A stretch of DNA of 63,984 nt, the filler included, from Asterionella formosa (lineage: Eukaryota): NCBI GenBank assembly GCA_002256025.1. It is 5 parts of 5 records of this genome, joined end to end, with 100 filler letters (N's around TTAATTAATTAA, not from the genome) between each part and the next. Parts side by side here need not be neighbours in the genome. Positions count along the whole stretch, not along the records: positions 54,081 to 63,984 come from NKIB01006994.1; 4 more parts are not named here. One strand, 5' to 3'. Made by a program: the position numbers and the translations under genes. The stretch's first letter is position 1. Every line of letters starts with the position of its first letter. Of this stretch, positions 1 to 63,984 are shown piece after piece. A model generated the notes under the pieces. That model was not told the DNA's origin and searched no databases. It was given only the letters and a program-made list of their open reading frames with translations.

Positions 1-736
1 CATAGCCTCTTTGTCACGAGCCTCAGGGAGCATTACAGCAAGCATTCCATTTGAAACTTCTTCCATGTACATATTTGATCCATCTGTGTAGGTAATATCA
101 ATTGTTTTCACATTTCCTCTTGGACCCTCCTTAGTGACCAACATGGTACTATCACCCTCAACTTTCATAAAAGTGGCTGCCATAGGAAGTGGCTTTGGCA
201 CTCCTTCATCCAAATATGTGGCATCCGACGAAAACACATTCATTGGAATGAGATTGTCTAGAGAGTGCACAGCACCATTGACCTTGATTGTATTACGTTT
301 CGAAATCTTTTGCATGGGTAAGGATACCCCCTTCATCATGTGGTGTTCAGTCATGAAATTATCCATCACCTCTGTGGAAGGAGCCTCAAATGTAGTCTCA
401 GTAACCATTGCTTTCATTTCCTTAGCACGGCCATTCAAGGCTCTTTCTCCTCCTTGTGCTGCATTCATTTCTGTCTCCCCTAAGGTAAGTGTCTCAGATT
501 CAGGCGAGGTTACATCGATGATAGTGGTAGCCTCCTCCTGAGAAAAGCTTCGTCCCCGCAGTTCGCCCTGCAGACAAGTCGGAAATGCAGCAAACAGAAG
601 GAAGGTTAAGTAGTGAAATGCAAAAGTCGGGAGAAAATACACAGATGCGTACATTTTTTCCTGCTTCGACATTGACGATTGACACCGAAGCCAAGAGGAC
701 AGAAAGAAGCAATGATTTCTTGCCGAAGTTTACCAT
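1..736 (-). CDS. Secreted protein, N-terminal part only (runs off window); exons 736-653 and 567-1, intron 568-652
   Basis: ATG at 736 and signal peptide MVNFGKKSLLLSVLLASVSIVNVEA. Phase-0 GTACGC...TGCAG intron of 85 nt. Exon 2 is open for 189 codons (GELRGRSFSQEEATT...ERALNGR...). Function not assignable. Confidence 0.75.
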
Positions 737-3599
737 GTTGGTCTAAGTGTCTGTTGAACTGTTGAATCAAAAGGGCTGCTTAATGAGGATTCAAATCTCT
801 CGTTTTCGTTTCTTGATTTTATGAGTTTTGGTGCGCTCAGTTGCTTCCGAGATGAAGCCATGACTTGACTCATATTGACAATGCTTGAGCAGCGGTATCT
901 GGTAGTGCGTAGCCTGTTCTTGTATACTTTGACGGTCTGCCGAATGATGAGTGATGCTTGAGTAATGTTTCAGTGATGATATACACTTTGTAACACTGAA
1001 TCAAGCTGATTGTCGATTGTAAATCACATGTACATAAATTATATGGTAGTCTAGCGTACCAGTATTGCATGTAAGATCGAATCATGCTTCTTCTTGAGTG
1101 AGTGATGATGAGTTGCATACCGGTATCAGTTTTACCGGACCGTTCGACATTTTTGTAGATGAGATATGAACAGGCTACGTACAATGAATTCTACAAACGA
1201 GCGTACCGCTGGACGGAATCCAGAATCTGTTCGTTTGCCATACTTGATGTCCACAATGCATGATGTGTGAAATCGTGCATGGATTTATACGGTTCACCCG
1301 GTATATATAATACACCCAGTGTTCCACCATTTGACTATTGGTAGCATTTTGACTTAGCATGATGTACCGGTAGTAGTATTACAATGTCATGCTATTTCGA
1401 GGTGGTGTTGGACATCATGACAATAAATAGCCATTCAGATGGAAAATTTTTAGCCTGCTAAGATTTAAGTGGCACCAAATAGTCCAAAAAGTACAAATTT
1501 ACTGTTTTTGATTTGCTAGGCAAATTAGGTCATCATGAATAACAGCTTGTATGAACAAGGACCAGCATTGTCATGTTTTGAGTTGTTGGAGAAAATCTAT
1601 GGTCACAATGAAGAAGAAGAATTCATACAGTCTGGAAGCAAACAAGCGAAAACTAATTTGGGGTAAGCTGACAGATTATGTAAACAATCAATTCTACTTG
1701 AGTTCAGCTTGTTTGTTTGACAAAGTATTGTCATGATGAATAATAATTAAAAAAGAAAAATTCAATTTGTATCCAGTGAGCATTCAATCGAAAAAATAGT
1801 TTTGTCAGTTTTTTGTTGACTCATTCGAAAAGTACTTACATAATGTTTGTTGTACATGATAATCTATCATAGTATGGAAAGCAAAAATCGATTTGGATCT
1901 GCAGAGAGTTGAACCAAATACAATAATAAGGTCTACATCGACTAGGTTGAAAACAACTTTGTTGTGTTCGATAATCAAATGTCATATCATGAAGGCTAAT
2001 AATTCATATTGAAAGTGAGACTCAGTTTGGGCCTGCTGAGAGTTCAACTCCATGAAACAATTCAATTTTTTATCGAATAACTTAGCTAGCTACATTCTTG
2101 CGAATTTGTTTTGAGCACAATTAAAGACTTGCCTGCAAGTAGGGGGTGTACAATGGGCTACAAAACATGCTATCCTTTTTGATTGGTAGGATAAAATTTT
2201 ATCAATGAAATTCATGAATTTTAAATCATGATATGGTGATTATCCACTGACAGCCAGATGGACTCGCGAAATGTAGTAATAGAATTTGAAATTACCCTGC
2301 GGTTGTCAGGATTTAACTAGTAGGTTCTGGGTAATTATGAGCTTAATGATTAGTGTGTCTATATTAGCTCCAAGTCCAAGAGCACTCACAAGGGTCTTGA
2401 TGAGAAGGGTATGTACTAGGTGTCAAGAGTCCATGCTAGATGTCATGTTTTAGCCTAGCATTGGTACGTCTATTCTAGAGATGCATCTGTACCAATAGTT
2501 ATCATGTAACATATAGCTGCAGGTACATAATGCAATATGTACTACGAGCTACATACTAGTAACCGTGTGTATAGCATCACGTACTTATCATGATCACTCT
2601 CGTGTACATGTATATGTAGTACTACGTATGGGTGCCATGGTAGTCATGTGCATAATGTTAAAGGGTACACCTTTCACTTATGGTTGACGTGGTTTACATA
2701 CACAGTGTGCATTGTGTAAATCTCTACAGTGAGAGTAAACAAGTATATGGTCTGTATAGAAGAGCCTATAAGGTTAACATTATATAGGACTTATACCATC
2801 TAGTGATATAGTATATCTAGCATGGTACATACTGTACCATAGCTAGGTCAGAAATGCATCAACTTGCTAAAACGAAAACTGCCAAAATAGCTGGTATGGA
2901 GTTGCTTGTTGACTCAAGAATGATAATAACATAAGATATTAACACATGTGGAGAGTGAAAATATATTTGGGTTTGCTGACAGATTCATTAAAAATCAAAT
3001 TCTAATTTAGTGGAGCAGTTTTGTTCGAAGAAGGGAAAGTTGGAATGATAAGCTGGCAAACATTAGACATAGCAGTACTGATTATAGCCAAGTTCTGTGG
3101 GAATGATGGAGAGAGGATTCCATAAAATAATTTAGTACATAGGCATACAACATAATGAGAAACAATAAATATCATAATAAACAATGGTTAAAGTACCGGT
3201 ACCAGTTATAAATGGCTTTGAGCCACGTAATTATATCGTTTTCCGACTAATTCAAGAACTACCGGTATGCTAAAATCGATCCCCTTGATCATCAGGTTGG
3301 GCTGGATAGCATTCCTTAGAACCCGGAAGTCGACCATTCGAGTACCAGATCATTCTACCTGCTATAGGTAGCCTACGCACCATTGGTACTGACGAAAGCG
3401 AGCGAGCGTTTGCCCAGCGGCTGCCATGATTGAGTCGTCTTTCAACCACCCTGACACAGATATCATCGTCCAAATCATCAACTACCGGAACTCTCCTTCG
3501 ACCTGCTCAACCGGTGTACCAGTATCTACATCAGTAGTGGACATCTTCCTTTCTTGTATCTGCGATCTATTCATATTACTAGAGTCTAGGGGAACCTCA

Positions 3600-4525
3600 A
3601 TGGACGCAGGAATTGAACACGGAGTCCTTGCATTCGAATTTGACAATATTCGATCTGACAACAACTACGACGAACAAACTGCCATGGTGCAATTTCGACG
3701 ATCCCACGTGAACCGTGGACGAATTGTCAAGATCGTGATGTTTTCCATGACGTTTGTACTCCTCATGGTTGGATTCCTTGCCATCAAGTCTGATCACTCT
3801 CAGGTCAAGGAGCAAGCCGTGCAAGCCCCAGCCATTTCGGATGAACCCCCACTCGAGGGGAATGGAGAACGTATTGTTGACCCTCCTGACGAGGGGAGCA
3901 GGACCTTTGAATTGGAGCTTGCCACGTTGGAAGGATTGGATGAATCGAAAGGGTCTGTCATCATTAAGACTATGCCAGCATGGGCGCCTCTTGGGGTGAA
4001 GCAGTTCCATGTACGTTGAAGCAAAGGGATAGGGGGTTCATTGTTCATTGTCCTTGTCGCTACACTAACACACAACGTGTTCCTCCATCCGTGAAAAAGG
4101 AACTGGTCGACAGCGGCTTTTACCAAAACTGTCGCTTCTTTCGGGTTGTTCCTAATTTTATGGTACAATTCGGTATTAGCGGAGACCCCTCGGTTCAAGC
4201 CAAATTCACGGGCAAGCCTATTTTGGACGACAAGGTGCTTACCACCAATGCGCGTGGGACTGTCACGTTTGCCACCTCGGGACCAAACACAAGAACGACG
4301 CAATTGTTTATTAATACGGCGACAAAGGGAAATGCCTTTTTAGATAAACAAGGATTTTCACCCTTTGCTCAAGTATTGGTGGGGATGGACATTGTGGACA
4401 AGATTTTTGATGGTTATCGAGAAAAACCAAATCAAGGAAAAATTGTCAATCAAGGGAATGAATATTTGGAAAAAGAATTTCCAAAGTTGAGTTGGATAAG
4501 CTCTGTTACGGAGATTATGCATTGA
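3600..4525 (+). CDS. Cyclophilin-type peptidyl-prolyl cis-trans isomerase with N-terminal TM anchor; exons 3600-4010 and 4100-4525
   Basis: Motifs WAPLGV..F.ELVDSGFY, FFRVVPNFMVQFG, NARGTVTFATSGPNTRTTQLFIN, FLDKQGFSPF. Phase-0 intron 4011-4099 (GTACGT, branch CACTAAC, AG) joins the two ORFs. Hydrophobic segment IVKIVMFSMTFVLLMVGFLAI. Confidence 0.92.
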
Positions 4526-5044
4526 TAGGAATTGTGACATCAATATGATACTTTTTGTGAAAGACACTGGGAGGGATAGGAGAAAGAAACAAATAACACT
4601 TGTACTCCGTATACACCAGGTTTCCATAGAAATACGAACGAACTATCTCAAATATATACATACACTTTCATTACTTTTTCAACAATGCAAATTTAAACTT
4701 TCCGTGTTACCTGCCCCAATATCAATTGTATTATTGTAGGTACTCAGCCTACAGCCGCTTCTATGTTGCTCCTGCTGACTCCTCTTTGCTCTGCCATGGC
4801 GATTTTTGCCCTATGCTCCAAACAACAGCCAGCAACACTCAAGACTCGACTAGAAAAAACAATTGGCGCTGGTCAAGCTTGGCCTGGTGCATATTTCAAG
4901 CATCACACCCTTACTCTCCCGTCTTCACATCCCCCATGTGACACTCCCTTTTCCCTCACCATCCCTCTTCCAAATACCTTGAATCTCCCTGAATACCCTG
5001 CAGTCTCTGGATTTCACCAAAAATCCTTTCACTTTCTCATGGCT

Positions 5045-5450
5045 TCCTACATTTTAACCTGGCCATCGCCTACCAGGCTTCTCATATCAAACTAACCAAA
5101 AGTCTCTACACAGCTTCCAATACATTTGTTCTGCCCTCCCAGGTCCTTCTAACTTGTTCTCTTATCTGGATACCCTAGAATTCCTTCCGCCCATTGCAAA
5201 GGATCTTATTTCAAAATTTTCCCAAAATGGCCATCCCATTTTACATTTCCTTCTATCCATCGATTAGCCTTACTTGCTGTCCCCCATGTCTTCTTGATGT
5301 TCTAACACAGGAGTGCTTTCACTTCTCATGACTAACATTTCATCCTGGCCACCGCCTGTCAGGCTTCTCATTTCCAATTATCCAAAATCGCGACACAGTT
5401 TCCGATATTTTGTTCTGCTTGTCCCAAGCCCCTTCTCTCCTGTTCTTATT
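5045..5450. repeat. Diverged ~120 bp direct duplication (about 5049-5165 vs 5335-5450) inside a pyrimidine-rich decayed region (4750-6010)
   Basis: Shared blocks cctggcca(t/c)cgcct..caggcttctcat, acacag.ttcc.ata and tttgttctgc. Confidence 0.55.
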
Positions 5451-6593
5451 AATGCCTTTATCAGGCTACCCCCATAATTAATTCTGGAAATTGCCCAGGA
5501 TTCTAATTTCACAGTTGTTCCAAGTGACCAAGAAGTTTAACATTGCACTCTACATCTTTATTGGCCTTGTTCTTCTCTGTTCTCTGTCTTCTTGATTGTT
5601 TGGAACATTCCAAAACCTTTTAAAAGTCCCGTACTGGGCTCCTCACACTCGCCCTCTATCTCTAGGGTTGTTTCTACCAAGACCCTTCACCCTTGCTCTC
5701 TAATCATGCATTCCTCAGCCTACACTCCTCATATTCGATTATTCCAATTCTTTGATTCTTACTTCAAAAAAACTCCCACTTGCTTTCCTTTTCTTGATTG
5801 CTGGCCTTCCACTCTGCTCTCCATTCCCTACACTGTTCTACACATGATTCCAAAACCCAAAGACGAGCCTCATAATGGGTGGGCGCCTTGCCCTTGCTCG
5901 CCATCTTTACAGTTGTTTTACCTCCAAACTGCAACCCCTAAGAGTCTCTCAATGGACTCTCCCTCACTTGTGATTTCTTTAAGGCAGCCCATTTGGGCCC
6001 CAGTGTGACTTCACAAACTCCATTAGATTTGAGTTTCGATAAAAGCGTACTATAAAATTTTCTTATTCAACTATATACACTTTCATTGTAGATAACACCA
6101 CAAACTTTTTTGAAAATGGGAATATACATGCCCGTAAATGACAAATGATGTCACTCACCCTAGCAATAGCTGCTGCAACAATTCAGATATTGTATTGCCC
6201 TCGTTCGAAGATAGCGAAATGTAATAAGGGAGTGACTAATGGCATGATGGGGAAATCGAGTACTGAGAATTGAGTTTCAATAACTTGATTCAATCTGCTG
6301 CTCATCATTATAAATCGAAAATCTTCAGTATTTTTATGATGAGATTTATAAGACTCTCTCGTCATGTGAACCAGAAATAGCACTCAATCGGGTATAGCTA
6401 CACAAAGCGACATGCATGCCCATCAATCACTTGATTAAAACTCCAAATATGAGCTCTCAATTTAGAGCAATTGCATTTTCCGATTCAGCGTTGCTGCAAA
6501 TGACATGGTATTATGTTGGAATCAGCCCTTGTCACAAAATTATCCTATCGCGTGCACTTCTATAATTACACTGCTCAATGAAGTCATTCTTTT

Positions 6594-8171
6594 CTACTTG
6601 GCTCGTCTGTTATTTGCTTCCTCCAACAGCCTCTGATATTCTTCAACCATCCAGCCTAAAAATAAATCTGCTTCTGGAACTGCATATTCTTCTGCCGTAA
6701 CAGACAAATGCATGTTGCCAGCATAGGATTGCACCGCAACACCAATGGGAATCCCCGGTGGTAAGGGCAAGAATCCAGCTACACCTTCAATGGGAACGCC
6801 CTGTATATGAAGCTTGTATGGAGCATTCTTTACATTTGTCACAGCCGCACAGGAGTTAGCATTGGCACGGCGAAAGACATGTTGGGTCCATGACGATGGC
6901 AAGATCCCTCCTAGAACATGTGCTGTCAGGTACGCCAGAAGGGCTGCTGGAGTTTGCTTGATCATGTACAAGGAATTATGCGTTTGTTTCAGTCGTTGCC
7001 CTGCCGAAATGGAACCGGTACCATCTTCGCCTGGAATGCGAGCCGCAAATGCGCCAATTCGATTGCCCAAGGATTGGCCTGGAAGTAACATGCCTCCTTG
7101 CAAGTGGACAGGAATGACAACGTTAATCGTGGCATGTTCGGTTCCACCAAATCCCAGTCTCCTTCGGTGGTCGTGCAATTGTCGTGACACAGCATAGGCT
7201 ACGCATGACACCCATATATCATTTATTGTGACTTTTTCACCAAAGGCAGCAGCGACCGTTTTAACTTCCTCCACGGTAGTGACCTCACACCAACTCAATG
7301 TCCGACCCGTCGACGGTGCGCTCAATTCTCGAACAATTTCAAAAGGATTTTTGGAAGTATTCCACAATAAATTGATCTGATATAGCCACGCTCGAATGGA
7401 CCCGGCCCAAAACCAAAGAACCTTTTGCAGCAACGCTTTTAACTTTTGTAACAGTGTCTTTGCCTTTCCCCTCCTTTTCTTGAGTTCCGCCTTTATTTGC
7501 AACTGCAAGTCCTCCCATTCATCACAAAGTTCCGTCACAGCAGAAATCAGACTAACTCCATCTGCCATGGCATGATGAGACCTAAAGAGAAGGAGTGTTT
7601 CGACAGCATTGGGGTTTGCTTGCTGCAATTGTGCCGTTCTCATTCTTGAAATGGCCCCACTCCGACCCAACGGTCCCGACATGACGTCAACTTGCCACAA
7701 CGATGATGCAAGGTCCATGGGGAGAGTAAGATACTTTGCTATTCGATATGCTAAATCTAGACGAGGAATAGCAGGAAAGCCGACTTCGTTCACGTGCGCT
7801 TCTACGCGCTTGTTGGTTGGGGTAAAGTGGGTCCCCTGCGTCACTGCTTGATGAAAGCGGGCATGGCGCTCTCCTATGCCCTTGGCTCTCCATAGGCTAC
7901 AAAAGTCCTCCTTGGTAAAAGGTTTGGCTCCCACAAGACTGATGAAAAAGGTCGGAATGGACGGATTCGCGGATGTTTCACTCTCCATTGAAAACCGACC
8001 AATGCTCGTCATGCGTGTCTTGATGTTGACAGCTCGTCGCGGTACTTCTTGTTCGCAGCCTGTCGTCGTCGCCACTAACCGGTTGGATCCCACCACCGCT
8101 GAGGCAGCGAGGATGCTAGGGAGAATGTGGTGAGCTCGACGGGCTGCCGTCGCGGCAAAGAAGGATGCCAT
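6594..8171 (-). CDS. Bifunctional wax ester synthase / diacylglycerol acyltransferase (WS/DGAT family)
   Basis: Catalytic HHxxxDG motif (RSHHAMADGVSL), VTINDIWVSCV, LGNRIG, C-terminal AVTNV and IGVAVQSYAGNMHLSV. First in-frame ATG at 8171; single exon. Confidence 0.9.
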   Translation of the reverse strand: MASFFAATAARRAHHILPSILAASAVVGSNRLVATTTGCEQEVPRRAVNIKTRMTSIGRFSMESETSANPSIPTFFISLVGAKPFTKEDFCSLWRAKGIGERHARFHQAVTQGTHFTPTNKRVEAHVNEVGFPAIPRLDLAYRIAKYLTLPMDLASSLWQVDVMSGPLGRSGAISRMRTAQLQQANPNAVETLLLFRSHHAMADGVSLISAVTELCDEWEDLQLQIKAELKKRRGKAKTLLQKLKALLQKVLWFWAGSIRAWLYQINLLWNTSKNPFEIVRELSAPSTGRTLSWCEVTTVEEVKTVAAAFGEKVTINDIWVSCVAYAVSRQLHDHRRRLGFGGTEHATINVVIPVHLQGGMLLPGQSLGNRIGAFAARIPGEDGTGSISAGQRLKQTHNSLYMIKQTPAALLAYLTAHVLGGILPSSWTQHVFRRANANSCAAVTNVKNAPYKLHIQGVPIEGVAGFLPLPPGIPIGVAVQSYAGNMHLSVTAEEYAVPEADLFLGWMVEEYQRLLEEANNRRAK

Positions 8172-9689
8172 GGAAGAGGACAACCGGTATTACTATACCA
8201 GGTACCTCGTACCATCGGTAAATGTATTTTATAATGCATCGTGTCTTGAAATCTTTGTCTTGTTCAAAGTCTAATAGGCTGTGATTCCATTCTTGAAAAG
8301 GATTCCTAATTCGAAAAATTCAGATTCCATTCCCCTTTCTTACAGACTGCTACATATGTAATCATGATGCTGACGAGCTAATCAAATGATACCTAACAAC
8401 TGATCAAAGTCACTTTTGAACAATCATGATTCACTGCATATCAAAGAACTTAGCAAAGGAGGTGACTGGAAAGGCTTTCAGAATGCAACAGAAAGGGGAA
8501 CCAAAATTTTGGCACCATTGTGACAAAGCAAGCACAATGCAACAGTATAGATCCCATAAGAAGTCGAATAATCCAACAACCACTCACATCCATTTGATGA
8601 AGAATTGGTACTTTAGTCATCAATGAGCAGGGTTTGTATACACCAGCCAGAGCAAGCTGGAAGATAGCAGGGATGTAAATAGTGGAATTACCATCGACGC
8701 TTTACAGAAAACCATCATTTTGTGCTTTCATGTAGCTCATCCTTGGCAGTCCATAGGGGACAATAGATATCAGTAATCCATTTCCCTTAAATAAACAGCA
8801 GTCCATTTTGGCAATTGATGCTATTGAAATTATTGAAGGTAGTTTGGCAGTCCGAAAACGGAGCATATGAAGTATGCAAAATATGTTCTATATGAAGGGT
8901 AATTGCAGGATTGAGTAATCCAAAAACTGTACATGTGAAATATACACTATATGTTTTATATGAGGGCAATTGGCTAGTTATCATCCAGCATACAAGGTAT
9001 CTAAAATGGTTTTTCAATGTTAATTGAAAGGGCAATGTAGTGGTGGTGCCAATAGCTAAGCTGTGAATTGCCTAGTTAAGACCCTACTTGGGAAGAGTCT
9101 GTCTCTACCCTCGGTAGTGTCTTACCTTCAGTGTGCTCTTGAGAATCACTCTGCTTATACCAGGTAGTATGTATGACTGTACAGTTATTGGAGATGCAGA
9201 CCGAGTTATTTTTATTGTTGTGAGGGAGAGGGATGTATCTAATCACATCACAGTCATTTGTATAATGCAGCTAATGGTTCGAGCCAACCTAGCTATACAG
9301 ATACTTTTACTACCTATCATCCACAGGACAATGACTCCTGGTTAATCAATCCAATAAGAAGTGGTTGCAACAAAGTCTGATACATGCTCTTGCTCGAAAG
9401 TCTATGTACATAATAGTGAATGGACATGTAATGGACTTGCATGATTGTGATGATCAATGTAACATATAGCATTCCTGCCTTTTTTGATTTTATTGTACAT
9501 CTTCTAATAAATATGTTGTATTGCCAGGAAGTTCTGCATCCCATCAATAATGAGCTACATTAAAACTTTTATGAAATGGTCTTGGTATATAATAGAGCAT
9601 CATGGAGTAGCCACCAAGGAGCATACACATGCAACGAGCCCTGCAGACCCAATTAGAAAAGTCTTTTTAAGTTTTTCTAATCACCTCTT

Positions 9690-9995
9690 CTAGCTAGGAG
9701 CCATAATCTCCAATAAATCTCCGCTAGTTTTCAATTCCAGTGCTTGAATTTCCATTGGTTTGTTTGTATAGGGTAACGGCTCAAAGACTCGAAGATGAAT
9801 GGAAGTGTCATCACCAACATTTATTTTGAAATGCCAAATGATACCTGCCACAGTTTGCCTTCGATAATGTGTGACGTTAAATATGGCAAAGGTCTTTTGA
9901 AGTCTTGCTTCTACTTGCTGTTGAAGTTCTGTCGTCACCTTGTCTTGAATTGCAGATTCCGCAACCATGATATCGGTGTGTCCTCCGGGAATCAT
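9690..9995 (-). CDS. Cystatin (stefin / type-1 cysteine protease inhibitor)
   Basis: N-terminal MIPGG, QxVxG motif (QTVAG), KINVGD..IHLRVFEPLP; 101 aa with no signal peptide. Confidence 0.9.
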   Translation of the reverse strand: MIPGGHTDIMVAESAIQDKVTTELQQQVEARLQKTFAIFNVTHYRRQTVAGIIWHFKINVGDDTSIHLRVFEPLPYTNKPMEIQALELKTSGDLLEIMAPS

Positions 9996-10823
9996 TCTAT
10001 AGCGATGTGTGACTTTGATAGAAAGGGGATAAGAGTGATGTACTTTACTCTGCAGCGGACAAGATTGCGGATACTGAGGAAAGAGGAGAATGAATGAATC
10101 ACAAAGCTTAGTGTTCTGTGAACAACGACGAAACACACTTAATTAAACAATGCCTACCGGTATTTTGAATAAAATCTAGACCTATTCCTATATCCTTCGT
10201 AGAAAATCTCTTTCATATCTATACCGGTATTATAATACCGGGTAATCACATTTTAGTACCGAGGAATAGAAAAGCACTTGTAAGAATTTTTCTATGGAGT
10301 AACTATTATAGCTACCGGTATACTTGTTCAAAACTGATAAAGCTTTTGATGATATCAGGATCATTAGCTGGCATCAGGCACAAGGGATCCACAACATAGT
10401 CAGCTATACCGGTATTCGATGTTGGTATACTACTTACCAGTATACCTATAGTACCCCATGAACACTTGGACCAACATTAGTACCAGTATCAGGGAATAAT
10501 GTAGGGGATCAAAGACACTGGCAAGGAAGAACTTTTCAATACAGATATTGTCATGATTTGCAAACAAGTAGTACCATAACATGATGTAGCCATAGCCCAA
10601 GTTCAATAGGTAGTTTGGTCAAATTGAAGCAATAGGTGTGCTGTACTTAAAGGAAAAAGATTGCAATACGCTGCCCAGTTCCTACAATGGTTGGACAGTA
10701 CATAGCACATGTGCAAGTAACAGGTATTTATGGATCATTTCAAAGAGGACTGATGGATAACGTATGTTGGTATATATATATGTGAAAGAATCATTCCTTC
10801 TCTACATTTCATTCCATTTAGAA

Positions 10824-12668
10824 TCACTCCGTGACATTCCCTTTGCCCTCCTCGTCTGCCCCGACTTCATCAAGAATTGCACAGCTCGTATCTTCATCGT
10901 CCATGGTTGTCAATGGCACATGATCATCTCGTTCACCCACCACAAATCCCGATTCCGTGTAGTCATCAAATTTCTTGCCCATGTATCTGGCATTCCAAAT
11001 CAAAAACGATGCAACCAAAATTCCCACCAACGATCCATTGGCCACTAACGTAGTTACCGAATCGGAAAACGAATTTGTCACAACTGATCCAAGTGCCTTG
11101 GCACTGCGGGCTCCAAAGATGTCAATCCACGATTTGGCCTTGTACCGGACTGAGGATGACGTGGGTTGGTACAATAATTCCTTGGTTGGATTGTTGAGGG
11201 CGTAAATAGAGGCCTTGAGCACCATCATGGCAGAAAAAGTCACATAAAGAGTAGGCTTTAGGCGGACCGACAGGATAAGTATCAAGCATAATGTTGGGAA
11301 TAGTAAGAGTGTCAAGCGCAATCCCAAATACCGAATAATGGCGGACGTTCCGAAAAGTGAAAATAGAAACGAGAGGGTATTTGTTGCTTGCCCAAAGAGT
11401 CCCATAAAGGATGTGAAGGAAGCGGTCGCATCTTGCGACATACCCATGTCGTCTGTGTTGAAACAGGACATTCCGATTTCACAGGGATGCAACGATGCAA
11501 AGTAATCTTTGGCCAAAAGTTTCATGGTGAAATCAATAATTGTCCCAATGATCATGAAGAGTGTTGACATGGCAAAGATTCCCTTCACGTAATTGTAATT
11601 CCAGAATAGTTCCAACCCTTCCAAAATTCCAGCCTTTGGTTTATGAGATTTTATCGTCGGCGTCACGCCATTTCGTTCTTCCGCTCCGTATGTGTAAATG
11701 TAAAAGTACATGGTACATTGAAGCAAAATCATGCATCCCGCCCCAAGTAAATAACAATAGGCAACACCAATTGTGGTTACATAATGATGAACAATCGTAG
11801 GGCCCAAGATGCTACCAAGTTGAGCAAAGGCCACCATGACACCAAACGATGCCTTGGCTGTCTCCAAGGAAACGTTAGAATTGCAAAATGACCAAAAGAG
11901 TGAAACCATGACCGATCCAAAGGATTCTGCCGAACAGTATGCCACCCATCCAAGAATTCTACTAGAGTGAGGTTGTTCATTGTTCAAACCAATCGTTGGA
12001 TGCATGAGTAACAATGAAATGATTGTAAATAAGGCACAATAAAATGTGCCGATGATATAAAACAGTTGATGTCGAGGTATATCACTGTCGAGTAATCGAT
12101 TGTACACACTCACCACTGCCAATACGACGAGGACGGACAGCATTTTGGCCTTTGGGATGGCAGTCACACCACAAAGGGAAGTGAGAATAGGATCTTTCAA
12201 ACTTCTAAAAATCCATATGCCTCCAATCATGAAAAACAGCGTCATGGCAAGTGTTAACGTGCGGAGCATTTCACAAAGTGGCAACCGATCACCATACAAT
12301 CGAGTGTAAATGGTTTGGAATGTGCGTGCAATGGCCCGGGTCGCACGATGGAGTGTCGATCCTCGGCGATCGGTGAGTGGAATGTCGAAATAGTCTTCCT
12401 TGTCGTTGTCGCTATCGTTACGGTCGAGAGTTGCATAGATATCGTCGGATTGGTCAGGATGCTTCTTCTTTCGGCCTCCTGCCTTGGACATTAGGGATTC
12501 CCTTACTCCGCCGTGGTGGACGTCGCTACTTCCAATCGCGGGTTCTAGTGCAGCCGATTGATTTGCCATGGAACCCCAGTTGGAGAGGGATCCATCTACG
12601 GATGATTCGAGCTGCAGAGCCTCAGGTGAGGACATGGGAAAGGGATCTCTGGAAGGATTGCTACTCAT
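10824..12668 (-). CDS. TLC/NTT family nucleotide (ADP/ATP-type) transporter
   Basis: Multi-TM protein with [39 protein letters not shown] and [19 protein letters not shown] motifs typical of the TLC family. Confidence 0.88.
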
Positions 12669-13433
12669 TGTGTAGGTTTGAAAAAGTCCTGATATTGAAA
12701 CGGAAACTGTAACTGATACTTTGTTTCACTGTCGGCGCCTTTCAATTGCAACCTTTTGACTTTGTCTTATACCCAAACCTTCCTAAAGACTACGAAACCA
12801 GCCTTTTAAGCTGAATGTCGAGCAGTCAGGCGATGATCCGTGCCATAACATTCCTGTGTTTTGGAATCCGATATTCTTGACAGTTCAGACGTGTGTTATT
12901 TATGTTTACCTGGGGTACCGGTATTCGATCGCGATGATGACCGACCACACAGATCTATGACCATAAATACTATTTGAAAAACATGGCAGAGGATGCCTGC
13001 ATTTTGAAGGGTGTTTCAATTCATTTAGTCAGCTATTTATATTTGCACAAAGATTCATATCAATATTCTAACGCGTATACCAGTCATACATACCAAAAAT
13101 ACCAGTATGTAACATCGGAATTTAGTGTCAAGAATATTAGCCCGAGTCACAAGGATTGTGGACTCGATTGTAATCGAACGAGTCGAATATTGCATTGCCA
13201 CGTCAATCAGCTGTCTAACGAGATCAGAGATTGAAGATTTCTATGGAAATGTTAAGTGGAAACTCGAAGAGAGTCTTAGAATGACTTTGCAGGAAGCAAA
13301 GATGCATGGAAAGGAAACATTTAGTTTAGCTTATAATTTAATTTGAGATTTAGATTATCAACCGAGGAAACAGTGTGTTAATTGACAGGAAGGTCAATTA
13401 GTCTATCTAGCAGGAAGGCTAGAAGCAGAGACA

Positions 13434-13533
13434 NNNNNNNNNNNNNNNNNNNNNNNNNNNNNNNNNNNNNNNNNNNNTTAATTAATTAANNNNNNNNNNN
13501 NNNNNNNNNNNNNNNNNNNNNNNNNNNNNNNNN
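13434..13533. other. Assembly gap pad (44 N + TTAATTAATTAA + 44 N)
   Basis: Identical 100-nt construct at four sites; the linker gives stops in all six frames. Confidence 0.97.
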
Positions 13534-16489
13534 ATTTTCACATCTGGGGTTCACTTATTCTTTTAATATTCATAATTACTCAAGGTGATCAACCAATTAC
13601 ATTCCTTCATCATAGGGTCACTATTTTCCTTCACCTTGTCCTTCTTGGACTCTTAAACTATGACTATTAACACGGACCCAACATAGGTTGAACAACACAT
13701 GTCACCTGCTTCTTGTATTGCAAGCACATTCAAGGCATGCGGAAACAGTAAGAAAAGGGGGAGAAAGTCCCAACCACTTTCCTCACAAAATAAATTTTGA
13801 GTACATGTTTTCCAAACCAAATGTTAAACGATTGTAATTTGTCACTTGTTACCTCAGACCAGATATCCAGTTTAAATGCCCCACTGCACTCTCCTTCATC
13901 AACTCAAGAAGCAAACGGAATGTTGACCTCCGTTCGATCGTAACAGTTGCATCGATTTGCCAGCACCACCAGTGTCTTACTGTTTGCATATGAAGGATTA
14001 TGTAGCCAACATACCAATTTTCTACGTGAGGGTCAGCTTAATCGAAAAAATACGTTTTTTATGAGTTACATAGACGTGAAAATATACTCGGTTTCTGTAA
14101 TTAAATTATTAGCATTGACCAGTTGTTATCACATCGAACAAGCCGATTTTGATAATTTAAAGCCCCGGTTTCAATGCTTGTCAAATTTGTTTTTGGATTG
14201 AAAAACTCCCGAATTACAAAAGGGCGTTTACTGAAATGAACAAAGTAAATCTCTTTTTTGTAACTCAGATACCATGCTGATCATATCTCAGGTATGGGCG
14301 AGTTTTTGCTGACCAAGACAGACTCACCTCACCTCCAAAATTGCATTGCCCTAACACACGTAGAAAATGTTCAACGTTGCCAGTCTTCAAATCTCTTGAA
14401 AAATAATTGGCATTCCATGCATACATCGATTTTTGTGTTTTCTAGTACATCGGCCAATAGTTACTAGACTTTCAAGGAATTCTTCGTCAACATTGGTACC
14501 CTCTTGAATACCATTTAATTCGCCCTTCTTCTTCGCTAGCTTGACTCTTCATTACTGTTGTCCTCATTGTCCAACAGGGCTATTTTAGATCCTCCAGTTT
14601 TTGAAGGGAACAGAATTTGTCTCAACATCTCGCTCAGACATTCCATTACAATATTTTTGTTCTACTTCCAAAGTGTATACATCCTTATTTCGCCCTCTAT
14701 TTGTGGTCAATGTCATGTGAATACACCTATCATGGTATTCTTAGTAATATATCGGCAATGAGCATTTATCATGCATTGAAACAAGTAATAATATTAACTT
14801 GCGTCTATTCTGTGATATATTCTTCAAGATTATATCCTACAATTGCTCTACTGGTAATGATAATCTCCTTAGTAAAATTTTTCCCTATTACCTTCTTTCG
14901 CAAATGCAAAGAATCGATTCTTCATAGTATTCCCTTGCTCCATTGCCATATAATCCAGATGATCATATGATTGCAAGTAGTAAGGAGGGAATGGCTTAGT
15001 TGGTTAGCACAATTTCTGCAGTGTTGGAGAGTTCGATTTCTGCATTCTGCACCAGTCTTTTTCTTGTAGTCCCTAGGGTTCCATGGTGTGTGGCTGACGG
15101 AATGACAGCAGGTCCCATTTTACTTTACAGAGGAATAAAACCGGTCCTATTTGGGCCTGAGTGTTGTAATTATTGGATAGCTTTAACATAATCCATCCAA
15201 TTATATGGTAGGCTGGTGTTGATACTACCCAGTATCTGTTTCGAGGACAGATTTTTGGTGGAGGCCTCCTAGTCAGAGAAGCAAAGATAGTAGAGGAGGA
15301 GGTACGCCCATTGCTACTGGTGTCAGGTTTATCACAATCCCTGGCGCCTTCATTGTTGATTGTCAACTGTCATTGCTGGAATTCACTCTTTTGATATGCA
15401 TGTCTTCTTTCATAAACCTCCTGAAATAGTAGTCACAGTTTGTGAGTAAGTACAACATGAAGGTTCGATTCCTGCATTTTCCATCTGTCATTTCATGTAG
15501 ACCTAGTCCCTACCGTACTAGGATTCTAAGGGATGTGGCTGATTGAAAGACAGGTCCCGTCACATGGAGCACTTGACATGAACATACTGTACATAAAAAT
15601 AGAATTTTCCTCTCATGTAGGGTATGAAAACTTGTATTTGTTTTGAATACCAGTACTTGAGGAGATTTATTTGTCTTCCATCTTTTACTCTATTAAGCTT
15701 ATAAATAATTGTATTAGTTGGCATGCTTTGACCGGTATTTGACGCCCCCTTGCAAGTCAGGTGACGGGAAAGGCGATCATGCATCATGCAAAAATGATGA
15801 TTGCATCAGATGAATACCGTTAATGACTAAAGCAACATGGATGAGGCCAACATTCTAACTGCAGTGGCTAGTCAATGATTGGTTGATGGTATGATAAGCA
15901 AACAAGAATGCCACTATCTAATTTATAATAGAGCATCTATCCACTACTATCTATTTATCACCCTCCATTCTATTTGTGAGTTCATGGATAGTTCGATTCG
16001 TAGATTGTTGGATGTAAAATCCCTTCTTGATGCTACAGAAGGTACCAACAAGAACTTTCTTTGGATGCAACACTACCCTCCAACAGCACCACCCAAAACT
16101 CAACATCTGGAAACTGCCCTACTCATGCCAGTTCCTTGGTGTCTTGGGCGCCATCAAATCATGGCGTCATCACCTTCTTCCTTGACCTAGTATTGTACAA
16201 TATGAACTTTGCTAGACCTATATAAGAAGAGGATATAAGTCCTATGCATTAGAATATCATAGGCCCTTCAACAAAAAAGACTACCAGTATACAAATTCTT
16301 ACAGTCAACGTAGAGACTTACTCATCATACATGGGCATTATATGTCACCTGTATACCAGGTAACATGTGTTCCCATTCATGTCATGTGACCAGCAGGCAA
16401 TTTGTAGTAAATAGTTATGTACACATGAGTGAACATGGCTACTATGTGACAACTAGTCTCACCATGCATGGCATCATTTTTTTCTTTAG

Positions 16490-17500
16490 ACAATGAAAGT
16501 TACTCTTCACCGAGAAAAATTTATGACCAGTGTGTCTGCTTTTTGATCTCCAGTCCTTGCCGATATTTTATTCGATGATGATTCTGAAAAGTCCCAGATT
16601 ATCATTAAGAAACGTGGACTACCACCCAAGGCTAAGAATAAACAAATGCTGCAACTGCTCCCAAATATATTGAGAAGCACGGCACATACCATAGAGTAAT
16701 TAATGTCTTTTTGATGAGAAACCTCGTCAAAATGTTTTGGATCTTGGGAATTCACCAACTATGTGTGAGCTGGATGCAAGGAAATTTCCCCATAAAGCAG
16801 TTTGGGACAAGTTATTTGATATCTATATGGACAAAGACGATGATACAGTTGGATCCATGGCCTTCAAACACACCCAGTTTTAATACCACGGAATTGATGA
16901 TAACTTTCCCCTCACTTTTTCTATGTTGGGTAGCAAAAAATTGTCAGAGTTTATGGAATTTGTAAATGCATTACAAGATCTGTTTCAATAATAACAAAGT
17001 CTCTGGTCAACACGACAATTTTGACAATTTCACTCAAAACCGGCCTTATTGTTTGTACTATCATTTATGGCTTCAGCAGGTGTCGCATTTACGCGCCTAC
17101 ACAATACCAAGTTTAAGCGATGGAGTCTAATTCATGTTCCTGAAGAGGATGAAGTTGCCAAGCTCCGTGTTCAACGAAAAAAGGTGAAAATATGGCAGCA
17201 ATGAGTTTGAAAACACGTCCAAACGAGTGGTTGAAGCACTTACAGAATTTTGAAAGGCAAATGAACGCCATAAATAAATGACACTTTCCTCTCAACGTTT
17301 CAATACAAATTAGCACAAGACGCGAAAAGGAACTAATTGATATTGTAAGTATTTAAGGCAAAAAGTTATAGAAATCTCGGGCTGAAGTAGCAAGCAATGA
17401 AGTGTCACAAAATGTGAAAGTAAATGGTATCAGGAGAATGTCAGTTTTGTTGAAGTTTTTGAAGCCATGGATGCACTGACAAAGAATACTGTAGCTCTCA
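16490..17500 (+). pseudogene. Decayed companion ORF of the Harbinger element, convergent with the transposase
   Basis: Frameshifted coding remnants (LDLGNSPTMCELDARKFP; NNKVSGQHDNFDNFTQNRPYCLYYHLWL) facing the transposase, as expected for two-gene PIF/Harbinger. Confidence 0.45.
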
Positions 17501-17608
17501 TGCAAACAGCTGAGGACACACCTAACCATAATTAGGGTAGCATATATTTCTACTTTTAGTTGTTATTGCCTTTGAATCAAATTTCTTCCAGTTATCGTTC
17601 ATATGTTA

Positions 17609-18900
17609 CTACATTGATCCTAGTATTTCAATCAGTTCACATCGTCGGCGCAACGCATTAGCTGGAAGCCGCCTAAACCCATTGTTGGTGACAACTTCAA
17701 GAATAATTTGCCAAATGGATGAAGCACCTTGTACTACATTCAATTTCCTGACAGTTGGAAGGTAAGCCCACCCAAGAGGAGCATTGAGCATTGAATCGAC
17801 AAGCTCCAAACTAGTCAGGACTTCAAAACCATTGTTAGCAAGCTCCTTCTTTTCATCATCATCCATGAGTAGGCAGAAATTGGGCACAAACCGAAAGAAT
17901 AGCAAATGATTTCTTCAAGCTGAAGGATAAGGATGTACTCAGGATCCTCCATTTATTGGTGAGCAACCCAAATGTCATCTCAATTCTAATGCGCAGTTGT
18001 GAAAAGAAATAGTTGCATGAATCTTTGTTTGTTGATTTCCTTTGACTTCCAACAAAGGGACAGAGGACTTGATCAGTCAATTTGTAATGATATTCACATG
18101 CTATGTAGTAGCTATGCTTGTCCTGGACAAAGGTTGTCGGATACAATCTAAAAAGCTATGTTCTTTCAAATGTTTTGGATCTGGCCATCTTCCTGGTGCC
18201 ATAACACCAAAGTAAAGGAAACAACAATCACTGTCGCAAACAGCCTGAACATTCAATCCATATGACATATAATGCCCAGACCAATATGCTTGAAGGAAGC
18301 TGTCACAATCCTTTTTTCTTGCTTTGGGAAGAGGCTTCAAATACCCATCTATTGCACCATTGCATCCACAAAATATTTGCTGCTTGCTTCTTCAAGAAAT
18401 TCATTCACCAATGCTTGTTACTCTTTGGTTGTCACATGGAATTTAATTGATAATTCTGTGCAGGAGTTCACTGCATCAAGGAATGTTTTAATGATCGCAA
18501 AAGCAGATTCATACAAGAAAACTCCATAGATGTGATAAATTTCTATGAGGTTTCAGCCTGCAAGCCAAAGAAGGCTGATGGCGAGAATCAACTTGGGATA
18601 AACATGCTGATTTGTGCTTTATAAACCGGAACTTGCATTTGATTTGACAGCATCAACTGTGATGGAGGTCAAATTAGTTCCAGTAGGTGATTGGAAGCTT
18701 GACAAGACATGCAATATTCACAATGAAACCAATTGAAAAGCTTTGTGACATGATCATTCCAGTCAAGTCATTGATGCTCCCATTTGATGATTGCACTGGC
18801 TTCGAGTTTCGTCCATAGGATTCCAAAAATGATTCAGCAACTGCTGCAAGTAACAGAAAGCTCTGTTGTTCCACTTGTATTTCCAGTTCTAAATCAAGAC
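17609..18900 (-). mobile_element. PIF/Harbinger transposase pseudogene (DDE_Tnp_4-like)
   Basis: Frameshifted pieces YWSGHYMSYGLNVQAVCDSDCCFLYFGVMAPG and NYFFSQLRIRIEMTFGLLTNKWRIL. Confidence 0.85.
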
Positions 18901-19810
18901 TGTCAATGACAGCCCAACTGTCAGGTTCTTCCAGTCGATTTGTCATTATCATTGTCATTTTAGTAATTATGATTGTCAAACAGGTTGTATAAATAATTGA
19001 AGCGCACATTGCTATTATTTTTGCTGAGGCTGATGCACATGTTTGCGGAGACAAGAAAAAAGACTAACTGTTTCGTCATTACTGAGACATATTTGTGAAA
19101 TGTATTTCTGTTAAGGTTCATTTTTTCTGAAGATACAATATAAAATAATAAAATAATTTGTATAAATGTTACAATCGCCTCTAACTCATGTTGACTAGTA
19201 GAAAACAAGTATATTAATAGCTCAGCTGTCTAAACACTGGCATGTGAAGCACTCACTATGACAACGATTTATAGAACCAATCAAGAACTCATGGAAAAAG
19301 CCAATTATTCATAAACGTTCCATCAAGCTATGTACATAAAGCTATGAAACCTGCTATAACAACTTCAACAAAATGTGTACATGCATGTTGTGGACTCGAA
19401 TCTGGTCAGTTTGAACAGCAATTTTCTTTTGATGACAAATGACATTTGAATAAAATGTAACGGTGCTATAGCATTGTCTTCATTTGTTTGATGATGATTG
19501 TGCTGCACCAAAGAATAGCAATTTGAAATATTCATAGAATGTTTGTAAAACAGACTATCTTGCAATATCGTGTCAGCAATGGCAGCTATTCCCCTGCAAT
19601 CACCTTCATAAATACCAGGAATAAGTTAACAGAAATGGGCAAGTGCCAGAGGACATGAAGAATTTTGCAATACCAAGACTGATGCCATGTGTGTGTGGTA
19701 ACTATGATATGCTTGACTTAATGGTTGAAATCTTCAAAAACCACATCAAAACAATCTTTATAAGTAGCCAATCATGTACAATATGAGGCCAATCTTCTTT
19801 CCCTTTTACA

Positions 19811-22800
19811 TCAATAGGTCCTCAATGTTCTCCCACCACTCCCACGACCCCTGCCCCCTCCTCCACTATGCCCTTGTCCAGTTGCAGTACCTCGTCCCTG
19901 CATTCCATGGCCTTGACTTTGGGGATAACTCCTGTCAATTCCACCACTTCGGCGACTTGCAGATGATGCAACCACATCTCTATCACCACGACTTGTTCCA
20001 AAGTTTTGGTCAATCTCTTGCATTGTGAGTGGTCGATTCCGAATAAGTTGCAACTTAGTCTGCTCCAGGTAAACATTTCCACCTCCTTCACCATGTTCGG
20101 AGCTTTCAGCTTCATACTGAAGGACATGAGCTTTCAACATGTCACGCTCCCTTGCAGCCTCATCATCATTCTTCTCTGCTTGCTTGGCTAGGTTTGTGTC
20201 TTTGGGAACAATGAGTTGTTTTGCCTCAACTTTACCCTTGTTACTCTTTTTAAGAAGCTGAAAAGTAACTCCTTCCATGCCACCAAGTGCTATTGCGAGT
20301 GGCGATTCCTCACCCTTCTCCTTCTTTCGAACAAATTGAGAGCCAGTGATCATGTTGTCAGCAACCTTTCCTCTCGACTGTGCGGAATTTTTGCCCTTAT
20401 CCAGAGCTTCCATGGTGACACGGCGGAGCTCGCGTTCAAAAGCCTCTTCTTCAAGCTGTTTCATGTAGGCACCCTCATCGATGGATTCAGCATCATCATA
20501 CACTTCATAGTCCTCAGAGTCAAAATCGTCGTCCTGAAGATCATCCACTTCAACACCATCCTCCTCCTCCGCATTCATGATTTTGTTTTCATCTTCAGTA
20601 TCTGTTTCACTTTCCACTTCATCTTCAAGGCTTTGAGACATGACATCAAAGTCATCATCATCAGCCAGCAATGCAAGCTCAGCATCACCCAATAGTTCCA
20701 TTTCTGTAGCGGCTCCACCTGCGGCCACAGTTTCTAAGCGAGCTCGTGCCCTTTCAACTGCCAAATGATCTTTTTCCTCCTGGAGAACTGTAGCATTATG
20801 AGCTTCCATCCACGATGAAAACCGAGGAAAGCCGATACTATCGTCATTTTTGACTTCCGCCTCACCTCTCTTTCTCCTTGCCTGTGATGCTTTCTTCCAT
20901 TGAGAATCAATGGCATCAAATGTATCTAGCAAAGCAAACTCAACATCCATTGGTAAAAGCGATTTGGTGAAAAGATATCGCTGGAAAGCTGAACAGAAAC
21001 CATTTAGGGCCAGGAGATTGCCCTTCGTGACAAGAGAAGTTGTTGCCACTTCTAGTAGTGAACATACGAGCTTGATGCGGAAGGCCGAGTTTGGAGGGTC
21101 GAGAAGCGAAGGAACGCGAGGGTCGAATTTAGAGTACTTTGACACTGCAACAACCTCAGGCGACTTTTCCAATTCGTTTGTCACTAACTGAGTGTCGTCC
21201 ATCACTTCATCCTCCCCAATGGTTTGGGATACTCCTCCAGAGGAGTTGTATACAGGCAGATTTTCTGAGGCCTTAAGGTTGCCCACCAGTTTCTCACTTG
21301 CTTCCCGAAGAGCTTCAGGGATCTCGTGGCCAAAGTTTAAGAAGTTGTAGAGCTGTTGAAGGACAACCTGTCCAGTAACAAGTGATTTCGTAAGCAGCTC
21401 TCCCAGTAAGCGCGCATATGTGATGGTCCTTTGTTGATCCCTAAAATTTGGGTTCTCCAGAGCACTTTGTATTTCTTCCAAACAAGCATCGACAAGCCTA
21501 GTAGCGGCTTCTGGTTTGCCACTGCACATGTTTGCTGCAACTCCCGCAACCGCCGAGATAACGTTAAACCTTCCCTTTCGACACGCTTTCAGCATGTACC
21601 TGCAAATCAAGGCTCCACATTGCTGGGAGGGATCGTTCCAAGGGAATTGCAGCAACTGCTTCGAAACAAAAAGAATACTTCCTTTTCCTGGCTCTAGTTT
21701 GACAAGCATCAAATAACGCAAATATGACTCCAAAGGAGGGTACGCTTTGGCCTCTTTACGGGGTGCACTTGGTGGGGGTTTCACCATGTACATTGCAGAT
21801 TTAACCAATGCATTGGCTCTCTCGTCCAAATGCTATTACAAGAGGAATTAGAAATATTAAGAAATGCGTGATGTGAATGCCTAATTGAACTGCTTACCTT
21901 GGCATTTGAAATTCTTGTCATGGCATCCATCAACTGAGAAATCATAGAAACAGTGTGTTTTGTTCGATAAAGATATCTCCCACAAGACTCCAAAATGCAA
22001 CAAGCAACATCCACATTGAAACCGGTAAAGTCGTCAAGGCATCGGCGAAAACAACGAAGCGAGACAATTGGTGGAGCAACACGAAACTTAGTCAGCTCTC
22101 CAATGTAACGTGCAGTCTTCAATCTGCCTTCCAAGTTTTGATTCTTCTTGAATTTTGCTTGCCCATGAAACTGCTGCTCCAGATCAGCAACAACCTGTGA
22201 TGCAAAATCGGAGTATACTCTATCCAAAATAGCCAACATTCGAGAATAGTAAGGCAATAAATCCAATCTACTACGAGGAACTTGAAAGAGAGTTTTGACT
22301 AGACGCTTTCGAGAAGTCTTTGAAGATCCATGGTTTAAGCAAAACTTCTCCGAGAGCTCGTCAATCTGTTCTCGCCTACTGCATTCAGGCAGCTCTTGCT
22401 CCAATAGAACCGCGAGTCTATAATGAGGATTGTCTTTATCATTTTCGCTCCTTTTACCATCATTCCCTTCTTCTTTGTCATGTTGCTCGACTGCTGCTTC
22501 CTTATCCAAAAACTCATCTTCTGAAGTGGGTTCTATTTCTGCATTCGCATCGTCTATATATTGAGCAGCTTCCTCTCCGTATTTCCTCAGATTTTCTCGC
22601 TTGACACGCTCAATTTCTTCATCTGACATGCCTAGTAGGGCTGGTGGAATTGTTGCCAATAGGTCAGAAATGTCACAGTAGAAAGATCTGGTTTCTTCGT
22701 CATCGAAGGGGCCGAGATCATCGTCTCCTCCCTCTTCCCCCTTTGTCCACAGCTCGATGCCCTGTCCCACTTCGTTTTCTTCTTCCTTTTCTTCGATAAG

Positions 22801-24240
22801 TGCAGGCATGACCTGATCCAAGACGTCGCTCAAGGTTTCCACACTTTTGTAAAGTGACTCATGAAGCTTTCGCGCATCCATTAAACCCTTTTCGCGAGCA
22901 TCGGATAAAGATCCCTGCAACAGACGATCTTGCTCGCAGCGTTTCTCTAATTTACAAAGTTTTTCATGTGTCGCAATTAGAGACTTGGAAAGAGTATAGT
23001 ATGCACCTTGACAATGGGTATAAAAACCTTCTGCCACCTCAGGCATGACTGCTCGCAGTTGCAGCACTTTATCGACTTTGTCAATTACATCCTTTGATTT
23101 CCTCATCAATTCCTCAGTCATGACTACTAGGCACTCGTCTTCTGCGCTTGCTTCGAACTTTTTCACTTCAGTAGCCAGCATTGTGAGATCTTCCCGAATC
23201 GACCTAGGTATGCCTCCTAAAATCTCGAAGCCCGCCGCTTTACAAAAAGACACCATCACGTTGGCGTCAGATACAGCATAAGTGCCAGCCGATCCTCCTG
23301 TTACCTCACCAATAAGCTTAATAAGTTGTTTGGGTTCGCGAATAACTCCATTCAGAAGAAACTCAGTCATTAGGCGAACGTAAATGCGCCTGAATTTGGC
23401 AGTCTCCTCCGTCGGTTTCAAGTGTATGGTTGACCACATGGTCGGGACTAGGTTTGGAAGGAATTCAGCGTACCTAGCATGCATGGCAACGCAAAGTGCA
23501 ACTAAAACAGGGAAATCGCCAACTTTCAATTTGGCCTCAAGCACCGCTGCTGCGACTTCTTCCACGTATCGAGTAAGGTTCAGTGTCAACATATCACTAA
23601 CAACATCGTCAGGTTTCATGGACCACACTACTCCAGACTTGACTTTCTTGACAAATGCAGTGCACTTCTTCAAATCGCTCTTGATAGATTTTTTTGCCTG
23701 TTCGAAGTCCCCACGTGACTTCACCAGATTCTCGGCGGAGAGATTGTCTCTGTTCCTCTTATGGGAAAGTGTGGTCGCGACAAAGCTTTCTAAGGCTGCA
23801 ATATTATCTTGTACCTTCTTGATTATTGCCTGACACTCGTTCTGGCGGGCAAGCTTGATGGCTTCATTCCTTTTCTGCTCTTCTTCAAGTAGCTTACGAA
23901 CGGCTTCCTCGTCTTCCATTTCTTGCTTGCGAATAGCTTCCGCTTCTGCCACTTGCTGCTTACGCTGAAGCTCCTCCTCATGACAAATTTTCTCTTCTCC
24001 CGAAAGTGCCTTGTCCTTAGATACATTGGATCGCTTGCGACGATCGCCCTTGCCTCTTTTTCCTCCTCGGCCTCCCTTTGGCTGAGAGTTTTCGGATAAA
24101 CTGAGATTCTGGATGGAATCAGTAGCCCCGTCAGTGCTTTGCGCATTTCCCTTGTTCCCGCCCCCACGACCACTTCGGCCTCCCTTGTTCCTGTGACTAC
24201 TTCCTCGGCCCCGACCAGAGGGAGCAGGCTGCTCGGACAT
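19811..24240 (-). CDS. UPF2: Regulator of nonsense transcripts 2 (UPF2); exons 24240-21898 and 21832-19811
   Basis: KSDLKKCTAFVKK, LNLTRYVEE, RLDLLPYYSR, RYIGELTKF, ILESCGRYL, FRIKLVCSLL, plus an acidic region and C-terminal Upf2 domain (FQLLKK.NKGK). Phase-0 GTAAGC...TAG intron 21833-21897 joins the two long ORFs (about 1454 aa). Confidence 0.93.
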
Positions 24241-25387
24241 GATCAATGACTCCGGCGATTGATTGAATATACAACCCTAACACCTATTATCCGTACTACC
24301 ACACACATGTGCAATAAATTAATTTATTTGCAGCATTTCTTAGCTGCCGTACCGTTAGTATATACATATTGTCTACGCAACGGACGACTTCGCAGGCTTT
24401 TAGTACCCGTAGTCCCATCGGGAGGAGAGCAGACAGGATCAAGTCAATGTCGTCTCGCTCTAAGACATCATTATGCCGGGTTCATGTATAAAGTAAATCA
24501 TTAGAAAAAAATACAGAAATTCTACCAGCAGGATTCAGATGCTGTGAGCATCTGTGTAGGCCAGATCCACCATTGCAGAACCCTTCCCCCAACTTGAGGG
24601 AATTGGCAAACAAGGGGCGGATTTGCCAATGCTTGAGAGATGGGAAGACATGGTGGTGTGTCAGCAGCAAAGGAAAGTGGTATAGATGGAGACTGACCAT
24701 TGAAAGAAGAGGAGGCAGAAAGTAGTCAGAAAAAAGATATTGAACAATGTATTGTAAGGCCACATGTTGGGATAGGAGAAGGTGGAGAAATAAGGATGAT
24801 AATGGCGAGTGCCCCTGGTTATATTTTTATGGACATATTTAGTGCCCCTGGTTAGACTCTTATGGGGGTGGTGAGTGTCTGCTTAATATTCAGTACCGAG
24901 TAGCATGTGCATGTAAGAGTGCCACAATCAGTATTGGTCATATGTTTTGCCACCATACTGTGCCTGTTTCTTACCATATAAATGACTGTACTACCAGGAG
25001 AGGTATATTGTAATATTGTTCTGTTGAAAAGCAAAATGGATAATGATGCATTTGTGGCTGACATAACATGGAAGAAACCTAGTACTGGAATATATAAAGA
25101 TAGGATAGAATAGGGAAATTGCTCAGGGCACATTGCCTTTGACTTCAAGTTTTGTGGTTCGATTCCCAAAATTTTTTGAGAAGCAATTGTTGGGTTCGAC
25201 TCCCACACTCCTCACTGTCCCGCGCAGTCTTGCCTGGTCTGCAAGGAAGAGTGGGTTGCCTCCCTACAAGCAGTGTGCCACCTTCCTAGGTGGTCGGAGT
25301 TTCCGTCTGTAAATAAAAAACCCGTTAGGCCTAACAGTTTTGCTGTACGACCCATTGCCCCAAAAATTCTCAGTATGACGTATCATT

Positions 25388-25480
25388 TTTTGATTGATCA
25401 TTAAAAAAAGTGATTGATCATACATTGATCGATCATACAGAAATACTGATTGATCATACAAAAAAACTGATTGATATCAA
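25388..25480. repeat. Short tandem cluster of TGATTGATCATAC-like units
   Basis: Four to five imperfect copies separated by A-rich spacers. Confidence 0.7.
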
Positions 25481-25854
25481 CTAAGGTTTTGGTGTTCAAT
25501 CTAAAGATAGTAATCATGAGATCAAATCAGTTATTCATTCGGTCTAACCTTTGGAATGCTAATATCAAATACGTTCATTACTACTGATCTAACTTATTTC
25601 TCTCATTGATCAAACCTATTATCATGTTCGATCAATGATGAACACAAATCGAATTAAATGGATTGCCATTTAATACTCAAATATTCTACTTCTGGTCACC
25701 CATACTTTCCACTGTGCATCCTCTATCAGAATGAGCACACAGTGGTCTTCAATAACTCAATTTTCACTTCTTCCGGTAGCTATGTTTAGACCATTGCCTT
25801 TTCAAAATGAAATGAGAGAGTAAACGAAATTGATGATGCTTTATTCGAACCTCT

Positions 25855-26225
25855 ACCATTGCGAATGGCAGCAAGTCACATTCTCCAATGTTCTTGTACA
25901 ACTTTCCTGTAAGAGATAATAACAACAATGTTAGCAAAACTGTTGCATCAAGTAAGCAAGGCATCTAAACGAAGATATGTGCAACGAAACAATCACATGA
26001 ACAATCCATCAATCCAATTTCCGTATGAGCTGGAAATGTCCATATAACTTACCTGTGCTCTCATGGTTGATTGTTGCTTCCATTAAGAATGGTAGCAAGC
26101 CACATTCTCCAAGGTTCCTGTATGGTTTTGAGGAGAAAAGATCAATGTTAGCAAAAGTGTTGCAATGATTAAAGCATCTCCAGCCACACATGTGCCACGA
26201 ACTGATGACATAAACAATCTATATA
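25855..26225. repeat. Diverged tandem duplication, period about 220 bp
   Basis: aatgg(c/t)agcaag(t/c)cacattctccaa at about 25864 and 26088; aatgttagcaaaa.tgttgca at about 25927 and 26144. Confidence 0.7.
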
Positions 26226-26964
26226 GTAACTTCACGTTCCAATCGACATAACGAGCATCAAATGAGAGTATAGTAACTTACCTATGCTCTCACTGCTGAT
26301 CGATGGGTGACAGGGTAGCGTTGTCAACCCTCACATCTGCATATATGGAACAAGGGAATGATGTTATTTATGTCGAAATCCTAATTAATGGACACAGACA
26401 CTACAAAGCCTTCGCAGCATTGTGCACAAACATATTAAGTGCGGTTTCTTACCTCGTAATTAGGTTGATTTTTATCGTTCATCCTGAGGAAGTGTAGAAA
26501 CTTTGAGTGGGGGCAGCAGCGCACACGAACAGCGATACAATTTTATATTTTGCTTCCGAACTCACATGATACCAATCATAAGCCCCTTGATAGCCACAGT
26601 TGAGAAGCAAAACAAACATATAACTTACCTCTTCTCACCGGTTGGTTTGATACCGGTAGAAGGCTCTCCATCACCATTCCCTCATCAGTTTGTTATGTGG
26701 AATAGAATGCACTACCGGCATGAATTTTTCAACAATATCTCAACATTTCCTCTTCTTCAAAAAGTATGTATAACATCACATCTCTGTATGTCTAGTAACT
26801 TTTTCGAAGGAACATTTAATACCCTACCAGTATGTATGATTAGATAAAATATACAAGACTTAACAGGAATTCGAATACCCGGTACTGTGAAACTGTACCT
26901 ATTACAACGCTGGTACTGTGAAACTGTAGGTTTGCCCTACCGGCATTCCCTTTTTCCCCTTGTC

Positions 26965-27064
26965 NNNNNNNNNNNNNNNNNNNNNNNNNNNNNNNNNNNN
27001 NNNNNNNNTTAATTAATTAANNNNNNNNNNNNNNNNNNNNNNNNNNNNNNNNNNNNNNNNNNNN
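26965..27064. other. Assembly gap pad
   Basis: N-run with TTAATTAATTAA linker. Confidence 0.97.
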
Positions 27065-27779
27065 TCGCAATGCCGCTGAACGTGCAATTCGCACCTTTCA
27101 AAATCATTTCATTGCCGGTCTATGCAGTGTCGACAAACACTTTCCTCTCCACTTGTGGGACCAACTACTAGTTCAAGCCGAACTTACTCTTAACCTCCTC
27201 CGTGGCTCACGCATCAACCCCAAACTGTCTGCTTGGGCACAGGTCAATGGAACCTATGATTACAACCGTGTCCCCCTTGCTCCACCCGGTTGTCGGGTCC
27301 TTGTTCATGCCAAGCCCCAACACCGCACCACATGGGCTCCGCATGCTCTCGATGGTTGGTATGTCGGCCCTGCTGTGGATTCCTATCGCTGCTACCGCAT
27401 CTGGATGTGGGACACACGTTCAATCAGAATCTGCGATACTGTCTCGTGGTTTCCAACCAAAGTCCACTTACCCTGTAATTCATCCACTGACCTCATCACA
27501 ACCAGTTTGCAGGACATTGCCTATGCCTTGTTACATCCCACCACTCGGTCTCCCGTTGCACCACTCACTGCAACCCACAAAGCTGCTCTCCAGCAGCTCC
27601 TTGAAATTCTCTCACCGCCTGAGCTCAACCAACTACCCATTGCTCCCCTCCTGCATCACCCCATTCCATCACTGAGGGTGCCCGGTACAACCACAGCATC
27701 CACTATCCCCCTTCTCCCTGATCCTGATGCCTGTACACCTTTCCCGGTCTCTCCCGCCCTCGATGGCACCGCCCAACCG
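27065..27779 (+). mobile_element. Ty1/Copia (CoDi-like) integrase C-terminal fragment
   Basis: RNAAERAIRTFQNHFIAGL...FPLHLWDQLLVQAELTLNLLR.SRINPKLSA...PLAPPGCRV...TWAPHALDGWYVGPA..YRCY. Confidence 0.9.
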
Positions 27780-28062
27780 TGTTAATATCTGCATATGATG
27801 CTCCATACATGCGCCGTACGAACCATACCGGCGCAGCCACCAGATTAGGTACATGCGTGAGTGCTGACAACGATGTACTTGGAACAGCAATAGAATAGTC
27901 ATAATATTGTAGTTCACCTTTATTCACGATAAGGTTCCCCTCAACAGTAAGTACCCGCTTCCACATATATAATATGATTGGTGAGCATGAAGTACATTCC
28001 TCTGTTTGATTGGCCTGGTTTGCGAGGTCGTGCAAACCCACGCTGGCCACATTGGATTAACA
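27780..28062. repeat. Candidate LTR (283 bp) truncating the integrase ORF
   Basis: Begins TGTTAAT and ends ATTAACA (7-bp terminal inverted repeat, TG..CA); abrupt composition change at 27780; no TSD seen. Confidence 0.5.
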
Positions 28063-28821
28063 TGTAACATTTTCTTGGGTGTACTGACAGTCCGGTGCTA
28101 TATTAACGACGGGTACCAGTAGATGATCATCATTGGACATACCGGTACGCGTACCGCTCCTTGGGTGCACTTTCAAATATTTGCCGAGCCGCCGGGTCGT
28201 ATACATGACCCATATTCGTCGTTACGAGTATACATTGTAGTACTGGTGTATGCACATGACGCGATGTAGAACCTAAATATATATATATACTTATATATGT
28301 GTATATTAAACGATTTGAATATGTCGAACGGATTCAATGCATAGCATATAAAATCGTTAATCGGAGTATAGAGTGTCCATGAATACATGTTGATCGTATT
28401 TTTAGCATATATATACATACAGCGACTAAGAGTGTCAATATATATATTTAGCGATTTTGACAAGGAATCTATGTACGTATTTGCAAATTTTCACTGATTC
28501 AAATATTTCAAATGGAATCACGTCATTCAAAAATAGCTAATTAAATTCTTAATTCCAGGGAATTTTCGCAACCCTAAGCAATATTTTAATTTTTGCCTAG
28601 GGGTTCAAATGCAGCAACCTTAAGGTTGCGGCCCCGCAGTTACAAATTGCGAGGTCCAAATATTTTTATGATGTACCTCAATCCACACATCGTGTACAAG
28701 TAAATATAATAGTTAAAGGTTAAATTAGCTTTCACCATTACAACCACTTTGCAGATGCTTAGATACTGTCATTTCGCGACTTAGGGGTATGATCTATATA
28801 CAGATATGGTAAGGACCCCAT

Positions 28822-28910
28822 TTCTGGAGAGAAGTGACAGTAATGTATCCTCATAGATTCGTAAGCTTTTCAAAAAATCTACGATACATAACTGCCACTT
28901 CTCTCCAGAA
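28822..28910. repeat. Long imperfect hairpin (arms about 35-38 bp)
   Basis: TTCTGGAGAGAAGTGACAGTAATGTATC...AGATT pairs with AATCTACGATACATAACTGCCACTTCTCTCCAGAA. Confidence 0.85.
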
Positions 28911-28916
28911 GTTAAC

Positions 28917-29205
28917 TCCTGACGTTGTAGGGTACACGGCTATCTATTTTAATCGTCATGAAACCCCATAGATGCTGAGCAATCCTCTTCCAAAAAGTCG
29001 ACCCGATCGGTTTTTCAACAGTCATCAAAATATTGGAATCGGAATTAGTATGTGCAAAAAATCCTGACGTTGTAGGGTACACAGCTATCTATTTTAATCG
29101 TCATGAAACCCCGTAGATGCTGAGCAATCCTCTTCCAAAAAGTCGACCCGATCGGTTTTTCAACAGTCACCAAAATATTGAAATCGGAATTAGTATGTGC
29201 AAAAA
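28917..29205. repeat. Near-perfect tandem duplication, 2 x ~145 bp
   Basis: TCCTGACGTTGTAGGGTACAC...GGAATTAGTATGTGCAAAAA starts at 28917 and again at 29062, with few substitutions. Confidence 0.95.
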
Positions 29206-29732
29206 CGTTCTTGTAGACTTAGAGTCTTGCATAGGTATGTTTTGCTGAATAATTCTCTGTCCAAAAAGACTCCAGGGTACTAAGTTCCCGTGTCACTACA
29301 CATATTTTGATTGGTTGAATTGAATTTACTCACCTACTCCAGATCGGCTGCAGTATCTCGGTCTTGTAAAATTACAATTACGCCAGCCATACTTGAACCA
29401 CATGTATTAGATGTACTGTGCCAGTATTGACAACTAATTCTACCCTCAATACTACCATTTTTTGCCGTAGTGAAAGCTAGTGCACTAGTAGTTTACTAGC
29501 ATGACATACAAAGCATGCACTGGAGTATGGGTCTCAATCATTTTTGGCTTGGCAGTACATGTCAAACATCGCCTGTATGTAAATAGCCACAATAAACCGG
29601 TTTATGCAATGCTATCATAGTATCATGCATGCGAAAATAAAATGGAGTAAGAATGTAAATTGTAAATCAAAGGAGAATGGAACGTAAGCATGTACCGGTA
29701 GTAGTTTCCTAATAGTTAATATGTAAATCTAG

Positions 29733-31829
29733 TTAGACACGTAGTTGTGGATGCCCACCATTGCGGCGATCTTTCAACATTTGGTTGAGAATTTGAGTAA
29801 CAGTCTTCTCTGGACCATATGCCTCATAGATTCGGTCGATTACAGCATGTGCAGTGTACCCAGCTTGAACAAGACCTGCCACTCTATCCCAGAAAACCTT
29901 GCGTCGATAATAGATAAATTTTGTCCTCCCCCTCTCTGCCCGGCCCCCTTGTAAATATCCTTGCTGGTTTTCGTCCTGTGATTCCAACTTCCCATTCTTG
30001 CCAAAGAACAAATAGTGTTTTTGGTGTCTTGGAAAGGCTCCTATTGTAAACAGGATCCAAAGCCATATTCGTTTGTTCATCGTCATTGCCTGCTTGGCTG
30101 TTGTTGTCGGTTCCTATGACAGGAAAATTTTCGACATTTGAATTTGGGCTGTTGTTGGCATTTGTTATGCCGAAAGCAAAATTAGAAACACTGCCCCTGA
30201 GCATTTGTGCCGGCATCCGGGAAAGTCGATTCAAGCTTGTCTGCATCTTGCCCATCCCTTTGGTCACATTGGTTGTAAGGATGGAAATCTGGCTTTGAAT
30301 CTCCTTCACCTCTCGTTGTATCTCCCTTTGCTGTGAACACAGCCCAAGAAATTCGTTCTTGTTCCGGTTCCTCTGAATAAATGCATTGACGGCTTGTTGT
30401 TGGTGGTACTGCTGTATGCCTCCTCCGCCATTATTTACTGTTGAAACTGCAGCTACTCCTGTTGACACTTCAGCGACTTCTTCACCCACATTGCTCGAAA
30501 ACTCATCTGGATCCCAGATCTCGTCAATGTACAGTTCCGCCCCTGCACCATTCACAACAATTAGCCGTTTCCCCACAGGATTTGTACCTGGTGTTAGATT
30601 ACTACGTACAAGTGCGTATGCCATCTGGATCCGTTGTGTCAGCTTGCCTGGTAAGAAACCCAGTAGACTTGGCTCAAAACCGCCCAAACAACAAGGAGTG
30701 GACGTGCCAGCGTTAGTGCCATTACATATTGCAGAAGCCAATCATCAGACACACCGCTTTCTTCATTCAGAACATACTTGCATGGGCCGCCAATACCAAG
30801 GGCTGCCGCAACCTTGGCGTCTGGATAAGGTAGCTCAACATCAATGTAAGTGTCAACTTGTTCTGTGCGCCGTTTCCAGCATCCACGGAAGGCAACATCA
30901 TCCCGGGAGCAGCCATTTCGACGTGCATGTGTTGATGGGTACTTCCGAAGGCTGTGTGTGCCAATCAAACTATTGTTCATTCGTTTGAACTCACTACTTT
31001 CCCATACATCATCACGCAGAATTGTATAGGCCTTTCTTTTAGCATTTGATGGATTGTTGGCTGGTTTGTAGCGAAAACACCCATGGATTTTCGGGTGATG
31101 CGCCTTGTTCCATACATTCTGTCTGAAGATGAATGGCCAAGGCAAGGAGAACGCAATAGTATTGCGACATGGATGCAATGAGTACCTGGTTTGGTGCCTC
31201 CCTCTCTTCTTTAACGTTTTTTGTCCAACACAGCTTGGCCATCAGAGTGAAAGGAAATCGAAGATTTGCAGTTAGGTTTATCTTTGTTAATTGCACACAA
31301 TCGTCAATTCGGCCAACCATGTGGAATTGAAAGGCACACAGTGCAGGCAACTGATACCGATGGATACTGTCCTTGAATGAATGAAGGATATGCATTGTAT
31401 TGGAGAACTCTTGGGATTCTAGGGGTCGCGATGGTTTCCCTTTTCTGCGCACTTCCTTCTTTTTTTCTGCCTTGATGAGGTTATTGACACCAGGCATAGA
31501 CCTTGTTGGATTGCCACTGTGCATAATAGCATTCCAAGTGGAGAGTCGATTGGGCATAAAATACGACAATGCCTTTTTTTAGTATTGCAGGGAAGAAGAC
31601 TGGCCATGTGTTGGATTTTCATCATTGTTTGGATCAGGACGGCCATAGACTTTCATAGCCATCCATTTGTAGACATCCTCAGGTGTAACTTCCCCAAGTT
31701 CCTCTGGACTAAACTTGTAGCTTTTAGAATATTCTATGCCATCTCTGTATGACATCATAGCAATTAGGACACCTTGTAAAAAGGGGATTGTGTAGGTTCA
31801 TTTCCTCTTCTTGTTGGCATTGTCCCCAT
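29733..31829 (-). mobile_element. Crypton-type (stramenopile) tyrosine-recombinase transposon ORF with C-terminal GCR1_C-like domain; frameshifted
   Basis: FQFHMVGRIDD (catalytic R), WTKNVKEEREAP, GTHSLRK (HxxR), RGCWK, VDTYID (Tyr), then LSKTPKTLFVLWQEWEVGITGRKPARIFT...YYRRKVFWD. Several stops and frameshifts. Confidence 0.88.
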
Positions 31830-33392
31830 GTTGATATTTAGTTTAATTTTTTACTTCAATCCCATTTCATACCATGTTGTATCATGGTAGAATTTCTTGG
31901 ACAATACCATGGCATACTGCAGGGTTCCATCGGTCGTCCATTGGTAGAATATTCTACCAAAATGTGAAAAAATTCTACCCCAATACTACTGGGTAGAATT
32001 TTTGCCTTTCTCTATACCATATTTTCACCACGGTCAAGCAAGGGAGGGGTACCGGACAGTATTGACCTGTTCAGAGTAGAACACTACTGGAGCCCTACAG
32101 AAAAATAATAATTTGGTAGAATTTCATCAATAATGTACTGGTACATGGTAGGTAAAATAAGTACTACCGGCAGTTTCATCATCCATCGTCATTAACCCAA
32201 GATTATGTACTACTGGTATCAGGTACCCTGGTACACCATTACTCCGGTATAAACGGATTAAAAATATCATGAGTATACATTTAAGCATACTCCTGATTTA
32301 TATATGTGTTGGAACAAAATTATGTCTTCATTCAGCAACGTAGATATAGTATTAACGTTTAAATATCATTTTGTTTGTTTAAAATGGAACTCTGTCTATC
32401 TGGCGCCCACTCAATATTCAAATGGACACTCAAATCATGGGAACTCATAGCAGCAAACTCCCTGTTCCATGCCGTAGCCTAGCGACGTTTTCTCCAAACT
32501 AGGGTGAAGTCGAGGGCCACAACCTTAAGTGTCGCTGACCGCACCGTCGTCCATACTGTCGTACTGGTCTGTTTGCTCAAATATTACAAACGTCTGTTGG
32601 TACACATTTCGGTGTCACCGGCCACACTGTTGTATTGCGTGCTTGTGTACTTCTGCAGATACATACCTATGTTCTCTTGTATGGAATAAAATACAAACGT
32701 CAGTTGGTACATACTTAGGTGTCACCGAACAAGCCTGCACCACGTGTGTTTGAAATTTTATATACCTGCATCCCTGTGTAGGCATTTCACTGTTATATAT
32801 ACTATACGTACTCGTGTACATGCTGTTCTACCACCTCAAAATATACCTTTCTCTCTGTTGCCCTCATTATATTCTCATTGTTGAGTATATTTTGTGTTTT
32901 ATTTGTCATCGCTGCTCCCATCATCACACCTACATTCAAGCTAACTCTCCTTCTTCCACTTCTTCTCACAACTTATCAGGGACCCTCATAGACTATCTCA
33001 TCCTCCCTACACTTGACTCTCCACTTTTGTGGCTACCCAAGCAACAAAGCTGACCTAATCCTCAACCAGCAAGAACATTTCCTCTTCCATTGATTCACAT
33101 GGTTTCTTTTACTTCCCACTTGCTTTAGCCTTTTGCAGCAAGAAGAATCTGGCATTTGTGGTTGCCTATCATCTCCTACGCCAAGGAGGGCTTCCTTTGA
33201 GTGCTGCTTTGTTTGGTTTGGAACACATTGAAGCTTGAGCCAAACTACTTCAACTCTGTGTAGACTTGCCTTCTGTTTCAGATCCTTTCCTTTGGTGCAC
33301 AACCATCCACCCTCTTCTCCCTACTCTGCCTCTAGTCTTCCTACAAAATCCTAGTTAAATTAATTCTCTTCTCTTTTTGATTCCTTCCTCGA

Positions 33393-36300
33393 ATGTCCAG
33401 GCAAACTAAACAGACCCATTCCCGCCAGACTCATGTGCCACGGTACTCCCAACCCCCTCAACGCTCCACTCGGTTTCTCCCCCATACTTCTTCCTCTCAA
33501 CTCTCTCATTCTTCACCACCTGCAGAGACACATGTCACAGTTCCTCATCTCTTTCGCGGTTCTGCTGCACAATATCATGATCTCCGGACCCAACTTGGTT
33601 CTTCGCTCCCCATGCCAAGTTCCTCTTCCTGATTATCCTCCTGAAATTCCACCCATGGATTTTTCTGTCTCCTCTGATCCAGGCCACATAGAAGCAAATA
33701 TTACTACCAGACCTGGTCGTCCTTGCTTTCACCACCAGTCACTCCAAGAACGCGTCCTCCCTCCTATTCTGAACCACCAACACAATGGGTCTATCTCCCA
33801 CACCTTCCTTGATGACGCCACTTCTGTCCATAGCTCCTAGCGCCCCCGCATTTGGTTCTCGGTTTCACCAATCTTCGCCTCCTGCTTCACTCCCTCTTAC
33901 TATGATTCCTCTTACGCAGGATGAACTTGATGCTCTGGGAAAGTATTGCCGCTGACTATCTCCACAGACATCACCGCACGATGCCCGCCCAGTTCTTCTA
34001 GAACTGCTACCGAGCGCCCCATACTCTAAGGGATTCCTCCACATTCCCATGGATTGTCCTTTCCCGACCCATGTCCTCCTGATCCTGATCCTGATCCTGA
34101 TCCAGATCCAGATGAAAACTCTTCTCACAGTGATGCACCTTCCAGCGATCATTCTCCTTCTTCTAACCCTTTTCTCCCTCGCTTTTGGCCCACTCCTCCA
34201 ACTGCAACCGAACTTGGTGCACTTCTTCGTGGTCTCCGCATCCCCTCATTACTTTGTCACAGGCGTTCCCCACTTATTGCATGGTTTTACACTTCTACTG
34301 GCATTCTTTTGGGTCCTTATGGAGGTCAATACTCCCAGTTGGGTAAAACAATTCCTAAACTTACCACTCTTGATGCCTCTCAATTTTTTGTCTGGTAAAA
34401 TTCCCTCCGCTCTGCTCTTAATTCCACTGGCTTCTATATGGATCTCCTGCCACAGGCCATGGATTTACTTTATGATTCTGATCTTGGTGCAACTCCAGTT
34501 AATGGTGACCTTCTTGCATCCCTGCACATTCTCTTTGGTCTTCACTTCTCTATCTCCGCAACTTCTGCTTCTTTTGAGGGGGAACATCGTCGTTCTGGTA
34601 ATACCCATTACTCTGTCCTCTCCTCATCTGATGTGCTGCCGCTCAATTATGGAGACAAAGCCAAAGACCTTCTTGACAAACACAGTCCCACTGGTGATGG
34701 TTTTGGGTTATTACAAGATCTCCTGCTCTTATTTCACCCTGGACTCTGAGATAACTTTGCCCCTGGCTTTGCTCAACATCTTTCATCTGCTCCCTAATAT
34801 ACTATCATATTGGGTAAACTAAACTACTCTGGATGCCCTTACCAAATATAATACTCTCTATGCACGATGGTTTGAGCTTCTATATCTTTACCCAGAACAC
34901 TCCACATATCGCCCAGTTGATCTCCTCCCTCTCCACTACATCCAAGGCCTCGGTTCCAATGCGCAATTTCTTCAAGAAGAACTATGTTCATTACGTTCCC
35001 TGAAATCTGATGACCTCTGGCTTTACTCACAGCATCGTGCAGCTTCAGCGGTCCCTCTTCGGCTGCAAGTTGAAGGGTTATATTCAAAGCTCAAGTCCCT
35101 CTTGCAATACCTTCCGACTCCTCGCACTAATTGTTCAACCAATTCCATCCACCTGCACTCAGCAACAGCCATGTCCTCAACCACTCCTGACATCTTTCCT
35201 GTGTCTGCCAGCGATATTTCTCACACTCTGGACCGTGCTCTTGATGGTCAAATCTGCACTGATCAACACCCTATTCATGCTCTCATTGTATCCGCTATCC
35301 AGCGCGCACGGACATCAAACCCACATGGCTTATGTTCTTACACATGGTGTGGCGTGAAACACGATCCTCTCTGCTGTTGCATTTGTTTTGGGAGCAACCA
35401 TAAAACAATGGACTGTTGGCATCTCAATGGACTATCTGACAACAGGAAAGAATTGTTAATCAAAGCAAAAGAAGCAAAGCAGTCCAGTTTACCACCTTTT
35501 GAAGGTCCTACACATGCCCCCCCCGCACTCATCAGCTGTCCACCAATCATTCCCCCCAACCACTCAGTATTCATGCTATCTACAATTCACTGGATTTCAA
35601 TGAAATCATTTCTTCCCCTCTTTAATCCCTTCTTGAAGAAATTCACTTGACTGCACAGGACCATACACAACTCCCTTTGGACACAGGTCCTCATCTTTAT
35701 AGCTGGGATAATCATGGACAATCCAATCCTGTCACCCCATCAGTATATCACACTGGAATGGTGGCTTTTGTAAATCATATCAGAGATGAGCATGACAAAG
35801 ACTTTGATCTTACCCATTCATCTAATGACCACAATGAGATGATCTAGTACCCCCTTTGTCACTACCTCATTCTCCATCCACCTCGATCACAGCTTCCCTT
35901 GAATATGCTGCCCTCTTACGAGATGGTGAATCTCTCATGCATGTGGATACTGGGGTAAATGGCAATGTCACTTGTATGAGCAATGAGCTGCTCAATGTGG
36001 TCTGCCAAACAGCCAAATTGGAGATATAGATCAAGTTGGGTACATTGTTGGAACCTCATTGCCATGCTTCATTTCTGCACATCGGACTGTTGAACTTGAA
36101 ATTTCGTTGCCAAAAACCGTTGAACTCCCCCATTAACGACGTGGGTCCCTTAGTGTCCATGCTCTCAAACGACTTGGTTATGAAGCTGACCATCGACTTG
36201 TTCAGCATCGAAATGGGAATTTTCTATGGTTAAGACTACCAAATGGAAAAGAATATCTTTTTAAACTCCTTACCTTTGATGATGCAGATTATGATCTCCT

Positions 36301-39300
36301 CATTGTTCGCCTCCACAAACCGACTCTCTCAACTACCACTTCAGCCATTGATCTCTTCAACACCATGAAACCAGCTGGTTTATATCATCTTATCCATCTA
36401 CGCATGGGATGTCCTGGTCGTCGCTCTATGGAATTAGCTACTGCTCAATGGTAAAAGCGTTGTTGGATTACCTGCCAATGTTATCATCCCAGACACTTTT
36501 TCTTGCCCTAGTAGTCTATCTGTCTCAAAGAAAAACAACCTTCACTATCCAAACATCTTATCAGGGAAACACCATTTAAAGTAGTTGGCCAAATGCTTCA
36601 TATGGATTTTGGTTTTTATGGCAAACAATCCTGTTGGGCGGGGCTTCAAATGTTTCTTAGTTGCCACTGAAGCTATTTCCAATCACCATTGGAAATTCTG
36701 TCGGCAATCAAAAACCACCCTGGTTAAACTTATTCTTTGGATTATACAACATGTTCAAATTAGAACAGGCCAACAAGTTCGACGTATTTGTATGGATGGT
36801 GAACTGTTTGCTAATGATACATTGAAAATGCAACTTTCACTACTACACTTTGCTGTTGAACCTACTGGAGCATATACCTCATCTCAGAATGGGAAAGCAG
36901 AGGTGTCTATCAAACTTATTGGTTTAACAGCTCCATGCCTCATGTATGGAGCACAAAAGGACCCTTCTTTCTGGTGTTTTGCTGTTACCTATGCAACTAT
37001 TCTCCTCAATGTGCGCCCCTCTGATGCTCATAATGGCAGAACTCCCTACGAAGTTTTTCATAAGCATGCTCCTAATCTCTCTATGGCATTCATTTTTGGA
37101 TCTCCTCTTCATGTTAAAAATTGTCGAGCAAGTCATCATCGGCCAGATTCAAACACCCTCCTGGGGAAATTTGTGGGTTTTCAAGGTATGGCTCACATTT
37201 ACCAATACATTGGTGATTCTGGACGAGTCCAATATGCACACCATGCAGTTGTCAATGAGTTATGTGTTCATCGACTCCCTCATGATTGTTCCTCTGCGGC
37301 TAAAGCTTTGCTGGACCATCCTGCTGGCGATCAATCTGTTGGAGCTCATACTCTAGCGCTATGACATGATGCAGTAGAGAACCTTATTCCCAGCTGTACT
37401 CCATGGCTTCCGCTTGACATGGCTGTGATGTCCCAGCTCATTTCATGAGGCCATGAAGGGACCCTTTAAGGGAGATTGGACTGCTGCTTTATTTTCCCAT
37501 CTTGACAACTGCCACAGTATTGGTACTTTTGGTCCCCCATCAGTGCCTCCTCATGATGTAACACTTTTGCCAGCTGTGCTAGTGCTCAAACATGTTCTTA
37601 ACACAGCAAAGCAAATCAATGATCGCAAAGTCCGCCTTTGTGTCAATGGAAGTTTCCAAATCAAAGGAGTGGATTACACTGAATCATTTACACCCACCAT
37701 TTTGGCTATGTTCATCAAAGTCTTGTTAGCTACTATTGGGACATATCTACACTATGACTTTTATCATCTGGATATCAGCAATGCTTTTCAAAATACACCT
37801 GCACCTCCTAATGCTGCTGGTAATTGTATTTGGCTTTGTGTATTCCCAGAATATCTACTCTGGTTTCAAACTCAATTTCCTTAAGAACATTTTACTCTGG
37901 TTTCAAACTCAATTTCCTAAAGAACATGCCACTTTATTTGTGACACTCCCTCTAAATAAGGTTCATTATACTTCTTGCATAAAAGTGTCCGAAAATGCAC
38001 AATGAGTTGGTCGGGGGAACTCGGGATTACTTTTTTTTGACTAAATTTGTAGCAAATCAATAATAATTTTTATCAATGATAGAAACTTTTCCTAACTAAG
38101 TTTTCAATGACCCTTTTTACTTAGTACATTGAAAATCGAAAAATAAAAATATATTTGTACTCGGATGCATAACGTATCAAATGTAAAACTTACGTTTTCG
38201 ACATAGAATACATCATACATGCAACAGACCTTGTATATACTTTGTACATTCCGCATATAGAATTACATATTACCGGTATGTATGTTTGGCGTACATACTA
38301 CTAGTTATGTACTACCAGTACTTGCGTGTGTGTTTGTAAAGCTGCATGTGGTATGGGGTCGATGAAACAGCAACTCCATCTTGACCATGACGAAATTATG
38401 GAGTTGAATATCTTCACGAATATTGACAATGAGCAATTCCTATTTCGCAGGTGTATGTAGACTAACATAGACGAGATAATCAATGAATAATAACATTTTT
38501 TGCACTAGTATTGACAACAAAAAGTTAAAATCGGCGCTGGAAGTTGTTTCTGGTCGTCATTTGCTCAGTTTTGAAGATATGACCAAAGTAGCGACAGTTT
38601 TGAGTCCGCGGTGATTAGCTTGATAACTTTTACTAGATAAAGTTTTATATGTTTTGTAGAAATAGATGAGAAAACCTGAGCGACAGTATTCTCGGAGAGG
38701 GTACAACATTTCAAGATGCAACAAATTCCTCTACGTCAATTTTGTAGTGACTATCATGTACGCACTAATTGTCATGGTTCATATTTCTATGGAATCTTGA
38801 TAAGGTCATTTGACACCTTACTATAGACATACTTTCAGCCATTCGACAATAGACTGCTTGTTCTTTACGTGAATAAAAAGTTCGCATCACTGAAATGATC
38901 ACGAACTCCCCTGACTGACGGTTTATGCATTTTTCGACACTTTTATGCAAAAATTGTATTCTTTTCTCTCAATAAACAACCCTGGAAAGATTTAGGAGTT
39001 GAAATGTTTGCACATGTTCAAGGCCGCAAAGATGCTTTGCGCAAGTGGGGCGAACATGTTGACAAAGTTATCTGTTGACAACTCGGTCTCACCAAAAACT
39101 GGGCAGATCAATGTATCTATCAAGGGACCATTAATAATCACCATGTCATTATGGCTCGAGCAACAGATGATATTCTCATTGGAACACGCTCTTTAGAGAC
39201 CTACAACCATTTAGTTAGTCACCTTGAATCTCACTGGAAGATTCACAATATGGGAATTGTCTCACATTTTTGGGTCTCCGATTTCTTTTCAGCAGTCCAC

Positions 39301-40479
39301 ACTGCATGACCATAGACCAAACTCATATGATCCATGAAGTTCTCACTTATGTCTATGGGGCTGCTTGGAATCACCAAACCCTATCTTCTGCCAATCTTGT
39401 TCCCATGATTGCTGGCATTCAACATGAAGAAGCATTAGCAAGTTGTTCCCCTACTCAGATGTGGAAATGAAACTCGCTATTAAGTCATATGGTTTTGAAT
39501 ATCGCAATCTCCTTGTTCAATTCTAACATCTGTGTCAATGGAAGCGTCTGAAGATTCAAACTGTCGTGGTACAACGCCTTGCGCAATATCAAAATGCTCC
39601 TGGGATGCTCCATTTAGCGGGTCTCTTACAAATTGCCAAATAACTACGACGATATCCTGATATTACATTAGCTTTCAATTGTAAGCTGGTGTCACGTGCC
39701 ATGGTTCTATTCTTTCAGTTGGTGCTCATATCAGTCAAGCAGCTCCCTGGCTTGGGGAACCAACCGTCATTAGTGTTGAAGCTCATCACTTTGAAAAGGA
39801 CCAAACATTTTGGCATCTTCCTCCAATCACTATCAATAAGTCTACTCCATGCATGGCTCCGCTTACTCAGGGTTTCGCTGATGCCAACTTTGTTGGTGCT
39901 GTTTTTGATCGCCTTGCTTACTCTGGAAAAGTTGTTTTGATCAATGGCACTGCAATTATCAATCTATGTCGCAAACAAAGTACTACAGCTTACAATACAA
40001 CTGAGGCTGAATTAGATGCTGCTACCACATTGTCTAAACATGTTTTATGGCTCCTCCGCATTTATATGGAAGATATGTCTCTGCCATACCATGCCCCAGT
40101 CCTGCCCCATAGGTGAAGATAATTTTGCTGCCCAAATTATTGCTCATGCAGGGAAACTTACTCGCAATGTTCGCCATATTGCCACTAAAACGCAGACTCT
40201 CCAAGAACATGTCCATCATGCCCATGTATCCTTTCACCGTGTTTCATCGGCTTGCAATCTAGCTGATCACTTCACTAAGGCATTACCTTTTACAACTTTG
40301 CGTGCACACTGCATGACTATGATGGGATATGCTTTTATTGATCATCTTCATCGGGCCCTTGTCCATTCACTTGATTCCTTTCCACCCCTGCTCTGACAAC
40401 TGCTGATTTCTTTCTCTCGTCTATCTCCATTCTTGATGAGATGGGGGGGGGGGGGGTTGTTTAAAATCAATATTTTGTC
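33393..40479 (+). mobile_element. Decayed near-full-length Ty1/Copia LTR retrotransposon (gag-PR-IN-RT-RH, PPT, start of 3' LTR)
   Basis: Cys/His knuckle CCICFGSNHKTMDC; protease HVDTG (~35940); HLRMGCPG; integrase ICMDGE and YTSSQNGKAE; RT KVRLCVNGSFQIKGVDYTESF, LDISNAF, ATDDIL; RNase H FADANF, TTEAEL, IGEDN, NLADHFTKAL; G-run PPT 40443-40456 then TGTTTAAAAT at 40458. Confidence 0.9.
37969..38956. mobile_element. Non-autonomous TIR element (MITE-like, Tc1/mariner-type TA target) nested in the Copia RT
   Basis: Imperfect TIRs TACTTCTTGCATAAAAGTGTCCGAAAATGCA / TGCATTTTTCGACACTTTTATGCAAAAATTG, flanked by TA at 37967-68 and 38957-58. RT-like coding resumes afterwards (EMFAHVQGRKDA). Confidence 0.8.
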
Positions 40480-40579
40480 NNNNNNNNNNNNNNNNNNNNN
40501 NNNNNNNNNNNNNNNNNNNNNNNTTAATTAATTAANNNNNNNNNNNNNNNNNNNNNNNNNNNNNNNNNNNNNNNNNNNN
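40480..40579. other. Assembly gap pad
   Basis: N-run with TTAATTAATTAA linker. Confidence 0.97.
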
Positions 40580-40799
40580 AGCACAAGAAAGATGGAGGTT
40601 GCCGTTGGGACCATGCATGCCATTGAGCGAATACAAATGCGTTTTGGTATTACCGGTATTCTACTGACCAGCTACGTAAACAACCCTCCTTTTTTATGTA
40701 CCTGGTAGTGTGCTAGACCAGGTACAATACCAGCATCATGGAGAAATAACCGGGACACAGTAAAAGTACCAGGTTATCAGGTACAAGGTCCAAAGACAG

Positions 40800-41552
40800 C
40801 ACTTATTATTCATTTGTTTCTCCAGATCACTGACTTGAATGTCTGGCAAAAGAGATACCAATTGCCATCCATCAACTTTTTACATTCCTTCCTTCTAACG
40901 TTAAGTTTAACATTGTCAACAAAAACGGATGCTCTCGGAATGGTGTTTCATTTGTTTATCAATAGCTAGGTGAACCAGCATCACTGAAAACTGCTAGGGC
41001 AACAAATAAACACCCTATGAGTTCTAATTCGATTGGATGCATGTTTAGGGAATTTTTACTCGGAAGTTGAAATTGAGGAGGAAGGGGCATTTCCATTGCA
41101 TTTTCAGGGAGAAAGCCAGCGTAATATTGGAAATCTGAATATTGCATGGTTTCTGCATTCAATCCTTGGAGATTTTTTGGTCTCAATTATTTGTCTTGTT
41201 GTGACTGATTATTGTCATAAACTGAATCATTGCTGTCGTCATGAAATGGATGATTGTGGCCACTTGATTCAAGGATAGGACAAATAATCTCTTCTTGCTG
41301 TCTACTCTCCCTAAATACTGCAGCAGTTACACTGACATTAACTTCTTTCCTTGAATGATTCGATGCACTACCGCAATACACAGTTTCATTATGTATTCCA
41401 GGAACTGGATGTTCTTGCATGCAATGTCGACATTGACCATATGCGTAAAAAACACGGTTGCTACAATTTCGATTGTTAGATTCAGATGGGGATTTGTTCT
41501 TCCGAAATTTGTAGTTACACAGATAACACCATTGCAATGTCCGCAAAGACAT
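40800..41552 (-). pseudogene. Internally deleted paralog of the Plavaka/CMC-like transposase N-terminus
   Basis: LQWCYLCNYKFRKNKSPS...CRHC, QFQLP..LNMHPIELEL and LFVALAVFSD match the copy at 49700-50821; the segment between HPIELEL and LFVAL is missing. Confidence 0.75.
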
Positions 41553-41649
41553 TGCAAATTTCAAATGATGACAAAGTAAGGATACAAACAGGATAGAATG
41601 AAAATGAATAAATAATTATAAATTTGCAATCATTTATTATGTAACTACT

Positions 41650-43000
41650 AAGTATGCATTGGATTCTATTAGATCCATTCAAAATCAATGTTGTCATCAA
41701 TGTCCCGTTGATTAATGCTGTCATTGTAATCAGAATTCTTCTCAGGAACATTTGGTTCAAGTGGTTCATCATATTAACATTTGGTTCAAGTATTTCAACA
41801 TATTGATGTATATCCTCTTCACTTACGTTGGGAAATGAGAAGTATAAATGTTGGTAGATAATATTTGTGGTGGAAGTAGCAATTCCATTCGTATTACTTT
41901 CATATTCAGATCGATTCTTTTGTGAAAGTCCAGTGTAGATTTCCTCATAGTAATCGAGTAAATCATCAGTCCATTGATCAGTGAGACCATTTGAAACTGA
42001 CTTTCTTCCCTCACACTTTTTTGATAAGTGGTTTCCCACCAATGTCGACAAAATCATTAGAATGACGAATATCGTTCTCTGAAATTTCATGCGTATCTGG
42101 ATTGAAACCTAAATATTTTGGTTTCAATTGGAATTTTCCTTTCAGCACCAAGAAGCAAAATACTTCTGTACTGGCATTGATCAGCGAACCAATAAAACAT
42201 GATTGCAATTCACACTGCGCCTGAAGACTTAGTTAGAATTTGGTCACACCAGATTTGTCTCCTGTTAAAAATGGTTCTCCATGGGTTGTCCTGCCTATAA
42301 AATACACTGGAGCAAGAACATCACGCCAGAATTGGTATCCTTAGCTTCCCCTCCTGTCAATGTCCTTTGACGGCGCAAAACGATAAAGAGTGAACGTCCA
42401 CCTAATAAGTCAATATCCATAGTCTGGAAGTTATTTTCTTTTAGACCAGCTGGGCGGTGTGTCATGAATAATGTTAGCATTTTAAAATTCAAACATATTT
42501 GATAAGAATATCATTATCAAATCAAAACATCATGCTTTCGGAGCATCTCCCTGCAAGAACTTACCCAAGATTCCTTTAAATTGATTATTCAATACATTCT
42601 GACATTCTCTTGCTCAACTTTTTAATGCACATGCCACCAAATGTTGATTTAACGTAATCAAAAACGTGCCTTGCTGGTACGTTCAATGGTCTGATTCATC
42701 GGAAGTAGTGCATCAGAACCATTCCATATGAAATCGGCAAGCTCTGGGTCACTCTCCAATTCTTTGCCTAACTCCGGTTTCACTGTGTATAGCCGAGTTA
42801 GGCAGGTCAACATTGGGCAAACCGATCCTGCTTGTGATTGGAAATGCCTTTCATACTGCTTGGACTAGATAGGGCGGGATGTTTGATTCTCTTTTGAGAC
42901 CAGGAAAAATCACATTAGATTGATATTCTGTTTTACAATACCTGCAATTCATGAACTATAACATCAAACTTACATGTTCACAGCAAAACTTCTTGGTCTT
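41650..43000 (-). pseudogene. Decayed accessory 'ORF-X', paralog of 45408-47302
   Basis: LQSCFIGSLINASTEVFCFLVLKGKF, DFVDIGGKPLIKK and GLTDQWTD match the copy at 46600-47040. Confidence 0.7.
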
Positions 43001-45407
43001 GAAAATAAAGCTCACAACCTTTGTGACAATTGATGGATTGGTTCAATTTTTGCTGAGCGGGAATTACGTTCTGATAAGGCTGCTGAAATAGAAGTTTCTT
43101 GATAGACTCGTATGGACAAGCAAGTTTTCAACCGAATTACGACACACCTTTGTAGTGATTGAGTTGATTGACCAATTGATAATATCCTTTGGCAAGTGCA
43201 AAATGTTTTTCCCTCAGTTTTTCATGTACTTGTTGGTACATGCGATTAGAAAATTTATGATATTGTACCAGTCGTCGTCTGCAAATAAAAAGTATTGTAC
43301 ATATAAGATCAGGGGTACTGTACGATAACTGGCACAGAATTTTTCTGTGCATGATAGGTATTTTGTTATTTGTGTTACAGGTACATACTTTATATATGAA
43401 TATTTGATAAGCATGTTTAAACTTATAATACTTGATCAGTTTGTTCTAATATTGATCCATATTGACTCTTAACGGTAACCCTTAAGTAATCATACAAATA
43501 CAGTAAATGAGTAACAACAACTCAAGTCGAAATCACTACTTCTCTTTGAATTTCAATTGCTCTTCTCATGACCATGAATTACTAATTGTATTTACAAGAC
43601 CATCATCGATTTACCTTAGCTACATCCTATATTGTGTATTTGTTCATCTTATAGCCATATTCGTATCTCTATGAAGTATTTATCCAAAATATGTGGAAAC
43701 GGATTGTAATTTAACTACTTAATTTAGAATTGTTTCAATCTACTATCTATATAAACAGTTATCTCACACCATCTCAATCCTGTTCATTCTCTTGTCTGCT
43801 GCTTCCCTGCTACCCCGTTTCTGACATATCTGTAACTGCCCACTTCTTCCTTTCCCTTGTACTTGTCTGATTCCGAAGGATAAACTGATGTCGCTGATAG
43901 AGGCGGGTTGCCTCTCCTCATTCCCTTCTTCTCCATATCAGAGCTTTCCTTCATTATTAGTATTCATGTTAATGTTGTAACAACTGCGAAGCCAATACAT
44001 GTTAGTCATATTATTTTTATGCAACAACATGCAGTTCCATTCTATTTTCACTTACCATGAATAGATGTATTCCGTCACACAGGTTTTTCCATCACAATGT
44101 GTCCAACGATCCATTTCGATTGTTCACTGTACTAACTAATGGGAAGGAATTGTGTGTTAGGCTTGTCTTGTCTAGCTTTTAATACAACAGCCAGGTCCAA
44201 TCATGACGGTATGGTCAGCATTTACCGCATCAATGATACAAATCCATGTTCAGTTTCCATATTCCTCAATAAATCGTGAAGACATTGATGTTCAGAACTT
44301 CCATATACTCTTTGTATACAATTTACCCTGATAGATATAAAAGGATGTATTACTTATGTTCTAACGGGTGATACTTGTGAGCATTGATCCAACGACAGCA
44401 GCACTTACCGCGACCATCATTTCTTCACATTGAATTTGTCCCCGAAAGTATGCATATACAGGTAAGCAAATAAACACTGGAAGAGAATTTACGCATTGAG
44501 TTACTGTCAACCCAACAATTGAATATTCTGACATATTCATGCACACACGAGTCCCAATATATTTGAGCCAACCATATATGTTTTATTTAAATCTATGTTT
44601 GAATATTTCAAACACCCATGTACCGGTACTGTCGTACACATAGATCTGAATATCATCAATATTACCGATACTTAATTTGATTTTATGAAATGTTGTTTCA
44701 TTTGTTTTGAATTTAGTCTGTAAAAATTTCAGTAAGTGATATTAGAATACATACAATGCTGTATGAGTTCATTATTTACCATGACCTAATATAGAATATA
44801 AATATAGGCTGTACGACAATCCGGTATGGAGTAATAGTTAATGATATAATTAAGCCCCATCATGGATGTGACATAGTATACGTAAAAAAGGGTTAGGGTT
44901 AGAATGCGACGTATGAATACGTTGTACAAAATTTGGCGTAAAATGATCTTACGATTAGTTGTTTATGATCTTAATTTTAGTGTTTGTGTTATCGTGGTGT
45001 ACAGTAATACATTTTAAAACATGCATTGTTGTAAATAGGGGCCCTATTTCATCTACATCTATCATGTTCACATGTAAGGACTGCTAGGAGTACGTAGTAA
45101 CAAGGTCCGGTACGGTAGTTATGAACAACTGTTCACATCTTGTTGAAGGACATGATATAATGATGTACGTATCTGGAGTTATGATATCTTTCCAGTTGTG
45201 TACATATATATATATATATAATTATATATATTAATATAGGCACACCTTCTTTATATCCATAAGTGTGTAAGTAGCCACCGGTATGTTATTTGTTCATCCC
45301 AACAGTACTTGTAAGAGCATTTATATTCGATCTCCTATTTCCCTTAATTTTTAGCGACACTTCATCATGTGCTTCTTGTCAATCCTCACCACTCCTGTTA
45401 AGCAATC

Positions 45408-47302
45408 ATGCCTCCAAAACCAGTGACTACAAAACCAGTGCGAGATGCGGCAGTTGCAAGGAGAGTGCCGGATTTGGCTCCAAAGCGAGTGATTGCTGAT
45501 TTTGGAACCTTTCCTACCAGTTATTTTAATAAAAGGAAAAAGCAGTATACTGTTCATGACGCCTTTGGTGGTGCCACACCTTCCACTCCGTACATTCCAA
45601 CAAATGTAAATCCTTGGGATACTACAAAAACTCGTTTCAATCGTTCTATTCCTGTAGATTCTGTCTTGAATTCTGCCAGTGAGAATGAAGATGATGATTC
45701 ACTCAATTCCGGTTCAAGAAATGTTGCTGCTATTGAGACTACCCATAATATTTTACCCTACATTTGTTTTTGAAAAGCTTTGCAATCGAAGTGATCAGGT
45801 GAAGTATGACAAACTCAAAGATGAGCACATCAGTCTTCAAGAAATCCACAACAACCTCAAAGATGAGCACACCAGTCTTCAAGAAATCCACAATGACCTT
45901 GTTCATTCTAACTATTAAATCTCATCTGACCTGAATCACTAAAAAAGGCAACATTCAGTTCAAGTTTCATCCTTACGTGGTTATGAAGATTCATCCGCTT
46001 TTGCAGCAAATTCAGCACGACGTTTGTTTTTAGCGAAAATGGATCCCTCTGTTATCGCAAAAGTTGTTTGTTATATTTTCAAAACCAAGAAATTTTGCTG
46101 TGAACAGGTATTAAGTGATGAATTGCTATACATCAGACTTACTATGGATGTTTTTTACTAAAAGGATGTCACTTAAACCTATTTTTGCATTGCCCAAAAA
46201 GGCTATAAAGCACCCAGCCATATCTGTAAGTTGCAACTCCATAGGCATATCGAATGTGAATGCAGATTGGTGAGAGTGATCCTGAACTTTCGAACTATAT
46301 GTGGAATGGAAGTGATGCACAACTTCCAGATAAGTATAGAATGTAACGTACAAACAAAGCACATTTATAATATATCAACTCTACATTTGTAGGTATGTGC
46401 ATTAATAAAATGCGAGAACGACAAAATAAATTCAACAATCATTTTAAATCGATTTTAAGTAAGTCAATCGTGATGTTTTGTTCTACTGTTAAAACATTTT
46501 AATTTTTCTACTTCTATGTTCTAAACATTTTCGTGTCTTAGTTGGTGTTACAGAAGATTACTTCAACAAGCTTGGTCCATCGGAGTTTATTGGTTGGGCA
46601 TGCAAGTTGTATGCATTTGCTCAAGCAAGTTTCATTGATAGAGCAAGCAATTCCTATCACCCATGGATTGATGTTCTTGCTCGAGTTCATTTTATAGGTA
46701 GGGTCAGCCGTGGCGATCCCTATCTTATAGGAGAGAAAATTGGGGAAATTAAATTCCTTCTGAGTGATCGAGCTAAATGTGAATTACAATCAAGGTTTGT
46801 TGGTTCGGTTATTAATGCTTCGACAGAAGCATTTTGTTCCCTTGTATTAAAAGGGAAATTCCGATTACAACCTGGATGGATTAATTTTAATCCTTCCTCT
46901 TATTAAACTCAAGACCAATTACCTCGTTTCTGGCAGGATGTTGTTGATATCGGTGGAAAACGACTTTTAAAGAAAAGTACGACAGAGCAAAGTTCAGTGT
47001 CAGGAGGTCTCACTGATCAATGGACTGATGTCTTATTGGAATAATTTCAATAATTGTGTGGTGATCTTGAACAGGATAATCGATCTGTACAAGCAATGAA
47101 CCGTAATGGATTGGTCAGTAAAGCACCTCCAAGTCACTTTCTAAACAGATGTTTTTCTTTCCCTAAAATCCCAGAAGAGCAAATGAAGAAATATGGTGGA
47201 GATGAACTTCGACAAGATGATGTTGCTGGTAGTAGCATCAATTTACGACATGGTGAAAATCGTCAGATCATGACTGACGATGAAGATATTGAATGGGAGT
47301 AA
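45408..47302 (+). pseudogene. Decayed accessory 'ORF-X' of the large transposon, with coiled-coil repeat; function unknown
   Basis: MPPKPVTT start; 42-bp repeat; HPWIDVLARVHFIGR...CELQSRFVGSVINASTEAFCSLVLKGKF; DIGGKRLLKK; GGLTDQWTD; stops and frameshifts. Confidence 0.65.
45814..45897 (+). repeat. 2 x 42 bp coding tandem repeat (LKDEH(I/T)SLQEIHN(N/D))
   Basis: CTCAAAGATGAGCACA.CAGTCTTCAAGAAATCCACAA at 45814 and 45856. Confidence 0.95.
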
Positions 47303-47377
47303 TAACTGTTAGTGTAAATATTAATCATTGATCTAATTTATATTTACAGCTAGCTAATTTATATTTACATCTAGCTA

Positions 47378-50300
47378 TCATCGTTCACTAGACATTTTTT
47401 GTTCCCACCCAATTGATTTCCATAAATGCCGTGCAGGTAGGGAAACATAGTAATTATCTTTTTCTAATTGCTCCAATACCTCCTTGGGCTTCACTGGTTT
47501 CCTGGATTGCATACAACCTTCTTGAGGTTTTAAGGCAAGCACAACAAATGCAGCGGACAGAATGTTGTTAAACTCAAGCACACTCAGTTCAGTTGTATCG
47601 TTGCATATAGTGTCGCCTTTTGCAAAAAAAATACGTTTATGAGCTTCCATTTCGGATGAACTTTTCAAGGAACGTATAAAGGCTAAAAGAATGGTGGTAT
47701 CATTCGAGAAAATTACATTTCCCCAAAGAAATAATTTTCCAGGAACAGTATAAGACTTTGACCCATCCCACTTCTCCCAGTTCACTTCAATACAATCAAA
47801 CCATTCCCGACCAGAGATCCCAGCTTTTGAATCATTATTCCATTTCGGATGTCATCCCTGCTTTGTTCAGGAGCATTGACGTGAATTTTGACATAGAAGT
47901 GAAAATCAATCCTAATTACAGTCACAGATTTCCCTTCATTTTCAATTACACTTTTCGCTCTTTCCACCGCTGAATCGGTTATGTTTTTAACATGGATAGC
48001 ACCGTGTCGTAAATCTGGATGAAATAACTGAGAGAATGGTGTTCTCAACATTCCACGTGACGACAAAGGTTGTTGTAAATTTGTTAAAGAAACACCAGAA
48101 ATATTCCATTGACCATTTATGGCTAGTGCAAAAAAGTGATGTTTAAATCTTGGTATTTCTTGCTTCCTTGTTGGAAGGGGAAGAAAATACTTTCATTTTT
48201 GCATCCAAAGAGATAGTAATTTCTAAGCCATCATTCAATACATCCTGTTCGGAATAGTTATCAAATACAATTTTGCATGCCAGGGAAAATTGTCTTGTTT
48301 CATAGTATTGTATCAAAAGATCATGCTTCAGACGATGAACTTGTCCGTTTACGCGTTTACTGAAACGTTTCAATTTATTTTTCAGAAAAGATTCCAAATG
48401 GCCACCGAAAAATTAAGAGGTGAACCAAATTTTTGAATCAAATGAGGATAATGTTTCATGCCATGGAACTTTGTCATTCTTAATCCAATTTGAGATACCA
48501 TCTCCCTCTGAGGACCAACCAGTGTCTTTGTGACAGACATGAACCTATTTATTCTTTCTTTCAAAGTTATCACACAAGTTTCAGTAAATTGCGGAAGGAA
48601 TAAACTGTCATTTTTTGGAAATACCCAACCATAATAGCAATGTGAAGTCTTTTTCAAGGTCGGTATTCTCAGGACCTAACATTCCTCCCCTTTAGAAATT
48701 GTTAGCAAACATAGACCAGGGATTTCTTGGCCAGACATCTTGGATAATAAGGTCAATCCTGATCGATACAATAGTCTTGGTATATTACGATCACTTTGTC
48801 TCTCCAGGTGGCTATTAATGTATCTAGCATTTTTTTCAAATTGAAGTTTTGCAGACACATTTCTTGTACTAGAACATGTAGGTGGTCGTAACTTTTGCCA
48901 GTGAAGGAACTTTTAAAAATTGGTTCTTATCTCAATTCTTGTTATGGTTGGTCAAGATCAGTCAGGTCTACTGGAGGTAAACCCGTCTCGTTCGCCTCAG
49001 AGTACCTGTTTGGTACTTCTGAACAACTCCTTTTCTTAAAAAAGGATTCCCAATCTTTAGGAATAGTTCGATAATTATATAATAATGACTCCAAAATGTA
49101 CTTCAATAGGCCAAGTAACCGTTGATGGAGCACCTCGAACGGTGTTGCACCAAATACTCCTTCTGGATCACCGCCAAGGTAATGCGTCATCAATGCCGGG
49201 ATGATTGGATTATGGGAAATGACGCGGTACCACTCATTTCGTGTTGCGAACTGACTATTATTCTGAGTCATACCAAAACATGTTGGTATAGGTGGTAATT
49301 TTCCATCTGGATAAGTTTCTTTATCCAAATATTGCTTCAGAAATTTAAATGCATCGCCAACTTCTCGCAGTTCACATTCTATATCCGGATTATCAGTGTC
49401 TTCTTTACGTACAGTGCAATCTCAGCAAACATGTTGTCGATATAATCCATTGCCTCCACGGAAACCGCAAATTTTATTATGTTCCTCTGTATCTCCAACT
49501 ACCATTCCAATTTGGAAATAAACTTTTGTATACCCCAGACCATGCACCCAAATATCATAGAATTTGTTTGGATCTTGAAAAGGTTCTAATAAAAATCCAG
49601 TAACACCATGATATGACTTCAGTTGAGAAAGAGAGATGTCATTACCTGACTTCTTAGTGTCCATTTTTTCTCCAAGTCACTAGCTTCGATATCTAGTAAT
49701 AATGACACGAGTTGCCACGCACGCATCAACTTTCTTCCTTCCTTCCAACGTTAAGTTTAAGATTGTTAGTAAGAATGGATGTTCTGAGTGCTTCATTTGT
49801 TTATCAACAGGTGAACCATCACTTAAGACAGTCAATGCCACAAACAAATGCCCAGGCTTTAAAACTCTGTTTTCCGTAGCTTTTGAATTGTTGAATGCAT
49901 TTTCAAACCAAGTAGCAGAGGTAACTTCGTCATATATTCGTTTTCCGCAGTTTTTAAGCTTCCTTTATGTATGACATACAAAATGTTCCATGATGTCAGG
50001 ATCACGTAACAACGATGACATGAGTTGTACTGGTTCAAAGTAATGTAATGTCCGTGGAATTATAGAGAGTATTCCATTATTCTCAAGAAGAATTTCTTTT
50101 TTCAACAGTTCACCACCTGTTAACCTTGGCGGAAATGAATCATCCATTTTTTTCAAAGTTTGATAGGAAGGAGCTTGATTCTTTCCATGACAATATTTCA
50201 TTCTCTGTGATTTGAATAACCATTTCATAAGATGATCGAAGTACATTGGTGGTAGATAGTTCTTGTTCAGGAATAACATGAGTTCTAATTCGATTGGATG

Positions 50301-50821
50301 CATGTTTAGTAAATTTTTTTGGGAAGTTGAAATTGAACAGGTCGAGGAATTTTCATAGATTCTTTGGAAATGAACCCACTTCGATCTTGGTACTCAGGAT
50401 AATGCATAGTATCATTATCCAACCCAATAATTTCTGATAATTCTGTTTCCTCTCTACCTTGCCTTGATGTATTTGCAGTCAATGAGATACTTTCGTCATA
50501 GAATGGAAATAACAAATTCTGATCATCTAATTGTGAAAGAGATTCTTCCGTATGCAAACTATCAAAAATAAGAACGTTAGGAAATGAGGAAGAGACACCT
50601 GACTTTCCTGTTTCATTTAAATCACTTGATAGTTTACCACCACAATACATAGTTTGATTGCAAATTCCAGAAATGCGGTGTTCTTCCAAGCAGAGATTGC
50701 ACAAACCAAAATCATAAAATTGTCGATTGTTGCAGTTTCGATTGTGAAAGTCAGAGGGAGATTTCTTCTTCCGAAATTTATAGTTGCATACCAAGCACCA
50801 GTTTAAGGTTTGTAATGCCAT
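47378..50821 (-). mobile_element. Large Plavaka/CMC(EnSpm)-like DDE transposase pseudogene with N-terminal Cys-rich domain
   Basis: Collinear motifs SSLLRDP, YDEVTSATWF, VLSDGS, HPFLLTILN, VVGDTEEHNKICG, TPFEVLH...LGLLKY, RQSDRNIPR, TKFH...IQKFGSPLNF, HLESFLK; many frameshifts. Confidence 0.72.
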
Positions 50822-51024
50822 TGTTTGGGCAAAAAGGCAAAACAAAAATAGAGTAGAGGGATCGATTTGTGGGCAGCGGTATGAATAGAAATGAATGTAA
50901 CGAAATGTCCAAGTATCGCTGTTTCGTCAATAAATACCGAATACCGGTATATACATGTATATTCAATAATGTGTCATGCAGTACATAGTACAAAGCACTG
51001 CAACCTTATTATGCAACACTAACC

Positions 51025-52400
51025 TTAAAAGTTTAGCTTATCTCTAATCTGCAAGGCGTTTTCAAATCCATTGACAATGAGAGCAAATTTCTCTTTGATA
51101 GCAACATCACTTGAGAGTTCAGATGATACTGACTCCCAATTGAAAAGGGAAATTTCAATTGTGGCATCACCACGGTGATGGTAGGCGTCAACTTCCTTTT
51201 CATTCAAGAAATCGCAAGGGGTTTTTCCAAATGTTTCATTCAACATTTTCAAGTCAATAAAACTATTCTGCACAACTTTCTTTATGCAGAAGGCAACTAC
51301 AGCTTTTTCCATTTTCACCTTTTCCTTCTTGGTAAGAACCTTCAATGATTTTTTAGACAAAACGGTTCCAAGGCCAAAAAAATTATCTATCTTCTTGACA
51401 TGAGGTACTTTCGACGGAAAGCCCAAATGATCTGATGATACTACCATGCCGTCCAACTGCTTCCAATTGCAGTTCTCTAGACGAAATTGAGCCCGACATC
51501 CAAAAAATTTGGTTTCACAATTTCTTTCCAATTGAAGTAGACTTTCTAAAAATTTCACAACAGTGAATGGTCCACAGGACCATCCAGTATCACCTTCTGG
51601 ATGGTATATTAGTGAGTCATAAGAAGTTGCCATAAAAACTTGCAATGGAGTTTTTTAGAATGATAGAAACTCTCACTCTGAATGACCTGTTGTGGCTTAT
51701 AAGCATCGCTCGGAAGGTAGGCATCCCATGATGCCATTTCTTTTACCCTTTTACATCCAGGGATGATGCAATATTTACGGGCAAGGTGAAACACTTGATC
51801 GAGATGTTCTTGGACTGTGGCTGCTTCTGCTAGATCGCGGATTTGACATATCCCTTCCTTGAGACCAAATATGTAATGAACAAAATGATTATTTCCACAA
51901 GATGATCTCTTGCAGTACACTATAATCACGTAGGTACACTCAATATAAAACGGGTGACAATTGCCACTATAAAAAAAAAGTGTCCACCACAATCCATTTG
52001 TGGATTGTCATCAACATCCACAATAACACTCTCATTGGTTGGATGGAGTTCATGAGTTATGAATTGAATGAGATTTTGAATTGTTTGAAAATCCCAATAT
52101 GCAAGAGATTTAAACTCCTCAATTTCTTTTTTGAAATGTAACAAGTTATAAGTCTTTGCAGCATAAGTACAGACTTCTTGGGAAGTTCAAGAATATAGTT
52201 CTTCCCATCGCTCGAATTGTTGCTTCGTTTTGGGAATGTTCATGTACATGAAGGTTCGAATGGGATGATATTGGGCCGAGATTTTCAGCATCAACATCCA
52301 CTTCTACTTTCTCAATTGAATTAGGTGATGAACCTCTGTTTACCTGTTTCCTCAATCATCCAATCTTGCAGACAATATTCAATATCCTCTGGATTATAAT
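51025..52400 (-). pseudogene. Decayed ORF upstream of the transposase, possibly an Ulp1/C48-like cysteine protease
   Basis: Ordered His (NNHFVHYIF), Asp (QIRD) and Cys (GDTGWSCGPF) motifs across a frameshift. Confidence 0.42.
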
Positions 52401-53980
52401 TTTAATACATGATATACAATTGATTCTCAATCAACAAACATCCGTTAAAATTTCCCTATATCAGTTTTCATGATGTACATTTAATATGTTTTATGAAGAA
52501 TCCAGGAGATACTTGGCGTATTGCTATTCCTAAATCACTATTGGATCCTATTATTAATTGGTATCATCAGATGTTAAGTCATGTGGGTATGACAAAATTA
52601 AATGCTCCAATTGCTACACATTTTTTCATCCTACATTAAAAGCTAAAGTGAAACATATTGTAAGCATGTGTGAAGCATGTCAAAACGTACAAAATTACCT
52701 GGTGCTGGCTTTTGGTGAGATTCCACCAAGGAATGCATTGTTATTACAATGGTGTGCTATATAATTATTTTCATACCCTGTTGGTTTTACTGCTGGCTGG
52801 TACCAGCCAGGTAGCTGTTGGCTGCCCGGTATAAATCCATGGGTTGTTCAACATATAAATGTATTGGTCATACATATTTCCACCATACTGTGCCTGTTCA
52901 CTATTGAATGACTTTGCTTAGCTGGGGCACGTTGCTTGTAATATTTCTCTGCTATATATCAGAACTCAATAATGAGAGAACTCGACAAACCCTTACTATT
53001 GTATACTTTGGTTTCGAATTAGAGAAGGATGAGTTGCACACAGGAGGTGTGGCTCTCACAGCAGTCGCTTTTGAAAAAGTTCAGCAAAGCCAAGGCTCAT
53101 CGCACTCATGCTAAAAAGAATCCACAATGACAATGACAAATGATACAAGGCGTGAATTTATGCCTCGAGCATGAGCACAATCACGATGATGACGACTTAG
53201 GAGCAGGAGGAATGGATTGGGATGATTGTTTTGCGATTTTATTGGAAGATAGGATTACTACAATATTGGATTTACCATACCGGTGCCCGTACTGAAAGTA
53301 GTACCACCAGTAAGACTATAATAATGGTGAGCGACAATCTGGTTCATACTGATGTTCATCACTGTATAATACTAGTGTAAAGTGTTTCTGACTTAGTATA
53401 TAATAACCAGGTTATTAATACTGCTTTACTACAATAACCGTGGTTATTTGTCATCAAGTCTGACTTGGTGGCGTCAGACTTTGGACTCAAGTCCAGACTT
53501 GGTATAAATAACTATTAAGCTCATATGCTCAACAAATACTACTACTTCTAGATTGGTACTTCACCAGGTACCTGGTACCAGGTACCGACGGCATCATCTT
53601 TCTTTGGTTCAACACACCTTGCTTTCGTACAGTTTGTGTACTTACGTGGCAGCAGTTAAGTAAATTGGTGGTTGCTGGCTTGCTGACATCATCCTTCTAT
53701 TTTGACATCATTTGTTCAATTCTCATGAGGTACCAGGTACCAGGTAGGTCTACCGATAGACAGAAGTTGTGTCATACATGAGAACACACTGACAGCATCC
53801 ATACGTCATCCTTCTGTTTTCATTTCACTACCTCGTACCATGTGAAGAGCACGTTGATTTCTATGACGAGTGAATGACATCATCAAATTGAAGAAGAACT
53901 ACCCGTATGATAACTCAAAATTTATTTGGAAGAACATCATCATATTATACTCTCACAAATTGCAGACTGTCGTGCGGTTT

Positions 53981-54080
53981 NNNNNNNNNNNNNNNNNNNN
54001 NNNNNNNNNNNNNNNNNNNNNNNNTTAATTAATTAANNNNNNNNNNNNNNNNNNNNNNNNNNNNNNNNNNNNNNNNNNNN
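53981..54080. other. Assembly gap pad
   Basis: N-run with TTAATTAATTAA linker. Confidence 0.97.
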
Positions 54081-55120
54081 AAAAAAAACCCCCCCCCAAG
54101 CCCCCCCCCCCCCCCCCCCCCCTCCCATTATTCAGTTATGCTACTATTTGAAGGTTACTTACTAGATAAACTCATTTGAACTTCCTGTCAATTAACACCA
54201 TTTACCAAATTGTTAATTATCAATTTGGTCGACCTAAATTAATTGTTTCCTTCACATGCATTGTTTGCTTCTCGCAAGACATGAGCCATTCTAAGAGTCT
54301 CGTAGAATTTACACTTAATAAACTGGAATTTGATCCCTATAGAAATCATCAATCTTAAATCTCCTAAGCCAGTTGATTGGTGTTTCAATATATGATTCAA
54401 CTTGTCGGAGTATTATTGAGTTCAAGGTGCTTGTGACTCAAGCTAATATTCTTGACAAATATGTAGGGTCACAAGCTCCTTGGTTCACCAAAATTTCCAT
54501 TTTGTGGAGGGCAACATAACATATTTCTCCGCAACCTAGAGCTTGGCTGCTGTTAAAAATGGGTTACTGACACTGCTAGCTGAGGCATTTTTCTAGAATG
54601 ATAACTGATTATCATTAACTGAACAAATTGACAAAAAAGCATTTTCATTTTTGAAAATTGCCGTTCTAAATTGGAACAATGGACTCAGAGATTGCCAAGC
54701 CTTCCAGTTCATGTTCCTTTTTTCTTCAGTTCAAAGATTTTTGGTACCTGTATTGATGAAAGTGAAGAACAAATGGTTCTTTTGGTGATCAATCCCTCAA
54801 AATATCATACAATCTAAGTCAACAATGCTGCAAACTTCTGCATTCCTACAATCCTGATTGGATATACTGTATTTGCAGCATAATGAAAAATGATTCTTGA
54901 AGTCGAAGCATGCCCACAATAGAAAATCTGCAAAGTTAACCTTTCCCTGTAGACACCATGGTCAATAATGGCTAGAGTAAAGTAACACTGGGGAACACAT
55001 GAAAATTGCGCCTGCTTGGTTTCGCACTGTCGTGACAGAGTAAGGCTCTGAAATTTGGTTGATCATGTATTCAAAATTGAACTTTCTTGATCGTTTCACA
55101 CGTTCACATATACCAAGCCC

Positions 55121-55678
55121 TCACTCATCCTCCGAATCGCTCTCACTATCTTGACCGTTCATTCTAGCCACTGATCGATTTGTGTTGATGAACAAGTCAC
55201 AGTCATCTTCCACAAAATCATAGGAAATCCCATCACAAGCAATCGCCTCTTCATGGAAATGACCTTCTTCCAAGTTCTTATTAAATGTTTCTAAGAATTG
55301 TTCGTCAGCGTTGTCCTCAGAAAATTCAACAGGCCACAATCCATTACCCCGTAAGTGCTTGATCTGCTCTTTATATAAAATGTGAGCAATCATGAATCGG
55401 ATGCCTCTTGCATTTTCTACTCCTTCCAGTTCACTCGAAGGCTCGTCCCCCTTCTCCACAATCACATAATCTCCCCGCTTGACCCAAACAAGTTTGTGAA
55501 ACTTTGCGGGGAGGAGCGCCAGATGTTCCTGGCCTTCGACTTGGATTTCGAACTGATTGCCTCCTCTGGTTGCTTGTACTTGGGCAATTCGTTGACTTTT
55601 AGTTGGAATGGGAAGGTCGTTCAAGACATGGTCCGTGAGGTGCTTACGATAATTGGAACGGCGGCCTGCTCCTGCCAT
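55121..55678 (-). CDS. EIF1AD: eIF1A-domain RNA-binding protein (EIF1AD-like)
   Basis: OB-fold motifs RIAQVQATRGGNQFEI, LALLPAKFHKLVWVKRGDYVIV, ILYKEQIKHL...LWP.EF, DLFINTNR and an acidic tail; ATG at 55678. Confidence 0.9.
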   Translation of the reverse strand: MAGAGRRSNYRKHLTDHVLNDLPIPTKSQRIAQVQATRGGNQFEIQVEGQEHLALLPAKFHKLVWVKRGDYVIVEKGDEPSSELEGVENARGIRFMIAHILYKEQIKHLRGNGLWPVEFSEDNADEQFLETFNKNLEEGHFHEEAIACDGISYDFVEDDCDLFINTNRSVARMNGQDSESDSEDE

Positions 55679-57231
55679 GGTGAAAGCTTTTTTAGTGGCT
55701 GTGATCACCAACAGGTCAGTTCTACCGGATAAAGTACCCGTACCACGATTCTATGTAGCTCCACCGCGGACAATCGACCGGTGGGGAATATTTGAGAAAA
55801 TGCTCCCGGACGAGCGATTGTCCGGTGGATATCGTAAATGCCTGGGACTAGTATAGTTAGTAACATTCTACTAAAGGCTAAATAAATTTATGGAATCCTT
55901 TGTTGTGTACACGGATAAATTTTCGTGAGTTTCAAGTGTGTAAAAGAATTTTGAAACATGCATCACGATCAACACACTTACGCATCATGGTGTCATGTTC
56001 CATCATTTCATTGCTGCACGACTTGATGGCTGCTCACATATATCATCCTCTTGGCGAATGCTTGATGCGCTTGGTAGGTAGGTCTTACATAAAGGCATAT
56101 AGTAGTTGATGTAGGTCCAAATGCATAATTTAAACAAGTTATATAGAACAGCAAGTTTTCAAAGATTTGCTATTCATGTATCATTTCCTGGTTTCACAAA
56201 TATTTACCTCCATCATGCCAACATAACTTGGCTATACTCAACAGAACCTCTTTTAATGATTGACGGCAAATTATTTCAATCTTCTGTTCTGCGAGCAAAA
56301 CTCGTCAAACTCAACTCGATTTGAATTTGAATTTTAATAATCTGTAGTACTAGTAGCTCAGCAAACCCAAGTATAATTTTCGCTTTCCATTGAGTTACTT
56401 TTCTTTGTTATGATTGTTATGATTACAGATTCATTCAAACAATCAATGATATGTTAGTCTTCGTTTTAACAAGTTGATGCAAATCAAATCATGTTCCATT
56501 TTTCGAGTTGAACTGGCTGTCAGTGGACCCCAACCGAATTTCTTATTCAATGAATTAATAGCCTTCGTCGTGAAAGTTGATACACAGAAGAATTCTTGAT
56601 TCCTGATTCCCAGTTAGGTCTCCACTTTTGTGTGAAGAAAAAATTTCCCTTCTTGTCGTTGTGTTTAATACAACAATGCACAATTAGGTACCACCAAGGT
56701 TGATAACCTTCAGACATTTGATAAAGAACAATGTTGAAGGGCAAATTCTATCAAGTTTCCCCTACTATGTTTATCAAACAAGCTTGGTAAACCCTAAACT
56801 ACGAATGATTGGAGATACAAATCATTTCTGTCCAAATGACTGAAGAACAATCGAATCATCCTATTAAAGGATTGAGGAAGAATCCAATCATCATAGCGGA
56901 GATACCTGAAAGAAGTATCTCAGTAAAGGAACATCTATATCCTAGAATCTATCTAGGCTAGATAAATTTATATGTTACAAGGAATAGGATGTAATGTACT
57001 TCACAACAGCTGAAGGAACTATGAAGAATCTCGCCTCCAAGAAACAAAGAACAATTCATTTCAGAAACATGTAGGAGTTGCCATGTTTTAATCGAAACTT
57101 CATTTCAAAATTACATTTAGTTTAAGCTCACTCTTTCAGAAAACACACAAGTGGAACTACCGGTACTACGATTGTTGACAGAATTTTATATCGTAAATTG
57201 TACTCCGTACTCATACTACTCACCGAATGCT

Positions 57232-59164
57232 AACTGCCCACAAATAAAGCATAAATATCAATTTTAGCTTACATTGCCCATCATATAAAATATATTTCGA
57301 ATATTTCCTATCTTCACCTCGAAAATTGCCAAAGGTCCGATATTGCCCATCATTAAAATATTTTTTGTATATTTCATATGTTCGCATTTTGGCAAGACAA
57401 CAGACGCCAATTGCCCCTCGGTTTTCCAGCCCTGGGATTGCCGAAATCGGCAAGGGGTCTACTTAAGGAAACCATTTTATATACTCTACAGATGTTAATA
57501 ATTTATATCTAGAATTCACCTCGTTTTTGTTCGTCTCCGCCTGAGAAGTGGACTCCGGCAATTCACCTTTCACCATGCCAATCGTCGTCCATCATGACCG
57601 GTTTGAAGCGAAATCAGTTCCGTGATGACACCAGTGGCGATTCGTTGTCTAACGGATGCGGTTGGTTGTTGGGTAGCTTGTCTTTTCGAGGGATTCATGT
57701 AGTTGCATCGTCCATAATTTTGTCGGACGAACGATCATATCGATACATCTGATGTTGGTGGCAAGCTTTTGCTCCGGTCATGCATGTAATGATGCTTAAC
57801 GGATATTCTACCGGTAATGGCAGCAGTCATCTAGTCTACATACGTACGTGGTACTAAAAACAACCCCATGCATGGTTTAAGCTATACTTTAATGCTTACT
57901 TTGAACACGTTATAATATTATCTCTGTAGACTCGGTATTATGTAGACTTGGTATTATTTTTACGAGACCTGAATGTTAAATTATATCGTTCACATACTCA
58001 TTGATTTTATGTACCGTATGCCTGATTTCGTCCTTTCAATTTTAGTTCTCACTCTATCTTGCTTGCCTGCCTTTGCTCTATTCGGGCTTGCAATAGGCAA
58101 CATTCGTCTTTCTTTGATCCCGTCGTCTGCTGCTTGTTATGATATTTGAAGCGGATCGGTGAGTACAACAGTGTGTGAAACACTGAATGTGGATTGTAGA
58201 TTTTATTTATCGACTTTTCGATTTGATTGCTTCCGTGGTTTGTTTTGATCGCTTCCATTGTTGTTTGTCGTTCTGCACTGTCGTTTTGTTTCGACTGTAT
58301 ATATCTATATAAGAACCGATGCATTTTATCAATGACTACTCATTTAAGATTTGGTATTGTGCCATTGTTGATCGTATTTGTTGATTTGTATAGTCGTTGA
58401 CAATGATGTCAATATTGCTGCCAAGCAATGCTTTTCTTCTACTAACGCGCTTTGCTATATTTCTACTACGAGTTGTTTATATCAGAAGCTACATGAATAC
58501 TCAGCTAGAGAGAGTCAATAGTGCTGGAGCAGCGTGGCGATCACGCTTGCTCAGAATGGAATGATCAGGGTTGCTTGTTTGGTGGGCGGAGAGGAAGAAT
58601 GACTGTGGTGGAAATACTGCTACTGGTGTCAGGCTACTACAGCGATGCGCATGGTTGCAGCAACCAGACCATTTACGCTACATAACGATGCAGGTCTAGA
58701 TTGGGTTCAGCTTTTTTGCTTCTTCTTTTGGTCTGCGATTGTGTGGAGATGGAAAGTCAATGTTGCCTGTGTAAGTACTACTACAATGATTCACAATGCA
58801 TACGTCTCCATTGAAACTCTTTTTATTATTCACTTCATTTCTAACCCAAAACAATCTTTTCTATTTCTCATTTGATGCTACTTATTACATCGCATTTCAT
58901 ACTTTGGTTGCTCCAAACATCTTGTTCAATTTTCATTGATGTTGCATGTTACAGTCATTCTTGTGTGTTTTACGTTTGTTGTACCATCTCCATGCATATT
59001 ACCGTTATTTTGGTTGTCATGCTAAAATTGGCAATGTTATTGCCGAAAAATTCGATGTGCCCCATATTGCCCTTAAATAAAAATTACTTAAGAAATTACT
59101 TAGAGCCTAAAAATTACTTAGAACTACCTGAATGGCAAGATGATAGCTGAAGCGGTAATTGCTG
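57232..59164 (+). mobile_element. Non-coding unit 1 (A1...B1) sharing both ends with the adjacent recombinase-bearing unit
   Basis: A1 (~57232-57760) is similar to A2 (~59209-59780), e.g. CAATTGCCCCTCGGTTTTCCAGCCCTGGGATTGCCGAAAT. B1 (~58890-59164) is similar to B2 (~62750-63056). Confidence 0.75.
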
Positions 59165-62100
59165 AGGCAATTCACAAACTAGCTATCGTTGCGCCATTCG
59201 CTTACCTACTGCACACTCATTCAGTGTAAATGTCAATTTTAGCTCGCTATAGCCCATCATTTCGTATATTTCTTATCTTCACATCGAAATTTGCAATGGG
59301 TCCGATATTGCTCATCATTAATATATATTTTGTATATTTCCCATGTTCGCATATCGGCATTACAATTTGTATCAATTGCCCCTCGGTTTTCCAGCCCTGG
59401 GATTGCCGAAATTGGCAAGGGGTCTACTTAAGGAAACCTTTTCATATAATCTACAGGTTTCAGTAATTTATATCTAGAATTCACGAATCTGTTGTAATAT
59501 CCATCGATTCTGTTTGTTTCTTAAAATGTGAGGGCGGAAATACAGCTTTGACACAGTCAATCATCAACCATCATGCCCAATCTGAAGCAAAATGTGTTCA
59601 TTGATGACGAAAGTAGCGACTCGACGTCAAACGGATTGGTTGGTTGTTGGATTTCTCGTCTTCACGTGGGATTCATGTCGTGTCATCATACCTACTTCAT
59701 CGTGGTGGCGCCAAAATTGTAATTCCTATTTCAATCGAACTCCAAAAGTCTCATCATTCATCATCCGATCTGTTGGAAACTGATGATTCGCATGATTGCT
59801 CATCGATACCATCGTTGATTGGACTTTTGGGGACCAAGATTCATGGGTTGCGCCGGTAAGGAGGAGTCCATTTCGCGCCATCGTTGTCAGATTTTTGGTG
59901 CTATTTCCAGACGTCATGTTCAGTTACAATTCAAAAATGATTGTTTTAGTATGTATTCTACGTGAAGATCAGATATGATGGCTCGGAAGCAAGTTTGATA
60001 GTGCTTTTTGGGCGGCTCTAAAATATAGATTTGTTCTGTTTTCATTCAATGTTATTATAACTATAACATACTGATTATTCTACAATGATAACGGGAACTA
60101 GAAGCCGTCGTTTTTCTCAAAGAGCAGTGACAAAGACTGCTAAGCGCAAAGAGCAAGATGGTAACCGGCGTGCTGCATTGTCATTGTGTGCACTGGCAAG
60201 GAAAAAGAAGCTTGGGTATGTTGTTGATTGTTGTGTGCTTCCATGCTGCCCTTTTGGTCGATTTCATCCTAGCTAACATATTCAATCAGTTTATTGGAAC
60301 AGAATGAGGTTGCTGCAAATGCTGCAAGTATTCCCGATATAGCCATTGAAGAAAGCGACAAAGAAGTAGAATATAGGTGTGTTTGTTGTTGATTGTTGCA
60401 TCATTGGCTGTGCTTCCGTTCCTTGGTTTTGCAATCACTCACAGTTGCATTGTTTTTTCTTGTCATTGTCAGCTTTGTTAAGGAAACTTGTAAAAGCAAT
60501 GTATCCACTACAGCTGTAAAAGATTCCGATTTAGCAAAACACCATTCTGATTTTGAAAGCTCCAGCTCTGTTGATTGCAGCAACAGTAGCGCATGTGATT
60601 CTGACACGAAGTACTACCAAAGAACTTTTACTGTTGTTGATCCTACTAACGCTGGAGCTCATGATCGCCACCATGATTCCTGGAATCCAAAGTCGGTTGC
60701 AACTGCTGAAGACTATGCAAATGCCATTAGATCCAGCAACTGACGCACAACACGCCGAGCAGGTATACCAAGGCACTTACCATCATTGAAAGCAGATTCT
60801 TTGAAACTCTTGTCGGAAATCCAACCTTTGCCTCGCTTGCTTGTACGGATCAGGATCCCGACAACGGAAACCAGCCAATCCATCGATTCTATCTACTTTG
60901 TTGTGGCTTACAATGTAACGCTACCAAGGACATCATCAACACTGCTGTGCTTTGGTTCGCAACCAAAAATCACCCGTCATCCTTGAAAGTGCACCTGACA
61001 AACAAGCCATCGCATCAGCAATGTACCAACCGAACACTGCCCAAACCAAGCTGAAAGATCTCTTCCGATGCTTCTCCCGTCAAGGCATCCCGTACTCCGT
61101 GTCGAAGGATTTCAATGGCGAGGGTGAGATTCAAGCATTTAAAAAAATATATGGCAATTGCTGCCAAGCACTGTCCATTGGAATACGGTCACAAGCCTAT
61201 GGCGTCACAGTTCGTATGATGATTGCCTGAAGTCCATGGTAGCTATGGAAAATGGGCAAAGCGTTCGGTGTTAGAGGTTCAATTGAAATGTGCGATTTGA
61301 CTTTCAACAAGGTGACAGTCGGTTTCTTGGACGGACTACAAACTGTCATGCTACATCCAAGTGAAGTCGAAAAAAATAATGCCCTGACGTTGCAACATCC
61401 TGAGCGGAAGTACCTGGTACCAAAGTCTACAGGAACGTACCATGATCAAGGATGCATACTGGCAACCCTACATGCATAGTGAAGCTCATACATCAATACC
61501 GGGATAACCTCTGTTCGCCCAAGATGGTAACTAGCAACCAACCGTTCTTTCAGCGACGTGCTCCTGAGAAGGAGCTCAAGGTATGTATTTCTACAATACA
61601 TTTGTTCTGCTGATTCCAGGTACTGGTGATTTTTTATGCATACCGGTACATATATGCACATTATGCATACCTTCTATGTTCTAACTAAAGTGCGTCTTTG
61701 TCTACATTGCTTCTTGTATACTTGGAACTAAGAACCGACGCAAGCTAGGGCTAACATACAAGGCAGGACGCAAGAAGGAATACTACTTTGGTAAAGGCTA
61801 TGCTACTAGGCTTTGTGTTGACTTAGCTACAGCTTCAGGCATGGATAATGCTGCTCATTGCACTGCCCATGGTAGGAGGATTTCTTCACTTGTCAATTCT
61901 AGTGTTGCATTACTACCTATGAAGATTATTCTTGATAATCCAGGCATGGATCAGCGGAAATAAATGCCAGGTACCAGCTCCCATCTAAGGAAATGCAGCA
62001 TCAAGAAATGATTGCAGTTTTTGAGAAGTTTGAAGATGCCAAGAAGGACCAGCTTGAAACTCCAGAAATATATACTTCTGGCTTTGCATTTGTTCCTCCT

Positions 62101-63056
62101 GATGTGAACAAATCAGTTGAAATTTCAACTCCAATTGACAATCATCCTACTGTTGATTGTAAAGTTGTTTTGATGTCTGTTACTGTGGCACCTCCTGCTG
62201 TGGCTGCTCCAGCTCCAGTTCACTACTACTCCCATCTGCCTCAAACACCTCAACACATATACACCATTTCTGGTCCGCCCGCCGCCTCCACAGCAAGCAA
62301 TCTACCATTCCGGTCCCCCTCCCCCTCCCAAAAACATTGCATATTCCTATCAGCAGCCATATTTTCATTCAATGCCGGGGCCACCACAACAAATGTACTA
62401 CTCCTCCCATGCTCCTCCTCCTCAAGCATACTATCATCTGCCACCTCCGGCCAGCAGCAGGCAACCTCCACCACCAGCTGGCTTCAACTCCAGCACACAC
62501 CCATCCACCTCAACCTCACCAACATCAATATACTATTACCCCAGCTCCTCCTCCATTTTGAAAAATTCATTTCTGTGATGACGTGAACGAAAAACAGAAT
62601 TTAAGTTTTTTGTGACGTTGAAGTTGAAAATATTTTGTGTTGAGAGTTTTCTCACCCAATCTATATTCCTTTCCTTTTCTCTTCTTTTGCTCTCTCTCTA
62701 CTTGAATCATTTTCTTGTTGCTTACCTTTGTTGTTTATGATTCAATCATGAAATCATACTTTGATTTCAAAAAACATGATGATCAATTTTTTGACATCTA
62801 TATGTTACAATCATTTTTGTGTGAATTTTTCCATGGTCAAAAATTTTCTCTTCTCCATGGTGTTCTTTGACCAATTGAAAAAGCCAACATTTACCATTAT
62901 TCTGGCTGTCATGCTAAAATCGGCAATTTTAATGCCGAAAAATTCGATGTGCCCTATGATGCCCCTAAATGAAAATTACTTATGAAATTACTTAAAGCCT
63001 AAAAATTACTTAGAAGTGCCCGAATGGCAAGACAGTAGCTGGAGTGGGAATTGCTG
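59165..63056 (+). mobile_element. Unit 2 (A2...YR...B2): Crypton-like element with decayed tyrosine recombinase
   Basis: Ends shared with unit 1; internal recombinase remnants. Confidence 0.72.
60760..62586 (+). pseudogene. Tyrosine recombinase pseudogene (DUF3504/Crypton-like) with Pro-rich tail; probable intron ~61581-61731
   Basis: YQPNTAQTKLKDLF, AFGVRGSIEM (catalytic R), FFQRRAP, HCTAHGRR (HxxR), RHGSAEINARYQ (His...Tyr) across frameshifts. Confidence 0.7.
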
Positions 63057-63569
63057 CTTTAATCACCCTTGATCATGGTGCTTTCCACCCAAGCCACTCC
63101 TCCCATGCCCACTCCTCCTAATATTCCTGTGGCTGACACTATCTCCTTCACTTCTGATCATCCCCCATGTAGGGGGCAGGTAAATACCGGTAAATCCTCT
63201 CTCTAATCCTCCATGTCTACATTTGAAACTTCAGTCAAAACTGGAAAGCCTCACTTGGTATATTTATCTGTACCTTACAACATGGTGCACACGTGCACGC
63301 ACAGTAGGGCAATTGAAGCGGAGAAGGTCGTAGCTTTATGGCTGGGTGCATGATTGAAGAACATATAGTAGCTCTAGTAGGCCTGGTACAAACCATTATT
63401 TCTAAAAATATAGCTAAATATTTTGTGCGATGAATCTCTTGTTGTTACAACCATCATTATGTTGATTGCGCTCGGTTGGTTCCCTTTGCTTCCCTTCAGT
63501 GCCTTGTGTTTTGCGATATAGTATTAGAACCGTGATCATAGCGCTGATCGGAAACCAAACCGCAAAACA

Positions 63570-63969
63570 GATGACATCAAACTTTCAGTTGTTTGGACGA
63601 TATTTTTCTTTGGTGATGGCGGAGTCATCACTACGTGGGCGCTGGATTCCGGCCGACCTCCTCATTCACTACATGAACCAAAAATTCAACATTGGAAGCG
63701 ACATGCTTTTGACTACGCGAACATTGATGACATACATGAACAAGTGCTACCCTTCAATGTCCTATGATCCCAATAGAATCACCATTCCAAGTGGCACAGT
63801 GGTGGACTTCTATAGAGCCAATTGTCAAGTCAAGAGCGTCCGCTACAACCTATTCTTCTTTTCTGACCATGGTTCTCCTGCTCCTTTGTTTCCGAAGAAC
63901 AGTAATGTCGCTTCTTTTCTTAATAATAGCGTCACAAAGCGACTATTAGGGGGTTCAAGGCAAATTTGA
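63570..63969 (+). CDS. Uncharacterised ORF, possibly the first exon of another mobile-element gene
   Basis: Open frame of about 130 codons from an ATG, with protein-like composition; no recognisable motif. Confidence 0.3.
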
Positions 63970-63984
63970 ACTGCAGAGGTGATG

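Follow-up and report, generated by a model that had tools for sequence, protein, structure and literature searches.

The window, i.e. the whole stretch of 63,984 nucleotides analysed here, consists of five pieces (about 13.4 kb) with N linkers between them, and only the piece at 54081-63984 is contiguous with the palindrome described below. This piece carries two neighbouring copies (units 1 and 2) of one heavily repeated family of a eukaryotic microbe, the second of which contains the remnants of a tyrosine recombinase (YR) gene. The following features were assigned:

57233-59164 (+): unit 1, a truncated non-autonomous member of about 1.9 kb without module M (see below) and without left arm, recognised by its end similarity to unit 2
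59130-59162 (+): right terminal arm of unit 1, forming the left arm of the palindrome; the same arm occurs at the right ends of the metagenome contigs L001 and L007
59160-59163 (+): TGCT, repeat common to the right ends and the complete left ends and candidate crossover region; 5/5 solo ends fit
59163-59166 (+): inter-arm spacer TGAG, for which other copies have TGAAG or TTGAG
59167-63056 (+): unit 2, a decayed autonomous copy of about 3.9 kb with YR gene remnants; both ends are common with unit 1
59167-59207 (+): left arm of unit 2, of which 59167-59199 forms the right arm of the palindrome, together with the conserved GCTTACCT; an inner arm with M outside it in other copies
59381-59420 (+): 40-bp block, the same in both units, with a second small palindrome inside, a candidate internal protein-binding site
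60393-62586 (+): YR gene remnants in broken frames, with GVRGSIE (R box), AHGRR (HxxR) and RHGS..INARY (H, Y)
61231-61242, about 61400-61460 and 61936 (+): lesions of the YR gene, namely two in-frame stops, frame changes and a 1-bp loss, respectively
61581-61690 (+): candidate GT..AG intron within the YR gene remnants
63022-63056 (+): right terminal arm of unit 2, which includes TGCT (63052-63055) and borders on unrelated flank, as delimited by arm alignment and end breakpoints

Two Crypton-like units and the palindrome between them

Where the two units meet, the arms 59130-59162 and 59167-59199 are inverted about TGAG without gaps and have 22 of their 33 positions paired (blocks GAATGGC, GATAGCT and AATTGC). 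An earlier note on this DNA had reported this palindrome, and it proved to be real and far above chance. With a spacer of 4, 22/33 is reached by two of the 63,899 centres in the whole window, and with spacers of 0-10 by just five places, while random pairs of 33-mers from the same segment match at 8.5 positions on average and reached 22 once in 200,000. Folded as single-stranded DNA, 59125-59204 had a z of -3.33, and none of 200 shuffles was equally stable. The left arm was found again at the far end of unit 2 (63022-63054, 27/33), and the similarity of the right ends (58999-59164 versus 62891-63056, 87% over 166 nt) stops directly after AATTGCTG, both as previously described. The palindrome is the meeting point of the right end of one Crypton-like copy and the left end of the next.

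The left boundary of unit 1 is abrupt and lies near 57229-57233. In register with 59167-59207, the adjoining positions 57192-57232 match at 11 of 41 positions in a count by eye, so that unit 1 has no left arm of its own and the second junction is therefore absent from the window. The left part of unit 1 (57233-57709) is 74% alike to 59208-59687, and the unit is 89-96% alike to the metagenome copies L001, L002, L004, L006 and L008, while L003 is 78% alike to unit 2 across 59266-60967. Across 57242-59230, the contigs add up to a very high depth.

Motifs of the form ATTGC[CT]/[AG]GCAAT, which make up the inner tips of both arms, are enriched five to ten times in both ends; 58897-59687 holds eight of them against 0.85 in shuffles, and 0 of 2000 shuffles reached eight. 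The small palindrome of the 40-bp block (TTGCCGA-AA-TCGGCAA in unit 1, with one mismatch in unit 2) belongs to this excess.

No ORF in the 3.9 kb of unit 2 exceeds 215 aa. Most other contigs have an extra A behind 61936, and the R, HxxR and H..Y motifs are intact in 7/7 fetched C-terminal homologues. The AF2 model (pLDDT 72) of P0140, not the window’s own protein but a remote relative with 31% identity to P0001, matched the Crypton-derived domain of QRICH1 with an E of 6e-6 and Cre with an E of about 1e-4 (TM 0.48-0.59); the fold match to the Tn1549 integrase was weaker (E 0.03-0.05). In Pfam, P0001 gave DUF3504 with an E of 0.0035, below the curated cut-off, and 18 long relatives gave three sub-threshold hits to DUF3504, one to Phage_integrase and 14 times nothing; no meaningful family was obtained for four C-terminal homologues. 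Among the eight ORF pieces of unit 2 there was no Pfam match to reverse transcriptase, RNase H or transposase at E<=1. A second YR-looking ORF at 30639-31578 (-) was discarded, having no similarity to the Crypton-like family and no Pfam match.

The family encodes a Cre/QRICH1-like tyrosine recombinase, of which the gene in the window is a pseudogene. By its motifs the enzyme has the R-H-R-Y catalytic residues of a Crypton recombinase, and unit 2, as in Cryptons, is without reverse transcriptase or other transposition enzyme. Of the earlier description as tandem Crypton-like units, the Crypton-like character is borne out by the YR-only ORF, its motifs and the Cre/QRICH1-like fold, whereas the units are not equal repeats (1.9 versus 3.9 kb).

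Element ends in other copies and the module outside the left arm

Eight independent metagenome contigs (L001-L008) were collected by means of the left-end pattern. The resulting sample of ends is small, comprising five solo ends and two tandem junctions on short metagenome contigs. The left arm was present in 6/6 copies reaching it among the eight loci, L003 (which begins further in) and L007 (rearranged there) being outside this count, and the right arm was present at 4/4 right ends seen; the expectation that ends elsewhere carry the arms thus held. The arms are imperfect inverted repeats of about 33 bp: left and reverse-complemented right arms agree at 27/33 positions within L001 and between L007 and L001, and at 22/33 and 24/33 in the window. 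Since they are the terminal inverted repeats (TIRs) of the family, any right-left junction is a palindrome. According to PMC3212892, YR sites typically consist of 11-13-bp inverted repeats around a short spacer. Two inverted arms of this kind are seen in L001, where the left and right arms agree in all of their first 12 bp, while perfect pairing in the window is limited to 6 bp.

The solo right ends (window unit 2 and L007) stop at ...AATTGCT in 2/2 cases, within 1-2 bp of the predicted break, and the solo complete left ends (L002, L005, L006) begin at TGCTGAAG-GCAAT in 3/3 cases. The five solo-end flanks have no mutual similarity in blastn. Several weaker resemblances were dismissed: a 15/17 match between the L002 flank and the inner left arm could by our estimate arise by chance in a search space of this size, beyond TGC the three target arms in left flanks agree with the right arm at only 2-3 of 5 positions, and the word TAATCA, present in the two right flanks, is likewise too weak to count. 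An exact-pattern search with the left-end 22-mer gave no matches in prokaryote genome contigs, and an exact-pattern scan of a viral contig collection gave none either. The two prokaryote contigs retrieved by the right-end 21-mer (L009, L010) are chance bacterial matches with similarity limited to the 21-25 bases of the pattern.

The right-left junction is not unique to the window, as a second one occurs in the independent assembly L001 in the order right end (92% alike to 58731-59175), TGAAG, M, TTGAG, left arm and left end (93% alike to unit 1). Thus, two of the four right ends seen (window and L001) join the left end of another copy precisely. This comparable junction argues against a misjoin of two repeat copies at a common k-mer during assembly, for which the words common to the arms on the two sides of the window junction (6-7 bp exact) are moreover too short. 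The region is nevertheless highly repetitive, no contig piece crosses 59100-59250 among 32 listed of 91,048 (stretches without listed bridging contigs being evidence neither for nor against), and the metagenome contig L007 looks chimeric. We regard an assembly artefact as very improbable.

In the other copies, a conserved palindromic module of 80-190 bp (M), bounded by two sites of the arm-spacer kind, lies outside the left arm. Together with TTGAG it precedes the left arm in 5/6 copies; in the sixth, L008, M lies inverted beside the left arm. In Logan contigs of three runs breaking at 59158-59179, too, the inner arm of M precedes the left arm, in at least 38 (X1), at least 7 (X2) and at least 2+2 (X9) contigs among the matches listed. 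The window junction is without M. The left arm had been taken for the outermost end and other copies had been expected not to continue past the core, but at the left arm conserved sequence does continue in 6/6 copies, so that the true left terminus is the outer arm of M. The inverted M of L008 is unexpected under a simple model with directional spacers.

The constant presence of M to the left of the left arm in these six copies and in the contigs of the three runs would also fit a junction that is internal to a longer repeat unit or a satellite-like array with its true boundaries elsewhere. However, three copies pass beyond M, at an identical nucleotide, into flanks unrelated to one another, two right ends give way to unrelated sequence directly after AATTGCT, and the summed contig depth falls at 57242 and after about 63056-63208. 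Such a longer unit seems to us improbable.

TGCT and the probable position of strand exchange

The left flanks of L002, L005 and L006 read ...TGCT, then GAAG-GCAAT, and the right ends of window unit 2 and L007 read AAT-TGCT, then unrelated sequence, whereas the junctions in L001 and in the window contain a single TGCT each. The sequence common with the targets is TGCT, or ATTGCT in 2/3 left flanks, and it overlaps the arm of the right end. Since right ends stop at AATTGCT and left ends begin TGCTGAAG-GCAAT, TGCT flanks the element on both sides and is present once in the junctions, which would place strand exchange in or next to TGCT (59160-59163). TGAAG as the common overlap was rejected, as it fits 3/3 left ends and 0/2 right ends. 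The arms are separated by 4-5 bp (TGAG, TGAAG or TTGAG), and TGCT is off-centre in the palindrome.

The earlier interpretation of the junction as a recombination site is partly supported. Its TG|AG core was not confirmed as the break, the sequence common to the solo ends being TGCT and the likely crossover lying 2-4 bp to the left of the proposed centre. Likewise, as two different subfamily members are joined, the junction does not represent the circle junction of a single element in preserved form.

Inverted terminal repeats of about 33 bp with a 4-bp repeat on both sides could also belong to a cut-and-paste (DDE) transposon that has TGCT as target-site duplication and the YR gene as passenger, the more so as Cryptons are described as lacking TIRs (PMC3212892). 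Yet unit 2 holds no transposase-like ORF or Pfam match (eight ORF pieces and ORF list), and the non-autonomous copies have only the ends in common with the YR-bearing copy. Furthermore, each junction contains one TGCT instead of two, and the arms are placed asymmetrically about it, the right one overlapping it and the left terminal one starting 4 bp after it; neither a DDE transposase nor a target duplication symmetric outside the TIRs was found. We consider this origin of the arms highly doubtful.

A more serious alternative is passive abutment, in which the arms are simply TIRs, the tandems are products of unequal homologous exchange, of slippage or of segmental duplication, and the palindrome is a by-product without any role in crossover. 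The extreme abundance of the family makes ectopic exchange likely, slippage between the 15-bp imperfect repeats flanking M can yield a junction without M, and L007 demonstrates a rearrangement away from the site, joined at microhomology on a chimeric-looking contig. On the other hand, the junctions in the window and in L001 join at the very nucleotides where solo ends break, with one TGCT, and the arm tips consist of the motif enriched throughout both ends. In addition, the units in the window are 74% and 87% alike and belong to different subfamily members, so that a recent duplication does not account for them. Passive abutment thus appears unlikely, though less so than the other alternatives.

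The explanation that we favour, and hold to be the probable one, is that the junction represents abutting terminal arms of a Crypton-like family whose arm-spacer-arm arrangement is a candidate recombinase site with exchange at or near TGCT. On one side stands the right arm of unit 1, truncated and non-autonomous, and on the other a left arm of the decayed autonomous unit 2. As inverted arms of about 33 bp (the first 12 bp identical in well-kept copies) lie at the ends, each right-left junction forms arm - T(T)GA(A)G - arm in a lox/FRT-like layout, a natural candidate for the site where the encoded recombinase binds and promotes crossover. Judged from the other copies, the arm-spacer-arm site is suggested to be where the element is cut and joined. 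Recombination of a right-left junction, on an excised circle or in a resident copy, with a TGCT-bearing target would produce the observed pattern of TGCT at both boundaries and once per junction. The junction without M in the window is the sequence to be expected from a crossover between the two sites of M within the TGA common to both, but the loss of M is equally explicable by replication slippage between the 15-bp imperfect direct repeats.

A further-reaching proposal, which we advance only tentatively as it has somewhat less than an even chance, is that this constitutes the first sequence-level Crypton recombination site. It would comprise a lox-like 12-5-12 palindrome in arms of about 33 bp with exchange at TGCT and would be used in a modular fashion, the left end having two sites and the two-arm mini-element M and the main element being separately excised, integrated or inverted. 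New insertions would favour the ends of copies already in place, giving rise to tandem arrays.

Crypton ends have been described as being without conserved structural features (PMC12130899 and PMC3212892), which makes Cryptons hard to annotate, and their mode of movement is still a model. An abundant family with recognisable arms, a defined junction and consistent breakpoints provides a concrete substrate of 30-70 bp, and intact gene fragments in public data provide a candidate enzyme. Together they allow a eukaryotic YR DNA transposon to be tested for binding, cleavage position, circle formation and choice of target. The family also makes the absence of TIRs an unsafe rule for recognising Cryptons.

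Comparison with known systems

Cryptons, reportedly described as DNA transposons by Goodwin et al. in 2003, resemble the window family in several respects. The YR is the sole recognisable protein and is related to DUF3504/QRICH1, and the non-autonomous copies, which far outnumber the autonomous ones, keep about 480 + 270 bp of the ends. In PMC3212892 (Kojima & Jurka 2011), the non-autonomous derivatives of an insect Crypton family keep 438 + 260 bp of ends, and direct repeats of 4-6 bp at the termini of Cryptons from fungi and stramenopiles are seen as recombination substrates; the TGCT at both termini would correspond to them. According to the same paper, TIRs and long direct repeats are both absent from Cryptons, and animal Cryptons lack terminal repeats of any kind. 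In contrast, the window family has inverted arms of about 33 bp (27/33) and an additional terminal module that is palindromic, and its tandem junctions are precise. In the freely searchable literature we found no description of TIRs, palindromic junctions or tandem arrays of Cryptons. Excision of Cryptons as a circle followed by reintegration is, in PMC10104507, a hypothesis that has not yet been demonstrated.

In the Starships of fungi, short terminal repeats (TTAC) stem from homology between element and target rather than from duplication, and a circular intermediate with a right-left junction has been reported for one of them (PMC10104507 and bioRxiv 10.64898/2026.09.21.753150). Starships are likewise eukaryotic YR-mobilised elements with short terminal repeats; they are, however, giant and cargo-carrying and employ the ‘Captain’ YR family, whereas the elements described here measure 2-4 kb and have a QRICH1/Cre-like YR. 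The imperfect inverted end repeats of Tn916, Tn1549 and CTnDOT also meet in a circle junction, and their targets are loosely similar, but these elements are bacterial and conjugative with variable coupling sequences and much larger cargo. DIRS and Ngaro, which are eukaryotic and carry a YR as well, presumably integrate by way of a circle with the junction rebuilt from terminal repeats; they differ in encoding reverse transcriptase and RNase H, neither of which was found in the 3.9-kb unit 2.

With Cre/loxP and Flp/FRT the family has in common two inverted arms, 12 bp of which are identical in well-kept copies, and a short asymmetric spacer, and the predicted structure of the family protein superposes on Cre. 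The gap between the arms of YR sites is usually 6-8 bp, and in lox and FRT the spacer measures 8 bp and the target-common repeat is this central spacer. In the window family, by contrast, the gap is 4-5 bp, the arms are about 33 bp long and the target-common TGCT overlaps one of them.

Structure of the units and of the junction palindrome

The stretch is composed of five pieces of ~13.4 kb which are artificially joined by N44-TTAATTAATTAA-N44 linkers about every 13.5 kb (13434-13533, 26965-27064, 40480-40579, 53981-54080). Therefore, only 54081-63984 is contiguous with the palindrome, and distances and neighbourhood across the linkers are meaningless. The features of the palindrome-bearing piece are:

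57233-59164: unit 1, non-autonomous relative of unit 2
59167-63056: unit 2, with the remains of a tyrosine recombinase (YR) gene
61581-61690: candidate GT..AG intron of the unit 2 gene

As proposed in the earlier note, two 33-nt arms (59130-59162 and 59167-59199) are inverted about TGAG at the junction of both units, with 22/33 positions paired without gaps and in the blocks named there. Likewise, the left arm of the palindrome was found again at the far end of unit 2 (63022-63054, 27/33), and the right-end likeness (58999-59164 vs 62891-63056, 87%) stops directly after AATTGCTG. At the same spacer, 22/33 is reached by 2 of 63,899 centres within the window, and at least 22/33 occurs at only five places there when spacers of 0-10 are considered. 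Random 33-mer pairs from the same segment gave a mean of 8.5 matches, 22 being reached by 1 of 200,000, and DNA folding of the 80-nt stretch resulted in z = -3.33 with no equally good shuffle among 200. The arm pairing is thus beyond chance. The interval 59100-59250 is not bridged by any of the 32 listed contig pieces (91,048 in total).

The translation of unit 2 contains GVRGSIE (first arginine box), AHGRR (HxxR) and RHGS..INARY (histidine, tyrosine). The gene is a pseudogene, with two in-frame stops (61231-61242), frame changes at ~61400-61460 and 1 bp missing at 61936, a position at which the majority of other contigs carry an extra A. The only parts common to unit 1 and unit 2 are ~480 bp at the left (74%) and ~270 bp at the right end (76-87%), so that the junction joins two different family members. 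It is hence a hybrid between two elements and not the preserved circle junction of a single one. The left arm of unit 1 is absent, since 57192-57232 compared in register with 59167-59207 matches at 11/41 positions (by-eye count).

Furthermore, the left ends, which are otherwise 74% alike, share an identical 40-bp block (57408-57472, 59373-59437). It carries TTGCCGA-AA-TCGGCAA, with one mismatch in unit 2, and is far better kept than its surroundings in 8/8 metagenome copies, which is partly an effect of their selection since the scan pattern lies inside the block.

The runs containing the stretch are labelled as algae, freshwater, river and lake metagenomes and, in one case, with the name of an organism. 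In one of them (X1), 112,543 contigs match 56800-63400 (80% likeness). The summed contig depths, which are not copy numbers, amount to 1.1-2.5 million for 57242-59230, 0.10-0.16 million in two bins left of 57242 and 0.012-0.065 million inside unit 2. Even so, the contrast shows a much greater abundance of the non-autonomous form.

The other pieces contain host genes and further elements:

3968-4525, plus strand: cyclophilin, long uninterrupted ORF
6594-8189, minus strand: WS/DGAT acyltransferase, long uninterrupted ORF
10824-12725, minus strand: TLC-type nucleotide transporter, long uninterrupted ORF
19811-24276, minus strand: UPF2 (MIF4G+Upf2), long uninterrupted ORF
27066-27785 and 36585-37884, plus strand: Copia-type retrotransposon remnants (SH3_retrovirus above cut-off, RVT_2 just below)

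Pfam scores exceeded the cut-offs for Upf2+MIF4G, cyclophilin and WS/DGAT, and the TLC transporter was indicated by language-model features. The host gene ORFs point to an intron-poor eukaryotic microbe, which may be an alga. Two overlapping ORFs at 30639-31578 (minus strand) show YR-looking motifs by eye (GRIDD...; HSLRK...RGCW...Y), have neither a Pfam match nor similarity to the unit 1/2 family and may belong to an unrelated recombinase-type element.

Terminal arms and the module M in metagenome copies

When metagenome contigs were scanned for exact occurrences of a conserved 22-mer from the left end, eight contigs of 1.0-1.8 kb (L001-L008) were obtained. The left arm of the element is present in 6/6 contigs reaching its position, a count which leaves out L003 (starting further in) and L007 (rearranged there). 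In the better-kept copies the left arm matches the reverse-complemented right arm at 27/33 positions with the first 12 bp identical. The family thus has ~33-bp imperfect terminal inverted repeats, and the 22/33 of the window is a decayed instance of this pairing. The word ATTGC/GCAAT, which sits in the arm tips, occurs in both ends 5-10 times more often than expected (8 occurrences vs 0.85, 8 being reached by 0/2000 shuffles), and this enrichment is compatible with repeated protein-binding sites.

The earlier note placed the left end of unit 2 at this arm. In the other copies it is an inner arm, as TTGAG and a conserved palindromic module, here termed M, lie before it in 5/6 of them, e.g.:

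L001, 439-619 (oriented copy): M, GC-rich imperfect palindrome
L002, 622-701 (oriented copy): M, GC-rich imperfect palindrome

M spans ~80 bp in two copies (L002, L005) and ~190 bp in three (L001, L004, L006). TGAAG lies on one side of M and TTGAG on the other, and its outer arms resemble the terminal arms as diverged copies (19/29, hand count). Contigs broken at 59158-59179 carry the M arm in three runs (at least 38 in X1, at least 7 in X2, at least 2+2 in X9). In the small sample of metagenome copies, M never occurred without a left arm. It resembles a mini-element with two arms, or else a second recombination-site pair at the left end.

In L008, M is inverted in place before the left arm; at 1-60 it lies directly against this arm with the reverse complement of TGAAG as spacer. 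This arrangement could stem from an inversion, from an independent insertion in opposite orientation, from a head-to-head pair or from the assembly itself.

A second tandem junction was detected in L001 (right end, TGAAG, M, TTGAG, left arm, left end). The window junction equals the product of a crossover, within the TGA that they share, between the sites left and right of M, and is therefore best seen as an M-less derivative of an L001-type tandem. Recombinase action could have produced it, with slippage as a rival route.

Upstream of the truncated unit 1 (57170-57195), ATTGTTGA is followed by AATT and TATCG, loosely like the M/TTGAG/left-arm site, which may be due to a decayed remnant or to coincidence. 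L007 carries at 863-1011 the reverse complement of a right end (92% alike to 59055-59163), which joins the left-end interior at a short shared word near an ATATTGCCC motif and so skips the left arm; either the copy is rearranged or the contig is chimeric. Two bacterial MAG contigs (L009, L010), which share only an exact 21-base right-end pattern, were rejected as chance matches.

End breakpoints and the putative crossover position

The flanks left of M are mutually unrelated in L002, L005 and L006, and TGCTGAAG directly precedes the GCAAT of M in 3/3. Solo right ends, which run into unrelated flanks (unit 2 of the window; L007 in reverse), stop past AATTGCT and then diverge. Right ends thus finish with AAT-TGCT and complete left ends start with TGCT-GAAG-GCAAT, each junction containing one TGCT. 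This pattern fits 5/5 solo ends in a sample of five solo ends and two junctions only. TGAAG was rejected as shared core as it fits only the three left ends among the five solo ends. The centre formerly proposed as crossover point is probably a few bases off, given the TGCT shared by the solo ends. The idea of the earlier note is hence partly supported: the site is real, recurrent and terminal in kind, while its left arm lies further in in the other copies and the junction is a hybrid of two elements.

The recombinase family and comparison with known systems

A word-based search yielded five matches for the R-box piece (best: P0001, 88% identity) and twelve for the HxxR piece, all of them unannotated metagenome gene fragments. 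The AHGRR-type and RHG..IN.RY motifs are intact in 7/7 sequences examined of the twelve. P0001 matched DUF3504 in Pfam below the cut-off (E 0.0035). An exhaustive phmmer search with P0001 retrieved 282 proteins at E<=0.001, 102 of them also at E<=1e-10; of 18 long matches, three had sub-threshold DUF3504, one sub-threshold Phage_integrase and 14 no Pfam match.

Structure prediction with AlphaFold2 (33-sequence alignment) was conducted for P0140, a long but distant relative (E 1.5e-9, 31% identity to P0001) and not the window's own protein. The model (mean pLDDT 72; residues 80-450 mostly above 90) had its best PDB matches in QRICH1 (E 6.4e-6) and numerous Cre structures (E from 1.5e-4 upward, target TM 0.48-0.59); XerA, Flp, XerH, lambda Int and Tn1549 Int matched more weakly. 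According to Kojima & Jurka (PMC3212892), the QRICH1 DUF3504 domain derives from Crypton recombinases. Taking into account the YR motifs, the QRICH1/Cre-like model and that the ORF list of unit 2 and the Pfam scan of its ORF pieces yielded neither reverse transcriptase nor transposase, the label "Crypton-like" is justified.

The family provides a concrete substrate for testing Crypton transposition. The full texts searched gave no account of a Crypton whose terminal arms are inverted, whose junctions are palindromic or whose copies form precise tandem arrays; the family may nevertheless have been annotated earlier, e.g. in Repbase. For known Cryptons, the opposite is stated in the literature (e.g. 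PMC3212892). Short terminal direct repeats are regarded as Crypton recombination substrates (Goodwin, Kojima & Jurka; PMC3212892), and the TGCT pattern of the family resembles them as well as the terminus-target homology shown for Starships (PMC10104507). The arm-spacer-arm layout is similar to the generic YR site of 11-13-bp inverted repeats about a short spacer, as outlined in PMC3212892. The family departs from that site by an inter-arm gap of 4-5 bp and by the overlap of the shared TGCT with one arm.

Follow-up and report, generated by a model that had tools for sequence, protein, structure and literature searches.

A Crypton-like tyrosine recombinase transposon family in Asterionella formosa and a possible folded-strand route of integration

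A stretch of Asterionella formosa DNA of 63,984 nucleotides, filler included (the window), contains a pair of related repeats from a multicopy, dispersed family with non-autonomous derivatives. We favor, by a modest degree, its description as a Crypton-like family of tyrosine recombinase (YR) DNA transposons that lacks a reverse transcriptase (RT) and has at least three subfamilies (M1, M2 and C). At genomic junctions of this family, only one of the two strands contributes the inherited flanking bases. We tentatively propose a eukaryotic transposon lineage whose own YR would insert a single-stranded circle in folded form, through one strand exchange and then replication, in the style of CTXphi and integrons, with tandem G.A blocks allowing only one strand to fold; we hold this at clearly less than even confidence.

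Layout, target and recombinase of the family

Following host TGC, a copy comprises a spacer (L0), a hairpin (H), a site (L1) and a body with imperfect terminal inverted repeats (TIRs) of ~35 bp, and it closes with ATTGC before host sequence resumes. Majority rows of the 35-bp TIRs match at 27-30 of 35 positions in three subfamilies. The internal site L1 is complementary to both termini, to the left start via H and to the right end via the TIR. The target consensus, (a)(t)TG^CYnnwrcAat, has a single fixed crossover point (target-type sequence ATTGCYNNNGCAAT), with 1-3 bp of common sequence at the crossover and no target duplication. Both ends have (A)(T)TGCY in common, of which just TGC is nearly fixed; the G of subfamily C is variable at left ends but not at right ends. 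A full-length autonomous-type copy measures 4.26 kb and has no long ITRs. A first look returned 514 and 695 candidates for the two ends, as against 54 for the YR core, which bears out the initial annotation of a YR DNA transposon accompanied by an abundant non-autonomous partner.

On its profile matches, the family protein is a tyrosine recombinase with the R-K-HxxR-H-Y residues, its fold being judged from profiles. In a PDB search with the family profile, 9 of 10 matches were tyrosine recombinases (best XerA, E 2e-4), and the family alignment conserves RG..E, K, HxxR, RH and Y. The earlier view that the enzyme resembles the DUF3504 type rather than the GCR1_C type agrees with its Atlas neighbours and with a weak Pfam match of the family to DUF3504 that lies below the cut-off (E 0.0015; 19 bits, cut-off 29.7) and recurs in 5/55 relatives; GCR1_C had no match on family frames or the 55 relatives. 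Nine frames drawn from the window's own fragments gave no YR Pfam match, and profile comparison with the other YR of the window (30639-31238) found no similarity (probability 0.1%). The initial reading had also recognised no RT, and we find no RT-sized antisense frame in 7/7 elements (longest, 82-167 codons) and no RT Pfam domain among the 55 relatives. Viral contigs yielded no relatives of the YR protein and 0 matches to the left-end motif.

Hairpin H, junction asymmetry and a proposed integration mechanism

H is a strand-biased hairpin of 190 nt with five tandem G.A motifs and compensatory changes between subfamilies. Its predicted folding z is -7.8 for the top strand versus -5.6 for the bottom, and reaches -9.6 in subfamily C. 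Both partners are altered in 9 of the 67 pairs; the corresponding cells number 40 versus 13.9 after shuffling (none of 500 shuffles reached this value, and slid controls gave 2-7 cells), a signal drawn from three related subfamilies and some five clean independent events, and one that arm-to-arm gene conversion can mimic. The motif CGAG occurs 10 times in 192 nt of H compared with 0.28 expected, every occurrence being paired within five C-G/GA-AG/G-C blocks kept in both M and C. Such G.A blocks are described as forming stable DNA hairpins (PMC10085684). At one natural join of a right end to a left end (L265), the top strand is predicted to fold into a TIR stem, a bubble and the H stem (z -6.6); at a second (L115), the central bubble of the predicted fold is partly different. 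H from three loci matched no Rfam family at E 0.1. A distant YR relative (the P0129 clade; 2 loci from 449 candidates, ends uncertain) has a left end that folds in one case (z -5.2), as many short hairpins, and its two contigs, whose ends may be missing, carry no rod comparable to H.

Two other readings of the hairpins were rejected. Solo hairpins do not constitute a separate element: among 30 H loci, L1 and the body follow H wherever the contig continues, and 4 end at L1. Copies with a short hairpin (4 among 19) do not behave as a mobile subfamily, since they fail to cluster on a weakly resolved tree (4 changes versus a shuffled mean of 3.8).

The two ends of the element differ. Right ends were counted in contig order, and 57 remained from 60 right-end regions after removal of one duplicate, of L208 (an internal L1 site) and of L199 (no family sequence upstream); 2/57 have short flanks. 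The fixed spacer of the element is present at 0/57 right ends and at 19/21 left ends that were found without selecting for it. The base after the crossover is T in 55 and C in 4 cases at the left versus T in 33 and C in 15 at the right (P 0.002), and the subfamily C flank, A 16/G 14 at the left, compares with 0/30 at the right (P 2e-5). Together, absence of the spacer from right ends and inheritance of the flank from one strand fit a single strand exchange that replication then resolves, as with the folded attP of CTXphi.

In the mechanism we propose, the mobile form would be a circular top strand, which we guess to be a single strand displaced at a replication fork. H and the TIR pair would fold this circle into one rod and restore a double-stranded YR site interrupted by a small bubble, where a 7-nt spacer faces one of 6 nt. 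Acting on a TGCY target, the YR would then exchange a single pair of strands, and the junction would be resolved by replication; L0 would thereby be split, every copy would retain L1 intact within it, and inheritance would be limited to sequence of the top strand. Taken as a whole, we judge this mechanism to have slightly less than an even chance of being correct. The family showed no HUH, helicase or RT gene able to make a single strand, and no empty-site or circle joint occurred among the 15 of 117 joints listed from four runs.

One-strand exchange is also described on a double-stranded donor, in VGJphi (PMC4246890), so the asymmetry alone does not require folding. With that precedent, the element could move as a double-stranded circle, following the Goodwin model for Cryptons, and the asymmetry would come from VGJphi-like exchange or biased repair while H serves elsewhere, as an RNA structure or a replication or silencing signal. 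We regard this as fairly unlikely. Exact joined-end sequences are present in the genome, H folds with RNA parameters too, and the published account of CryptonF-1_cRei is consistent with a short donor site at one end and reports clean excision (PMC9977147). A double-stranded circle nevertheless leaves unexplained the complementarity of L1 to both termini, the 7-nt spacer of the joined site versus 6 in targets and L1, and the one-strand bias of the G.A blocks. Moreover, we infer that transmission of both strands of a heteroduplex circle would let the fixed spacer drift (compare the coupling sequences described for Tn916, PMC5812530).

The window pair and its history

The pair consists of two units on the plus strand (Table 1). 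Unit 1 is a 5'-truncated member of a 2.1-kb non-coding family whose interior recurs in many dispersed copies; it corresponds at 89% identity to L265, a complete copy of 2,098 bp, from position 233 to position 2098, and is missing H, L1 and the left TIR. Unit 2 is a broken copy of the 4.26-kb element, the sole coding content of which is a tyrosine recombinase gene with predicted introns, and corresponds to positions ~183-4256 of a 4,256-bp YR copy (L098) at 78-80% identity. With alignments that begin at these points, both units are without the terminal hairpin, and the window holds no remnant of H beside unit 2. Contig depth in four runs is much greater over unit 1 than over the interior of the YR element, a measure that is not a copy number.

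Table 1. Features of the pair, in window coordinates
Feature	Position	Strand	Basis or remark
Unit 1	57232..59162	+	Non-autonomous, subfamily M1; without first ~232 bp
Unit 2	59163..63054	+	Decayed autonomous-type, subfamily M2; without terminal hairpin H
TGC/T left-junction motif	57228..57231	+	At truncation point of unit 1; left-junction logo
Right terminal ~35 bp of unit 1	59128..59162	+	Imperfect inverted repeat of post-L1 sequence; aligned right termini
Junction, palindromic ATTGC-TGAG-GCAAT	59158..59171	+	Left arm, unit 1 right end; spacer and right arm, unit 2 site L1
Left imperfect TIR of unit 2	59167..59201	+	Complementary to right terminus; M2 27/35 matches
Right terminus of unit 2	63020..63054	+	Ends ATTGC, then host T
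Broken tyrosine recombinase gene, predicted introns	60085..62586	+	Start and end approximate; family alignment, profile matches to XerA and other YR structures
Predicted GT-AG intron in catalytic domain	61581..61732	+	Fits intronless relatives in family alignment
Two more predicted introns	near 60216-60289 and 60377-60472	+	

YR motifs are confined to unit 2, as first annotated. Its catalytic codons are present at ~61273 (R, in FGVRG), ~61372 (K), ~61868-61879 (HxxR) and ~61972 (Y), together with that for H, in a frame disrupted by several frameshifts and stops. No RNA joint among those listed matches the predicted intron of the catalytic domain. Cover by RNA libraries in four runs need not reflect transcription.

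The initial annotation described a head-to-tail pair of units with common ends. The pair is real and its alignments hold, at the left (57233-57709 versus 59208-59687; 74% identity, E 4e-88) and in two pieces at the right (58897-58967 versus 62754-62823, 76%; 58999-59164 versus 62891-63056, 87%), but the boundaries were misread: the segment taken for the left terminus is not one, and intact copies start ~190-230 bp further left. Because the junction joins the right end of unit 1 (59162) to the internal L1 of unit 2, it is not terminus to terminus. The same junction type is seen elsewhere in the genome in a complete nested insertion on the top strand (L259). Unit 1 probably integrated into the L1 site of unit 2, after which both adjacent hairpins and the left TIR of unit 1 would have been deleted, and the head-to-tail pair itself would be a by-product of nesting. 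The TGC/T motif at the truncation point may mark where the compound element originally joined its flank on the left, a suggestive match only, given a chance of ~4% for this 4-mer within 7 positions.

The family as a whole was surveyed for such joins. No family sequence adjoins 46/57 right ends, 8/57 join L1 versus 0.06-0.7 expected, and 0/57 join a left terminus in contig order. These counts support a preference for a site inside relatives, and so uphold the earlier suggestion that the family favors its own relatives; they leave insertion at the ends of relatives, and the arrays it would build, unsupported. Exact end-to-end junction motifs number 4 versus 309 exact right-end motifs, with a right-end region upstream in 2/4, and we reject arrays as a family rule on the 0/57 and on these 2-4/309. 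Some L1 joins (L258, L260 and L268) resemble TIR replacement or inversion rather than nesting.

The converse history, in which unit 2 inserted as a true tandem at the right end of unit 1 and H was later removed between L0 and L1, which are near-direct repeats of each other, in a family that, as first inferred, prefers ends and builds arrays, strikes us as improbable; for the window locus alone, not as a family rule, tandem insertion followed by loss of H is unlikely but deserves more weight. True tandems exist as a minority (L265 and L115), none seen beyond two units, and in a biased sample an M left end comes directly after 3/30 right ends of subfamily C. H is deletion-prone, and at L264 a right end precedes a relative without H. 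That locus, however, keeps the 5-nt L0 spacer, whereas the window carries the 4-nt spacer of L1, and the preponderance of L1 over left-terminus joins counts against a tandem rule.

The split-repeat appearance of the pair was initially judged not to indicate DIRS or Ngaro, and indeed the repeats belong to two related elements, not one; split direct repeats of a single retroelement (Ngaro/PAT-like) are rejected on this ground and for want of an RT. A DIRS-type, RT-dependent reading of the family as a whole could draw on the complementarity of L1 to both termini, the property by which the DIRS ICR is defined (PMC6681497), and on the crossover with 1-3 bp in common and no target duplication. We consider it very unlikely in view of the RT searches above, the 4.26-kb length of a full-length copy and the lack of long ITRs; since the YR gene keeps its predicted introns, it would also need an antisense RNA template. 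Segmental duplication is refuted by interiors that, as first reported, fail to align (a best local score of 30 compares with up to 33 in 30 shuffles), and duplication or artefact in this fragmented assembly (15,436 contigs, with no contig from four read runs spanning the whole stretch) is scarcely credible when each unit belongs to a dispersed family and the junction coincides exactly with a conserved site, as at L259.

Relation to known systems and significance

Like Cryptons as described by Kojima and Jurka (2011, PMC3212892), the family has a YR as its sole gene, no RT, abundant non-autonomous derivatives and short common end sequence, and it resembles CryptonA/DUF3504 and CryptonS of oomycetes and a diatom in its RG..E motif and stramenopile-type host. 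Cryptons are described there with neither TIRs nor long repeats, unlike this family with its ~35-bp imperfect TIRs, 190-nt hairpin and internal site; its flanks show one crossover point in place of a 4-6-bp duplication, and its termini differ from the TATGG type of CryptonS. Where Cryptons are described with terminal direct repeats of 4-6 bp, both ends here have (A)(T)TGCY, nearly fixed at TGC alone. CryptonF elements carry a C-terminal GCR1_C domain, for which our YR has no match. CryptonF-1_cRei of Chlamydomonas reinhardtii likewise has a short donor site at one terminus, a near-identical target and a rising copy number; clean excision was observed, and the account consulted describes no hairpin or TIR (PMC9977147).

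CTXphi attP(+) is described as two inverted sites with unequal spacers, ~90 bp apart, that fold together and undergo one exchange before replication (PMC4246890). As modelled, the family would have in common with this XerCD system the inverted sites, unequal spacers, fold-back, need for homology beside one arm only, single strand exchange and completion by replication (PMC4246890, PMC3442271). CTXphi is a bacterial phage that uses host recombinases and rolling-circle DNA, whereas here the YR is eukaryotic and element-encoded and the short target is dispersed; judged by analogy, the resemblance is one of mechanism, not membership. DIRS elements, as reported, have an internal segment complementary to both termini and YR integration without target duplication, as here, but the family is without gag, RT/RNase H, MT and long ITRs, and its internal site is positioned 5' with respect to the YR gene (PMC6681497, PMC13465315).

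Within the Crypton and YR-structure literature consulted, in the parts available to us, folded-strand YR integration was not found described for eukaryotic transposons. If correct, the folded-strand model would give eukaryotic transposons a YR integration route known from a bacterial virus, and would account for the gain in copies of an element that encodes only a YR. An internal complementary site without an RT would then offer a candidate link from Cryptons to DIRS retrotransposons. Hundreds of junctions, together with a defined crossover, donor structure and enzyme, make the question testable with oligonucleotide substrates. Should the model fail, the analysis would still provide the correct boundaries and target of an abundant diatom-type Crypton family.

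Anatomy of the pair and of intact copies

Pairwise alignment confirmed the common ends that the initial annotation had described for the two units: the left parts are 74% identical over ~490 bp and the right parts align in two pieces (76% and 87%). The interiors align no better than shuffles, and tyrosine recombinase (YR) motifs are confined to unit 2, where they are scattered across several frames, both as proposed. The proposed left terminus had to be moved, as flanks of other copies place its start inside the element. These flanks define an intact copy as host-TGC, spacer, a ~190-nt terminal hairpin segment (H), an internal palindromic site (L1; ATTGC-4 nt-GCAAT), body, ATTGC and host. In the window, the right end of unit 1 (59162) abuts the L1 spacer of unit 2, and no H remnant was found beside the pair.

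The family is abundant. Left-end and right-end queries gave 514 and 695 first-look candidates in the genome (40 scored for each), a YR core query gave 54, and 309 exact matches were counted for a 17-mer of the right end, against 0 for a control. The interior of unit 1 is a dispersed family in its own right.

Features of the pair, the window and related loci
Locus	Coordinates	Strand	Feature
Window	57232-59162		Unit 1, non-coding, subfamily M1; corresponds to 233-2098 in a complete copy of 2,098 bp (89%)
Window	59163-63054		Unit 2, broken YR element, subfamily M2; positions ~183-4256 of a 4,256-bp YR copy (78-80%)
Window	8387-9130	minus	Subfamily C relic with shortened hairpin, L1 and left body over ~780 bp; L174, a related locus, is 76% identical
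Window	28914-29205		147-bp tandem duplication (97%), just past second YR gene
Window	29733-31752	minus	Second broken YR gene; by profile unrelated to the family studied
Window	40802-50788		Several long, diverged repeat pairs in direct or inverted orientation, 70-85% (e.g., 41951-42323 vs 47043-46669)
Window	55121-55750	minus	Host gene with eIF-1A/IF-1 domain (Pfam E 1e-14)
Window	63200-63984		Further repeat right of unit 2, judged from summed contig depth; 167-codon frame with no Pfam match
L111	3065-3090		Palindrome (7-bp arms, 6-bp spacer) recurring 3' of YR gene; distant, intact, intronless YR family
L112	3220-3244, 3576-3640		Same palindrome and YR family as L111
L258	3252-3662		After L1, 100-215 bp of right-end reverse complement substituted
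L268	542-1088		As L258

The YR gene of unit 2 has predicted GT-AG introns, and its window copy carries frameshifts and stops. A homologue search recovered 282 relatives at E 0.001, with RG..E, K, HxxR, RH and Y kept in the alignment; the profile matched 10 PDB sequences at E <= 1, nine of them tyrosine recombinases. Psemu1 names on three of the YR's relatives, an Atlas neighbour cluster that is mostly Bacillariophyta, and named sequencing runs with related sequence that are mostly freshwater together point to a diatom host, probably of fresh water. Pfam returned only weak matches, to DUF3504, the affinity suggested initially, and to phage-integrase. The reported lack of RT held, with no RT-sized frame in the seven elements examined. 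Because YR motifs and PDB matches are present and an RT-sized frame is absent, the family is classed as a Crypton in the broad sense. The 3' part of the second YR gene resembles GCR1_C by motif, but Pfam gave no GCR1_C match there.

Terminal hairpin and inverted repeats

Folded as single-stranded DNA, the top strand of H scores z -7.8, against -5.6 for its bottom strand (-9.6 for H of subfamily C). Across 16 copies from three subfamilies, both sides are altered at 9 of 67 pairs. Cells changed on both sides number 40, whereas shuffles gave 13.9 and slid controls 2-7; kinship among sequences can inflate this measure, and clean family-level events number ~5. CGAG occurs 10 times in H (0.28 expected), its motifs pairing as five blocks at 15-19 nt spacing that are kept although the intervening stems differ. 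Blocks of this type, with sheared G.A pairs, are described as giving stable DNA hairpins (PMC10085684). The complementary strand of H cannot form them.

The 35 bp after L1 form an imperfect inverted repeat (TIR) with the right end, agreeing at 27-30 positions. Together with H, this makes L1 complementary to both termini. Both TIR copies are altered in step in subfamily C. Where a right end joins a left end, the predicted top-strand fold comprises a TIR stem, a small bubble and the H stem; a second natural join gives a less clean predicted fold.

Target choice and nested insertion

With the 309 right-end matches ordered by contig, junctions were sampled from the first 60. A duplicate, an internal site and a match that lacked family sequence upstream were discarded, which left 57. 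Unrelated DNA flanks 42, family sequence lies close to four, and two have short flanks. Eight are fused to a relative's L1 (seven on the bottom strand, one on the top) and one to a different internal box; none in this sample is fused to a left terminus. Were every TGCY site used equally, 600-2000 copies would give 0.06-0.7 L1 joins. L1 is simply the site closest to the target consensus, (a)(t)TG^CYnnwrcAat, which is weakly palindromic around 6 bp. A related locus, L259, retains a complete top-strand nesting (recipient H, the entire newcomer, then recipient body) with the same junction type as the window.

The simplest history for the window pair, and probably the correct one, is that unit 1 nested at L1 of unit 2 and both adjacent hairpins were then lost. 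The TGC|T at the truncation point of unit 1 is in keeping with it (~4% by chance). A tandem insertion that later lost H is possible, if rather unlikely, for this locus. True tandems exist (L265, L115), but they are few. Arrays at relatives' ends, as envisaged initially, are not supported as a habit of the family by the junctions sampled.

Some bottom-strand joins (L258, L260, L268) resemble TIR-region replacement or inversion rather than nesting; the substitutions at L258 and L268 are what template switching in a panhandle would be expected to produce. Separately, two other internal boxes of the family were hit repeatedly (L006, L007, L013, L085, L089, L091; L073, L172, L270); one lies close to subfamily C's right end, the other within the left body. 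The spacer or inner H is inverted at the L100 left end, the L018 L1, L005 and L014, as if sites or hairpin arms had flipped.

Strand asymmetry and a candidate donor

The joined-end spacer of the element is 7 nt long and fixed. Of 21 left ends collected without regard to the spacer, 19 carry it, as do none of the 57 right ends in the contig-order sample. Immediately after the conserved C, left ends have T 55/C 4 and right ends T 33/C 15 (P 0.002); immediately before it, subfamily C has A 16/G 14 on the left and G in 30/30 on the right (P 2e-5). This asymmetry gives a crossover homology of ~1-2 bp, with all sequence beyond it inherited from the top strand. In Tn916, two-strand exchange across unlike spacers is reported to give heteroduplexes (PMC5812530). 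We would then expect both products to remain. A single exchange followed by replication yields the observed asymmetry.

We tentatively favour, as the most likely donor, a folded single-stranded circle like that of CTXphi, which would undergo one strand exchange with the target, replication completing integration. CTXphi attP(+) is described as a pair of inverted sites, their spacers unequal, that fold together and use one exchange plus replication (PMC4246890); our family shares the inverted sites and unequal spacers, and its fold is predicted. The junctions and alignments show the anatomy, the covariation, the target and the asymmetry; we infer the circle, its single-stranded state and its origin. 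No single-stranded or circular donor was seen in searches for the left-end motif in viral contigs or among joints listed from four read runs, and no gene able to make a single strand was seen in the family. VGJphi, reported to use one strand exchange on double-stranded DNA (PMC4246890), counts against a folded single-stranded donor. In a distant YR relative, neither of two contigs showed a similar rod, although the contigs may lack their ends; one left end folded (z -5.2), but into multiple short hairpins.

Cryptons are described as lacking TIRs and long repeats (Kojima and Jurka, PMC3212892), likewise in a 2026 paper (PMC13465315), whereas this family has TIRs and H. DIRS elements, as described, have an ICR and encode RT (PMC6681497); here there is an internal site, L1, and no RT-sized frame. 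Among the papers listed in searches of the open literature, most judged by their listing entries, none describes a Crypton that bears a hairpin or an ICR. We regard the head-to-tail pair as a side effect of nesting in a structurally new Crypton variant, and the interest lies in the ends of the family more than in the pair.
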